A stretch of 63,903 nucleotides of DNA, counting the filler, from Nemertoderma westbladi (lineage: Eukaryota; Animalia; Xenacoelomorpha): assembly GCA_032718475.1 (NCBI GenBank). It is 4 parts of 4 records of this genome, joined end to end, with 100 filler letters (N's around TTAATTAATTAA, not from the genome) between each part and the next. Parts side by side here need not be neighbours in the genome. Positions count along the whole stretch, not along the records: positions 1 to 16,635 come from JAUCBJ010001611.1; 3 more parts are not named here. The stretch is one strand, 5' to 3'. The notes beneath the pieces were generated by a model, which saw only the letters and a program-made list of their open reading frames with translations, had not been told where the DNA came from and did no database searches. Positions 1 to 63,903 of the stretch are shown in pieces (within the stretch, counting starts at the first letter, position 1; each line of letters begins with the position of its first letter). The translations under genes and the position numbers were made by a program.

Positions 1-87
1 GTCTATTGTATTGGTTAGAAAAAGCCATCTCTGTAACATGTTCCTTTCCCTTAATGTGTTACTAAAATGGTTACTAACACAAATCGT

Positions 88-197
88 TTGGGCGAAGGTT
101 GCTCGTGGCCGAAGATTGACTTGCCGGTGAAGGTTGCCCCTGGGCGAAGATTGGACGCGGGCGAAGGTTGTACGAGGGCAAAGATTGTTCCCAACCG
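88..197. repeat. Short cluster of GCGAAG(G/A)TTG motifs, probable end of a non-autonomous element
   Basis: About 6 degenerate copies of the motif, ending in TCCCAACC; family not assignable. Confidence 0.35.
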
Positions 198-292
198 TTT
201 CCGAGATCTGTAGTCAAACTAGTATGAAACTGAATTCAAGCTAGCAATGCGATTAGTATCAATTGTGTATATGTATAATTGTGTTGTTCCAG

Positions 293-598
293 GTCCATTA
301 CGACTAAGCGAATCAACTGATGTTGGTTCAGGAAAATTGGAAGTTTTCGATTATCACCTCAACGACTGGAGGTCAGTTTGTGGAGCTAATGTACCCAGTC
401 AGGCAACAGCATTGAAGGCCTGCCATTTATTGGGTTTCTCTGATCTGGAAGCAGTTCAGTTAGATACTGGAAGCTCTGTGTTCGGATTGGTTGATGTTGA
501 TTGCTCAGGAGAGGAATTATCTTTTACTCAATGTTCACACCAAAGTATTACATATAAATCTGAGTGCAATGGACAGTCGGTTGCTTTATCTTGTTTAA
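293..598 (+). CDS. Internal exon of mosaic extracellular protein: SRCR (scavenger receptor cysteine-rich) domain
   Basis: Acceptor ttccAG at 291-292, donor GTAAGT at 599; 306-nt phase 1-1 exon. Peptide LRL..GSGKLEV..WRSVC..CHLLGF..VDCSGEELSFTQC..C..VALSC fits the SRCR consensus. Confidence 0.88.
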
Positions 599-1767
599 GT
601 AAGTGTTTAATTATTTGTTAACCCCATTACCACTGTGGGGGGGGGTGGGGGGGAGTATTGGCCCAAACAAAATATTGGTATAATTACTGGCAAACAAATA
701 TTGTAGAGAATGCAGTCACATTGGATTTCAACTTTTCGACCTGGATGGAACTGTAAAATTTTGTACCCAGTAACTGAACTGATCGGATTTAAAAGATCAT
801 TCAATTAGTTTTTAGTGATGTTTTTGACTTTTTTATTGATTCTGATTAGGATAAAAATATTAAGGTTGGAAATTGGCACTTCAAATTGTGAAAATTAAGA
901 TGTTCAGAGAATACTCCAAGAGGTATTCCAGGGCAATTGAAAGTACTATAAAGAACTGAATTTTTAGTGGTCTCTTATTTTTAACACATCAAAATGAGGA
1001 CGTGGCTCCACAAATTTTGATGGGACGAATTGGTGCCCTCCATTGCTGACATACAAGATGACGTTGTTGTCAATAATGTGTATAATACTGTGCCATTCAG
1101 TTAGGAATAGGCAATAGGCCTATCATGGACACAGGTATAGACCGACTAGATGGCACAATGTTGATTGCATTGGCACAATGTTTATTATACTGTACAGGAC
1201 TAAATAACAAGTGCGTCATTGTGATCACTAGCCGATCTATTCGATAAAAAATTGTAATACATGTAATAAAATGTAAAATTGACAACTACTACTGAATGGA
1301 TCCTACCTTCTTCACGGTAATCGGTGTAAGTTGTTGTATGGGGATTAAGTACATCCCTAATTATAAGGCGAAAAATTACAAAAATCATCCAAGATAATTA
1401 AGAAAGATCAAGAACGGTGTATGCAATGGATATATACCACAACAATGGTATTGTCCTGAATGTGAATGTGATGTGCTGATATGTTTCACTGTGAAGGGTG
1501 ATTTACTGTTTCACTGTCTTAAGTTATGACATACTATTAACTAACATGTGTTATGTCCAAAAAATTTGATTTCAGAAGTAGATGCTTGAAAAAGTGAAGA
1601 AGACTTTTCACTTGTACAGTGAAATGATTTGCCACTATTTTCCTTTTTTGATTTCTTATCCATGTTAAACTCATTTATATCTAAAATATACTTCATAAAA
1701 CAACATAATGGAGCATGATGTAAATAAGTAAGTAAAGAGTTGTAGTTTTGTGTAAATATTTTTTTAG

Positions 1768-2159
1768 CTGATGGTCATTATGGTGACTTCGCTGAAACTA
1801 CCACTTGTGACGTCACAGAATTCTGTAGCAACGCTGATTCCATTGACCAATTCGGTGTATCATCCTTTACACGCTTGTGTAATCTACCAATCCCATCATC
1901 GGGTTCAACTGGTTGCCAGGATGTGTCTACCATTAACCAGCAGTGTAGTGTTTATCTCCGACTATCTGGAGATACTTCTTGCCTACCAACAAGTGTCTCA
2001 TTGAGTTTAGTTTCGTCTCATATCAATCCAGTAATAACAGGAGATAGCATTTCACTGGAGTGCACAGTACCGTCCAGTATTCCAGACGTAATATATCCCT
2101 ATGGATACAACTGGTATCTTGATAATGTCCTCCTAAATGATGGAGTTGATGGTTATTCG
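1768..2159 (+). CDS. Exon: degenerate thrombospondin type-1-like repeat plus N-terminal half of an Ig domain
   Basis: Acceptor tttttAG ends 1767, donor GTGAGT at 2160; phase 1-0, compatible with the previous exon. DGHYGDFAETTTC..TRLCNLPIPSSGSTGC is TSP1-like but lacks the Trp residues; GDSISLECTV..YNWY gives Ig strands B and C. Confidence 0.8.
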
Positions 2160-3182
2160 GTGAGTGTTATTATTTTTTTATATTAACACTAGAAAATCAT
2201 TATTAATAACAAAATAGGATAAGATTTTCACAGCACATAAGCTATGGTCAGGTAGGATATCTGCAAAGTGTCAGTTAGAACAGACTCCGTCCAATGATGC
2301 AACTGTTGTTATAATTTCCTGCCAGCTGACCAGTAATTTGCCCGATAACAAAACAACTACAGAATAACGCAATTTTACCTCAAATACGCATTCATGCAAG
2401 CATCAAGCAAATGTGTAAAAAATCAGCCTCGAGATAGCCTTTACAGTTCATGTTCACGGGCTCAGGATGGCCTGCATCATATAGATGCGCGCACATGATA
2501 GACCCAACGTGTAGGGTGACAGACTGACGACCTGCTAGGCCTTCCTCGCTAGCACCCAACCGGTACACAGCAAAAATTAATAATCAAATCATTTTGCGTT
2601 TATGTTGATAAACATGTGAACGAAAAATGCTAATCTAAGATTTACTGCTTGTTCTTCTTACCAATGTAAGTTAAGAACCAATCACAGTAGTTCCACTCCG
2701 TTCTCCTGCTGGGTCCTATTTATTGAGATTACTTCTTAACCAACCCCCCAGCCTGCCTGCAGGCCACCTCAAGATATGATCTGTCTGCCTGTAGCTAGCT
2801 GCCTTGCTAAAACTTTACTATTCTCACCTTTGCCAGGCCTGTACTGCCAAAAGGTATATTCGAATCATTTTTTGATATTGGCAAACAACATGTTGCTGTG
2901 ACCTGTTGCAATTAGATGGAATTCATATAAATTAATTTAGAAATTTCAAACTTGTTTTTTCGGGGGATGCCAAATTTTGGAGCCAGCACCAAATTTTGTA
3001 AATTTATATAGTAGCCAATATATATATATATTTAGCTACCATTAAAAAATATCTTCTAAGATTCTAGAAAATTATCCTATAAAAAAACAATCAAAAATAC
3101 AAAAATAGTCACACAAGCTATTCCTGTGCCTTTCCGCCCACCCCCCCCCCCCCCCCATACTCAAACTTTTTTACTTTGTAAA

Positions 3183-3400
3183 AAAAATCCCGACGTTTGC
3201 AAAACTCGCGAATTTCGGGACATTGGCAACGTTTGCGAAACCAATATTTTACCTAACAAAAGATTCCCGAAGTTTGCGAAATTCGGGACGTTTGCGAAAT
3301 TCGGGACGTTTGTGACGTTTGCAAAGCCAATATTTTACCTAACAAAATATTCCTGACGTTTGCGTCGTTTCCGAAATTCGCGAAATTCGCAACGAATCCG
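3183..3400. repeat. GGGACGTTTGCGAAATTC motif cluster with ACCTAAC motifs, possibly a Helentron-associated non-autonomous element end
   Basis: Repeated ~18-bp motif and two copies of CCAATATTTTACCTAACAAA; the family assignment is inference. Confidence 0.4.
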
Positions 3401-4150
3401 TCAGTAACTACTTACTCTGTTAATGAAACCTAACGGTAACCTTGAAGTTGAAGTTAACTCACTGATTAGGAGTGTTTCAAAATCCTTGATCTGACTTGAG
3501 AAGGCTTTCTCATTGTTTGATATCTTCTCATCCATAATGTCAAACCTTGCCACACCTTCCGCGGCTACCATATCCTTCCAGCTACCAGAAGCCGTCTGCC
3601 TACTGGGTGGGTTCGTTATCAAGGGCAGATGCAGTGCCTCTAAAGCACCGACAGCAATGTTAGCCATTGAAGCATCAGTGTTAAGATCACGTAATTTGTC
3701 CCAAATGTCTTTAAAATTTGCCATGGCAGCAGTGTGCTCTGACGTATCGCATCTGTTTATCACTTCGACATCAAAGTTCTCAAACAAAGCGATTTTAGCC
3801 TGTAGGATTTCTTCAGAGATGAACCTGCTTTTCAAACAAGCGTCAGAAACTATGGAGAATGGAGTACAAGACAGGCCCTGAAGAGTTAGAGCTAGGCAAG
3901 TGTTAACAATTATAAATTTCTTATCAGCCTAAATGCCGGTACAGTACCAGCAGTGCCAGTAGGGACTGTTAGCGTTAGGGGGAAAACCAGAATGAGATGG
4001 CTGCTGCCGAGTCGTCACGCCGGACCACAGACCAGGATTACCAGAGACAGAGGTCAATATCCTGCCGCCAGTATCAGCGACAGATCCATTATTAGTAGTT
4101 GTAGACATATCAGTCTGTAGACAACTGAACTTGTTTTCGAGAGCCACTGC
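3401..4150 (-). pseudogene. Possible degraded LINE ORF1-like fragment inside an intron
   Basis: Two minus-strand ORFs (3929-4147 with LENKFSCL, resembling the LxNRFxxL motif of LINE ORF1s, and helical 3401-3835); GC-richer than its flanks. Confidence 0.3.
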
Positions 4151-4411
4151 ACTTGTGTACTGGTACCATACGGTATGTAAAGGTTAGGTCATCCACGGCC
4201 AATATTTTCTTTAATTATGATTTTTAGATTTTTCGGTTTTAAGTAAATAAATAATAGTAATTCGTCAAAAAGCTGGTGCTTTTTGGTTGACTATATTTAG
4301 TATTTTGTTGAAAATGTTTCTACATTTCCTTAAATGTTATATTTTGCCTTTGATGGGAAGATCAGCATAACAAAATAGAAATAGCTGATGCCTATTTGTT
4401 ATTTTTTACAG

Positions 4412-4535
4412 ATAATCACTGGAGAATTATCAATATCAGTTCCAGCTATCAGCCATAGTGGTCTATATAAATGCGAGTTAGAGACTTATGGATATGGAGC
4501 AAGAGGAGAAACAGAGCTAACAGTTCTCGTTGTTG
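4412..4535 (+). CDS. Exon: C-terminal half of the Ig domain
   Basis: Acceptor ttttacAG ends 4411, donor GTAAGT at 4536; phase 0-1. GELSI..SHSGLYKC..TELTV matches Ig strands E-F-G. Confidence 0.85.
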
Positions 4536-5445
4536 GTAAGTGGAGAAATAGAACTAACAGTTCTCATTATTAGTAAGTGGTGGAAACAGAACTAACAGTT
4601 CTCATTGTTGGTAAGTGGGGGAAACAGAACTAACATTTCTCGTTAGTGGTAAGTGGAGAAACAGAACTAACAGTTCTCATTGTTGGTAAGTGGGGGAAAC
4701 AGAACTAACATTTCTCGTTAGTGGTAAGTGGAGAAACAGAACTAACAGTTCTCATTGTTGGTAAGTGGGGGAAACAGAACTAACAGTTCTCGTTATTGGT
4801 AAGAGGAGAAACAGAACTAACAGTTATAGTTATTTGTAAGTGGAGAAACATAACTAACAGTTATTGTTATTGGTAAGTGAAGAAACAGAACTAACAGTTC
4901 TCGTTATTGGTAAGAGGAGAAACAGAACTAACAGTTATAGTTATTGGTAAGAGGAGAAACAGAACTAAAAGTTCTCATTATTAGAAAGTGGAGAAACATA
5001 ACTAATAGTTCTTGTTGTTGGTAAGTAGAGAAACAGAACTAACAGTTCTCATTGTTGGTAAGTGGGGGAAACAGAACTAACAGTTCTCGTTATTGGTAAT
5101 GGAGAAACAGAACTAACAGTTCTCGATATTGGTAAGTGGAGAAATGGAACTATAACTAACAGTTCTTGTTGTTGGTAACTGGAGAAACAGAACTAGCAGT
5201 TCTCATTGTTGGTAAGTGGAGAAACAGAACTAACAGTTATTGTTGTTGGTAACTGGAGAAACAGAACTAGCAGTTCTCATTGTTGGTAACTGGATAAACA
5301 GAACTAATAGTTCTTGTTGTTGGTAAGCGGAGAAACAGAAATAACAGTTCTCGTTGTTGGTAAGTGAAGAAATATATCTAACAGTTCTCGTTGTTGGTAA
5401 GTGGAGAATCAGAACTTGCAGTTCTTGTTGTTGGCTAACTGTTCT
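4505..5445 (+). repeat. 37-bp minisatellite (~25 copies) built from the exon end plus 5' splice donor
   Basis: Consensus GGAGAAACAGAACTAACAGTTCTCGTTGTTG|GTAAGT; the first unit is the real exon/intron junction at 4535/4536. Confidence 0.95.
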
Positions 5446-6257
5446 TATTGTTGATAAAGGGACAAACGTAGCCAATTATTTTCATTATATGGTATTTTAT
5501 TTGGTGAGCAAGCGGATAATTATTTATAACTATCCTTAATTATATTAGAAAGTTACATTTGAATTTATCTCTCTCTATTACAATGTATATTTTACAATAT
5601 ATGTTTAAGGACATGGGGGGTGGTTGGCGACTCGCACTCGCATCAGCAGATGATAGTGGCAATGGTGGAATTGGTCTATTGATGAATCCAACTGCACATG
5701 CAGCATTGGACACAATAGACCAAATTTCTAACCGCATCATCCATTGCCACTTCTCATGTTCTGGAAGACTGGCTAAGAAGTTTCTTAAGGTGGATCTGAT
5801 TGTGTGCTACTTTCCAACTAGTGTTGCCCCTGTAGAGGAGGTGGAAAATTTCTACCACAATCTACAAGCAGCTACTGATGAAGTGGATCAGCATGCATTC
5901 TTAACATTCCTGGGAGACTTTAATGCAAGTCTGCATCAATCACCTACATCGCCCTGGGTCTATAGCGATTGTGTTAACCGAAATTCCGTCCATCTTTATG
6001 ATTTTATTTCTGCAAATGGATTGTTTTCGGCTGGTACCCATTTCAAGAGGCGAACTGGAAAGCCATGGACTCATAGTGGACCCAGTGGTCACAAGTCACA
6101 GATAGACCCTATTCTGTTTCGTAGGAAATATAGGAGCTCTCTACAAGACTGTAATGCATTTACACTTCGACCCTTCTCCAGTGATGACCGCCTTATTGTG
6201 GCCAAGGTAAGACTTAGTCTGCGTGCTAGCAGAACAACGAAATCTACCTTGCTGCGG

Positions 6258-6579
6258 CATTTATTATAGGATGGGATCTAGGGGTCTTAACCTCAAATGA
6301 TAAGTTTATTTTACCGAAAATAACTTATCTTTTATTGGCGCAATTGTAGGACTAATCCCATCACATGCGTACTTTTTAACTGGGTATTGTACAAATTTAG
6401 GAATCGCGTAATTTTTCTTAAAATTAATATATCATATCTCTCCAAACCACGTACGCGTTTCGACCTTACTGGGTCTCATCAGCGTGGTGTCGGATTCGAA
6501 CCTGGGACCTCGAGGTGGAAGCCGAGACTACAACCACTAGGCCACAGGTTCTTGAGATATGGACTATTAATTTCAAAGC
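6258..6579 (-). mobile_element. tRNA-promoter/hammerhead-ribozyme element, copy 1, inserted in the RTE LINE
   Basis: Reverse complement of 11521-11829 at high identity; A box TGGCCTAGTGG (6534-6544), B box GGTTCGAATCC (6492-6502), hammerhead at 6446-6488. Confidence 0.88.
6446..6488 (-). ncRNA. Minimal type-I hammerhead ribozyme
   Basis: Minus strand ACCACG-CTGATGA-GACC-cagtaa-GGTC-GAAA-CGCG-TA-CGTGGT: 6-bp stem I, complete core, 4-bp stem II, palindromic ACGCGT stem III region, GUA cleavage triplet. Confidence 0.88.
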
Positions 6580-8856
6580 GTATGAGGTTCTTGCCTCTGA
6601 GGCAGCAGATCACCGTGAGGGCTATACTGCCTTCACAGAAGCAGTTAAGTTAGCAGCTGCAGAAACAGTTCCTGTATACCCTCGAAACAGAAAAAGGGCC
6701 CCCTGTACTGACAACAAAATTCAGAAGTGCCGGAATGACCTCTATAATGCGCAGAAAGAGTCCCGACTCAAACAGACTACAGCGGCCAAGAATGCAGTTA
6801 AGGCTGCATCTAGGTCCCTGAACAAGCAGTACTCTGTTAATCTGCAGGAGCTAATAAACCAACAGGTTGATGCCATCAATGATGCTGACAACATCAGACA
6901 ATCATCCCAGGCATGGAAATCGATCAACTTGCCTACTGGGCAGAAAAGCCTACCAACCTCCAAGGTTAAGGCAGAATCACCAGCCGATTGCCTCAATGGT
7001 TGGAAGGCCCACTTTAAAAACCTCCTCAATAATGACAAGGTATTGCCTGGTAACTTTATAGAAGTAAAAGTGTCCGAGTCTGTACTTCCAGATATTCCCA
7101 CTGGCGATATCTCCTTCGCAGAAGTGAAGGCTGCTGCAAAGAGCATTAAGACCAATCGTGCCAGTGGAGTAGATGGTGTTCCCCCTGAGGTCTTTAAAAA
7201 ACCCGAGTGTTTAAAGCTCATCTATCCCATCATAGTAGACATGTACAGAACAACAAGAGTCCCACAAGAAATGAAAACAAATAAGTTGGTGCCAGTTCCC
7301 AAGAAGGGCAACCTAACACTCTATGGTTCTTTTCGGGAATCTCATTAATCTCGATTGCTGCAAAGCTATACAATAGAATTCTATTAAATCGCATCAGGGA
7401 TCCCATTGAGAGACTGCTCCGTGGAAATCAGAATGGGTTCTGTAAAGGTCATGGGACCATGGAGCCCATTTTGGCACTTAGAAGGATAATTGAAGAGTTA
7501 TCAAAAAAGAAAGAGAGGCATCTGTCTGTTATCTTTGTTGACTTCTTCAAGGCCTTTGATTCAGTCTCTCGCTCACGTATGTTCAGCATACTTTCATTAT
7601 ATGGGATTCCTGATGAAATTATTGCAGCAATCAGATCAGTATACGATGGTTCGCAACATTTGTGTCTACTGTTGATGGTGACACAGAACCATTTGAAGTG
7701 TTATGGGGCGTCCTCCAGGGAGACACACTTGCACCATTCTTGTTCATAATTGTGGTTGACTATGTTCTATGCATGTCCTTAGATCATCATAATGATGATG
7801 GGGTGATGATAACTCCACCTACTGGCTCCAGAAGTCGAGGAAATCCTCCCAAGTACCTAACTGATCTAGACTTTGCTGATGACTTTGGAGTACTCTCAGA
7901 ATCACTAGAGGGAGCCCAACGGCTCCTCAGCTCATTAGAACATGCTGCTTCTAGTGTTGGTCTTTTTATTAACTCCAGAAAGACCAAAAATTTTGACAGT
8001 TAACTTTGAAAGTTCCTCAGCAAGTCTCTGATCGGATGAGCATAAGCTCAAAGGATGGTATGCTTGAGCATGTTGATGACTTCTGTTACCCGGGATCATG
8101 GATCCGGAAGTCAGGTGAGGACCCAGGATTTGGAAGTCACCGCGAATTAATCGGAAACTTAAGGTCCGATTATTTAGAGCAGCAGTAGTTCCAGTACTCC
8201 TCTATGGGAGTCCATGCTGGGCTCTAACTGCTGAGGACACCAAATCTCTGGATGGCACATTCACAAGAATGCTACGCCGGGTTCATTGTGTCAAGTACAA
8301 TGCCCACATCTCCAACCAGAAACTATATAACATTGGATGTGTCTCATTGGTTCCCCCAAGCTTGACACTAGAACAAAATCGCCTCCACTTTGCAGGACAT
8401 TGCTTTCGCCGTGAGGACCAGCCAGTGCATAATCTTGTGCTTTGGCAGCCTCATGGAGTGAATAAGCATGGTGGACAGCCCATGACTTTCTTGAGACGCA
8501 TCTTAAAGGACACTGGCCTTGAAGATGCGGATGATCTAGCAAATGTCATGGGTGATAGGGAGTTGTGGCGGCGCAATTTTGTCGACAAGCCAGCACAGCA
8601 TTATTAAAAATGCAGCTGCAATGCAGCATCCCGATCCTAGTAGTAGTAGTAGTACAATGTATATTCTATATAGTTAGGCCTACTGAAAGTTATAATTCGC
8701 GTCAGTATACCATAGTTACAATACCTGTACTGGTATGGTACCTGTACATGTAATTAAATTAGATTCTTTAATTCGGTTCAGAGTACAGGAACTCATTTCA
8801 TTTTCTGATAAATAGGTTCCATAAAAGATCAAGTTAGTTAGTTATTATATTTACAG

Positions 8857-9098
8857 AACCAATAAACATCGCTGAAGGATTACCAACTACATCCAATTCA
8901 GTGAGTCATGGTGGGGTATCTTCTCGAGCTGTAGATGGTAATAGAGATGGTATTTACTCTCATAACAGCTGTCAACACTCAGATGGTAGTGTTGTACCTG
9001 CTTGGTGGACTGTGGATCTCGGCACCAGTGTTGCTGTAGATTATGTTACGATTTACAACAGGGAAGACTGTTGTAAAGAAAGGATAATTGGTGTCAAG
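8857..9098 (+). CDS. Exon: N-terminal part of an F-type lectin (fucolectin) domain
   Basis: Acceptor tttacAG ends 8856, donor GTAAAT at 9099; phase 1-0. NIAEG..SSRAVDGN..CQHSD..WWTVDLG..VTIYNREDCCKER contains H-x27-RxD-x4-R, close to the fucose-binding motif. The rest of the domain was not found before the gap. Confidence 0.85.
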
Positions 9099-9656
9099 GT
9101 AAATAGGGTAACCAATCTTAATCTTAGCACTACAGTAGTTCATTTCATCATACTTTGCATACCGTTAATCAGCACATGAATAGCCACCCAAGGGTTGGAA
9201 TGAGAATAATAACAATTAAATGCAAGCACGTTAATATATAAATTCAATTTAAGGGCACCCATAGAGACACATGTCTTTTATATAAATGTAGGAACACATA
9301 TCTTGGCGTGAAATTGGCAATCATATTATATGGCTTTTCAGACAACTTTACAGATCGGCAAATATGAATTAGTGGGAAATTGTAACATGAAAAACAGCGA
9401 TATGAATAAAATAATATCAATAGTAATAATATAAACTCCACTTCCGAGGGTTCCTTAGGGATCCAAATGACCGTCTTCTGTATGTTAGTGCAAAGGTTGC
9501 AGCATGGGTTGATGCAGTTGACAAATTGGCAGATGTGGCTGAGTCCCAACCCCAGGGTGCTTTCTCCGCCATGGTCTGCTCGCTTCAGCATAAGTGTGTG
9601 TTACCTTTGTGTGTTACCCCTGATTGTGGCGGCGAATTTACTGCATTAGAAAATGC

Positions 9657-10496
9657 GGCACTCTTACAGTTTGCCGTGCCACCTATTGCTATAATGGCAC
9701 GGTAAAGTGTAATAGGACTGAGGAGCTCTCTTACAGTTTGCCGAGCCACCTATATATTCAATATAATAAATATATAAATAAAAAAAATATAAATTATAAG
9801 TAATTAAACAGGACTAAGGATGATCCAACTCTATAGCAAATGGAGCGGAAAAAATGAATCATCCTTAGTTGGATCATCCTTAGTCCTGTTTAATTACTTA
9901 TAATTTATACAATCTATGGATGTTAATTAAACACATATACAATAAAAAAAATATAATTGTTATAATTATATAATATATATTTACGCAAGTGATACCGTAA
10001 TTTACTCGACGTACAATTACATTTTGTTACGTCTTGTGTAGCTAATGTTTTTATTGTTTGTTACTAAACCGGGTACACTTCCTTCTAGTTTCCCTAATTA
10101 TGATATGATAGATTAAAAACTATCATTTTATTATATCAAAAAATTGCAAAATGGCAAGCTAGCTAGTTTTTGTTTCTTGTTTTTTAAATGTTCTAGAACA
10201 TTATCAATCCATTTCATATAAAAATGTTGTTCTAGAACAAATATTTTTTGTTCTAGAACAAAAAATACAAAGCACTAGCTAATTTGTTAATTTTTTATTC
10301 TATGTTATCTTTGTATGAATTTTTTATACTAGCTATTTTTTGTTTCTTTTTTTAATGTTCTAGAACATATTATATATACATTTAATATAAGAATTTTGTA
10401 CTAGAACAAATATTTTTTGTTGTAGAACAAATATTTTAAGATCATTTTATTATATCAAAATATGGCTATAATGGCACGGTAAAGTATAAGAGTCCC
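9657..10496. mobile_element. Non-autonomous DNA transposon (MITE) with ~25-bp imperfect TIRs, preceded by a TIR-only mini-copy
   Basis: CTCTTACAGTTTGCCG(T/A)GCCA at 9661 and 9728 versus TGGCACGGTAAAGTATAAGAGTCCC ending 10496; internal ~42-bp inverted repeat (~9789-9830/9867-9908); the right end recurs inverted at 30186-30259. Confidence 0.7.
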
Positions 10497-11520
10497 ATAG
10501 ATTCCTACCTGCAGTTGTTGGCGGCTCAATCACAACCTCCGAATGTCAGCTATTCAGCCTCTCCCCGCAACGTGGTTGACTTGGCCTCTGAATCCAGATT
10601 GTCAAATCCACGGCTTCCTACGCAGTTTCTGCTGCTGGATCCCATTTTCTTTGTAGGGAGATTGCTGGAGAGGTTGACTTCAATCTAACGGTTCATGGGG
10701 AATGTTTGGCGAGAGCAAAGAAAGTGGAGAGACTTGCAAGGAAGGAATTGGTGACAAAGTTGTTTGTGGAAGTGCTGGATGGAATGTCTGAAGTAAGAGT
10801 CCGGACTGTCTGTAGAGTGGCCGAATTTAAAATTGGTAGCTGGACCTCGTTGCAGATCGTATATCTGCATGACCTCGCAGTACGACCTCTCAACCCAAGA
10901 GTTTAGTGATGCAATTTCAGTGCAGTATGGCAGACTCCTCCTTGGAGTACCAAGTTGTTGTGATGGAAGTGGTGTGGGGCCCCATTCAATTTAAACCATG
11001 GTTTAAAATTCAAGAAAGGTGGCCTCGTAATTCAGCGCCATAATGAACTGCATGATACCATGGGTGATATGGCAAGTCTGGCATTCGGACTCCAACATGT
11101 CATATGGGAACCAGTTGTTCGGGAGCAACTAGAGGTTAGCGATGAATCCGGACTACACTGTGATGTGGGGATAAGGGGAGCATTCAATGTGCAGACTCAG
11201 GCATTGATTGGCATTAAGTCAACCAACCTTGACGCCGAGTCATACTTGAATCGCTCTCCCATGTCCATGCTCGAAGTTGCAGTGGAGGAGAACTGCTGCA
11301 CTGCTTTACACTTCTTTACATTGTGGTGGTGACTTCACCCCCTTTCTGTCTTCTTGTGACAAAGTCAAGGCCCCACAAGCCAACAGACTGCTCCATATAA
11401 TTACCACATGTCTAACCCACTATTGGAGTAAACCTTACTCAACAGTAATGGGTTGGGTCCGAGCGCGACTCATGTTCGCCATCATCCGTGAGACGACTGA
11501 TTGTATGAAAGGGCTGACTG
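10497..11520 (+). mobile_element. Degraded CRE-like non-LTR retrotransposon 3' part (zinc knuckle + restriction-like endonuclease)
   Basis: Frameshifted motifs KKGGLVIQRHNELHD, WEP, GLHCDVGIRG, DAESY, FTPF and WSKPYSTVMGWVRARLMFAIIR, typical of the C-terminus of metazoan CRE-clade elements. Confidence 0.72.
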
Positions 11521-11829
11521 GCTTTGAAATTAATACTCCATATCTCAAGAACCTGTGACCTAGTGGTTGTAGTTTCGGCTTCCACCTCGAATCCGACACC
11601 ACGCTGATGAGACCCAGTAAGGTCGAAATGCGTACGTGGTTTGGAGAGATATGAGATATTAATTTCAATAAAAATTACGCGATTCCTAAATTTTACACTA
11701 ACCCCGGTTAAAAAGTACGCATGTGATGGGATTAGTCCTACAATTGTGCCAATAAAAGATAAGTTATTTTCGATAAAATAAACGTATCATTCGAGGTTAA
11801 GACCCCTAGATCCCCTCCTATAATAAATG
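11521..11829 (+). mobile_element. tRNA-promoter/hammerhead element, copy 2 (B box deleted)
   Basis: Matches 6258-6579 inverted; a 14-nt deletion between TCGA direct repeats removes most of the B box. Confidence 0.88.
11598..11640 (+). ncRNA. Minimal type-I hammerhead ribozyme, copy 2
   Basis: ACCACG-CTGATGA-GACC-cagtaa-GGTC-GAAA-TGCG-TA-CGTGGT; one C>T change in stem III relative to copy 1. Confidence 0.8.
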
Positions 11830-12185
11830 TATAATAACAAACACCTCGAAAAATACAGCTTGCCAACACAATGTTATCGGAAATAATAACACAATATTAT
11901 AAGAATAAATCACATGCATCAGGTGATTTGGTTGTATTCAAAGTGCCATATCTTTAAAATTATAACAGGTATATAAATAAACCGATTCCAGTTTTGAATT
12001 CAGCATAAGATTCTGCATCAGAAAAATGTAAAAAAAATAGAAAAAATTTAGATTTTTGCCATACTTCATTTGCCAAAACCTAATCAACCAAAACTCCCCT
12101 TAATGTCGCAATCAAAGACATACTACATACGTTTTCGAGTTACTGTAGTTGGATACATTATAATTTCGTTCTCTCTTTGGGACTT

Positions 12186-12713
12186 TGTGACGGGATCTAC
12201 GGATCCCGGTTTATCCGTTGGGTTTTCTATCCACGCGTCCCCGCCGTGTGTGAAAGGTAAAAGAGTTCTGATGTTGGGTAATATGTATAAAGGTATAATA
12301 GTCTGATAGTTGATATAGTATAGTATGACACAACAGGTAATATATAATGGCGGTAACGGACGGTGACAGAAGTCCCCGTTCCACCCTACTGATCTGACTG
12401 AGTAAACTGAATGAATGATTACAGGTTACTGGTTATATTGCACGGTGGCCTTATTGCTACTCAATCGATGCCTTTCCCCCCTCTGATTGGTTGATATCCC
12501 TGTTGGCACCCTTTGGAGTGTTTCCCTTCACTCCCTGTGTTCTCTCTCGGTTAGGGGTTTGGCCCCTGACCCTATTGTGTGTGTCTCCTTTGGGGCCTAT
12601 TGTCCCTGTTTACTGGGCTGACACGAGGTTGATTGGTAATCAACCTCGTGCTCCCAATATTGCTTTATGGCTCACTCTATGGGTTTGTGTTAGCGGAATT
12701 GGATAAGCTAACA
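12186..12713 (-). mobile_element. 3' LTR (528 bp) of a minus-strand LTR element
   Basis: Minus strand begins TGTTAG and ends GTCACA; immediately preceded by the polypurine tract GGGGGGGAG (plus-strand ctccccccc, 12714-12722). The partner LTR is not in this contig. Confidence 0.7.
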
Positions 12714-13129
12714 CTCCCCCCCATGCTATCTTCCCGGTGAGAAGATAGCATCCAACTAAAGTGCGCTACAATTCCGCTGGATCCCGATCTAGCATCGGGT
12801 GTGGGGTGGGTATATTTTTTCGGAGTCGGCTTTCCAGGCCGCTCCCTATGGGTATGATGTCACTACCCTCTGGCGTCTCGTGTCGGGCCGATCGTGCGCT
12901 ACTCTCACACAATTTTGTTTCCCCAACACTCTCACCACTCTACTCCAACTCTCGCATACTCCCGGACCTCCTCGTCCCACACTCTTCCTCTCACTTCTCC
13001 TCCCCCACACTTGAATTGCGCCCACGCTCTCTTCCCACTCCGCACCATCACCTCTCCACTCTCTTGTCACTCCCTAAGGCTTTAATCTCTAATGCTACCC
13101 CTGTGCTATCATATTATCTACCTACTGCT

Positions 13130-14660
13130 TACTTACTCTAACTATCTAACTAACTCTGCTAACTACTAACTCTTACCACTTCTAGCTCTAACTGAGAGCC
13201 TCTAACTTTCTACTGACTCTAACTCTCTACTAAGTCTAACTAACTCCTACTAACTTTCTACTTCTACTAACTCTACTTGACTCCTCTGAGTCTACCAACT
13301 CTGCTTAACTAGCTCTACTAACTCTACTCCACTAGCTCTGCTAACTCTACTCCACTAGCTCTGCTAACTCTACTAACTAGCTCTACTAACTCTACTAACT
13401 AGCTCTACTAACTCTACTCCACTCTTCTAACTACGTGGCGCTTGCGGTGCCCACAACCACTCTACTATCTGGCACCCTATGTGCCCTTCTACTACTCAAC
13501 TACCTCTCTAGCTCTACTACCTGGCAGCCTATGTGCCCCCTCTGCTCTACTCTACTACCTGGCACCCTATGTGCCCCCTCTACTACACTACTACCTCTCT
13601 AACTCTACTACCTGGCACCCTATGTGCCCTCTTTACTCTTCTACTACCTGGCACCCAATGTGCCCGTCTCTACTCCTCTACTCCCCCTTTACGTCTCATC
13701 GCCTACATGTGACGCTCTGAGTGCCGGCAGAGTGGGTACGTTAATTATGTGAACTACTACTGACTCTACTAACTCTACTAACTCTCTTCTAACTCTACTA
13801 ACTCTTTTTGTGCCCGGCACCTCTTGTGCCCGGCACCTTCTAACTCTACTAACTCTCTACTAACTCAACTAACTCTACTACTAACTCAACTAACTCTACT
13901 ACTAACTCAACTAACTCTACTACTAACTCTTTTTGTGCCCGGCACCTCTTGTGCCCGGCACCCACCCTAATTAACATACCCTGCTCTTACATCAAACACG
14001 TCATCACGCCCGTGCCCCACTAAGTTCGGCGCATTCCCTACTAACTCTAACTACGTGGCGCTTCCGGTGCCCACAACCCTTCTACTGCTACTACTAACAC
14101 TCCTAACTAGTGGTACTACGTACCCTCTTACTACTCTAGCTCTCTCTACTAGCTAGCGGTACAACGTACCCTCTTACTACTCTAGCTCTCTCTACTAGCT
14201 AGCGGTACTACGTACCCTCTTACTCTTACTAACTCTCTAACGGTACTGCGTACCCTCTAACTCCTACTTTCTAATCGGTACTTACGTACCGTCTAACTCT
14301 AACTTACTAGCGGTACTTACGTACCCTCTAACTCTAACTACTAATGGTACTACACGTACCCTCCTACTAACTCTTCTACTAACGGTACTACACGTACCCT
14401 CCTACTAACTCTTCTACTAACGGTACTACACGTACCCTCCTACTAACTCTTCTACTAACGGTACTACACGTACCCTCCTACTAACTCTTCTACTAACGGT
14501 ACTACACGTACCCTCCTACTAACTCTTCTACTAACGGTACTACACGTACCCTCCTACTAACTCTTCTACTAACGGTACTACACGTACCCTCCTACTAACT
14601 CTTCTACTAACGGTACTACGTACCACCCTTTAACTAACTAACTAACTAACTAACTACCTA
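13130..14660. repeat. Low-complexity (CTACTAACT)-rich tract with a 38-bp tandem array at 14363-14620
   Basis: Unit CCTACTAACTCTTCTACTAACGGTACTACACGTACCCT, about 6.8 copies; flanked by modular degenerate repeats. Confidence 0.9.
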
Positions 14661-14694
14661 ACTTCTACCTACTCTATTATTTAATTATTTTTAA

Positions 14695-15849
14695 TTAAAT
14701 AATTATTTTATATTTTGTGCGTGGGAAGGGCGTCTCGCCCTCATTCCCACCCCCCTCAGTCCAAAGCTTTGGACGACTAAAAACTCTCACGTGCCCCTTC
14801 TTCCGGTAGGCACTCTCCTGCTGCCCTCCTATACGTCCTCTAACTCTTCGCCACACTCTCTTCGGTGCTACCTTTGCTGGCCTCCCCCTTCGTATGTGCG
14901 CTGGCATTAGAGCCCTCGACGACCCCCGCTCGTCCCTCGGTATACGCGGTGTCTGCTCATGTAATGCCCCCTCGCACTGTGTCCGTCCTGCGTGTGTATG
15001 CAACACGCCTCCTTCTACTTTCCCGACTCCCTTATGTTTGCTAATGGGCTTCTCTGCCCCTGGTCTAGTCCTTTCACATCCTCTCCCTTTCCAACACTCT
15101 CCGGATCTGTGTCCTTTTACCACACATCGATGACATAGTCCGTTTGCGTCTGTGTAGGCTACACGATCTCGTTTGGGCAACGCTTGCCAGTACTTGCAAC
15201 TCCTGGTCTTATGGGTTCCGTCCCGATGTAATTGACATTGGAATCCTGGATTATAGCGTTTCCTGTATAGTCCTTCACGTATCGCGCTTAGGTTTATATG
15301 TACCGATTTAATGTTTTGGTTGTCTAGACTCGGCCTACTGGGTATATTGGGATTGTGTTTATTATATATGGTGTTATTTTCTTTCTGTCCCTGCCACGGT
15401 GTGGCCCTGCTCCCAGCTAACTGTGGACTAGCAGTCCCCTGTACGGCCGCGTGTGGTGGTGACTGTCCGCACGACCTGTTCTCGTCCAGGGAGTTCGATG
15501 TTCTTGCTCCTATCGGGGTATATTGTCGATATTGTGATGGGGGAATGTCACCCTGTCCCCCCCCAGCCGGTATGTTTGGTACTGGGGTTGATGTTAATAC
15601 ATTGGGGCCCATACGTCTATCTCCAATAACTCCCCCCTCCCCTGGATATATGTTATGTCCCTGTGTATTATAGTCATGCTGCTGTACCGATATAGGCCTA
15701 CCTACCTCTCGCCTACCTACCGGTATGTACTCCGCGACTTCCGGGTTTAATCCCGTCGTTCGCGCTACCCCATCGCCTACTCTATCTCTCCCAGCATGGC
15801 CTATAATAGTATGTGCAGTAAGGCCTACAGTATGTCCTGCAGTCTGCAT
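14695..15849 (-). CDS. gag: Gag-like protein of the LTR element (nucleocapsid zinc knuckles)
   Basis: CHRCVVKGHRSGEC (CX2CX4HX4C) preceded by CQLHRDGTHKTRSC; frame stays open up to 16077; same orientation as the PPT/LTR; no pol follows. Confidence 0.65.
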   Translation of the reverse strand: MQTAGHTVGLTAHTIIGHAGRDRVGDGVARTTGLNPEVAEYIPVGRREVGRPISVQQHDYNTQGHNIYPGEGGVIGDRRMGPNVLTSTPVPNIPAGGGQGDIPPSQYRQYTPIGARTSNSLDENRSCGQSPPHAAVQGTASPQLAGSRATPWQGQKENNTIYNKHNPNIPSRPSLDNQNIKSVHINLSAIREGLYRKRYNPGFQCQLHRDGTHKTRSCKYWQALPKRDRVAYTDANGLCHRCVVKGHRSGECWKGRGCERTRPGAEKPISKHKGVGKVEGGVLHTHAGRTQCEGALHEQTPRIPRDERGSSRALMPAHIRRGRPAKVAPKRVWRRVRGRIGGQQESAYRKKGHVRVFSRPKLWTEGGGNEGETPFPRTKYKIII

Positions 15850-16635
15850 GTGCCCTTCCGAACCGAAGTTTATTCTTCGCGAATCTCGAATCTCCCCGCG
15901 ACTACTGCACTCTCGATCGGCAGCTATATCCCGTCGGGAAGCTTCTCTCTCGATCCCCTCTCCTGTTCTCGACTCTGTATTGGTACGTCCTGTACCCCTC
16001 TCTTGGCGTGCGGTGCGTTTCTCCGGGGCGACGGCAATCTCCCGAAGTTCGACCCCACTGGCTCCCTGACTCCATCTCTACTATCGACGGTCCGTTATCC
16101 GTCCTCGCACTGCTATCGTTCGTGGCGACACTTCTTCTACTATCTTCTCTTCTTCTCTTTTCTGTGTAGTATTCCGGCTCGTGAGGTCTCTCGTCGACCT
16201 CCCGGTTAAACTCCACTGTTCTTCTTCCCTCTTCTGATCGGGCTCGACGCTTCGTCTGCCCTCTCGCGACGTCAACCTGCCTCTCTCTACTCGATCGCAC
16301 GCCGCTGGGGATACTCGCAATCCCCCTATTACTCTCCGTCGCCGGATGTTGCGGTTTACCTAGCTCGGCCCGCGCATTATCCGCTGACGGCTGTGGGACA
16401 CTCTCTGCCCCCCCTCTCTCTCTACTAATCTCTCGCGGTGGGGTGCCCGTAGCCCCCCCCCACCCGCCACTTCTAACTTCACTATCTCTTACTACACTTC
16501 TACATCCCTCTTGTGGGGCATTCTCTGCCCCCCCTCTCTCGCCACTAATCTTATGTGGTGGGGCGCCGTAGCCCCCCCCCCCCCACTCGCCACTTCTAAC
16601 TTCACTATCTCTTACTACACTCTCTACACCCCTCT

Positions 16636-16735
16636 NNNNNNNNNNNNNNNNNNNNNNNNNNNNNNNNNNNNNNNNNNNNTTAATTAATTAANNNNNNNNN
16701 NNNNNNNNNNNNNNNNNNNNNNNNNNNNNNNNNNN
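16636..16735. other. Artificial contig linker
   Basis: N44-TTAATTAATTAA-N44 (stop codons in all six frames), identical at three sites. Confidence 0.97.
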
Positions 16736-17449
16736 AATTAAGAAATAATAAGATAACAGCTACGGTGCGTACGCCGTACAGTGAGTTGAGAGGTCTACTA
16801 ATTGCATTACTGCATTAATGGTTCACTGTTATACGAACTAAATAACGTCTATACCGGTAATTACTTATCGGACTAAGTCTGTAGGTCATGTGGCTTAACG
16901 TATAGGTACCGGTAGCATCATGAGTTTGGTTTATAATCTGGGTCAGTACGGTCAGACGGTAGGGCTATTGGTTCTGTTCTGTTAGACCTAGTTTTAATTA
17001 TGCTATCATCCATCAGTCAGTCAGTGTGCCCTGTTTGTCCAATTGTATCTATTGGAAGTAAACAGAGCTGCAGAGCTTGGTGCAGTGCGGTGGCCGCTTG
17101 CATGGAAATGGAACCAAAAAATCAAAAGTTAAATCACACACAATCCCACAATCTGAGAATTGGACGGGTAAAGTTCAACGATTGGATTGAAAATTAGGCT
17201 AGCCTACGACTGTAGGCCTATGAAACACACTCGTTGTCGGTGTGTAAAATGTGTCGAGGTCTACTGGCTGACTTGCAGTCAGTCAGCCCCAGTCAGTGTG
17301 ACCTTTGAAGGGCAGTAGCAGTGCAGTACACAGTAAGTAGGCCTTGGCGCTTGGCCTACCCTAACCAACTACCGGTAAACTGATAACCTCATCGCCAATT
17401 TCCTGATGTTGGCCTATAAATTCTGCGATTATATTATTTATTAACTTAC

Positions 17450-17452
17450 CAT
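17450..17452 (-). CDS. ATG-only first coding exon of a probable second alpha-tubulin gene (rest lost at contig end)
   Basis: Minus strand AAAA-ATG|GTAAGT, the same layout as tubulin exon 1 at 27864-27866, with a near-identical upstream promoter. Confidence 0.6.
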
Positions 17453-17577
17453 TTTTACTTGGAATTGTTGGATCTCGTAGGGTAAAAAGAAAAATATTTG
17501 TAAAAGTACAATTAATGAATTCCGTCGTTTACTCAAAGGAAACAAGGGTGAATGAGTAACAACTAGGCAAACATTGC

Positions 17578-17660
17578 CTTTTATACCCGTTGCTAAGGCA
17601 ATAAGAAATTTAAGCTACCTGATTGGTCTCCACCAAACAGAGTTACTAGCAACCAATGAC
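17578..17660 (-). promoter_or_regulatory. TATA box + RFX X-box-like site + CCAAT box
   Basis: TATAAAAG (17578-17585), GTTGCTAAGGCAAT (17589-17602), CCAAT (17622-17626), second X-box-like GTTACTAGCAAC (17642-17653). Confidence 0.7.
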
Positions 17661-18619
17661 AAATAACCTATACGAATATTGTAATTCAATGAAAGGGGTT
17701 ACTCACATTGACAGGACATTTTTGGCGCCAATTCAATCACATGGTAAGCTATATTACAGTATTATAATACACCAGAATAGTTCACCCTAATTCACTTTGT
17801 AAGTAAAGCAACCGTAAAGCCACAGTAGTAGCAATTAAGAATTCAGTGCAATCAGTGGGGTATACATACATACATTTCCGTCATAGTTCATTCGTTGCAT
17901 CACCTTATTTTAAGTATTAGTACATCGCTTTGCCACTTAACTGCGAAATGTTTTAATAAAATCATCAAATAAAAATAATAATAACTTGGTCGAATAATAA
18001 TGGTTGAAACATGTTGATCATGTACAATTGGTTGGGCCTATCCATAATATATGTTAATAGGAATAAATATCTTGTATGACGTCTTTAATCACTTTCAAAG
18101 GTTGGTTGTGGGACTGTGTAGACGGGGGATTTTAGATCCCTCATCGTTAAAAACGAAACTTTAGATCCCGAGGGGGTTTGAGAGATCCCACCAGACAGCT
18201 TTCGTAGGATTAAACGAGTGAGTGACGGCCTAAACCATAACGGCACGGCATAAATTGTAATGTAAATCTAGTGAATGACCCAGACCCAGGGTCACAATCG
18301 AAGAAGTTTAGCATACCGGTGTTAGAACACCTACCCCCGGGGATTTGTGCCCTCACTCGTTTCGGATTCAGTGGTACTTGGTACTGGGAGGCCATGCATG
18401 AGTTCCCCCTTGTGGTATAAAAATCCCCCCCCCCCCCCCGGGCAAAGCCATCTAAAACCAGCATTTTTTCCATGATATTAACCGTTTACTAACCTCCATA
18501 ATCTTGTAAGATGTCTTAATATTAGTTGTTTTTTGTTCCCCACAACATGCCTCTGTACTCCCGTAGCGTTGATACCATGTCAAGGTTCTACAAGTTCAAA
18601 GTTTCCACACTTATTTTAA

Positions 18620-19890
18620 ACTACTACTACTAGGATCGGCATGCTGCATTATAGCTGGATTTGTAAGAATGCTGTGCCGGCTTGTTGACAAAAATTGCAC
18701 AGCCACAACTCCCTATCACCCATGACATTTTCTAGATCATCCGCATCTTCAAGGTCAGTGTACTTTAAGATGCCTCGCAAGAAAGCCATGGGCTGTCCAC
18801 AATGCTTTTTCTACGGAAGCCCATATCGGCCATGTCGCGCGCAAACTTCCATGTCAAGCGCGCATTAACGTTATGCCATTTCAGTGTAGAAACATTTGCG
18901 CGCGCGACAAGAAAGTTTGCGCGCGCGACATGGGGAAGGACATAACGGCCATGTCGCGCACGAACTTCATGTCATTTCCGTTTGGAATTTTGTCTGGGCG
19001 GGAAATTTGAATTTAGATGTCCTGCTGTTTGACTGTAATGCGAACCCCTGAACAGGAATAGGCCTGCTATAGCCGTATGCCGTATAGGCTCTCTGCTACT
19101 CTCACACTGACTGTACAACAATACCTTACACTGCAGCACTGCTAAGCTACTGCTAGTCTATCAGTATGTCAGATACTTAAGCTGCTGAACTGTATTCCTC
19201 CTGCATTACTAACAGCTGAACAACAGTAGGTCACATAAATTCAAATTTGCGCCCAGACATAATTCAAAAAATTACATTAAGTTTGCGCGCGACTTGGCCG
19301 TTATGGGTTTCACCATGTCGCGCGCGCAAACTTCCATGTCGCGCGCGCAAACTACCATGACGCGCGCGCAAACTACCATGACGCGCGCGCAAACTTTCAT
19401 GTCGCGCGCGCAAATGTTTCTACACGGAAATGGCATAAACTTTGCGCGCTTGACATGGAAGTTTGCGCGCGACATGGCTGTTATGGGCTTCCGTATTATT
19501 CACTCTATGAGGCCGCCAAAGCATACGATTATGCACTGGCTGGTCCTCACGGCGAAAGCAATGTCCTGCAAAGCGGAGGCGACTTTTTTCTAGTGTCAAG
19601 CTTGGGGGAGCAAATGAGACACCTCCAATGTTATATAGTGTCTGGTTGGAGATGTGAGCATTGTACTTGACACAGTGAACCCGGCGTAGCATTCTTGTGA
19701 ATGTGCCATCCAGAGATTTGGTGTCCTCGGCAGTTAGAGCCCAGCATGGATTCTGTACCTTAATAGAGGTCATTTCGGCACTTCTGACTTTTGTGGTCAG
19801 TCCAGGGGGCCTTTTTCCTGTTTCGAGGGTATGCAGGAACGGTTTCTGCAGCTGCTAACTTAACTGCTTCTGTGAAGGCAGTATAGCCTC
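18620..19890 (-). mobile_element. Internally deleted copy of the RTE-like LINE, split by a MITE
   Basis: Inverted match to the LINE 3' end including the (TAG)n tail (18620-18810, 19496-19750), then a jump to sequence matching ~6620-6740. Confidence 0.85.
18814..19493. mobile_element. Tc1/mariner-type MITE (TA target duplication) nested in the LINE copy
   Basis: TA|CGGAAGCCCATA...TATGGGCTTCCG|TA; long imperfect TIRs with CATGTCGCGCGCGCAAACT subrepeats. Confidence 0.85.
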
Positions 19891-20049
19891 GCCTAATTTA
19901 AAAAATTAATTTAAGTCGCGTCACAGACTTGTAATTTTCCAGTAACTGCTTCTGTGAAGGCAGTATAGCCTCGCCTAATTTAAAAAATTATTTTAAGTCG
20001 CGTCACAAATTTGTAATTTTCCAGCCAACAAGTAAACATAGGCCAGCGC

Positions 20050-20470
20050 CCTTTAAGATGCCTCTCAAGAAAGTCATGGGCTGTCCTCCATGCTTATTCA
20101 CTCCATGAGGCTGCCAAGCAGATGGTGTACTGGCTGGTCCTCACGGCGAAACGAATGTCCTGCAAAGCGGAGGCGGCTCTGTTCAAGTGTCAAGTTTGGG
20201 GAGACTAATGAAACGCACTCAAGGTTGTATATAGTCTGATTGGAGATGTGTTCATTGTACTTGACACAATGAACCCGGCGCTGCATTCTTATATAAGTGC
20301 CATCCAGAGATTTGGTATCCTCTGCAGTTAGGGCCCTTCAGGGACTCCCATATTAGAGTATTGGAACTACTGCTGTATAAATAATCGAATCTTAAGATTC
20401 CGTTTTATTCTATGTGAATTCCAAATCATTGACAGACTATTCAATGCTGCCCATGCCTTCCCTTACGTAT
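20050..20470 (-). mobile_element. RTE-like LINE 3' fragment
   Basis: Translates to RRVHCVKYNEHISNQ..RLRFAGHSFRREDQPV, matching the 8140-8510 region. Confidence 0.85.
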
Positions 20471-20804
20471 ACTTTAATTGATTAAAAAAATACACTTCAT
20501 ACTTTTAAGTGTTCATATTTATTATTTCAGTCCCAAACGAATTTATGTTTCAACATTATGGCAAATAGAACTATGTACAATTATTATTATTGAATGAACA
20601 AATATGTAAAACCAAACCTGTTATCATAATATGCAGTAACTATAGTTAGTGTGTAGTGTATGTATGTTACGAAATCAGAATGTACAATAATTCAACGGAA
20701 ACAAACGAGTTATCAGGTTGAAATGGAAAATAATTCCAGCTTAGAGTGCTGAGTGATGTAGTTTACAAAGTGTAAACACTCAACCACAAGTGTAAAGGGA
20801 ACAT

Positions 20805-22964
<2,160 letters not shown>

Positions 22965-23319
22965 TAATAGGTGTACCGGTAAATATAGTGGTAGATCATC
23001 AACAAAATCTCATTACTATTACGCCATACATACATTACATGATAGATATGCACTATGGTGCATTGTCGGTGGAGCCATAGAAATCAACCGCCCATGTGAA
23101 GTTTCCCAGGATTCCCATTCCCAGCGAAAAAAAACACATCGGAAAGGAATTTGGACCATTCACAATCATTAGGCAACTTTAGTATTTTCGACCATATTCC
23201 CAAACAGTCTGGGAAAGTTCACATGAGTTTCGCATTCATGTGCTGCGCGAAGTTCCTTTTTTTTGAGGGGGGGGGGGGGATGGTCTGTTGATCAGTCGGT
23301 CAGACGGTGAGTGAGCAGG

Positions 23320-25702
23320 TGGGTAGGGTGCGTGGGTGGATGGGAGGTGGGAGGTGAGTGGATGCTGGATGGGAATGTGGGAATATTGTAATGTGGGAAG
23401 GTGGATGGGAATGTGGGAAGATGGAAATGTGGGAAGGTGGGTGGGAATGTATGAAGATGGGAATGTAGTAAGATGGAATGTGGGAAGATGGGAATGTGGG
23501 AAGATGGGAATGTGGGAAGACGGGAATGTAGGAAGATGGGAATGTGGGTGAGAATGTAGGAAGATGGAATGTGGGAAGGTTGATGGGAATGTGGGAAGAT
23601 GGGAATGTAGGAAGATGGGAATGTGGGAAGATGAGAATGTGGCAAGATGGGATGTGGGGAGGTGGGAATGTAGGAAGATGGGAATGTGTGTGGGAATGTA
23701 GGAATATGGGATGTGGGAAGGTTGGTGGGAATGTAGGAAGATGGGAATGTGGGTGGGAATGTAGGAATATGGAATGTGGGAAGGTGGATGGTAATGAGGG
23801 AAGATGGTAATATAGGAAGATGGGAATGTGGAAAGATGGGAATGTGTGAAGATGAGAATGTGTGAAGATGGTAAGGTGGGTGGGAATGTAGGAAGATGGA
23901 ATGTGGAATGTGGGAAGGTTGGTGGGAATGTAGAAAGATGGGAATGTGGAAAGATGGATGGGAATATGGGAATGGGGAAGGTGGATTGAAATGTGGCAAT
24001 GTAGCTGGGAATGTAGGAAGATGGGATGAATGTGGTGGGGGGGTGGATGGGAATGTGGGAAGATGGATGGGAATGTGGGAAGATGGGATGTGGGATGGTG
24101 GGATGTGGGAAGGTGGGTGGGAATGTATGAAGATGGGAATGTGGGAAGATGGGAATGTAGGAAGATGGAATGTGGGAAGATGGGAATGTGGGAAGATGGG
24201 AATGTGGGTGAGAATGTAGGAAGATGGAATGTGGGAAGGTGGATGGGAATGTGGGAAGGTGGATGGGATTTGTAGGAAGATGGAATGGGGGAAGGTGGAT
24301 GGGAATGTGGGAAGGTGGATGGGAATGTAGGAAGACGGGAATGTGGGTAGGAAGATGGAATGTGGGAAGGTTGGTGGGAATGTAGGAAGATGGGAATGTG
24401 GCAAGATGGGAATGTAGAAAGATGGGAATGTGGGTGGGAATGTAGGAAGATGGAATGTGGGAAGGTTGGTGGGAATGTAGGAAGATGGGAATGTGGGAAG
24501 ATGGGAATGTGGGAAGATGGGAATGTGGGTGGGAATGTAGAAAGATGGAATGTGGCAATGTGGGGAGGTGGATGGGAATGTGGGGAGGTGGATGGGAATG
24601 TGGGAAGATGGGAATGTGGGTCGGAATGTGGGAAGATGGAATGTGGGAAGATGGAATGTGGGTGGGAATGTAGGAAGATGGAATGTGGGAAGGTGGATGG
24701 GAATGAGGGAAGATGGGAAGGTGGATGGGAATGAGGGAGGATGGGAATGTGGGTGGGAGTGTGGGAAGGTTGGTGGGAATGTAGGAAGATGGGAATGTAG
24801 GAAGATGGAATGTGGGAAGATGGGATGAATGTGGGAGGGTGGGATGGGAATGTGGGAAGATGGATGGGCATGGGGAAGGTGGGTGGGAATGTGGGCGGGA
24901 ATGTGGGAAGATGAGAATGTGGGAAGATGGTAAGGTGGGTGGGAATGTAGGAAGATGGGAATGTAGGAAGGTTGGTGGGAATGTACGAAGATGAGAATGT
25001 AGGAAGATGAGAATGTGGGAAGATGGGAATGTAGGAAGATGGGAATGTGGGTGGGAATGTAGGAAGATGGAATGTGGGAAGGTTGGTGGGAATGTAGGTG
25101 GGAAGATGGATGGGAATGTGGGAAGATGCATGGGAATGTGGGAAGATGGATGGGAATGTGGGAAGATGGATGGGAATGTGGGAAGATGGGAATTTGCGAA
25201 GATTGTAATGTGGGGAGGTGGATGGGAATGTTGGAAGATGTCTAGATAGGCATGAGGGAAGATTGGAATGTGGGGAGGTGGGTGGGAATATGTGAATGTC
25301 TGTGGGAAGGTGGATGGGAATGTGGGAAGATGTGAATGTGGGAAGGTGGGTGGGAATGTGGGATGGTGGATGTGGGAAGATGTGAATGTGGGTGGAAATG
25401 TGGGAAGAAGGGGTGGGAAGATGGGAATGTGGGAAGATATCTAGATAGGCATGTGGGAGATGGGAATGTGGGTGGCAATATGGGGAGGTGGATGGGAATG
25501 TGGGTGGCAATATGGGGAGGTGGATGGGAATGTGGCAAGATGGATGGGAATGTGGGATGATGGGAATGTGGGATGGTGGATGTGGGAAGATGGAAATGTG
25601 GATGGGAATGTGGGAAGATGGATGGAAATGTGGGAAGGTGGGTGGAAATGTGGGAAGGTGGGTGGAATGTGGGAAGGTGGGTGGTGGGAATGTGGGAAGG
25701 TG
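23320..25702. repeat. Purine-rich degenerate satellite (GGAAGATGGGAATGTG)n in tubulin intron 2
   Basis: About 2.4 kb of GGGAATGT/GGAAGAT/GGT modules with almost no C on the plus strand. Confidence 0.95.
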
Positions 25703-26913
25703 GCCAGATTGTTGTTAATGTAGGGATATTTGAAACTATATTCAAAATATATGGAAGAATACTATTTAACTATACTATTTTTAAATTTTCGATGCAATGG
25801 GGGTTTTCCTGGTGGGTGATTGCAGTTTCGATGTTAGAAAAACGTTTTTGGATACCAGACTGTTAGTTCACATTTCATTTCTGACATCTGTCTTTGGAGT
25901 TGACGAATTTTACACTGACTGTCTGTCGATCTACCTGCCAAATTTTAAGAAAGAACACAACCTCGCTAAAGTTTTAGCTAAGGGGGTTTTCCTGGTTGGT
26001 GATTCAATTTCAAATATGATGCCTTTGCGTTGGTCTTTATACCTGTCGGTCTGACCGTCACAAGTTAACTGACAGAAGGACAGACACTCTAGAATCCGTT
26101 AATCGTTAACAGACATCTGATCGGAATCATAAACCAGGAAAACGCCTATAACAAAAATTTCAGTTGTGTATCGCCATTTGTAATTTTTGACTGAAAGACA
26201 AGACAGGCGGGCAGAAAGACAGACATTCTAGAATCCATTCAACATTAACACTGGTATTAGCAGTGATATCACTAAACAGGAAAAAATTGTACAATGCGTG
26301 TGATTTCTTTAATGTGTCTGACAGAACGACTGACAGACAGCTATACCTCGAGAACTAGAGTGATCTCGCTATGTCGTTATCAGTTTTTAAATCGCAAATA
26401 AATTGTTATCAAGAATCTGAAAAAAACTTTGATTTTTTTCAATCATTGTCACAAACAGGTGCCCTTAAGTATAGTGTCTTTGAGAAGCTGTAGAAGAACA
26501 AGAAGTGTCATTGACTGAGATACAGACAGAGGGGGTGGATTTCGGCGCAATAAAAAGTCATCCCCGCTCCAAGGGGAAAATCGACGCAAATAACAGCTGA
26601 TTGATAACTCCCAAAATTATAACCGTAACTAATCCCATTCTATCCTAGTCGCAGTCTCAGTAATAGTCAAACAAGGATTGTAGTGGAGCTGCACATGCTA
26701 TCCCTCTGCTGCATGGAGAAGAATTATCTTTATGGGGATTTACTCAACTGTTATGCTTTCCATACCTCTGATAGCTGGTGAGAGATTTGTCAAGAGAGAT
26801 AGTTTCCCTCACCTAAAAATGCAGGCGCCAGGAATACATAACATTAAATAGATAGATAGTCAAAAACAAAAATATGACACTATGAAACCATAGGTCTCAT
26901 GGTTACTTAGTTA

Positions 26914-27141
<228 letters not shown>

Positions 27142-27863
27142 CTAAAATACAATACCGAAGTCGTTGATATTAATTTAGGGTTGGGTTGGGACAAAATATC
27201 TTTATAATTAAAATTTGTTGCATTTAATAATAGAAATGAGATACTATTAACGCATGAAGTGAGAAAATTCACTGGGCTTCCTAATAAACAAACATTGAAC
27301 ATGAACAATAGACTTTTGGAATTAGAGGGGTGGTTGGGGGTCATTGTCATTGCAGCAAAATGCAGCATATTTTATGATAATATGCTGTTGATGTATGTAC
27401 CTAGGCCTATATATAAGCTATATCCATATAACAATATACGATTACCAATTAATAGAGATTAGCATTAGCTCCATGACACGACAATAATGCAATAAAAACT
27501 CTAGACCCAGCGTACTTTCTATAAAGTACTGCTGTACCGGTACTGTATAATGGTGTTGCTGTAGTACACAAGCACATGACACTCAAGTGTACAGTTAGGC
27601 CTACAAGTGTACTAAACTACCGGTAAGTAAAATGTAGTTTTAGGTTTGTTTTACAGTACTGTATACAGGTTACAGAGCTGCTTCACGCCTGAAGAAGTTC
27701 GCTTTTATGAACTGTATCACTACCTTGCCTTCAACACTTAGTTCCCTTACGTTACCGCTACCGGTAGTCAAACAGTAATACTGAAGCAGGCTGGCAGGCC
27801 TATCATTTGTTGCAGTACGAGAAAAATTCAGAAACGTATTATTAATAGGGCCTATTCACTTAC

Positions 27864-27866
27864 CAT
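27864..27866 (-). CDS. TUBA: Alpha-tubulin exon 1 coding part (ATG only)
   Basis: GAAA-ATG|GTAAGTG; an intron directly after the ATG is the conserved animal alpha-tubulin structure. Confidence 0.85.
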
Positions 27867-28020
27867 TTTCCGATTTTGATATATTATGCTGGTCCGATGA
27901 GTGGTAATTCAATTTAAAGTAAACAGATAACGGTGAAGTGTTATTACAGTATTAACTATTAACAGCGACTGTATCAATAATGAAACAACGCCGAATGATC
28001 ATTAGGATGAATGAAGGCTC

Positions 28021-28069
28021 CTTTTATACTCGTTGCTAGGGTAATACGGAATCCAGACAATTTGATTGG
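28021..28069 (-). promoter_or_regulatory. Alpha-tubulin promoter: TATA + RFX X-box-like site + CCAAT
   Basis: TATAAAAG (28021-28028), GTTGCTAGGGTAAT (28032-28045), CCAAT (28065-28069). Confidence 0.75.
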
Positions 28070-28475
28070 ACACCAGCTCCCTATCCTGGAAAATGTGTCA
28101 TCCACTTCTCCCCACAAGCTAAGCAGTACTGTCTGAATTGGGTAATATAGGAAGCAGGGAATATAATAAGGCTAGTGAGTCAGGGAGGGCTCCAATTTGG
28201 CCCATGCCATAACAGCCGTGACTGTATGAGCATAACCAATAACCATTGCTCCGAAAGAACTGCAATATTGAGGTGAAGCATCAAAGTCACAAATGCATTG
28301 ACATAGGTGTGTTTAAAGAGAATAGTAGTAATACGGTAGCATAGAATACAGTACAGTAGGTCAGGGCCACCATTATTATAAAATACGATGGCATTTACAA
28401 ACACACAACCTTTGTTGTTGACCCTCCATGTTCACGGGATAAACGTTACGCCGACGACAAAACCCCAACAGCACA

Positions 28476-30075
28476 CGGCATCAGCCGACAGATATCAGCC
28501 GACAGCTATAATCTGACAGCTACCAGCCGACAGCTATCAACCGACAGCTATCAGCCGACAGCTATCAGCCGACAGCTACCAGCCGACAGCTATCAACCGA
28601 CAGCTATCAGCCGACAGCTATCAGCCGACAGCTATCAGCTGACAGCGTTCAGACGACAGGTATCAGCCAATAGTTATCAGCCGACAGTTATCAACCGACA
28701 GCTGTCAGTCGACAAGTATCAGCCCTAACAGCCGACAGCTTTCAGCCGTCAGATAACAGCTGACATCTGTATCTCGATAGCTAATAGCTCAGCCAACAGC
28801 TATCAACCGCCAACTATCAACCGACAGCTATCAACCGACAGCTATCAACCGACAGCTATCAACCGACAGCTATCAACCGACAGCTATAAGCCGACAGTTA
28901 TCAACCGAGAGCTATCTGCTCCGGCAGCCGACAGATATCAGCCGTCCTCTAGCTATCAACATCATAGTTTGAAACAGTTACAACTCGAATATAACTAACT
29001 AGTAACTGTGCCAATTCAACCAACGCGTATGCCACAACTAAGACCAGTAAATTAATAATTTACCTATAAACAGCCACGCACCAATATTTAGCAGTAGTCG
29101 ATTCAGTTTTTTTGTGTCGTTCAAATTTGATTTATTGTGTCTGTTAGAAAAATTGTCAAATTAATCAGACCGAATTATATACAACCTCGTACACAGCAGC
29201 TGGAGCAGGTGGTCTAACCAATATAAAGGCGACCATAAGGGTTTCCTGTCTTCTCCCGTATGCATTCAACTATGGTCGACCTAACTTTAACCTCAGTGGG
29301 TCTAGTGGATTTTGAACAGTATTTATAAACGCCATTTAATTATAATGTTGTAGGTTTTATGGTCTGCCAGCAGTGGGATGCCAGAGTAGCCAAAAACCCA
29401 AATCTGAAGTTTTTTTGTAAATATTCTAAGGATGGCAGTAGGCCTATGTACATTAAATGTTCTAAAGTGACCAGCTTCTCGTTTCAATTACTAATATTAG
29501 GCTAAATAAACTAGAAATGTTTTGAATTGTTATTTTTTATGATAGCTGTCAGCTCTAATTGTCGGCTAGAGCTGATACCAAACTGTCGCTTGCATCTGTC
29601 GGCTGATAGCTGTCGGTTAATAGCTGTTGGCTCTAGTTGTCGGCTAGAGGTGATACCCAACTGTCGGTTGTAACTGTCGGCTGTTAGCTGTCGGTTGATA
29701 GCTGTCAGCTGACAGCTGACGGTTAATAGCTGTCTGCTCTAGTTGTCGGCTAGAGGTGATACCAACTATCGGTTGCAACTGTCGGCTGTTAGCTGTCGGT
29801 TGATAGCTGTCAGCTGACGGTTAATAGCTGTTGGCTCTAGTTGTCGGCTAGAGGTGATACCCAACTGTCGGTTGCAACTGTCGGTTGCAACTGTCGGTTG
29901 CAACTGTCGGTTGCAACTGTCGGTTGCAACTGTCGGTTGTTAGCTGTCGGTTGATGGCTGTCGGTTAATAGCTGTTGGCTCTAGTTGTCGCCTAGAGGTG
30001 ATACCAACTATCGGTTGCAACTGTCGGCTGTTAGCTGTCGGTTGATAGCTATAGCCTAATGCTGTCGCCTGATAT
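28476..30075. mobile_element. Foldback-like element with inverted arrays of a 14-bp subterminal repeat
   Basis: (CAGCTATCA[A/G]CCGA)n at ~28476-28960 and its reverse complement (TCGG[C/T]TGATAGCTG)n at ~29540-30075, around a unique ~580-bp core. Confidence 0.7.
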
Positions 30076-30185
30076 TATTAATTATACTTACAGAAATCTA
30101 GTACAAATAACGGGAAAGAGACAACTGTACTTTGATGGAGCCTAGACTGGACTGAAGCGAGAATCACGTACATTATTTATAAAAC

Positions 30186-30259
30186 GGGACTCTTACACTT
30201 TACCGTGCCATTATAGCCATATTTTGATATAATAAAATGATCTTAAAATATTTGTTCTA
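30186..30259 (-). mobile_element. Isolated terminus of the 9657-10496 MITE family
   Basis: Near-exact reverse complement of ~10423-10496. Confidence 0.85.
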
Positions 30260-30795
30260 TAAAATTAATATTTTATGTAACTTTAATTAACCCTAAGTCA
30301 TATTCGACGCAATTTAGCTAAATTTATTAGATATCACACATGGAACTTCTAATTCACATATAATGTTGCAGTACTGGAAATATAACATTTGGGTTGTCGC
30401 CGCCACTATTGTTACCTTGCAAACAAAATTGCCAACAGACGCGAGCTGTCCAGGAATGAGTTCTGGGTATTGTAGAAAAACTTACCGGTTTGCATGCAAT
30501 GGGTGGGGGGGGGGGGGGGGGGGGGGGGGGCGTCTCAATGTGAAATTATCTTTGAAAGGAGCATGTTACTGTGACATGTTACATTAACCAAAACAACAAA
30601 CTGCAGTCAATATTGAATAATAGAACAGGTTACAGTTTAATTTTTGAGAGTAATCAGCTGTCATTGGCGTAGATTTTCCACTGGAGAATAATTAAATTTG
30701 ACCCCCCCCCCCCCCCCCCCCCCATCAGTCTGATATTTTCCCTACACTAGTACCATTACTCTGATCGAACAAACTTTAATTGGAGAACATTAATT

Positions 30796-33139
30796 GTAGG
30801 GGGATGGTGGGGGACCCCAACCTAATGGTAGGGGGATGGTGGGGGACCCCAACCTAATGGTAGGGGGTGGTAGTGGTGGGGGACCCCAACCTAATGGTAG
30901 GGGGATGGTGGGGGACCCCAACCTAATGGTAGGGGGATGGTGGGGGACCCCAACCTAATGGTAGGGGGATGGTGGGGGACCCCAACCTAATGGTAGGGGG
31001 ATGGTGGGGGACCCCAACCTAATGGTAGGGGGATGGTGGGGGACCCCAACCTAGTGGTAGGGGGATGGTGGGGGACCCCAACCTAATGGTAGGGGGATGG
31101 TGGGGGACCCCAACCTAATGGTAGGGGGATGGTGGGGGACCCCAACCTAATGGTAGGGGGATGGTGGGGGACCCCAACCTAGTGGTAGGGGGATGGTGGG
31201 GGACCCCAACCTAGTGGTAGGGGGATGGTGGGGGACCCCAACCTAATGGTAGGGGGATGGTGGGGGACCCCAACCTAATGGTAGGGGGATGGTGGGGGAC
31301 CCCAACCTAGTGGTAGGGGGATGGTGGGGGACCCCAACCTAATGGTAGGGGGATGGTGGGGGACCCCAACCTAATGGTAGGGGGATGGTGGGGGACCCCA
31401 ACCTAATGGTAGGGGGATGGTGGGGGACCCCAACCTAGTGGTAGGGGGATGGTGGGGGACCCCAACCTAATGGTAGGGGGATGGTGGGGGACCCCAACCT
31501 AATGGTAGGGGGATGGTGGGGGACCCCAACCTAATGGTAGGGGGATGGTGGGGGACCCCAACCTAATGGTAGGGGGATGGTGGGGGACCCCAACCTAATG
31601 GTAGGGGGTTGGTGGGGGACCCCAACCTAATGGTAGGGGGATGGTGGGGGACCCCAACCTAATGGTAGGGGGTTGGTGGGGGACCCCAACCTAATGGTAG
31701 GGGGATGGTGGGGGACCCCAACCTAATGGTAGGGGGATGGTGGGGGACCCCAACCTAATGGTAGGGGGATGGTGGGGGACCCCAACCTAATGGTAGGGGG
31801 ATGGTGGGGGACCCCAACCTAATGGTAGGGGGATGGTGGGGGACCCCAACCTAATGGTAGGGGGATGGTGGGGGACCCCAACCTAATGGTAGGGGGATGG
31901 TGGGGGACCCCAACCTAGTGGTAGGGGGATGGTGGGGGACCCCAACCTAATGGTAGGGGGATGGTGGGGGACCCCAACCTAATGGTAGGGGGATGGTGGG
32001 GGACCCCAACCTAGTGGTAGGGGGATGGTGGGGGACCCCAACCTAATGGTAGGGGGATGGTGGGGGACCCCAACCTAATGGTAGGGGGATGGTGGGGGAC
32101 CCCAACCTAATGGTAGGGGGATGGTGGGGGACCCCAACCTAATGGTAGGGGGATGGTGGGGGACCCCAACCTAATGGTAGGGGGATGGTGGGGGACCCCA
32201 ACCTAATGGTAGGGGGATGGTGGGGGACCCCAACCTAATGGTAGGGGGATGGTGGGGGACCCCAACCTAATGGTAGGGGGATGGTGGGGGACCCCAACCT
32301 AATGGTAGGGGGATGGTGGGGGACCCCAACCTAATGGTAGGGGGATGGTGGGGGACCCCAACCTAATGGTAGGGGGATGGTGGGGGACCCCAACCTAATG
32401 GTAGGGGGATGGTGGGGGACCCCAACCTAATGGTAGGGGGATGGTGGGGGACCCCAACCTAATGGTAGGGGGAGTGGTGGGGGACCCCAACCTAGTGGTA
32501 GGGGGATGGTGGGGGACCCCAACCTAATGGTAGGGGGATGGTGGGGGACCCCAACCTAATGGTAGGGGGATGTGGTGGGGGACCCCAACCTAATGGTAGG
32601 GGGATGGTGGGGGACCCCAACCTAATGGTAGGTGGTGAGTGGTGGGGGACCCCAACCTAATGGTAGGGGGATGGTGGGGGACCCCAACCTAATGGTAGGG
32701 GCTAGGGTAGTGGTGGGGGACCCCAACCTAATGGTAGGGGGATGGTGGGGGACCCCAACCTAATGGTAGGGGGCTGAGGGTAGTGGTGGGGGGACCCCAA
32801 CCTAATGGTAGGGGGATGACGTGGGGGCCCCAACCTAATGGTAGGGGGATGACGGGGGACCCCAACCTAATGGTAGGGGGCTACGGGTAGTGGTGGGGGA
32901 CCCCAACCTAATGGTAGGGGGATGGCGGGGGACCCCAACCTAGTGGTAGGGGGCTGAGGGTAGTGGTGGGGGGACCCCAACCTAATGGTAGGGGGATGGC
33001 GGGGGACCCCAACCTAATGGTAGGAGGATGGCGGGGGACCCCAACCTATTGGTAGGGGGGTGGTGGGGGATCCCAACCTTATGGTAGGGGGATGGCGGGG
33101 GACTCCAACCTAATGGTAGGGGGCTGAGGGTAGTGGTGG
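30796..33139. repeat. 32-bp G-rich minisatellite (~70 copies, runs into the gap)
   Basis: Unit GTAGGGGGATGGTGGGGGACCCCAACCTAATG, highly homogeneous, degenerate near the 3' end. Confidence 0.97.
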
Positions 33140-33239
33140 NNNNNNNNNNNNNNNNNNNNNNNNNNNNNNNNNNNNNNNNNNNNTTAATTAATTAANNNNN
33201 NNNNNNNNNNNNNNNNNNNNNNNNNNNNNNNNNNNNNNN
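33140..33239. other. Artificial contig linker
   Basis: N44-TTAATTAATTAA-N44. Confidence 0.97.
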
Positions 33240-36200
33240 AGAAACTTCCTTACGTAAATTTAATGGCTGCAACGTGGTGTTCTATTTATACCAAATTTTG
33301 TGTCGTGGTCCGTGTTTTAGTTCATAATGGCTTTTATTTTTTTGTTTAATCAAATTACCATGCTGGATCGGATAGCGGACAAGACAAGACAATATTCGTG
33401 AAATATAGAGTTAAGAAAAAGCTAGCTTTCGAATATTTTACCCGCGTCCAATCTCCGACCTCATAATGAGCAACTTTTGTTGGAGATATTCGGAAAATTT
33501 TCGCCCGGTAAATAAATCCAACTAGATTACAGTGACTGTGTCGCTGATTATCACAACAACTCTAATCTGGAAACGATAATTTTGAAATATAATTGGAAAT
33601 TCTCAAATATAAATCTGAAATTCAATAATTATAGACTGCTTCTGAACTCAAATGTTATAATTTTTGAAAACGAAATATAATTTGAATAAGTGCAAATTAG
33701 ATTTTCTGCAATTATTATAAATTTAACTTGGTGAATACATTTGGGAATTTCTGGATTGTAACTGGAATTTTTGAAATCAAAATAGCAAAATTGAAATTAA
33801 ATTAAAACTTTCTGAAGTTTAAGTGGGATCATGAACCCCAATTACAATATTGTGAAATCAAAATACAATTACTGAACTCTAATTAAAATATTATATTATA
33901 TAATTAAATTGTATTTTCTGAATTCAAAGTATGGAAATCTATTTTCTGAAGTATGGAAAAGATGTGGACTAGAGTTTGAACGATTCCAAATAAACTTCAA
34001 ACTTCTCTATGAGCCAGACTGTGTGGCATTCAAGCCTAAATGGTTCTGCGGAACATAAACATGGCACATGGAGTAAAAGTAAATCCGGAACAACGACGGC
34101 TAGTCCAATTAACCAGAATGGCGGAATGAGTCCAATATACTCGGAATGTAGACAATGGGCAGTGGAATTTGTGGAATTTCGGAGGGCCAAATGTAATGTC
34201 CGAAATTCCAAAAAACTTCTTAGTCTCATCGTAATTATAATATTCATTAATTAAAATGAATTTAGAGAATAATAATTACTAAAATAAAAAGATGTTTAAC
34301 TTTATAATTCAAATAACAATAAATAAACTTTATGAAAATCCTAATAATCAAACGGTAATAATTATTAACAAATCAAAGTTTCAGAAACAAATATTATATT
34401 TAAATTAAATTGAACGGATATTATGTGGACAGCATTAGGATATAAAATTGAACCAATCACCAAATAAATAAACTAAAACAGAAAGATAGGGTTGCTAGGC
34501 TACCGGTAAACAATACACGGTCTGACTGCTACAGTTACTCAATGATTACCCTACCGGCACTGAATTAACTAGGCCTATATAAATCTACAGCCCAGCTGAT
34601 GTTGCGCACACTTCCTGTAATTCGGGTGATAACAACTCCAGTTCCAGAATTTATTATATAAATCAACCGAACAGCAGTAATTCTAGATCCTTCGGCACTC
34701 AATACGGCCCTCCAGGCCTCAGGGGTTTCTCACTGTCTCCATAACGTCTCTCCAGAATCAAGCGATGGGTCAGCCCTCCCACATCTACAGACACCAACAG
34801 ACCCCCCCCCCCCCGGACCCCATCCCGGACTGCTGACCCCCCCCCCCCCCCGACCCCATCCCGGACTGCTGACCCCCACCCCCCCCCCCCCGACTGTACA
34901 CCCGGTATTCATACATCAGCTCCCTGGCCCCGGTCCGCAAACCTTTATTTCATTATCACTCAAACTGCCGGCCAACCAACCGGGACCCGTTCGAGTTGAA
35001 CCGAATACAGACACCAAACCGACCCAGATTGCCCCCCACCCAGTTAGTAACAGTATAACGCCTCCCTTGTTATTGATATTAATGAAATCCCCACCATCGT
35101 ACCCACATGTTCCAATGATGTCCCGGTTGGAGGGAATTATATATATTCCGTACCTATATGACCCCCCCCCCCCCTACCTACCACTAACCCCCCCCCCCCC
35201 TGGTACCGCCACTACGACGACCCTCCAACCGGTCGCTTCCCGCTCCCAGACTAATACTGACCCCCTACCGGTTCCCGAGGCAACGCGGTTCCCGTCGGTA
35301 GAAACCGCGACTCTCCAGTAATCGGTAGAATCTCCGGATCGCGGTAGATATTCCATTGTGTTGAGCGTTGATGAGTTTATTATACAGGGGAGGTTGCTGT
35401 ACGACACGAAGACAACCCCCTCGGTACCCGGGCTCTGTTTGAGTTCTCAGATCGTCGCCGTTGTTTATTTAATCTAGAAGATAAAATAAATAATTAGTAG
35501 CGATAGCGAGAGACCGGTATTATACCGCGGTAACGAGACATTTATAGATCCAGAATAATTTAGTTTTATTCTATGATACCACGGCGGTTATAATTATTAT
35601 TAAATATATATAAATTATTAAACATATTATAAATCATCGGAATTATCCTTCCTTATCATGGCCTACCAGTCCTCTAATTTGTCTGATAAGAAGAAACTAG
35701 TAGAATCTTTATATTCTGAAGTTGAAATGTGTTAAACACTGCCGAAAAAGGTTGTAATTTCAAAACGACGGATGACAGCAAACTATAAAGGCTGCTCATT
35801 AAAAAAATATATCGCGCCTACATCAAAAATCCTACCGCTGCTACTGTAATTTATAAAAATCAAGAATTTGAAACTAATTCTGGAAATATGCGAAAGTCTT
35901 TGTTGAGTTTTCGTGTGAATCTAACTAAAAATGGCTGTAAGTAAGTATGTGTCTAATAAATATATGTATGTATGTATCTATACATGTTGTTGTACAGTAT
36001 GTATCTGGCTGGTATCCATCTATATAGTATGTACAGTTTCGAGACTTTGTACAGTTATAAACTAAAGGTTCCGCAGTCTTTGTTTGGAATAAAATATTTT
36101 CAGAGAAAACAAGACGACCGCAACGTGGCTTGGAATTTAAGACGAGTACTGAGTTAAATATACTGATCGGGTTCGTTTCTAGTATCTAATATAATTAAAA

Positions 36201-36419
36201 TTAAAAAGGTACTGGGTAATTTCACTATTTAAGAAAACTGCAGGACGTGGGGAAATTATAAAATTGTAGAGAATTGTTGTCGAATGAAAAGAATTTTGTG
36301 TTTATTTAGTAGAAATCATAATTATTTATTATATTTCCTAATATATTTAAATTATATCCTGCAACTTAGTTTAACTAATAAACATGTAACCATGATAGAG
36401 TTCGCTTAGTAGGTGAAAT

Positions 36420-36926
36420 TCAGGTGAGACTATAGAAATATATTTGTCAGATTTGACGTGGATGTTATTGTTGACGGGAATAAAACCGTCAGATATCCAT
36501 AAAAAGGATCCAATTCTTAAATGTCAATTGATATACGGTTTACCTCCAGACGTAAGCAATAAATTAGTCACTATGACCTCGACAGAGGATTCAGTTATGA
36601 GTGTCGAAGATCTAGTCCAGAAGGCGAGGAGGATAGTAGCGAGCCGAAGTGTGATCGAGAAGTTTGATTTTCCGGTTGGGGCGTTGAGAGGTAAAGCGAG
36701 TAACATTGAACATCGTGTGCCATCTAGCGGTTATCGGACGAAGAGTAAACCAAAAGGCATGTTGCCTTACAATACAAATGCGGAAATCAAAAGGTCATAT
36801 CGCTTCCAGGTTACGCTTCAACCTAGGCTTAATATTATATCAACCAATGGTGTATCAGTAGATGCTATTTTGTTAATAATTAATTGTTCAATGAAATGTG
36901 ACGAATACGTAACAGTAGATAATTAA
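36420..36926 (+). pseudogene. Retrotransposon Gag capsid-like fragment (Ty3/Gypsy-like)
   Basis: SGETIEIYLSDL..ILKCQLIYGLPPDV..SVEDLVQKARRI resembles the GE..Y..L..F..GL..L..A capsid C-terminal pattern. Confidence 0.5.
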
Positions 36927-38240
36927 ATTGGTGCTACAGTAGATAATTCCATTAATGCTACAGTAGATAATTAAATAGGTGCTACAGTAGATAATTCCAT
37001 TGGTGCTACAGTAGATAATTCCATTAATGCTACAGTAGATAATTCCATTAATGCTACAGTAGATAATTCCATTGGTGCTACAGTAGATAATTCCATTGGT
37101 GCTACAGTATATAATTCCATTAATGCTACAGTAGATAATTCAATTTGTGCTACTGTAGATAATTCCATTGGTGCTACAGTAGATAATTCCATTAATGCTA
37201 CAGTAGATAAATCAATTTGTGCTACTGTAGATAATTCCATTGGTGCTACAGTAGATAATTCCATTAATGCTACAGTAGATAATTCCATTGGTGCTACAGT
37301 AGATAATTCCATTGGTGCTACAGTATATAATTCCATTAATGCTACAGTAGATAATTCAATTTGTGCTACTGTAGATAATTCCATTGGTGCTACAGTAGAT
37401 AATTCCATTAATGCTACAGTAGATAATTCAATTTGTGCTACTGTAGATAATTCCATTGGTGCTACAGTAGATAATTCCATTAATGCTACAGTAGATAATT
37501 CAATTTGTGCTACTGTAGATAATTCCATTGGTGCTACAGTAGATAATTCCATTAATGCTACAGTAGATAATTCCATTGGGGCTACACTAGATAATTCCAT
37601 TGGTGCTACAGTAGATAATTCCATTGGTGCTACAGTAGATAATTCCATTAATGCTACAGTAGATAATTCAATTTGTGCTACTGTAGATAATTCCATTGGT
37701 GCTACAGTAGATAATTCCATTAATGCTACAGTAGATAAATCAATTTGTGCTACTGTAGATAATTCCATTGGTGCTACAGTATATAATTCCATTAATGCTA
37801 CAGTAGATAATTCCATTGGTGCTACAGTAGATAATTCCATTGGTGCTACAGTAGATAATTCCATTAATGCTACAGTAGATAATTCCATTGGGGCTACACT
37901 AGATAATTCCATTGGTGCTACAGTAGATAATTCCATTAATGCTACAGTAGATAATTCCATTGGTGCTACAGTAGATAATTCCATTAATGCTACAGTAGAT
38001 AATTCCATTGGTGCTACTGTAAATAATTCCATTAATGCTACAGTAGATAATTCCATTGGTGCTACAGTAGATAATTCCATTGGTGCTACAGTAGATAATT
38101 CCATTGGTGCTACAGTAGATAATTCCATTGGTGCTACAGTAGATAATTCCATTGGTGCTACAGTAGATACTTCCATTGGGGCTACACTAGATAATTCCAT
38201 TGGTGCTACAGTAGATAATTCCATTGGTGCTACAGTAGAC
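36912..38240. repeat. 24-bp tandem array (~55 copies)
   Basis: Unit GCTACAGTAGATAATTCCATT(GG/AA)T; no frame-breaking indels (the minus-strand frame is open 36971-38242). Confidence 0.97.
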
Positions 38241-38244
38241 AAAG

Positions 38245-39495
38245 GTGGGAGAGGTCGTCAAGTTTAATGGAGATGAGATGAAATGGTTACCTTTTAATGA
38301 ATATTATAAAGATAACATACAGAACTCTGTACTATCTAACGGAGAGAAACTTAGATTCCTCATCGAGTGCTTGGAAGGACCTCCCAAGTTAATGGTGTTA
38401 AAGTTTATTGGACATCCAGATGGATTAAGACAAGTTTGGGATACACTAAAAATCAGGTATGGTAATAGGACTAACATAGCTAGGTATTTATATGCGAAAT
38501 TAGTAGCGCCCCGAAAGTTTCTTAGCAGCGGGATTATAGAGTTTTCCGATGAGATTCAGGAGATCTGTAGACAGCTAGATTGGTTAGGTAAGTCTCAGGA
38601 ATATCAGAGTTCTATGGTTGTTGGAGCCGTAGCATCTACTTTGCCAAAAGGTGGAGTAGGTACTCGTTGGGACAAAAGGGTTCTCTATATGATGGACCAG
38701 CAACAAAGAGACCCTACCATGGCTGATCTCATGTCATTCTTAAATGGAGAGGTAAGATTACAGCTCCTAAAGCAGTCCAGAGAGAAGACACCGGAAAGTA
38801 AGGTGAGTGAAAAACCCATTTCTAGGAGAAAAGTAACACCAGTGTGTTATACAGACGACGGCGAAAGCCAAACCTCATACGAGGAAAACAGCGGTAAGGA
38901 CACCAAAAGATCTTATTATGTCAATAAAACGAGAAAAGACATAAGTAAATCTAAGTCTCGAACCAGTGACAGGAGAGAACAGGTAACAACTCCTCCTACG
39001 TCTCCTAAGAGAATTCATGGAAGAAAGCCCGAGGAAAGAACAAGTTTGCACAACACCACACAGGTTAAAGTAAGTAACATCAAATCCAAATGTGCATTGT
39101 GCGACGGGCCCCATCGCTTGAGTGGGTGTGATGAATTCTTGAAGAAATCCCTTAAAGATAGACGTGATGTCATGTGGGATAAGCGGTTGTGTTATAATTG
39201 CCTCAGACGAGGACACCAACGGCGGACCTGTTACTCAGACGCGAGGTGTGCTAAGTGTGGCGCGAAACATCATATCTTGCTGCACACCGAATTTGACAGA
39301 ACCCGCACGAGTCAGGTAAGTGAGCCCGAACTACATGTCCAATTCAGTGATGTGAACGACACTGACCACAGCTCTGAGATGGAAGGATTCTACACGGACG
39401 AATTCTCCAACAAAAATGAATCCTGTTATATGATAAACACCGCTGTGTATCGAGAGCTTTCGTACGAGACTGAATCGGAAATGGAAGATCCTTGA
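38245..39495 (+). CDS. gag: BEL/Pao Gag (5' end missing or disrupted)
   Basis: KFNGD..WLPF..EKLRFL..L..RYG (DUF1759-like) and the BEL triple knuckle CALCDGPHRLSGC / CYNCLRRGHQRRTC / CAKCGAKHHILLH. Confidence 0.9.
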   Translation: MGEVVKFNGDEMKWLPFNEYYKDNIQNSVLSNGEKLRFLIECLEGPPKLMVLKFIGHPDGLRQVWDTLKIRYGNRTNIARYLYAKLVAPRKFLSSGIIEFSDEIQEICRQLDWLGKSQEYQSSMVVGAVASTLPKGGVGTRWDKRVLYMMDQQQRDPTMADLMSFLNGEVRLQLLKQSREKTPESKVSEKPISRRKVTPVCYTDDGESQTSYEENSGKDTKRSYYVNKTRKDISKSKSRTSDRREQVTTPPTSPKRIHGRKPEERTSLHNTTQVKVSNIKSKCALCDGPHRLSGCDEFLKKSLKDRRDVMWDKRLCYNCLRRGHQRRTCYSDARCAKCGAKHHILLHTEFDRTRTSQVSEPELHVQFSDVNDTDHSSEMEGFYTDEFSNKNESCYMINTAVYRELSYETESEMEDP

Positions 39496-42400
39496 ATGAC
39501 TATTCCGGGCCGACAACCATCTTGGAAAGCGCCAACTTCCTACGTCAGTATCCGGGAATTTCCTGTGGTGCAGCTGAGAGTCCATGGGCTAGGGAAGAGC
39601 CTGATAGTAAACGCCCTCCTTGACTCCGGCAGCACAGGTACATTCATTGACAAAGAACTAGCCGAAGACATCTTTGCTGGACAACCCAAGTTCCGAACTA
39701 AGTTGAACCTTTCAGGAATTATGCAGGTTTGGAAATCCACAGTAGCTACAGATTACTACGTGGGTGCGTTGTCCACTCCCCAGGATGAACTAGGAGAACA
39801 TAGCGTAAGGTCGGTAAAAATGGTGGCGATAAAGAACTTTGCTACTAGCCAAGTGGAACCTTACAACTGGGATGAAGACCATTTTACCCAGCAACATGAT
39901 ATCCCTAGATTCAACACCGATTACCCAGGGGTGCAGATATTAATCGGCCAAAATGCGCACGAAGCGCTTGAGACATTAGAAAAATGGCCTGCTCGACCGC
40001 AACCATTACAAACGTACGCGGGAAGAATGAGAGTAGGTTGGTACTTCACTGGACCTTCCCGTAGAACCCTAACGGAAAGACTCCCTAATGAGAGGATACA
40101 TCAGGTGAGTGAATGGGAAGAAGAAATCAGTGAGGGAGAAACCACAACTGAAGGAACACCATACTCCTCAGATAATGACGATATTAACCAATTATATGAT
40201 GAGGAAAATGCAATCGACCTCCTCACCGAAAATAAAACTTGGTTAAACCAAGTAAACTTGTGCCATCTTATCGATCAACATGGTGGACAATTCACATATA
40301 ACGATGAATTAAACAAAGTGATAGATCGATACAATAACAAAATTCGTGATGAACCCGCCGTACGATTCTTTACTCAAGAAGCCGTAGAGTCTAATTCCTA
40401 CGACAAAGCCTTGTCTGTCGAGGAAGACAGAGCCAAGCAGATTCAGGAAACGACAACCCGTTATCTGAAGGACGAAGGTCGCTATGAGATTGGTCTTCCG
40501 TTCCGACGGCAAGAACCTAACTTTATAAATAACCGACCTTTAGCGGAAAAGAGAATCGCGCAACTACATCGGCGTCTTACGGCCAACGTTCCAGCCAGGG
40601 AAATGTATAAAACCCAGCTGAAGAAATTTATCAATAAAGGATACGCGGAGCGAGTACCGGAAGAAACACCCATAACGGAGAGAACGTATTATCTAACACA
40701 TTACGTTCCCAAGCCCGGTAAACCCAACGAAGTCCGGGTAGTGTTTGACGGCTCCACCATTTACATGGGTCAATCCCTGAACTCAGAACTGTTGCCGGGA
40801 CCCAACTTACTCCAATCCTTGTTGGGAATATTATTAAGACTGTGGCAATATTCTATCGCTTTCGCTTCGGATATAGAAGGCATGTTCTTACAAGTCAATG
40901 CGCTGGATAGGGATCGAGACAGCCTACGATTTCTGTGGTGGCCTGAAGGAGACCTCAACCGAAAACCGGTGGAGTACTGGATGACCATCCAGGCTTTCGG
41001 GATCATCTCGAGCCCCTCGAACGCTTGTTCAGTAGTGCATACCACTGCTGATGACAACCGAGACGCCTTCTCTAAAGCGGTTATCGACAACATCAAACGG
41101 GATATATACATGGATGATAATTTAAAGTCCCTCCCATCGGTGGAAGAAGCCATTGATGTTGCCAAGGGAACGGTGGAGTGCTTGCAACACGGTGGATTTC
41201 GACTAACCAAATTCACTAGTAACTCCCATGAGTTTCTGGAATCGATCCCAGTAGAAGACCGAGGTGTTAAAGATCTGGACCTTATTAAGGACGATCTTCC
41301 GGAAACCAAAACACTTGGTTTAAAATGGGACACGGAGAGAGATATCTTGTTTTTCCAGTTAAAACAGCGAGATAATCCAGTTAGAACTAAAAGGATTTGT
41401 CTAAGTATCCTGAGCACTTATTTCGATCCATTGGGATTTATTAGCCCAGTTATATTAGTTGCTCGGAGCTTGGTGCAACAAATGTGGCTTGAAAACCACT
41501 TGTGGGATGATCCACTTAAGGGAGAACTACTAAAGAAGTGGATGAAATGGGAAGATTCTCTACCATCCATCGAGAACTTTACGATTTCCCGTTCATATTT
41601 TGGTCATGTTCTCCCCACGTATTCCTATCAACTCCATGTGTTTGGAGTCGCCAGCGATATGGGAATAGGTATAGTAGCCTACCTGAGAGTTGAAACTCCG
41701 GATGGAATTAAAGTTGCCTTGGTCGCTTCTAAGGCCCTGATAAACAACAAATTAAGAGTTCCTCGAGCGGAGTTAAAGGCGGCTCTATACGCTACAGCTA
41801 TGGGCCGGAATGTAACAGAACAGATCGACTATCCACTGGAGAAAACTGTCTATTGGACCGATGCTTTACTCGTTCTGGAGTATATAACAAATGAAGTCTG
41901 TCAGTTCAGCGTCTTTGTTACCAACAGAGTAGCCATTATACTCAGTCGCTCTAATGTAGATCAATGGAGACATTGCCCTGGGACGATTAATCCAGCCGAC
42001 ATCGCCTCCAGAGGAGCAACTCCTCCAGAACTGATAGATACTCCAGACTGGTTAGGTGGACCCGACTTCCTGAGTAAAGAAGTGGATGAATGGCCTCCTC
42101 ATCTCACCACGGCTGAGATTAGACAAGCCAAGGGAGCGGAGAAAGTCAAACCTAAAACCCGGACGAGTAAATCAAAGTTATTTAAACCTGTGATAGATCT
42201 GTCTGTACTACACATCTCCAGGGACAACGCTGTGGATCTAAACTCCCCCACCACGAACAAATCTGTTATAGAAATCAGAGAAAGAGACTGGAAATCTGGA
42301 ACACCAGACGTCTCGCAAGGACTCTCACCGCTCCTGCAGAGAGCAATAAATCATTATAGCTCCTGGAATCGGCTTTGCAAGGCCGTCGTGTATCTTAAAC

Positions 42401-43900
42401 GGTGTTTCCATCATCACTATTCCAGGAAAAAGATCGCTAGTGATACCGCTCCCATAATATCCGAAAAGGTCCATGCTATTAAAGACCTTCCCGCTTATAA
42501 AGTGTCGGATAGGTTTCTGACTGAGAAGATCAGTTACCAAGAGCATGAGGATACCAATAAGCAGATACTGAGACTCCTGCAATGCTACGAAGATTCCGAT
42601 AAGTATTTCCTGTTGTTGAGAAATCCACAGATGCGCTTAAGGGATCGTTTCTCTAGCACGATGATAGATGGGTTAATACGTGTCGGAGGGAGATTAACTA
42701 ATGCTCCATTGTCTTTTGACACTAAGTTTCCCATACTCATTAGAAGTCTTGAAATACAAATCAAGATGATTGTAGATGTTCACAGTAGGCTTTACCATGC
42801 TGGTAGAGAACGAGTTCTTAGCGAAATTCGAACTCGCTATTATTTCCATAAACCCCGTAGAGCTCTGAACCAAGTTCTTAGGAACTGTATACCCTGTAGG
42901 AAAGCATTCAGTAGGCCTTTAACACAGCGAGAGGCAAAATTACCTAGGGAACGAGTAAGCTTCTATGAACCACCCTTTACTAATACTGGTGTGGATTTAT
43001 TTGGCCCTATTGAAGTATATCGTGCTAAGATTATAGTCAAGCGATGGTGTGTCATCTTTGTCTGTATGACTTGTAGAGCGATCCATCTAGATATGGTGAA
43101 CGATCTATCTACCAACAGCTTCATACTGAGTTTACGCCGACAGATCGCTCGTTTTGGAACTAGCAACACGATGAGATCCGACAAGGGAATAAACTTCATT
43201 GGCGCCAATAATGAGATCAAAGCTTACGTGAAAGATTGGAACCAAAGACAGGTGGACGATCAGCTAAGGGTAACAGCATCTAGCTGGACCTTCAACGCCG
43301 CCGACGCCCCTTGGTGGGGAGGAAGTTGGGAGAGATTAATACGGAGCGTGAAGACCGCATTTCACTTTATAGTGCCGTGCCACGCGTATCTCACTGACGA
43401 ACTTTTGCGGACGTTAATGGAAGAAATCGCCGCCTATCTTAACGAGAGACCGCTTATGCCAGTCTCATCGAGTCCCGACTCCCTAGAAGCGCTAACACCC
43501 GCACATTTCCTACTAAAGAAACCTGTAGCCATGCTCCCGCAATCAGAAATCACGGACGGAGACGAATACTGCCGACAAACTTGGCAACTTATGCAGTTAT
43601 TATCCCGTCGTTTCGCTGACCATTTTGAAAAACATTATCTTCCTACGCTACAACTTCGAACAAAGTGGTTTCGCAGCAAGAAAACGTCAGTGCTGGAGAC
43701 ATGGTCCTTATCGTGGAATCAGATCTTCCACGTAAGCGGTGGCAGACAGGTCGTATCATCGAGACTCATATATCCGATGATGGTTTAGTGCGATTGGTAG
43801 AACTCGTCGCCATGCGACGTAACTTTAAGAAACCTGGAATTGTATTCGAAACACAACAACTCAATCGCCCAGTTGGTCGTTTATGTTTACTGGAAAGAAA
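39496..43900 (+). CDS. pol: BEL/Pao Pol (protease-RT-RNase H-integrase) with a frameshift near 43675
   Basis: ALLDSGS; VRVVFDGS, DIEGMFLQ, YMDD; PRAEL, YWTDA, NPADIASRG; H..H..CIPC, GVDLFGP, RSDKGINF, GGSWERLIRSVK. The C-terminus GDMVLI..RPVGRLCLL lies in another frame (43665-44066). The first RNase H Asp appears replaced (FGVAS). Confidence 0.95.
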
Positions 43901-44449
43901 CCGAGAACTATCCGAAAACTATGGAAGGCAAGATACTCTTCCCACGACCACCTCCCTAATCCAACAAACATCTATGGACTATGATATTTTTATTATTATT
44001 TTTATATTTATGTATGTATTATTACGTAATTTTATTATTATAATCGTTTTCTTTAATTTTATTTAGTAGAATATTATTTTAGCGATTATTCAGTAGATTA
44101 GTGCAATATATATTCGTGTTTATTACTTAATTACTTAGCATTATACATTTCGTTTAACGGCGAGAAACAATTCATTTTCTCTTTCCTTACTGTCCGTATC
44201 ATATTATAAATACGTGACTACAGTAAGATGAAATGTCCGTACTTATTAAAGTACAACATACCGCCCCTACTATATTCAAGTATTATTGGTAAGTAGAGTA
44301 TTAGGAATGCAAAGTTCAGATCCTCGTGTCTTGGCTAAACCAAGCTCTGGGTAGACCTTGGAAACGACTTGCCTCTTCTCACTGACATTGCTTCTTGCAA
44401 TATTGCTCTCATACCGTATATTAAATAATACATTTAGTAGAATGATGTC

Positions 44450-44850
44450 CATTTAACAGTAGCGTTAAAACGCAAAATAAATCTGTTAAACCCTTTGACC
44501 ATCTGAAATTCTAGTCGATTAAGATATCGCGGCACCCACCGATATACTTGAAAGACAAAATTCTAGAATCAGTGGTTAACGTCCCCAGACATGTTCTGGA
44601 ATAAATCGGTGCCCATCTTAAATATTAAATATTTAATAAATATTTATAAAATCTATTAAAACAAATGTTATAATAGAGTAAATGCTGACAAATAAACTCT
44701 AAAGAGGTGTAAACCAAAAATCTGTTAAAATTTAGATCCTTTAAATTTCTAGTCGATTAAGATATCATAGCACTTACCGATACTCTTAAAAAGACAAAAT
44801 TCCTAGAATTAAGGATCCTAGTCCCCAGACATGCTCTGGAATAAAATTGT
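44450..44850 (+). ncRNA. Two diverged copies (240-bp spacing) of a putative structured RNA element
   Basis: Shared blocks TTCTAGTCGATTAAGATATC, GACAAAATT and GTCCCCAGACATG(T/C)TCTGGAATAAA; outer stems differ in sequence yet still pair. Confidence 0.55.
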
Positions 44851-45672
44851 GTCTATTTTAGTGTCAAATAATAAAATTTACGGGAATAAATTTTAAATTC
44901 ATATCCTCTCATGAATTTGATAAATTGTCATTTTATACAATTTATAACATTCCCAAAATTCCATTAATTAATAGATCATGGGAGCGGAGATTCACCCTAT
45001 TAAGTATATTAGTGTGCGAGAATCTCCAATGTATAGTCAATAGCCGATAAAATTCATAAAATCATGTATAAAGGGGATTATTGACAATTAAAGAATTACT
45101 ATTAAATAGCATCCCAGATCTGTATGCATGAGAATTACCCTAATTCTACTGCTAGCTTTCCATAATGTCACCATAGCAACAACCACGCTAGAATTAGAAG
45201 CGAGTTAAAAGAACAATAGAAAGCTTGCCCCATTGAATAGCATACGGAATAAATAACAAACACCCTGCTAGTATCCAGGGATACATAACAATAACGTGGC
45301 ATTCTGGAAGGCACTTGACTAACGGACAAATGGCCCGAATGTGTACAATTTGTGACAGGTGTGTGGAATTTGTGCTTTTATAGGTGAATGTTACTACTAA
45401 AGTGTGTTTACAGTAGCGAGTCGCAGTTGTGAAAGTTACCCTGCCTCTGTAGCAAGAATCTGAAGTAATTCTAAGCCCTTGGGACGGACAGTGGAGTGAC
45501 TCGCGCTGGGTATTGTTGTCGTTGTGTAGCTACTACATTGGCGAGAGGCACAGCGACGACAGTACATCAGCGCTGAGGATCTTGCGCTGTCCGGGGGCAT
45601 TGAGGGGGAGGCAGCGACGACCGCTAGCCTATATATCATTAATTATAATATTGATAAACTCATATAGCAGCT

Positions 45673-47882
45673 ATGACTGAGTTGATAGAAGATGATCTTG
45701 GTATCAGGGAGCGATATACCCTACCATTGCAAGCGTTTGTTGATAGTTTAATAAGCGGCGACGCTAGTCAACCTACTACGGAGGACGATGGCCGTTATAT
45801 CGAACCGCCAATGTCAAAGGAACAGCTCACGCGTGAATTGGACTATAGAAAATTCACCGCTTGCTATACGCATCGTAATGGTACGTATATGGACTTCTTA
45901 ACTACTGGTCATCCTATCGATTTACACGATACGGACGATGTAGACACCGAAAGGGAAATGATCCTATTTAAATATCATACCCAGCGGAGTTGGAACGATA
46001 AACTGAGAATCGAACATGAGAATTCTATTCGAAACCGACTTGAAAGAGAAGACGTGGAAGAACCGGATAAACGCAGTGACTTCAACGAATATTTGGAATT
46101 CTTGAGAGAAACATATCTCAATGTAGCCAGTCAACAAAATCTAGAAACTCGATATCCTCAAGGTATACATCATAACCCTATGATAGAACTCAAACGACTC
46201 TATTTCACTATGATGTATTTTACCGCCGATCGACCGCTATCTGTTGTACCGGATAGCTTCGAACAGAAGGAGGAATATTGTAAAACTGGAGAAAGATCAC
46301 CCGCATTTCCCCTACAAGACGTGCGTCTTTGGTATTATTGCGATGAATGCCCTAGACCCAACCAACAAACGGAAAGACATAAACATCCGCGGAGACGTTG
46401 CGCTAAACACAGTTTTACTCGCTATACTTACAGGAGTTTCGAGCGAAACTTGTTCGACGTATCATCCACGCTCGCTCGACTCAAACGATCCTTAAATAAA
46501 CCTATGATCAGAGTTCCGGAATACTCGGTCAGACCTCCCCATTCCCTGGTGAGACCTCAGACTCTTGATCCTAATAGTATGACGGATCCTCCTGAACTGT
46601 ACTCATTGTTCAAAGATCTAGTGTTACCCAAGCAATTAGTCGATGGCACTCCGGTTGTGTGCTCCCTAGACATTCGCCCATCCTACCTAACCGGATTGGG
46701 ACGCGGACATCTAATATCGCCGTTCAACCCGTATAATCGTCCTGGTTTAACCCCGACACAACTCGTCACCGAGGTGGAGGAGAGCGTTGTACGAAACGCG
46801 TTAGATGCTATTCGACAAAAGATCGGAAAAGGAACCTACGATTGTTTAGATAAACGTAAATTGCAGCAGCAAGTCCAAGCGGTAAAGGAGTTTACGCTCC
46901 TCCTTACCCCAGTTCGATCGGGAAATCCAGAATCTCGAGGAAGACATCGAACTTGGACGAACCTACTCTCTGCAAGAGTTTTTGGACGAACGCTTCCAAC
47001 GACAAGCGGAGGAAAATCAGCTCGAGGAGAAGCATATCCAACTGGACGAGAGAGAAGAAGCAGCTTTAGCCCAACCAGAAGCTCAAATCCTTATGACTGA
47101 TCTCTATTCCAAAACCATCATTCATCCCTCGATGGTTCCCCATTTCGGAGACAAACTCTTCGCCACGGTACAACCCCAACTGGTTGATATCAACTAAGAT
47201 CTAGAGATCTTATCGCTGACGCTCCTATGTTACAACGTCCGCCAATCGAGGCCGCTCGTGTCAACAGTATACCCGTTGAACCTCCGGACAATCGAGCAGA
47301 TCTTGTCCGTCGTATGGTACATAAAGTCAACCTACGCGCTAGACCTTTACCGGACTCGTTTTATGGGATCAAAGACCATCCTTATTATGTCAATTTAACT
47401 CAATATTATATGGTGAAACCGGAAGATCCTACGCACAGTTTAAGGTTTCTACCATTGATAAATCCCGCGGTGACTTGTTCATAAACTCGCATCCAGAGTT
47501 ACAAGAAGTTCATAGACAACCATATGAATAAATAACCAGAGAACGCGAGTTGGAAAGAACCATCAAACCGAGGAAATTTCTCACTACTCACGGTCCACCT
47601 ACCGCTCTCGTGCAAACGACCCGTCAGGGACCAGTAAGAGCTGCTGTCCTGAAGCGTGCTCTAAAGGTTGTTCGACCTCGTTCCACTGAGGTTGATATCG
47701 ATCAACCAGGTACCTCGACCGGTGGATACACCAACCGTAACCCTAAACCTTCCGATGCAATTGTATTGCACCCCTCACCCAGGAGTTATAGCCCTCCTAG
47801 TAAAGTGGCTCGCCCCAAAGAGAAAAGGACTCTTGCTAGCCTCAAAAAACTTCGTAAACGTCGTTCACGTAAGAAGGACTAA
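45673..47882 (+). CDS. Additional ORF of unknown function between pol and the 3' LTR (475 aa plus fragmented continuation)
   Basis: ORF 45673-47100 followed by 46982-47197, 47227-47484 and 47550-47882; Cys/His cluster CDECP..HKHPRRRCAKH; basic tail KKLRKRRSRKKD. Confidence 0.6.
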
Positions 47883-47961
47883 TAGTTTAGAGTATTTTTA
47901 TATTTTAGAAACTGTGATTTTTTTATATTTTATAGACTTAAATCCCATTTTCTGGGAGCGG

Positions 47962-48574
47962 TGTAAAAGCTTTTGCGGACATAACAAGTCATTTTTCCCG
48001 CAATGCACAGTGTAGGGGCTTTTGCGGACATAACAAGTCATTTTTCCCGCAATGCGCAGAATACTCTAAAATAGCCCTGAATTTGTCCAACTACGTGAAG
48101 GGAAGGAATCAGAGCCCAGATGACGAAATCTATCTTTGTGGACGTGGAATCTCTTTGTTCGTCCAACCAATCAGAGCGATTGCCCCTTATGTCTGACAGA
48201 GGCCTATGGAAACCCGCGCAATGCATTACGGTCTTTGTTTTACCTTTTTCTGAGCACCAGAACCGGCTTGGAATTTTCTGTACTTCTGTTGTGGAAGTTT
48301 CAGACTTTGGCCTAAACATCAGATGGCTTTGATTATAGGAACGTAAATCTATTATCCGACATACTGACCTGGATCACTTAACCGAACTTACGAACTCACC
48401 TGACTGCCTGACTTTCATAACTGCATAAGTAACACATACTGACTGTTCACCGCATTATTTTACTTCTGTTATTAATTGTTGTGATATTAATGGATATTGC
48501 TGTTATATTTGGAGAATACCGATAAATAATCATAAAACCCCCAATCTTCTTGATTACTTAAGGTAAGAGGAACA
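47962..48574 (+). mobile_element. Putative 3' LTR of the BEL/Pao element
   Basis: Purine-rich GGGAGCGG then TGTAAAAG; ends GAGGAACA; a 38-bp block near the start is duplicated at 49-bp spacing. No partner LTR to confirm. Confidence 0.55.
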
Positions 48575-49907
48575 GGTTACCGGTAGCAACTGCGACTTAA
48601 ATTATAGGCCTAGTGGTTTTTGTGTGAATTAAATGCTATTTCATAATCCCTACGTGTGTCAGTTGCAATCCTCCTTATATATGATCAAATTCAGTGACAG
48701 TCGGCAGATTAGTGCGCAGTCGTGTGAAGTAGTGTGAAGTCGTGTGAAGTAGTGTGAAAGATAATAAAGCATCTCCTAAAGAATGCGCTATTTACGAAAC
48801 TCTGTGGCCATCTAGTTGTGATTAGTATAAGTCATAACTCTGTTTTTATACTTAAAGCGCCACGTCCTAAAGGAACTGTTAATATTTCCCCAAAAGTAAA
48901 TATATTTGTCAGAGATTATATAGTAACGATCAATCGAATAATACAGTAGGTCTACACCGCAATCACTATCAAAGCATCCGAATCCAGTCTCCCAAAACCG
49001 TGGGTGAATGATCGCGCACAGACTGGCTTCGGCTGATGTAACTTTAGCACACTAGTTAATTGTTAAAGACTAGGGTCGATTTATTAATAAGAGGACAACT
49101 AAAATTGGCAGGTTAAACTGCTAAAGGTCTAAAAGCGCGAACACTGCTACAGTACAATTGATAGAAAGTAATAAAAATGATGTGCCTATTTACAGTCCAA
49201 ACCTGTAATTGACTGAGGTTTGAATAAGATAAAACAATTTAAGTCTAGCACAGCACATGCTATAGTAGTAGGGAAAACACCCGAATTAAAAAAAATATCA
49301 ATTTTAGATCCACTATAAGTTATTTATTATTTCGCACTTTATTTGTACTGTGCAAAACTCAATAATCCTTCATACACTACCGCTAATAGTGGGCTATGGA
49401 TTTCCCTCGTCTTTTGCCAACAAATTTTGTTAATCGCTTTCCACCAACCGTTTTTTGCATGACCAATTCCTTTTCGCCAACCGGTTTTTTTCATGAAGTA
49501 TGCAGGGTAAACGCCATGCTTTTACCATAGTGGAATTAAATAAACGGGTGCCATAATACTATAATTTGACACACCATAAGTCAGATAATAATTAAAATTA
49601 TAACACTGTTTTCTAAAAGAATTTATCGCTTACCTTGTTAAACCCACTCCCATATATCTTCCTACTCTTCCATCGCCACATTTCACGCCTCTTCCATCAT
49701 CTCATCCCCCCAATCTTCAAACAATTATTCCTCAAACTTGGACATTCTTTCTTGCTCATCCTCTAAGTACTTCTCCATTACAATCACTCCTCACTCAGTT
49801 CTCGGATTCATGAATCTTTCTATCCGGTCTAAGAAAAATATAAATTTCGATTTTATAATCATTTTCTAATACTGTAATATACAAATGTATTTACCGGTAC
49901 TGAAGGG

Positions 49908-50429
49908 TGGGGCTCAACCGAATATTCGGATTCTTATCCGGATTCGGTCGAATATGGTATATTCGACTCCGGTTCCGTTCGGGCTCAATCCGGCATAATA
50001 TTTGCCATATTTTTACCGTATGTATTTTTTGATTTTCAGTGTATTTCAATGGAAAATTAACCTAACACAACCTGACAACTGCTAGAAATGAATATTTTTT
50101 AGTTATAATTATCAATTGCCGGTAGGCCTATCAGATTATAATTTTTGTTACTGCCAGAGCAGCAAGGTAATTGAATCTTAGCAAAGGTGGACCACTCTGC
50201 CGCTTACAGGCTTATGTATGATTACAGGATTATTTCATTTAAAAAGTGTGAGAGGTTTTTGGACCTACAGCACCTACAGACCAAGACCTAACCCTACATT
50301 CTGACATTACCGTCCGGTCCGTGGACTGACAGACTGGGGTACTGGAATAGGCTACTGCAAATGCAGATTACATTTGCTTCGGATTCGGATCCAGCAAGAT
50401 TTCACATTCCAGCATTCGGTCGAGCCCTA
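49908..50429. mobile_element. hAT-like MITE
   Basis: TGGGGCTCAACCGAAT...ATTCGGTCGAGCCCTA imperfect TIRs; ATTCGG/CCGAAT subterminal motifs; possible 8-bp duplication CTGAAGGG (49900) / CTGAGGGG (50438). Confidence 0.6.
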
Positions 50430-51234
50430 CTGCCCTACTGAGGGGTAGGGCTGTAGGGCCTAACTGCCTACCGTAATTGGTAATGCAGTAATGTGATTGT
50501 TATACAAATACTTACTAGACGAGACCATACTGCCATATCATGCATACGGCAGTACGGTGGTATAGGCGGATAGGCCTAATATGTTAATACTGTAATACTG
50601 TCTGACTGTAATATCATCATTTCACAATGGGTTTGCCTGTTTGCACAAGTCTAACATCTTTGTATTCTTGCCAATTGAAATGTTTTCTCCGCGGCAACTC
50701 CTGAACTCCTCCACTTGCTATCTCCAGATCTATCCTACAGTCCTACCCACTAGGCCTACCTCCTGAAGAGATTTATAGATGTACTAACTGACTAACTACT
50801 AAATATTGAAAGTTATTAATTGATAGGCATAATACTGTAATACCTAATATGATAATAATAATTAGGCCTAATGCAGTACAGCAGTACTGCAGTACCGGTA
50901 ATGTAATGATGATAATCGATAATGTTGTGATCTTGGCTGCTTGGCGGATAAATCTTTACAGTTGGGCAGTTGCTGAGTTGGGTGGGCCTAGAGCTATAGG
51001 AAAATACTAGAATACCTACAGCTACCGGTATTAAATAGTATTAAATGGCTAGTATTAAATAAAATACGTTATTCTTAAAAGGAAAAAAATTAATAAAATA
51101 TGATATGTTTCTTAGTGGATCAAAAGTGAAGGTTCAGTTATCAGAAAAAATAAAATAAGCACAGAAATTTCAATCTATACATCTATTAAAATTACAACAA
51201 GGTAACAGGTCAAATTCTTTTATTTTATCTTTAA

Positions 51235-52326
51235 CCCTGCCCCGGTATGGTAAAAAATTATCCTTCACCGGTAACATGGGGTATTTTTATACCCCAAATT
51301 GATAAGATATTTTAAGCAACATTAAACAGAAAAACACTTGCAATCCCCCTCCCAGAATTTGCCAAATGGTGAAAAAATAAGTTGTGAATTTTTTTTTTCA
51401 ATTTGGTTGAAGTCTACCCAACGCTCAATGCCACAAAAGTTATCCCACTACAATCGCGATCATCATCGTTAACGTCGCGATGGGGCGTTTTGCAACAAGA
51501 TACTATCATAGCGAAGCATTAGCTGTGAGAGTGTTTCTCATTTTAGGTTTTTTAGTGGTGTTATGGGTCAAGTACACCCTGAAGTATACCATTGCAGTTC
51601 CAATAAGCATAAAATGAGTCAAATACCATCACTAAAAGTCAACAAAGTGATATATATATATATACAGATATATCACCTCGCAATAGCACAAGATCTTGAA
51701 TTGTAATATGAAATATACACCATGACAGCATGACTGCAAAAGTACTGATGATTTGGTCATAAAATGTGATTATTGTCCAACTAAATTATACATTGCAGTT
51801 TCAATGAACCCAAAATGAGACCCAAAAGGCCAGAACACCTCTAAGAAAGCCTACACAATAAGAATTATTCACATATACTTAGCAATCTATTGCTGGATTG
51901 CATCGCGATTAGGCCGAAGTCTTGGCTTGTGAAATACAGGCCATACACAATACAGTAGCTTCATATAATACTGATAATTTGGTCTTAAAAGACAAAGTTA
52001 AAACATGCCTCTAGCTGTCTAGTACAACTAACTCGACCATTGTGGTTCCAATGAAACCAAAATGAGTCACAAAGCACCACTAAACGAGCACCATAACGTT
52101 ATGGGGTATTTTTATACCCCATCTTACCTAACTAAGTTGTTTTCAAATTAAGGGCCCATAACATTTTTCATAAACAAAATTTTATGGGTTTGACCCACAC
52201 AATCGTTAGATACAAGTTTTTTGGAAGATACTATGAAGTTGGACATACATAATATGAGAGATTGTCGAAAAATATCAAAAGTAATCCCCTTGGGGTATTA
52301 TTTTACCCCACGTTACCGGGGGAGGG
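51235..52326. mobile_element. Non-autonomous piggyBac element
   Basis: TTAA|CCCTGCCCCGGTA...TACCGGGGGAGGG|TTAA (13-bp TIR, 1 mismatch); GGGGTA..TACCCC subterminal palindromes. Confidence 0.88.
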
Positions 52327-52334
52327 TTAAAAAT

Positions 52335-53345
52335 ATTAATATTAGACAGTTAGGTGCACTAACGACATCTTGCGGCAGGCCATTCCAAATATCTACTGCA
52401 CGATTTGAGAACGATTCTTTAGCTATCTGAAGTCTGGAAAAGGGCTTGTAAAGTTTCATGGAATGGCCCCTATTATTATTTCTAACTGATATATGAAAGA
52501 AGTCATCAAAATTTAAATCAACAAGTTTGTTATAAATCATATACACCAGCTTTAGATCAAAGATATGTCTGCGGACTTCTAGCGGCTGTAGTTTTAAACG
52601 TACTGTAGGAGTCGATCTAAGTAGTCAGCACGATCAAATTTACAACGAACATACAAACGACGGGTAAAATATCTTTGGACTCTTTCAATAAGATCTATTG
52701 ACCCCAAATTAAAAGGTGAAAAAACTGGTGTACAGTACTCCAATAAGGGTCGAACATAAGATGTGTACGCAGTTATAGTAACGCATTGAGATTGCTAGTG
52801 TAAAAGCACTTAAATATCATATTAACAATACGAAAAGCCTTTTGAACCTCTGCTGTCTGCTCACGGTAGTGGAGGTCAAATTTTAGATTGCTACTTATAG
52901 AGACACCATAAGGTCCCTACAAGATTTATCTAGCGAAAGGGCTTTACCATACAGGAAACATTTATCCTGGGATAAAATAACTGAGGTGGAAATGTTCGAC
53001 ACTGAACATTTATGAGTGACAATTTTAACTTGCCATTTACTAAGCCCAGGTTTTGAGTACTACTGGTGAGGGCATCTGCCAATGATTTGCTGGCTGAAGC
53101 TTTTCTGTACAGTTTAAGGTCATCAGCAAATAATTTACAACTAACGCCATTTGTAGGACTAAACGAGTGCATCAGGTAAGTCGCTTACGGACAACAAAAA
53201 CAACAGCGGACCTAAGACACTTCCCTGTACTGTCCCTGGAGTGACTTTAGTAACAATAGAAATAGCATTACCTATACCTAACTATAACAGTTTGTGTACG
53301 ATCAGATAAAAATGCACCAATCCATAATAGTAATTTTCCTGAAAT
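52335..53345 (-). mobile_element. Degraded CR1-like LINE RT/3' end
   Basis: QGSVLGPLLF, CKLFADDLK, RPLLEY and RGHSMKLYK..FSNRAVDIWNGLP in broken frames. Confidence 0.82.
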
Positions 53346-53961
53346 CGTAGCTAGATTTCAGTCATCCCCTTTGTCAGTTTTAGACCATTTTTTATCAAAT
53401 AAACGTTATTAACCAGTTCTTATTTTATATGCTGTCACGGGGAAACTGAAACGGGCGATTCATTATTTGGTAAGTACTAAGTACAGTATATCGATAGTGA
53501 AAGGATACATACAGTATCTTGAAATCTTGTACGTATCTTGACGTATTGTCTGATGCCTTTGCAGTGGTTGATTGCTTACCCGTCGCCATACCTACGACGC
53601 CGTCTCCTATTTAGCAGCAATCTCGTTGAAGTACAATGGCATCTGCTCCTGCTCTAGTTGATAATACAGGTTCATGATTCGAACTGTGATGGACCTGGGA
53701 CCTGAACTTCATAGCTGTTGAGTTGACGTTAGACTTATAATTGAAGGGAAGCCAAAAAAAGAAGTATACAACTGTAAAGTTAGTAAAATTACACCCTTAA
53801 CACACCCATGTTTATCATTATTCGGAGGGAGATGCTCACAGCAATAACGATCACTCATATAGTGGCAACCAACAGTAGCGGCCATTAAAAACCGATCAAA
53901 CAACAACCACACCATTTGAACTTTCCCCGAAGGATACTATATGATTCTGTGTAACATATTA

Positions 53962-54245
53962 TTACTACTACTACTAGGATCGGCATGCTGCATTGCAGCT
54001 GCATTTTTAAGAATCATGTGCCGGCTTGTCAACAAAATTGCACCGCCACAACTCCCTATCACCCATGACATTTGCTAGATCATCCGCATCTTTAAGGCCA
54101 GTGTCCTTTAAGATGCGTCTCAAGAAAGTCATGGGCTGTCCACCATGCTTATTCACTCCATGAGGCTGCCAAAGTACAAGATTATGTACTGGCTGGTCCT
54201 CACGGCGAAAGCAATGTCCTGCAAAGCGGAGGCGATTTTGTTCTA
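53962..54245 (-). mobile_element. 5'-truncated RTE-like LINE 3' end with (TAG)n tail
   Basis: Inverted high-identity match to ~8369-8650. Confidence 0.9.
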
Positions 54246-54954
54246 ATTGTTTGTTCTAATGTTTCTAAACATATTATTAGTTCACTTGTTGATGTGCATT
54301 ACCTAGCCCTATTGTTTTACATGAGCAAAGACTGGCTTATAGTTTAACCTGTGCAGTACCAGAGTCCCGCACGAGGCCACACAGTCAGGGGATATTAGCT
54401 ACTGTAGCTACATTCCTGTGATTGTGATTTACTCACTATCATACTGTTTATTTAACAATATATGTGGACGTTAAAGAGACAACTAAATGAGTTTTCCCCA
54501 AGATCCAGAAACATTTTGAACCCTAGGCCCCGTGCTAATTTCGGGTACAACAACAAACTTTAGCTTGGGTTCTACATAGGCCCCAACAAGTCGTGAACCT
54601 AGATCCCCTGACAGCTATCACGAGGACTAGTGTAAGCTATCCTGAACCCTACACGTAACACGTGTCCCTTCCCGGGCTCTGTAAAACTCTGTCACTATGT
54701 AACCATCAAGTTTCAATGTATGGTCAATAAATATTATTAATACTCACTACACCTTATTATCTAAGCATAATAAAAGTACTTAAGTAAACTGTTGAAAAAC
54801 CATTAATCGTTGGAAAATTAGTAAATGACTATATTTTTTAAATTCCGAGCAAGTTAAGTGAAACAATCTGTACAGAGGTATGTATAACACTATGTTACTA
54901 ATAAAATAATAAACGTCTGAGACTGAGTGGTTGCAAATTTCTTCATCACATCCT

Positions 54955-56172
54955 TCAACAGTAGTGGGGGAAATGCTGAACATCTCCGGAATTGAAATTA
55001 CATTCTATCTCATGTAAATGGGACTGTACTATATTTTCTGCCTGTTGCCTGCTGGTTCTCGGAGTGCCACCGAGTACGAATCGCGAAAGAACCAATGCAA
55101 GTGGTTTGGGTACCTGATTGGAGGGTGTCATAGGTAGTTCCGACAGTTTATTGGACGATTGGTTAGTTGAGTGAACTACAGGTGGAAGCTCAATGGGTAA
55201 CGAATTAGATGAGCTAATAGATGGAGGCAGCTGATTGGATAATGTATTAGTTCTTGAATCATGAAGGGAGCAAATCTGTGTAATTTCAGGACCTGGCTGG
55301 ACATGGACAACATGTGCATCTGGAGAAACCTCAGCTGTTAACTTTGGTAATGAGGAATTAGTAGGCAAAGATACGTCCTCCTTAATAAAATGATTATCTG
55401 TGTCACTTGGATCCAGTGCATATTGCGACAAATTGGGACGAGCTGCTAATACAACGTCTTGAAATGTAGACAATTTATGTGTCTTCATTATTACCGTTCT
55501 AAAAGCTTTCTTCCATCGATTTACAGGGTCTATAAATCTACAGAGAATTAACTTTCTTTTGTCGTCTAGATATTTGAATCGATACATTGGCTCAGTAGAT
55601 GATATAATCTTATCTTGTAGATTAGGATATCTGCTAATAAATGTATTAATATGCACTCCAGGGGCGGTAGATGGTTGAAGCAGAAACCGCATTGGTAACC
55701 TCTGTGTAATGTCATCTTCATCCGAAAGATTCAGACATTCAAGCATTCCATGAATGTTAAGTTGATTGCGATATTGAAACAATTTGTTAATATTGTTGGG
55801 GGTTCCAGAATCGAGAGAATCTAGTAAGTTTGTAAACATTGACGACCGGCGTCTATAAAATTTACGTCTTTTATGATGACCACTGCCTCCAACATCTTTA
55901 TCCCTGTTAGAAGAGGAATTCCATATATTTTCTTTATATGGGAGAGGCATTTCTGGCATGTCATCACTTCCTTGTCCAACAATTGAGTCACTAAACGTTA
56001 ACACTTTGCCTGGAATAGCACTAGGTGGCACAACGTGTGAGTTGTTTATAAGCTGAGTGGTAATGAGACATTGTTCGTTGTCATTGGGGGATGTGGGTCG
56101 AATCTCAGTTTGCGGGTAAGGTGACAATTTTTGTAATGATGATGTTTCATGGGGTTTCATTAAAATCGACAT
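54955..56172 (-). CDS. Orphan 405-aa ORF or large exon, unknown product
   Basis: 1.2-kb open frame in AT-rich non-repetitive DNA; an AG directly precedes the ATG (possible acceptor); Ser/Pro-rich ends and a basic HHKRRKFYRRRSS patch; no recognised domain. Confidence 0.5.
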   Translation of the reverse strand: MSILMKPHETSSLQKLSPYPQTEIRPTSPNDNEQCLITTQLINNSHVVPPSAIPGKVLTFSDSIVGQGSDDMPEMPLPYKENIWNSSSNRDKDVGGSGHHKRRKFYRRRSSMFTNLLDSLDSGTPNNINKLFQYRNQLNIHGMLECLNLSDEDDITQRLPMRFLLQPSTAPGVHINTFISRYPNLQDKIISSTEPMYRFKYLDDKRKLILCRFIDPVNRWKKAFRTVIMKTHKLSTFQDVVLAARPNLSQYALDPSDTDNHFIKEDVSLPTNSSLPKLTAEVSPDAHVVHVQPGPEITQICSLHDSRTNTLSNQLPPSISSSNSLPIELPPVVHSTNQSSNKLSELPMTPSNQVPKPLALVLSRFVLGGTPRTSRQQAENIVQSHLHEIECNFNSGDVQHFPHYC

Positions 56173-56312
56173 CTTGGTACAATTTAAATTATGTGTACTT
56201 CTGCCAATTTTGTGGTAGATTTAACTACGATCAAATATATCAAATAGTCAATATAAAAAAAATCAAAGTATCAAATACTAGTTGTATAAATATGAAATAA
56301 CTTTGTTGGTGA

Positions 56313-58830
56313 TGCCGCCAACACTCACTAATACGGTCTACTTTGGTTGAGGCGCCAACACTCACTAATAAGGTCTACTTTGGTTGAGGCTCTACCTTAC
56401 TCACTAATACGGTCTACTTTGGTTGAGGCTCTACCTTAAGAAGTTGCCGCCAACACTCACTATAATACGGTCTACTTTGTTTGAGGCTCTACCTTAAGAA
56501 GTTGCCACCAACACTCACTAATACAGTCTACTTTGGTTGAGGCTCTACCTTACTCACTAATACGGTCTACTTTGGTTGAGGCTCTACCTTACTCACTAAT
56601 ACGGTCTGCTTTGGTTGAGGCTCTACCGTAAGAAGTTGCCGCCAACACTCACTAATACGGTCTACTTTGTTTGAGGCTCTACCTTAAGAAGTTGCCACCA
56701 ACACTCACTAATACAGTCTACTTTGGTTGAGGCTCTACCGTACTCACTAATACGGTCTACTTTGGTTGAGGCTCTACCGTAAGAAGTTGCCGCCAACACT
56801 CACTAATACGGTCTACTTTGGTTGAGGCTCTACCTTACTCACTAATACGGTCTACTTTGGTTGAGGCTCTACCTTACTCACTAATACGGTCTACTTTGGT
56901 TGAGGCTCTACCGTAAGAAGTTGCCGCCAACACTCACTAATACGGTCTACTTTGTTTGAGGCTCTACCTTAAGAAGTTGCCACCAACACTCACTAATACA
57001 GTCTACTTTGGTTGAGGCTCTACCTTACTCACTAATACGGTCTACTTTGGTTGAGGCTCTACCTTACTCACTAATACGGTCTACTTTGGTTGAGGCTCTA
57101 CCGTAAGAAGTTGCCGCCAACACTCACTAATACGGTCTACTTTGTTTGAGGCTCTACCTTAAGAAGTTGCCACCAACACTCACTAATACAGTCTACTTTG
57201 GTTGAGGCTCTACCGTACTCACTAATACGGTCTACTTTGGTCGAGGCTCTACCTTAAGAAGTTGCCGCCAACACTCACTTAATACGGTCTACTTTGTTTG
57301 AGGCTCTACCTTAAGAAGTTGCCACCAACACTCACTAATACAGTCTACTTTGGTTGAGGCTCTACCTTAAGAAGTTGCCGCCAACACTCACTGATAAGGT
57401 CTACTTTGGTTGAGGCTCTACCTTAAGAAGTTGCCACCAACACTCACTAATACGGTCTACTTTGGTTGAGGCTCTACCTTAAGAAGTTGCCGCCAACACT
57501 CACTAATACGGTCTACTTTGGTTGAGGCTCTACCTTAAGAAGTTGCCGCCAACACTCACTGATAAGGTCTACTTTGGTTGAGGCTCTACCTTACTCACTA
57601 ATACGGTCTACTTTGGTTGAGGCTCTACCTTACTCACTAATACGGTCTACTTTGGTTGAGGCTCTACCGTAAGAAGTTGCCGCCAACACTCACTAATACG
57701 GTCTACTTTGGCTGAGGCTCTACCTTAAGAAGTTGCCACCAACACTCACTAATACGGTCTACTTTGGTTGAGGCTCTACCTTAAGAAGTTGCCGCCAACA
57801 CTCACTAATACGGTCAACTTTGGCTGAGGCTCTACCTTAAGAAGTTGCTGCAAACACTCACTGATAAGGTCTACTTTGGTTGAGGCTCTATCTTAAGTAC
57901 CAGTTAAATAACTGGGAGCAAATCTTGGGAAAAGAGTAGCGCCCACCCCTACCCTCGGGTAGCAGCTATCGAAAGAGGAGCCTTCGGATCGCCTCCGGCT
58001 TCGGCCGACTGTTTGCTTTGCTTGCTACCTTAAGAAGTTGCCGCCAACACTCACTAATACGGTCTACTTTGGTTGAGGCTCTACCTTAAGAAGTTGCCGC
58101 CAACACTCACTAATACGGTCTACTTTGGTTGAGGCGCCAACACTCACTAATACGGTCTACTTTGGTTGAGGCTCTACCTTAAGAAGTTGCCGCCAACACT
58201 CACTAATAAGGTCTACTTTGGTTGAGGCTCTACCTTAAGAAGTTGCCGCCAACACTCACTAATAAGGTCTACTTTGGTTGAGGCTCTACCTTAAGAAGTT
58301 GCCGCCAACACTCACTAATAAGGTCTACTTTGGTTGAGGCTCTACCTTAAGAAGTTGCCGCCAACACTCACTAATAAGGTCTACTTTGGTTGAGGCTCTA
58401 CCTTAAGAAGTTGCCGCCAACACTCACTAATAAGGTCTACTTTGGTTGAGGCTCTACCTTAAGAAGTTGCCGCCAACACTCACTAATAAGGTCTACTTTG
58501 GTTGAGGCTCTACCTTAAGAAGTTGCCACCAACACTCACTGAGAAGGTCTACTTTTGTTGAGGCTCTACCTTAAGAAGTTGCCGCCAACACTCACTAATA
58601 CAGTCTACTTTGGTTGAGGCTCTACCTTAAGAGTTGCCGCCAACACTCACTAATACGGTCTACTTTGGTTGAGGCGCCAACACTCACTAATACGGTCTAC
58701 TTTGGTTGAGGCTCTACCTTAAGAAGTTGCCGCCAACACTCACTATAATACGGTTTACTTTGTTTGAGGCTCTACCTTACTCACTAATACGGTCAACTTT
58801 GGTTGAGGCTCTACCTTACTCACTAATACT
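56313..58830. repeat. Modular minisatellite of 56-, 39- and 37-bp units
   Basis: Core ACTCACTAATACGGTCTACTTTGGTTGAGGC with optional TCTACCTT and AAGAAGTTGCCGCCAAC modules. Confidence 0.95.
57898..58024 (+). mobile_element. 5'-truncated SINE-like insertion in the minisatellite
   Basis: 127-bp unique insert with a (TTGCT)-like tail, flanked by CTATCTTAAG (57888-57897) and CTACCTTAAG (58025-58034), consistent with a 10-bp target duplication. Confidence 0.7.
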
Positions 58831-58882
58831 GTTCGCGCTTTCAGACCTTTGGCATTTTAACCCACCAAATTAAGATGTCTTC

Positions 58883-58982
58883 NNNNNNNNNNNNNNNNNN
58901 NNNNNNNNNNNNNNNNNNNNNNNNNNTTAATTAATTAANNNNNNNNNNNNNNNNNNNNNNNNNNNNNNNNNNNNNNNNNNNN
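58883..58982. other. Artificial contig linker
   Basis: N44-TTAATTAATTAA-N44. Confidence 0.97.
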
Positions 58983-59939
58983 CTAGATGATTCTACATGT
59001 GTAGCTACTGTGTCGGATGACTTGGCTCATGACAAAGAGAGTGTAATTCCCTTCATTGATAAACTTTTGAAGGAATTTTTACCTTCCAGAACTAAATGTC
59101 TTGATATTTTTTCAGATGGCCCTTCAAGTGAATTTAAGAACAGGTTCATTGCTAATTCATTGAAATGGTTGGAGAAGCGGCATGGTATCATAGTCAGATG
59201 GAACTACTTTGCCACTAGCCATGGCAAAGGTGCCGTGGATGGTGTAGGAGGATCGGTTAAGAGGAGAGTCTCTCTTGCAGTTAAATCGAGAAAGATTGTT
59301 GTGAACACTTTGGAAAGTTTTGTGGAAGCTGCACTGGGAACATCAATTCACATTAGAGTCATGAAGCGTGTTGACATTGACACATTTCTAGCAAAAACGG
59401 AACTGCAAGGGGAGGTATTTGATGTTGCAACTTCTCTCCCTGGCATAATGAAAACACATCAGATTGTTGTTGAATGTGATAACATTGTCAAAAAGCGATA
59501 TTCATCCTTCTCCAAAATCGATACTGAATCAAATGAAGAAGATGATACGAGTGATAGAAGTCAAGGTTCTAGTATTGGTGAGGAGCTCGACAGTGACAAA
59601 GACTATACTAACATTATTGTCAAGATAACCCTTTTAAATCTTAGATATGGTGATTTCGTGATTGTACCGTTTGAGGGGGCCTGGTTTTTAGCTGTCGTAC
59701 ATGATGTAAATTTAAATGAACATCAGGATAATGTGGAATACAACGTTAAATTTATGGCCCCCCCAGGCCCATCTACTCACTTCTGGTGGCCAAGCAGTGT
59801 AGAGCATGGGATATATCCTATGAATGAGATAATTTGTAAATTGTCTTCTCCAGCCCTTCCTATCTCTGGTAGACGATTTGAAATACCAAAGGAGACAGAG
59901 AAGGAAATAATTGCTGTATGTTCAAAACTGGGACTCTAA
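58983..59939 (+). CDS. C-terminal part of a DDE/D transposase, Sola2-like
   Basis: SDDLAHD..IFSDGPSSEFKN..WNYFATSHGKGAVDGVGGSVKR; 5' part cut by the gap. Confidence 0.75.
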   Translation, partial: LDDSTCVATVSDDLAHDKESVIPFIDKLLKEFLPSRTKCLDIFSDGPSSEFKNRFIANSLKWLEKRHGIIVRWNYFATSHGKGAVDGVGGSVKRRVSLAVKSRKIVVNTLESFVEAALGTSIHIRVMKRVDIDTFLAKTELQGEVFDVATSLPGIMKTHQIVVECDNIVKKRYSSFSKIDTESNEEDDTSDRSQGSSIGEELDSDKDYTNIIVKITLLNLRYGDFVIVPFEGAWFLAVVHDVNLNEHQDNVEYNVKFMAPPGPSTHFWWPSSVEHGIYPMNEIICKLSSPALPISGRRFEIPKETEKEIIAVCSKLGL

Positions 59940-60479
59940 TTTTCATATCATATTGGTACTGGGTCCGCCAGAGCATATTTTCTATTACTCGTAGTATGTG
60001 CTCTGTACTGTATTACGACTTACTGTGTTAGCCTTTTCAGCTACAACTAAAATATGAAGTCTACCTATATAGTGAGTAGAGTTCTGACTCATTAGTACGC
60101 ATTTTAGCATGCATTTCAAGTTTAAGTATAAATTCTAGAATTCCTACTTGAACTTACTAGAATAGAATTATGAGCCTATATAGGCCTATATTAGTATATT
60201 TTATGATTATTTTTCAAAAAAACAGCTTTTATTCTCAGTTATTAAATTACCGGCACATGAATAGTCATCCTCTTTAATGAAATAAGTTAGTTGTCAAAAT
60301 TTCTGGCACTTATATTAATTTTTGTAATGGTTGACCTATTTAGAATAATAATATAAATTAATGGATGTATAATATACTCATTTATTAAAACCCTGGAAAG
60401 TAATTTTGTGTCTGTTTACCAGCAATGTTTCATTTTCCCACTTTTTATACTAATATTACCAACCAACTATTTGATTGGG

Positions 60480-60898
60480 GATAGCGTCCCATTACTGACA
60501 TCAGGTATGTCCCGTGGCTGACACAAATTTTCCTCAAAATATTCTACACACTGTCCCAAATTAATGAAAAAAGAATACCAATTGAGCTATATATAACATG
60601 TCATGTTAATAAAAAAGCGATATTTGCTCATGTTTTGACAAAGAGGAGAAATTGGTACTTATCTGTTAACAAAATATCTGGATGGAATTTTTATGTCCCA
60701 TTCCTGACGGAGTCATAATCTTAATTTCTCCAAAAGTATTACATATTCTGAATAAAATTTTGCTTTACAACTGAAGGTAAGTTATCCAGGATGTCATAAA
60801 ATCATAAAACATAAAAGTATGGCCATTAATAAACGAATTGTAATTATTTGTTCTTCTGAAGCCCTCTCCAAATGTCCCATTCCTGACATGGAATTGCC
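60480..60898 (+). mobile_element. Putative right end of the Sola2-like transposon
   Basis: GTCCCATT(C/A)CTGAC subterminal motifs (~60486, 60695, 60874), ending CATGGAATTGCC. Confidence 0.5.
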
Positions 60899-63169
60899 GA
60901 TTACCGGTATTGTTGTTATATTCACAAACCGGATCTTACCCTCACCCTCACCCTCACGGTTGTTTTCAATCCGTTATACCGGTAGGCCTACAATTAATTA
61001 TATTATATCTGTATACTGGTATATATATATCTGTATAGGCCTATCAGCCTATATAAGTAAGCCTACTGTAGGTACCTATAACAGTATAATACATAATACA
61101 CAAACAAACAAATCAAATTGTAACCTGGCTACAGTCAGACAGTGCTAAAGGCAGTAGCCAGTAGGCCTACCAGCATACGGTCCAGCGGTCAGACGCAACA
61201 GACTGACAGTCGGTAGGTGGTAGGTTCTGAGGTCAGAGGTTGCCGAGTTGCCGTGAAGTGGTTGGTAGGTACCGGTACTACCTGACTGAAGCAACAGACT
61301 GCCAAAGCACTGGCTGACTGCAGACTGGTCATGGTCAACAAACTGCTGTAGTGGTTATTTTGTCTAACTAAAGTGGCCAAGCAGCCAATGTCAAAGTATT
61401 ACATCATCATCATTCTCTAATTATAGTGGCCAATCGCAATTAGACTATCCCACTAACAGGATCATGAATCATAATCAAGGCGTACTATATACAAGGCCAT
61501 GCCATCGAGTTAACTATGGGGGCAAGATATTCTTAAGGGGGGGGGGGGGGGGGGGGGGGAATAACCCCCCCCCCGCCCCTGGTAAGAATTTTAGATTTTT
61601 TTTTTTAATTTCATCTAGAGCAGTATTTAATCAAGATTCCAAATATGTAAACCGTTTAGCAAGATCTGTCTTACTTCTCGCGATATGGCTGAATGACAAA
61701 AAATGACAAAAAATGCGGTATAGAAAAATGAACATGGGAAATAACGGAGGAGTAGTCTTTTTAGCGAAATTTTTTAAATCTTACACCAGCCGCCTGGGGG
61801 GGGGATAAAATTTATTTTCACCTTTTTTTTTTACTTTAGGTCATTCTCTTTTCGATGGTATATAGTTTTCTGCGCATTTTTCAACCATATTGGAGATATA
61901 AACAAATTAAAAAAACACCAGGGGGGGGGGGGGTTACCCCCCACCCCTCCGCCCCACCCCCCCCCCCCCCCCCCCCCTAAGCTTTATAACAAAGGTTTCC
62001 TTCTGTTATTACAAATTATGAAATACTCTTTGGTATGACTGTACATGGACTTCTAGAATATTAATTTATACCAGGACTGGAAACTGTTTATTCAGAAATA
62101 CCAGTTGAGGGCTACTTTCTGATTTTTCCTAGCAGTTTATTATTTAGGAATCATCATATCTAAACCGCTACCTTTTGAGTTTTTCTGAACGGATTTTAAT
62201 AATTTTTTTGCATTATATGCGCAGATTTCTCAGCTTTACTTATGTGGGCCTATGTATATAAAGTAACCCTTTTATATTTGTTAATAATAATAATCAATTT
62301 GTATAGAGCCAAATTCACATTAGAATACTCTAAGGCGCTTGTAAAAGCTCTTGCGGCAAAAATATATCTTTTTGTGCAATACGCGAACTGCTGAGAACAT
62401 AGAACTGTTGAGAACATATAAACTTACGCCTTGTTGCGTTTAGTTGTGGTATACGACTTTGTTGACGAAATTACTCAAAAACTGAACCCTGGTTTCTTTG
62501 TCTCCGTAGCCCCTGTGATATCCAAGCGACCAATCAACGCAATTTTCACTTTCCCTGGCCGTAGAGTTCCATTACACAGGAAACTGAATTTATTGGTTAC
62601 GAACAGCTCAGATGAATAACAGGCTCCTGATTGAAGTTTTGACCAGGATTCTAAGGAATTTTATGACTCACCTTTTACTCCTCACCTTATGACTCACCGG
62701 TAACTTTGCTGTCCAGTGCCCAATAATTAATACTTTTAAAATTTAGCATTGATAAAGATAGCCATTGGCTTACGAAACGTCTGCTAGGCCTAATTACCTA
62801 CTATTTTTTCATACCTGTGGCTGACAGTCCTTCTTTTGTTTTATCTTTTAATATTTACTCGCCGTTTAAGAGAACGGCTTCCTTTTATATAATTAAATGG
62901 AAGCGCCAATATCTTTTGATTTAACACAAGCTGGCGCATTTTATGTCTTCATACTGTAGATAGTCAATACTAAAAATAAAATTGAACAGGCTAAGAAATT
63001 ATCTTGAGTGGGAATTTATTTAGAACTAGAAATTATAATAATATTTTCACAAAAAATGTTGTTCTAAATTTTGTTTGTAGGGCTAACCCCGACTAAGTAG
63101 TTGGTTAAAAAAAATTAAGTGATTTAACTATTGGGAAGGATGTTTACCTTATCTAACAATGGTGGCTCA

Positions 63170-63600
63170 TTCCATAAAAAGTGCGGGACATTCGTAGGAC
63201 TTTTTGTGCATACTTTAGTACTGTACATCAAGAAAATGAACTAAAATATTATAGTGCTTGTGTTTCTTACCAATTATCGGTTCTGTATAAAAAAAAAAGG
63301 CAGTTTGGAAAACCTGCAGCAGTCTATGTCTCAGAATTATTGCTTCAAAAAATTGTAAAGTGCGGGACGCGTACGAAAGTGAAATTCCCAACTGTCAAAT
63401 TCTTTGCTAAAGTTCAGCGAATTGAGTAAAGTTAGTGGGAAAACTTTTGTTCCATGATGTTCCTAGGTATGTAGGGAAAATAAATTAGCCTTTAGTAAGA
63501 TGGTAGGTAACTTCAATGAAACAGGGGAGAAGTTTAAGTGCAGCAAAGTCATGTAAAGTGTGGGACATTTCACTGTAAAGTGCGGGGACACGTGCGATTT
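63170..63600. repeat. Dispersed AAAGTG(C/T)GGGAC motifs, probable DNA-transposon subterminal region
   Basis: Motif at ~63178, 63357, 63556 and 63577. Confidence 0.35.
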
Positions 63601-63903
63601 CATCATTTATAAACAGATTAAATCGTTAATTAATACATTATTCCGACTAAATCAGTGATATTTATAAACTTGTCAGTGAGATTGCTACATATAATTTGAA
63701 CTTAAAGATGAATGACAATGCAACTAACCCTAACCAAAATACTAAACCTAACCTACCAAATTTAGTTGGTCCTGTAAAGCCCCTTACTACTGCGTACATG
63801 TATACATGTGACTGCCTGTCAAGTAAGTGTTCAAGTATTTAAAGCATACAATTCCACTGGAGGTCCGGCCTATAGTACAGTGCACAGCACACTGCACAGT
63901 AGT

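Follow-up and report, generated by a model that had tools for sequence, protein, structure and literature searches.

A young, high-copy repeat in Nemertoderma westbladi combines a tRNA-like promoter head with a hammerhead ribozyme and is probably a retrozyme

Analysis of a 63,903-nucleotide stretch of the Nemertoderma westbladi assembly GCA_032718475.1 (four parts joined end to end; hereafter the window) revealed a young, high-copy, non-coding repeat that probably represents a non-autonomous retrozyme, one that is equipped with a Pol III promoter of its own and mobilized by a Penelope-like element. The motifs, a closed family unit of 411 nt, a high read depth and two solitary copies shorter than the unit and lacking target-site duplications were observed directly. 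The earlier note had described a dispersed monomer of about 320 bp and interpreted it as a SINE/retrozyme hybrid. The length did not hold, as the family unit measures 411 nt and closes head to tail in one contig; the hybrid remains the best reading except for its SINE part, since the 411-nt unit and its head-to-tail closure point to a retrozyme with its own promoter.

Copy 1 (6258..6579, minus strand) is solitary and represents 322 nt of the 411-nt unit, with intact promoter motifs and ribozyme. Its tRNA-like head (6492..6551) ends right after the B box and has a predicted Pol III start near 6551; the A box (6534..6544) and the B box (6492..6502) were recognized by motif pattern. The Rfam tRNA model matched the head from 6551 onward with 12.5 bits (cut-off 29; E 2.7) and placed CUUCCAC in the anticodon-like loop (6515..6521), which reads as Gly UCC and could be an altered Glu loop. 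ARAGORN called no tRNA. Rather than a tRNA gene, this head is what remains of a tRNA up to the B box.

A complete type I hammerhead (6446..6488, minus strand) follows, separated from the B box by 3 nt. Stem I consists of 6 bp, in which 6488-6483 pairs with 6451-6446, and is succeeded by the core CUGAUGA (6482-6476), a 4-bp stem II with a 6-nt loop, GAAA, and the palindrome ACGCGU of stem III (6458-6453), with a predicted cut at 6452/6451. The motifs named in the earlier note were all found where it had placed them. Its designation of the ribozyme as minimal was not retained, because a helix I of 6 bp, a helix II of 4 bp and a short palindromic helix III fit the canonical animal type as given in PMC4209133. 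The 5' piece from 6551 to the cut counts 100 nt, as had been proposed; this RNA would be a by-product of solitary copies and not the propagating form.

The head and the ribozyme are enclosed by a 23-nt inverted repeat, with the 5' arm at 6554..6576 and the 3' arm at 6418..6440 (minus strand), the arms being 83% complementary in copy 1 and 87% in copy 2. Farther downstream, an AT-rich hairpin (6295..6333, minus strand) contains the sole sense-strand T4 of the family (6320-6317), a possible leaky Pol III stop; the T4s at 6423 and 11691 of the window copies are interrupted in the family letters. Avoidance of T-runs on the sense strand was unsupported, with 1.5 runs expected and a probability of 0.54 for one or fewer. 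The element has a GC content of 0.38-0.39, no direct terminal repeat and no Pfam match in its overlapping ORF.

Copy 2 (11518..11876, plus strand; 359 window bases) is also solitary. Its opposite orientation had been recognized before, and the alignment with copy 1 is 90% identical over 324 columns; the ends were corrected from 11521-11829, and the B-box region was found to lack 14 bases, lost after 11586. Other damage private to this copy comprises an A-box change at 11558 and a stem III change at 11629, and its hammerhead (11598..11640, plus strand; predicted cut after 11634) has a weakened palindrome. Copy 2 includes 47 nt of AC-rich 3' family sequence (11830-11876) absent from copy 1; the 5' ends of the copies lie 3 nt apart and the 3' ends 47 nt.

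The family unit was obtained from one 441-nt contig of run X2, which reads from 11828 to 11518, through 39 letters absent from the window, and from 11876 to 11799. The 30 bases repeated at both ends of this contig (mean depth 13.8) give a closed unit of 411 nt, which comes from this single contig of a run that carries another organism's label and whose RNA nature is guessed. In run X1, which may be the window's own source, the loose ends of 19 contigs before 11518 and of 32 contigs behind 11876 agree with the ends of the 39-letter linker; no contig bridging the head-to-tail junction was present among the joints listed (15 of 20). Junction-spanning copies were thus seen in the closed contig of X2, and X1 added loose ends that agree with it, both window copies being solitary. 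Since run X2 holds the host LINE of copy 1 as one 2356-nt contig, DNA at a low level is the simpler source, and the closure is best read as DNA junctions, not circular RNA. For the path to close, copies spanning the junction must be frequent enough for assembly; long arrays need not exist.

The depth of the family along copy 2 runs from 11518 to about 11876. In run X1, the summed depth reached about 2 × 10^5 to 7.9 × 10^5 over most of the element (6 × 10^4 in one variable bin), compared to 21 and 25 on two contigs of the unique flanks of copy 2. This suggests a family of about 10^4 copies, an order of magnitude taken from read depth, which is not itself copy number. Between copy 1 and the X2 family contig, 7 of 321 bases are different, and the main piece of copy 2 departs from that contig at 8 places and in gaps, suggesting that copies are about 2% apart. 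The family is uniform, with 20 variant rows at a threshold of at least 2% across 561 bases. The only one in the ribozyme is at 11629, where the family letter accounts for 572,788 of 572,833 in depth and copy 2 alone departs from it. The hammerhead core is unchanged in the family letters, which is no evidence for selection, since the family is uniform everywhere; the uniformity is youth, not proof of selection. Among 12 listed rows, seven (from five studies) contain at least part of the element, five of them with at least half of its words; no RNA run is listed among them. No contig of run X9 (organism C) matched the element, which is not proof of absence.

Copy 1 is inserted in a broken non-LTR retrotransposon (5520..8607, plus strand) with endonuclease and reverse transcriptase remnants, which matched PF03372 (weakly, under the cut-off), PF00078 and PF20049 (under the cut-off) and which we take to be RTE-like. 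In runs X1 and X2, contigs of the host element without the insertion pass from 6260 through 65 other letters to 6580. At the site of copy 1, 65 target bases are missing and there is no duplication, and three bases (6258-6260) fit both the element and the target; a deletion after insertion could look identical. Target-site duplications were found at neither of the two copies, the flanks of copy 1 sharing only off-register 5-6-mers and those of copy 2 sharing no 5-mer. The element showed no similarity to the rest of the window, including the LINE 3' end, and the search for a Penelope reverse transcriptase or GIY-YIG ORF gave no motif in the window and none beside either copy. Non-LTR retrotransposon sequence was recorded at 5520-8660, with further pieces at 18620-20427 and 53954-54245, at an X1 depth similar to or above that of the element. 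Directly upstream of copy 2 lies a broken ORF (10600-11517), presumably similar to the restriction-like endonuclease at the C-terminus of CRE-type non-LTR elements.

These data are unlikely to reflect an ordinary, LINE-mobilized SINE of tRNA origin that is dispersed in the genome, captured the hammerhead once and carries it as a passenger, the junctions being occasional tandem insertions. Such a SINE would fit the two solitary window copies, the X1 loose ends behind 11876, which turn A-rich and disagree (agreement 0.61) as an A-tail would give, and the single T4, which could terminate a 235-nt transcript. A tRNA-like head cut off after the B box, a high copy number and the lack of an ORF are likewise general SINE traits. 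Unlike such SINEs, the element shows no duplication at either copy and 65 missing bases at copy 1, 3' ends that lie 47 nt apart in the two copies, no LINE-derived tail or similarity to a LINE 3' end within the window, and a ribozyme directly behind the head in a unit that closes. The junction was also frequent enough to close a contig with a mean depth of 13.8, and an active ribozyme would remove the promoter from a monomer transcript. The element should not be filed as a plain SINE, as neither copy has a duplication, or as a pLTR, as neither has an ORF of this kind beside it.

The pLTR alternative supposes that the unit belongs to a longer, possibly autonomous Penelope-like element with a tRNA-derived promoter, the short copies being truncated ends; we hold this to be improbable. 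Hammerheads do occur in pLTRs (PMC4209133), and the element resembles them in its type I hammerhead with a palindromic helix III and in the AC-rich stretch downstream of the ribozyme (PMC4209133, PMC11167929, PMC3846280 and PMC8557442). Some pLTRs do have a small palindromic helix III. The minimal hammerheads of schistosome pLTRs are given in PMC4209133 with a helix II of 7-8 bp, a helix I of 4-5 bp and no helix III, whereas the helix sizes of the element are canonical and not of the pLTR type. The 411-nt unit moreover closes on itself, leaving no room for an ORF, and the element differs from pLTRs in its tRNA-type promoter and in having no reverse transcriptase or GIY-YIG ORF in the window. 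In favor of a longer element, a 1831-nt contig of run X5 (depth 401) has at its far end a piece that matches 6421-6527, the ribozyme and most of the head, with 10 differences; about 1.7 kb of different sequence follows downstream in the sense direction. This contig is possibly a longer relative or autonomous partner of the element, but it may be a copy inside another repeat.

Helitron- and Helentron-derived elements form tandem arrays, and a rolling-circle DNA element of this derivation with a captured SINE head and ribozyme would explain the tandem junctions by DNA rolling-circle copying. The absence of duplication, the 23-nt inverted repeat near one end and the hairpin near the other agree with this very improbable origin. 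The inverted repeat, however, lies inside the closed unit with just the RNA motifs between its arms, the ends of the copies differ, and the junctions show no Helitron-type end motif and no A/T or T/T site. The RNA motifs are also kept in a diverged contig of run X7, a sediment metagenome. This contig preserves the B box and ribozyme over 71 nt with 2 differences, one of which is private to copy 2, and, at equal spacing, the AC-rich part over 36 nt with 4 differences; the approximately 160 nt in between do not align at 80%. This single contig is the sole hint of selection on the motifs.

As to sequence, chance juxtaposition of motif-like sequence or an assembly artefact is effectively refuted by the shuffle controls, by the presence of two copies and by runs of five studies containing the element (the best of which may be the window's own source), the Rfam scores below curated cut-offs being the point in its favor. 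The combined A-box and B-box pattern matched once in the window, and none of 100 shuffles had any match. The structural hammerhead descriptor, a generic form composed after the motif was seen, found two sites in the window, one in each copy, compared with a single match summed over 100 shuffles, none of which contained two. The loose hammerhead core pattern alone was no better than chance, with 10 overlapping matches in the window and 7.0 expected. The Rfam search proposed in the earlier note matched both ribozymes, the best model being HH9 at 28.2 bits for copy 1 and 23.1 bits for copy 2, both under the curated 52. Rfam microRNA matches in the window were rejected as repeat artefacts far below the cut-off.

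The search for relatives used a general pattern of B box plus hammerhead core, which returned 11 viral stretches and at least 119 metagenome stretches. Eight of the at least 131 matches passed the stem filter, and none was BLAST-similar to the element at E 0.01. The family-specific ribozyme pattern had no match in viral contigs and none in prokaryote genome contigs. Seven of the viral and metagenome stretches (L005, L010, L091, L108, L007, L089 and L098) have a complete-looking hammerhead with a long stem III a few bases past a tRNA-like T arm; these possibly serve in the trimming of tRNA 3' trailers, and their sequences are unrelated to the element. Another stretch, the AT-rich contig L045, is Penelope-like in look, with hammerhead-like motifs at 437-477 and 750-790 that are inverted and whose palindromic stem III is short; ARAGORN, run over 60 of the metagenome stretches, called no tRNA in it.

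Folding predictions gave -86.3 kcal/mol for copy 1 (z = -4.1), and none of 100 shuffles was equally stable. In the predicted structure, the 5' half of the B box is paired with the opening 7 nt of the head, and its final bases extend the distal part of ribozyme stem I. Pair probabilities in the full copy 1 were 0.76-0.97 for stem I and 0.99-1.0 for stem II; in a transcript from 6551 they were 0.46-0.58 and 0.73-0.74, respectively. The active monomer fold of the hammerhead had a probability of about 1e-7. As a double hammerhead, the dimer co-fold reached -44.3 kcal/mol compared to 2 x -18.0 kcal/mol, a gain of 8.3, and the gain for the ribozyme of copy 2 was 3.7 kcal/mol. By these models, stem III is predicted to be too short for an active monomer, and two ribozymes are predicted to co-fold as a double hammerhead.

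For the retrozyme with its own promoter, the following cycle is proposed. Pol III would start near 6551 in head-to-tail copies and would partly pass the single T4 into the next unit, where two ribozymes would cut out a monomer of 411 nt; this would carry the promoter 3'-terminally and may be circularised by a host ligase. A Penelope-like enzyme would then start internally, possibly in the AC-rich 3' part, and insert one unit, several or part of one. For a solitary copy the cycle would mostly be a dead end, with pieces of about 100 and 135 nt from copy 1 and probably nothing from copy 2. Against this cycle, Pol III may already terminate at the T4, 235 nt from the predicted start, and not reach the next unit. 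Only one of nine retrozyme dimers cleaved in a recent study (bioRxiv 10.64898/2026.07.22.740005), and the eight inactive dimers count against the proposal, as does the in vitro insertion that did not need ribozyme cleavage (PMC11167929). The latter also describes one Penelope-like protein that starts reverse transcription internally, in an AC-rich loop of its RNA, and PMC3846280 states that Penelope-like insertions may lack duplication and show microhomology. The missing duplication, the microhomology and the AC-rich 11830-11876 of the present element would be a resemblance to these systems only.

The closest known system is the SINE-like Sm-alpha and Sj-alpha repeats of Schistosoma, reportedly described by Ferbeyre in 1998. 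The comparison with Sm-alpha made in the earlier note was apt: PMC6765202 describes tandem repeats in which a hammerhead comes after a Pol III promoter, and in which cleavage leaves each copy with the promoter 3'-terminal. Sm-alpha is related to tRNA-derived repeats and has more than 10,000 copies (PMC2770079), and a 335-bp member of the family is recorded (PMC8490949). Both elements have A and B boxes directly upstream of a type I hammerhead and a tRNA-derived head, the use of Pol III here being predicted from motifs, and Sm-alpha depends on tandem repeats because of this 3' position of its promoter after cleavage. The unit of the present element is 411 nt compared to about 335 bp in Sm-alpha. 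Unlike in Sm-alpha, 3 nt separate its B box from its ribozyme, pairing between these two is predicted, the motifs lie between the arms of a 23-nt inverted repeat, and the stem III palindrome has 6 nt, favouring the dimer. The Rfam Hammerhead_1 model was presumably built on schistosome sequences; if so, HH9 as the best match argues against Sm-alpha itself, in a comparison by model and not by sequence. As Sm-alpha is already on record with this layout and with the proposed cycle, the element probably adds no new category; a second case is useful.

Metazoan non-LTR retrozymes share with the element a non-coding unit of a few hundred bases, a GC content below 50%, a canonical type I hammerhead, no LTR, PBS or PPT, strong self-pairing and a proposed Penelope partner. 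They occur as head-to-tail tandem copies and as many solitary monomers, to which the junction-spanning copies and the two solitary window copies seen here may be compared. The accessible text of PMC7229834 reports the strong RNA self-pairing and has no passage on Pol III or SINEs, and that of PMC7761336, a 2020 review, states that retrozymes do not seem to harbour promoters. Canonical animal hammerheads cleave best as dimers in tandem repeats (PMC4209133). Unlike these retrozymes, the element has A and B boxes; circular RNA and cleavage, demonstrated for them, are proposed for it. The literature search found no tRNA-headed hammerhead repeat outside schistosomes (most subscription papers, Repbase, Dfam and supplements lay outside its scope) and no closer precedent in the available text of PMC10886601, PMC6155905, PMC8557442 and PMC3088659. 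Retrozyme sequence sets, Repbase and Dfam could hold this family or other tRNA-headed ones.

For the transcription of animal retrozymes, Sm-alpha is the only Pol III case found in print. A doubtful but possible extension is that the element is an independently evolved, self-promoting retrozyme in which promoter and ribozyme overlap, the B box being part of stem I, and that the 1.8-kb X5 relative may be its autonomous Penelope partner with a Pol III promoter. If true, tRNA-headed, Penelope-borne circular retroelements would recur as a class across animals and be more than a schistosome oddity, and the question of how retrozymes are transcribed would be answered for this family. With its youth, high copy number, intact A and B boxes, one-T4 unit and dimer-type ribozyme, the family offers a compact system for studying separately the promoter, read-through, cleavage, circularisation and the dependence on Penelope.

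Several other features were recorded in the window. Three long open frames lack a clear Pfam family: 54955-56220 (minus), for which a search for relatives found none, 45658-47100 (plus), and 58935-59939 (plus), which we take to be transposase-like. A stretch of 283 bp with long terminal inverted repeats (22357-22639) is MITE-like and gave a false microRNA match. At 36912-43788, 55 copies of a 24-bp unit share the reading frame of the ORFs that they run into, in which DUF1759, Pao peptidase and integrase zinc-finger domains were matched; by these domain matches the region is read as a BEL/Pao-type LTR retrotransposon. Minisatellite arrays occupy 4501-5434, 23366-25703, 28480-30070, 30791-33123 and 56313-58829, with units of 37, 16, 14, 32 and 39/56 bp, respectively; several are strongly strand-skewed, and the window also has six 44-base N gaps. 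As to the host lineage, two other proteins gave no hits, and the minus strand of 20808-21986 carries a long stretch coding for alpha-tubulin, which marks the host as an animal but is too alike in many animals to tell the phylum, with identities of up to 97% among the best 120 of 2666 matches.

What the first reader, a model, noticed from the sequence alone, without database searches (positions are those of the whole stretch)
11521..11829. Ribozyme-element boundaries do not fit ordinary SINE retrotransposition
Both copies share ~28 nt upstream of the predicted Pol III start and ~190 nt downstream of the ribozyme. Neither has a poly-A or microsatellite tail or a visible target duplication, and both sit in or at the edge of LINE remnants (RTE-like and CRE-like). 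A plain SINE cannot copy sequence upstream of its own start site. Inference: mobilisation from a circular or multimeric RNA template, a Penelope-type mechanism, or a DNA-level mechanism. Copy 2 lost its B box by a 14-nt microhomology deletion but kept the ribozyme core.
Basis: partly seen in the sequence, partly recalled or inferred. Interest (0 to 1): 0.7.

Follow-up and report, generated by a model that had tools for sequence, protein, structure and literature searches.

The report
Partial copies of tRNA-headed hammerhead retrozyme
The two inserts are pieces of a 411-base, high-copy animal repeat that also occurs head-to-tail and carries a tRNA-like promoter followed by a predicted self-cutting RNA; they have no target duplication and were likely copied from a multi-unit or circular RNA, as proposed for known repeats such as schistosome Sm-alpha.

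Summary
The two copies are real (6258-6579 minus, 11521-11829 plus; 293 of 307 aligned bases identical). The family carries Pol III A/B boxes followed by a type I hammerhead; the 14-nt B-box deletion is private to the second copy. Contigs of public runs show that the second copy spans 11518-11876 and that the family continues past both ends. Three of four runs show a head-to-tail joint with a 38-40-nt A-rich linker, giving a 411-nt unit. Both window copies are partial monomers that span the predicted cleavage site. No TSD was found. The first copy replaced 65 bp of its host LINE (empty site seen) with 3-nt microhomology. The second cuts a CRE-like ORF about 20 codons before its end. A plain SINE, a segmental duplication, a solo LTR and a canonical Helitron do not fit. 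It is a new member of a known kind: an Sm-alpha-like non-LTR retrozyme. Copying from multimeric or circular RNA by a retrotransposon RT (Penelope-like most likely) is inferred; capture of array DNA at breaks is not excluded. Expression and cleavage are untested.

The parts
11518..11876 (+). Copy B: 359-nt partial monomer of the 411-nt unit (the finding, extended)
   Evidence: Summed family depth 1e5-8e5 in X1 in the bins 11518-11885 against 25-146 outside; loose ends place the edges at 11518 and 11876; left junction held with 0 differences in X1 and X3, right junction with 1 difference in X1
6258..6579 (-). Copy A: 322-nt partial monomer; 6258-6260 is shared with the target (3-nt microhomology at the 3' end)
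6534..6544 (-). Pol III A box, copy A (copy B 11556-11566, one private change at 11558)
   Evidence: Recalled consensus matched; family has G at 11558 in 560,727 of 561,004 summed depth in X1
6493..6501 (-). Pol III B box, copy A; removed in copy B by a 14-nt deletion at 11587-11590
   Evidence: only A+B pair in the window, 0.1 expected from 100 block shuffles
6441..6494 (-). Type I hammerhead, copy A; predicted cleavage 6452/6451 after GUA; helix III is a 6-nt palindrome
11592..11645 (+). Type I hammerhead, copy B; predicted cleavage 11634/11635; private change at 11629 weakens the helix III palindrome
11523..11669 (+). About 24-bp inverted repeat (11523-11546 with 11646-11669) closing a long hairpin round the tRNA-like part and ribozyme; copy A 6577-6554 with 6440-6417. 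Both 5' ends lie at its base
   Evidence: z -4.1; z -2.3
11767..11770 (+). T4 run present in both copies (copy A 6320-6317), possible leaky Pol III terminator; both 3' ends lie downstream of it
   Evidence: no difference listed there in the rows shown
11830..11876 (+). A/C-rich (70%) 3' stretch of the unit, present in copy B, absent from copy A
5520..8660 (+). Broken APE-endonuclease/RT LINE that hosts copy A; 65 bp of it are missing between 6260 and 6580
   Evidence: Pfam Exo_endo_phos (weak), RVT_1, DUF6451; empty-site joint in X1 and X4
10493..11517 (+). Broken C-terminal part of an RT-encoding non-LTR ORF (CRE-like, label recalled), ending at copy B about 20 codons before the ends of its homologues
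11875..12022 (+). Low-copy repeat right of copy B, overlapping it by 2 nt
   Evidence: records 8 and 25

Best explanation
The two inserts are partial monomers of a high-copy 411-nt repeat that also occurs head-to-tail and carries Pol III A/B boxes followed by a predicted type I hammerhead, and they were likely copied by a borrowed retrotransposon reverse transcriptase from an uncleaved multi-unit or religated circular RNA. Shown: the unit, its head-to-tail joint, the boxes, the ribozyme core, no TSD, a 65-bp target loss at copy A. Inferred: transcription from one unit's promoter reads through the T4 run and the linker into the next unit, so sequence 'upstream' of +1 is simply the tail of the previous unit. 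Inferred: the palindromic helix III favours cleavage by paired ribozymes in multimers, giving monomers that can circularise. Inferred: reverse transcription starts internally in the A/C-rich 3' stretch or the A-rich linker, passes the intact cleavage site and the promoter, and stops near the base of the 24-bp hairpin; the second end is joined with loss of target DNA. The most likely partner is a Penelope-like element (about 0.4 overall; untested), a LINE the next.
For: Head-to-tail joints in 3 of 4 runs: X3 11877 to 11519 with 38 letters between, X5 11876 to 11518 with 40, and an X4 441-nt contig that closes on itself with 39 (same contig). Family-wide conservation of A box, B box and catalytic core; changes that weaken them are private to copy B. 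Both copies span the predicted cleavage site, so a cleaved linear monomer cannot be their template. Empty site of copy A: joint 6260 to 6580 with 65 other letters in one contig each of X1 and X4, with concordant loose ends in 41+36 contigs of X1 and 18+17 of X3. Two opposite-strand joints (11551/11766, 11637/11776), each in X1 and X3, as for inverted truncated copies of Penelope-like elements (PMC8557442 passage). Same architecture described for Sm-alpha (PMC6765202 and PMC2770079 passages) and for non-LTR retrozymes (PMC7229834). Internal RT initiation in an AC-rich stem-loop, with unprocessed RNA as substrate, shown for a Penelope-like element (PMC11167929).
Against: Near-equal 5' ends with different 3' ends is the reverse of ordinary target-primed insertion; only two copies could be read base by base. 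Target loss, short microhomology and no TSD also fit capture of array DNA at a double-strand break. PMC7229834 says TSDs are sometimes present at animal retrozymes; none is present here. No Penelope-like partner was looked for outside the window and none was recognised in the 13 window ORFs scanned. The ribozyme scores below Rfam's cut-off and has only a 1-nt bulge in helix I. The tRNA-like part is not recognised by ARAGORN or Rfam. The inverted joints would also arise by LINE twin priming (recalled) or by repair.
Confidence: 0.65

Rival explanations
1. The family is a ribozyme-bearing satellite whose dispersed pieces spread as DNA: fragments or circles excised from tandem arrays are captured at double-strand breaks by end joining or template switching.
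For: No TSD, 65-bp target loss, 2-3-nt microhomologies and partial units are typical of break repair (established knowledge). Many internal skips among copies (table 5).
Against: Both 5' ends fall within 3 nt (1.7% if uniform on 411 nt; n = 2). Many X3 contigs leave the unit just inside the A-rich linker (27 contigs, median loose length 255, agreement 0.5), which suggests a preferred 3' end. Promoter and ribozyme are conserved across the family.
Confidence: 0.2
2. Non-autonomous rolling-circle DNA element (Helitron/Helentron type) that carries a tRNA-ribozyme cassette.
For: Tandem units, no TSD, a 5' inverted repeat, internal hairpins and near-constant 5' ends fit such elements (recalled). A CTAG lies 13 nt behind an internal hairpin.
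Against: Neither copy has TC...CTRR ends on either strand, neither ends at that CTAG, and no subterminal inverted repeat was found between the first 60 and last 110 nt of copy B. Target loss is not expected of Helitrons (recalled).
Confidence: 0.07
3. Ordinary LINE-dependent SINE with an unusually long 5' leader and an A-rich tail in the linker; tandem joints are secondary dimers and both window copies are eroded.
For: Many contigs seem to end about 12 nt into the A-rich linker (32 in X1, 27 in X3), which could be a tail.
Against: The family extends 50 nt or more upstream of tRNA +1; the joint has the same 38-40-nt linker in three runs; no TSD; an internal ribozyme would cut the promoter off a monomeric transcript.
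Confidence: 0.08

Closest known systems
Schistosoma Sm-alpha / Sj-alpha SINE-like repeats
   Same: tRNA-derived Pol III promoter followed by a type I hammerhead, in tandem; the promoter ends up at the 3' end of the cleaved monomer (PMC6765202, PMC2770079, PMC8490949: passages read; Ferbeyre 1998 not held).
   Different: Unit 411 nt against 335 bp. Sm-alpha is linked to tRNA-Gln-TTG; here the anticodon-like loop reads TCC and the T arm is cut off by the ribozyme. A 24-bp inverted repeat encloses promoter and ribozyme. Sequence homology to Sm-alpha and the host's phylum were not tested.
Metazoan non-LTR retrozymes (coral, mussel, axolotl, Xenopus)
   Same: 150-450-bp tandem unit with a type I hammerhead, GC under 50%, no LTR/PBS/PPT, dispersed monomers, self-paired RNA (PMC7229834 parts 2-4; bioRxiv 10.64898/2026.07.22.740005 parts 1-3).
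   Different: Those papers, in the parts read, describe no internal tRNA-type promoter and no target deletions; circRNA expression is shown there and untested here.
Non-autonomous Penelope-like elements / pLTRs
   Same: Head-to-tail partial tandems, inverted truncated copies, alternative 3' ends, hammerhead upstream of the RT start sites (PMC8557442 passages; PMC11167929 parts 1-2).
   Different: The ribozyme here has the canonical geometry (6-bp helix I, 4-bp helix II, palindromic helix III), not the minimal PLE form (PMC4209133 passages). The two 3' ends are 47 nt apart against a 30-40-bp tail. No homology to a PLE was tested.
Helenus (tRNA-containing TRIMs)
   Same: tRNA-like promoter with sequence copied from upstream of it (PMC10886601 passages).
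   Different: No TG...CA ends, no TSD; a ribozyme is present.

Membership tests
Non-LTR retrozyme | Type I hammerhead core with helices I and II | tested here: met
   below the Rfam gathering score but all core bases present
Non-LTR retrozyme | Head-to-tail unit of 150-450 bp | tested here: met
   411-nt unit; joint in X3, X4, X5. Array length unknown
Non-LTR retrozyme | No LTR ends, non-coding, GC under 50%, high copy | tested here: met
   (summed depth about 10^4 times the flanks; not a copy number). PBS/PPT judged by eye only
Non-LTR retrozyme | Expressed as linear and circular RNA | tested here: inconclusive
   No RNA holder listed; the self-closing contig is from a run whose RNA status is a guess and which also holds the flanking LINE
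Non-LTR retrozyme | Self-cleavage in vitro | not testable with these tools
   needs transcription assay
Sm-alpha-type element | Pol III A and B boxes upstream of the hammerhead | tested here: met
Sm-alpha-type element | Sequence homology to Sm-alpha, tRNA-Gln origin | not tested
   no Sm-alpha sequence was available from a tool; tRNA identity unresolved
Canonical SINE | 5' end at the Pol III start | tested here: not met
   28-31 nt upstream in the copies, more in the family
Canonical SINE | Target site duplication and tail | tested here: not met
   no TSD; 65-bp loss at copy A. Other copies could not be read
Non-autonomous Penelope-like element | 3' similarity to an autonomous PLE pLTR | not testable with these tools
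   no genome held
Non-autonomous Penelope-like element | Two 3' ends 30-40 bp apart; inverted truncated copies | tested here: inconclusive
   ends 47 nt apart in two copies; two opposite-strand joints
Helitron/Helentron | TC...CTRR ends or subterminal inverted repeats | tested here: not met
   both copies are partial, so the family's own ends were not seen
Solo LTR / TRIM (Helenus) | TG...CA ends with short TSD | tested here: not met

The most novel reading that the evidence does not exclude
An independently evolved, Pol III-driven retrozyme whose genomic footprints (internal 3' starts in an A/C-rich stretch, stops at the base of an RNA hairpin, target loss without TSD, inverted truncated copies) record Penelope-type reverse transcription of a circular or multimeric RNA. 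It would give the first insertion-site evidence, in the searches run, for how animal retrozymes integrate.
Probability: 0.3. Interest if true: 0.6.

Novelty: new member of a known kind. Interest (0 to 1): 0.36.

Why it matters
The architecture is known from Sm-alpha and animal retrozymes, so the odd boundaries are explained. Which enzyme mobilises animal retrozymes, and from which RNA form, is still stated as unresolved in the papers read. A high-copy family that lands in high-copy LINEs gives empty sites for free, so the integration signature can be measured genome-wide. If the host is not a trematode, the tRNA-promoter/hammerhead fusion arose at least twice.

Tried and rejected
No whole genome is held, so copies were studied only through contigs of four public runs; those tables are cut (20 of 876 loose-end rows and 15 of 69 joints shown; 18 of 430 and 15 of 26). 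No RNA holder listed; X4's RNA status is a guess, so it was not used for expression. X1 may be the sample behind the window. Pattern scans found nothing in metagenome contigs or prokaryote genomes; one unrelated phage hit in viral contigs. ARAGORN and Rfam find no tRNA. Segmental duplication rejected: identity stops sharply and flanks are unrelated. The idea that 19890-20020 is the missing linker was dropped: its letters differ from the linker. No empty site for copy B appeared in the rows shown. A word-based protein search for the CRE-like fragment found nothing; the HMMER search did. The protein atlas did not answer. Ferbeyre 1998 is not held. PMC9977147 (passages) gave no usable PLE target-deletion data. 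Earlier findings: none. Seven paper searches listed no tRNA-headed hammerhead repeat other than Sm-alpha/Sj-alpha; subscription papers, Repbase and the bioRxiv supplements were not seen and may hold one.

Full report
Observation. A self-comparison of the window finds exactly one other copy of 11521-11829, at 6258-6579 on the minus strand: 293 of 324 columns identical, 17 gap positions, unrelated flanks. I call them copy B and copy A. In ribozyme sense each reads: 28 nt, a tRNA-like stretch, a hammerhead, about 185-190 nt. Copy A has an A box (6544-6534) and a B box (6501-6493); this is the only such pair in the window, against 0.1 expected from 100 shuffles (box patterns recalled). ARAGORN and Rfam do not call a tRNA, so tRNA origin rests on the boxes and an anticodon-like arm. 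The hammerhead matches Rfam HH9 below its cut-off (28.2 bits, E 2.2e-5), but has the full core, a 6-bp helix I with an extension, a 4-bp helix II and a 6-nt palindrome in place of helix III. That is the canonical metazoan type I form that cleaves as a dimer (PMC4209133, passages). A 24-bp inverted repeat encloses promoter and ribozyme. No TSD is found at either copy.

The real unit. No genome is held, so I laid contigs of four public runs on each copy. On copy B the summed depth is 1e5-8e5 in X1 across the element and 25-146 outside, with edges at 11518 and 11876. Beyond the 5' ends the contigs agree on one continuation (19 contigs, agreement 0.87 in X1; 17 contigs, 0.76). Three of four runs join the 3' end back to the 5' end: X3 with 38 letters between, X5 with 40, and one 441-nt contig of X4 that closes on itself with 39. 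The unit is 411 nt (441 minus the 30-nt overlap). X3 and X5 are listed as probably DNA, so head-to-tail copies likely exist in the genome; array lengths are unknown. In X1 no such joint is among the rows shown. The B-box deletion, the A-box change at 11558 and the helix III change at 11629 are private to copy B; the family keeps all three features.

Insertion sites. Copy A interrupts an endonuclease/RT LINE. Contigs without the insert join 6260 to 6580 with 65 other letters (one contig each in X1 and X4; concordant loose ends in 41 and 36 contigs of X1, 18 and 17 of X3). The insertion thus came with a 65-bp loss, and the last 3 nt of the copy coincide with the target. Copy B follows the C-terminal part of an RT-encoding non-LTR ORF: 460 relatives at E up to 0.001, RVT_1 hits in 3 of 8 scanned, only one above the cut-off. 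Alignments of 11 of 16 relatives stop at 11513, about 20 residues before the end of most of them. The host's 3' end is missing there, which suggests target loss again, but no empty site was seen. A different low-copy repeat begins at 11875. Across the family, ends look heterogeneous (hundreds of loose-end rows, most not shown). One cluster lies about 12 nt into the A-rich linker (32 contigs in X1, 27 in X3). Two loci join truncated copies on opposite strands, each in X1 and X3.

Mechanism. In a tandem unit, sequence upstream of +1 is the tail of the previous unit, so a read-through transcript contains it. Both copies keep the predicted cleavage site (6452/6451; 11634/11635) intact and end downstream of a T4 run. 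Their template was therefore not a cleaved linear monomer nor a terminated Pol III transcript. An uncleaved multimer or a religated circle fits; these data cannot tell the two apart. Internal priming is shown for a Penelope-like RT, in an AC-rich stem-loop and on unprocessed RNA (PMC11167929, parts 1-2 of 4); the stretch between the two 3' ends here is 70% A+C against 53% for the rest. That parallel is a lead, not a test. The near-equal 5' ends (1.7% by chance, n = 2) lie at the base of the long hairpin and are not explained; a structure-dependent stop is my guess. Capture of array DNA at breaks gives the same junctions and keeps 0.2. Helitron, solo LTR and segmental duplication fail their tests.

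Comparison. Sm-alpha and Sj-alpha are tRNA-derived, Pol III-type repeats with a downstream hammerhead, found in tandem and cut from multimers (PMC6765202, PMC2770079, PMC8490949: passages; the 1998 original is not held). Animal non-LTR retrozymes are 150-450-bp tandem units expressed as circles and proposed to use Penelope-like enzymes (PMC7229834, parts 2-4 of 6 and passages; PMC7761336, passages; bioRxiv 10.64898/2026.07.22.740005, parts 1-3 of 5, supplements closed). Partial tandems, inverted truncated copies and a 30-40-bp tail are PLE features (PMC8557442, passages). The element meets the sequence-level criteria of a non-LTR retrozyme and works like Sm-alpha; homology to Sm-alpha, expression, cleavage and the partner were not tested.

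Verdict. A real feature with corrected boundaries; a new member of a known kind. The added value is the measured insertion footprint. Interest 0.36.

Noticed in passing
L001:1423-1480: Phage contig with a 13-tRNA cluster in which a hammerhead-like core lies directly behind tRNA-Gln (Rfam Hammerhead_3 24.5 bits, E 0.002, below cut-off). Unrelated to the animal element; helix I is unclear.
   Followed up: partly
window:11810 and 6277: A subfamily diverges here (16 contigs in X3, 12-14) but keeps the following TATAATAAA motif; another set diverges at 6416, upstream of the shared 3' part.
   Followed up: no
window:11800-11810: The C4 stretch is complementary by eye to the G4 stretch in the linker seen; it could pair across the unit joint in a circular or multimeric RNA. 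Not computed.
   Followed up: no
window:38239-44066: Long gag-like and pol-like frames resembling a BEL/Pao LTR retrotransposon (label recalled, not tested).
   Followed up: no
window:16636-16735, 33140-33239, 58883-58982: Three N44-12mer-N44 joins, apparently assembly linkers; the window is stitched from four pieces.
   Followed up: no
window:18620-20427 and 53954-54245: Further rearranged fragments of the LINE that hosts copy A, including an 82-nt tandem duplication at 19861-20024 and an inverted-repeat insert at about 18812-19495.
   Followed up: partly
window:22072-22924: 373-nt arms, 99% complementary, 107 nt apart, next to an alpha-tubulin-like frame at 20805-22058; possibly a young foldback or MITE.
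   Followed up: no
window:30714-33000 and 36900-38300: Tandem arrays of 32-nt and 24-nt units.
   Followed up: no
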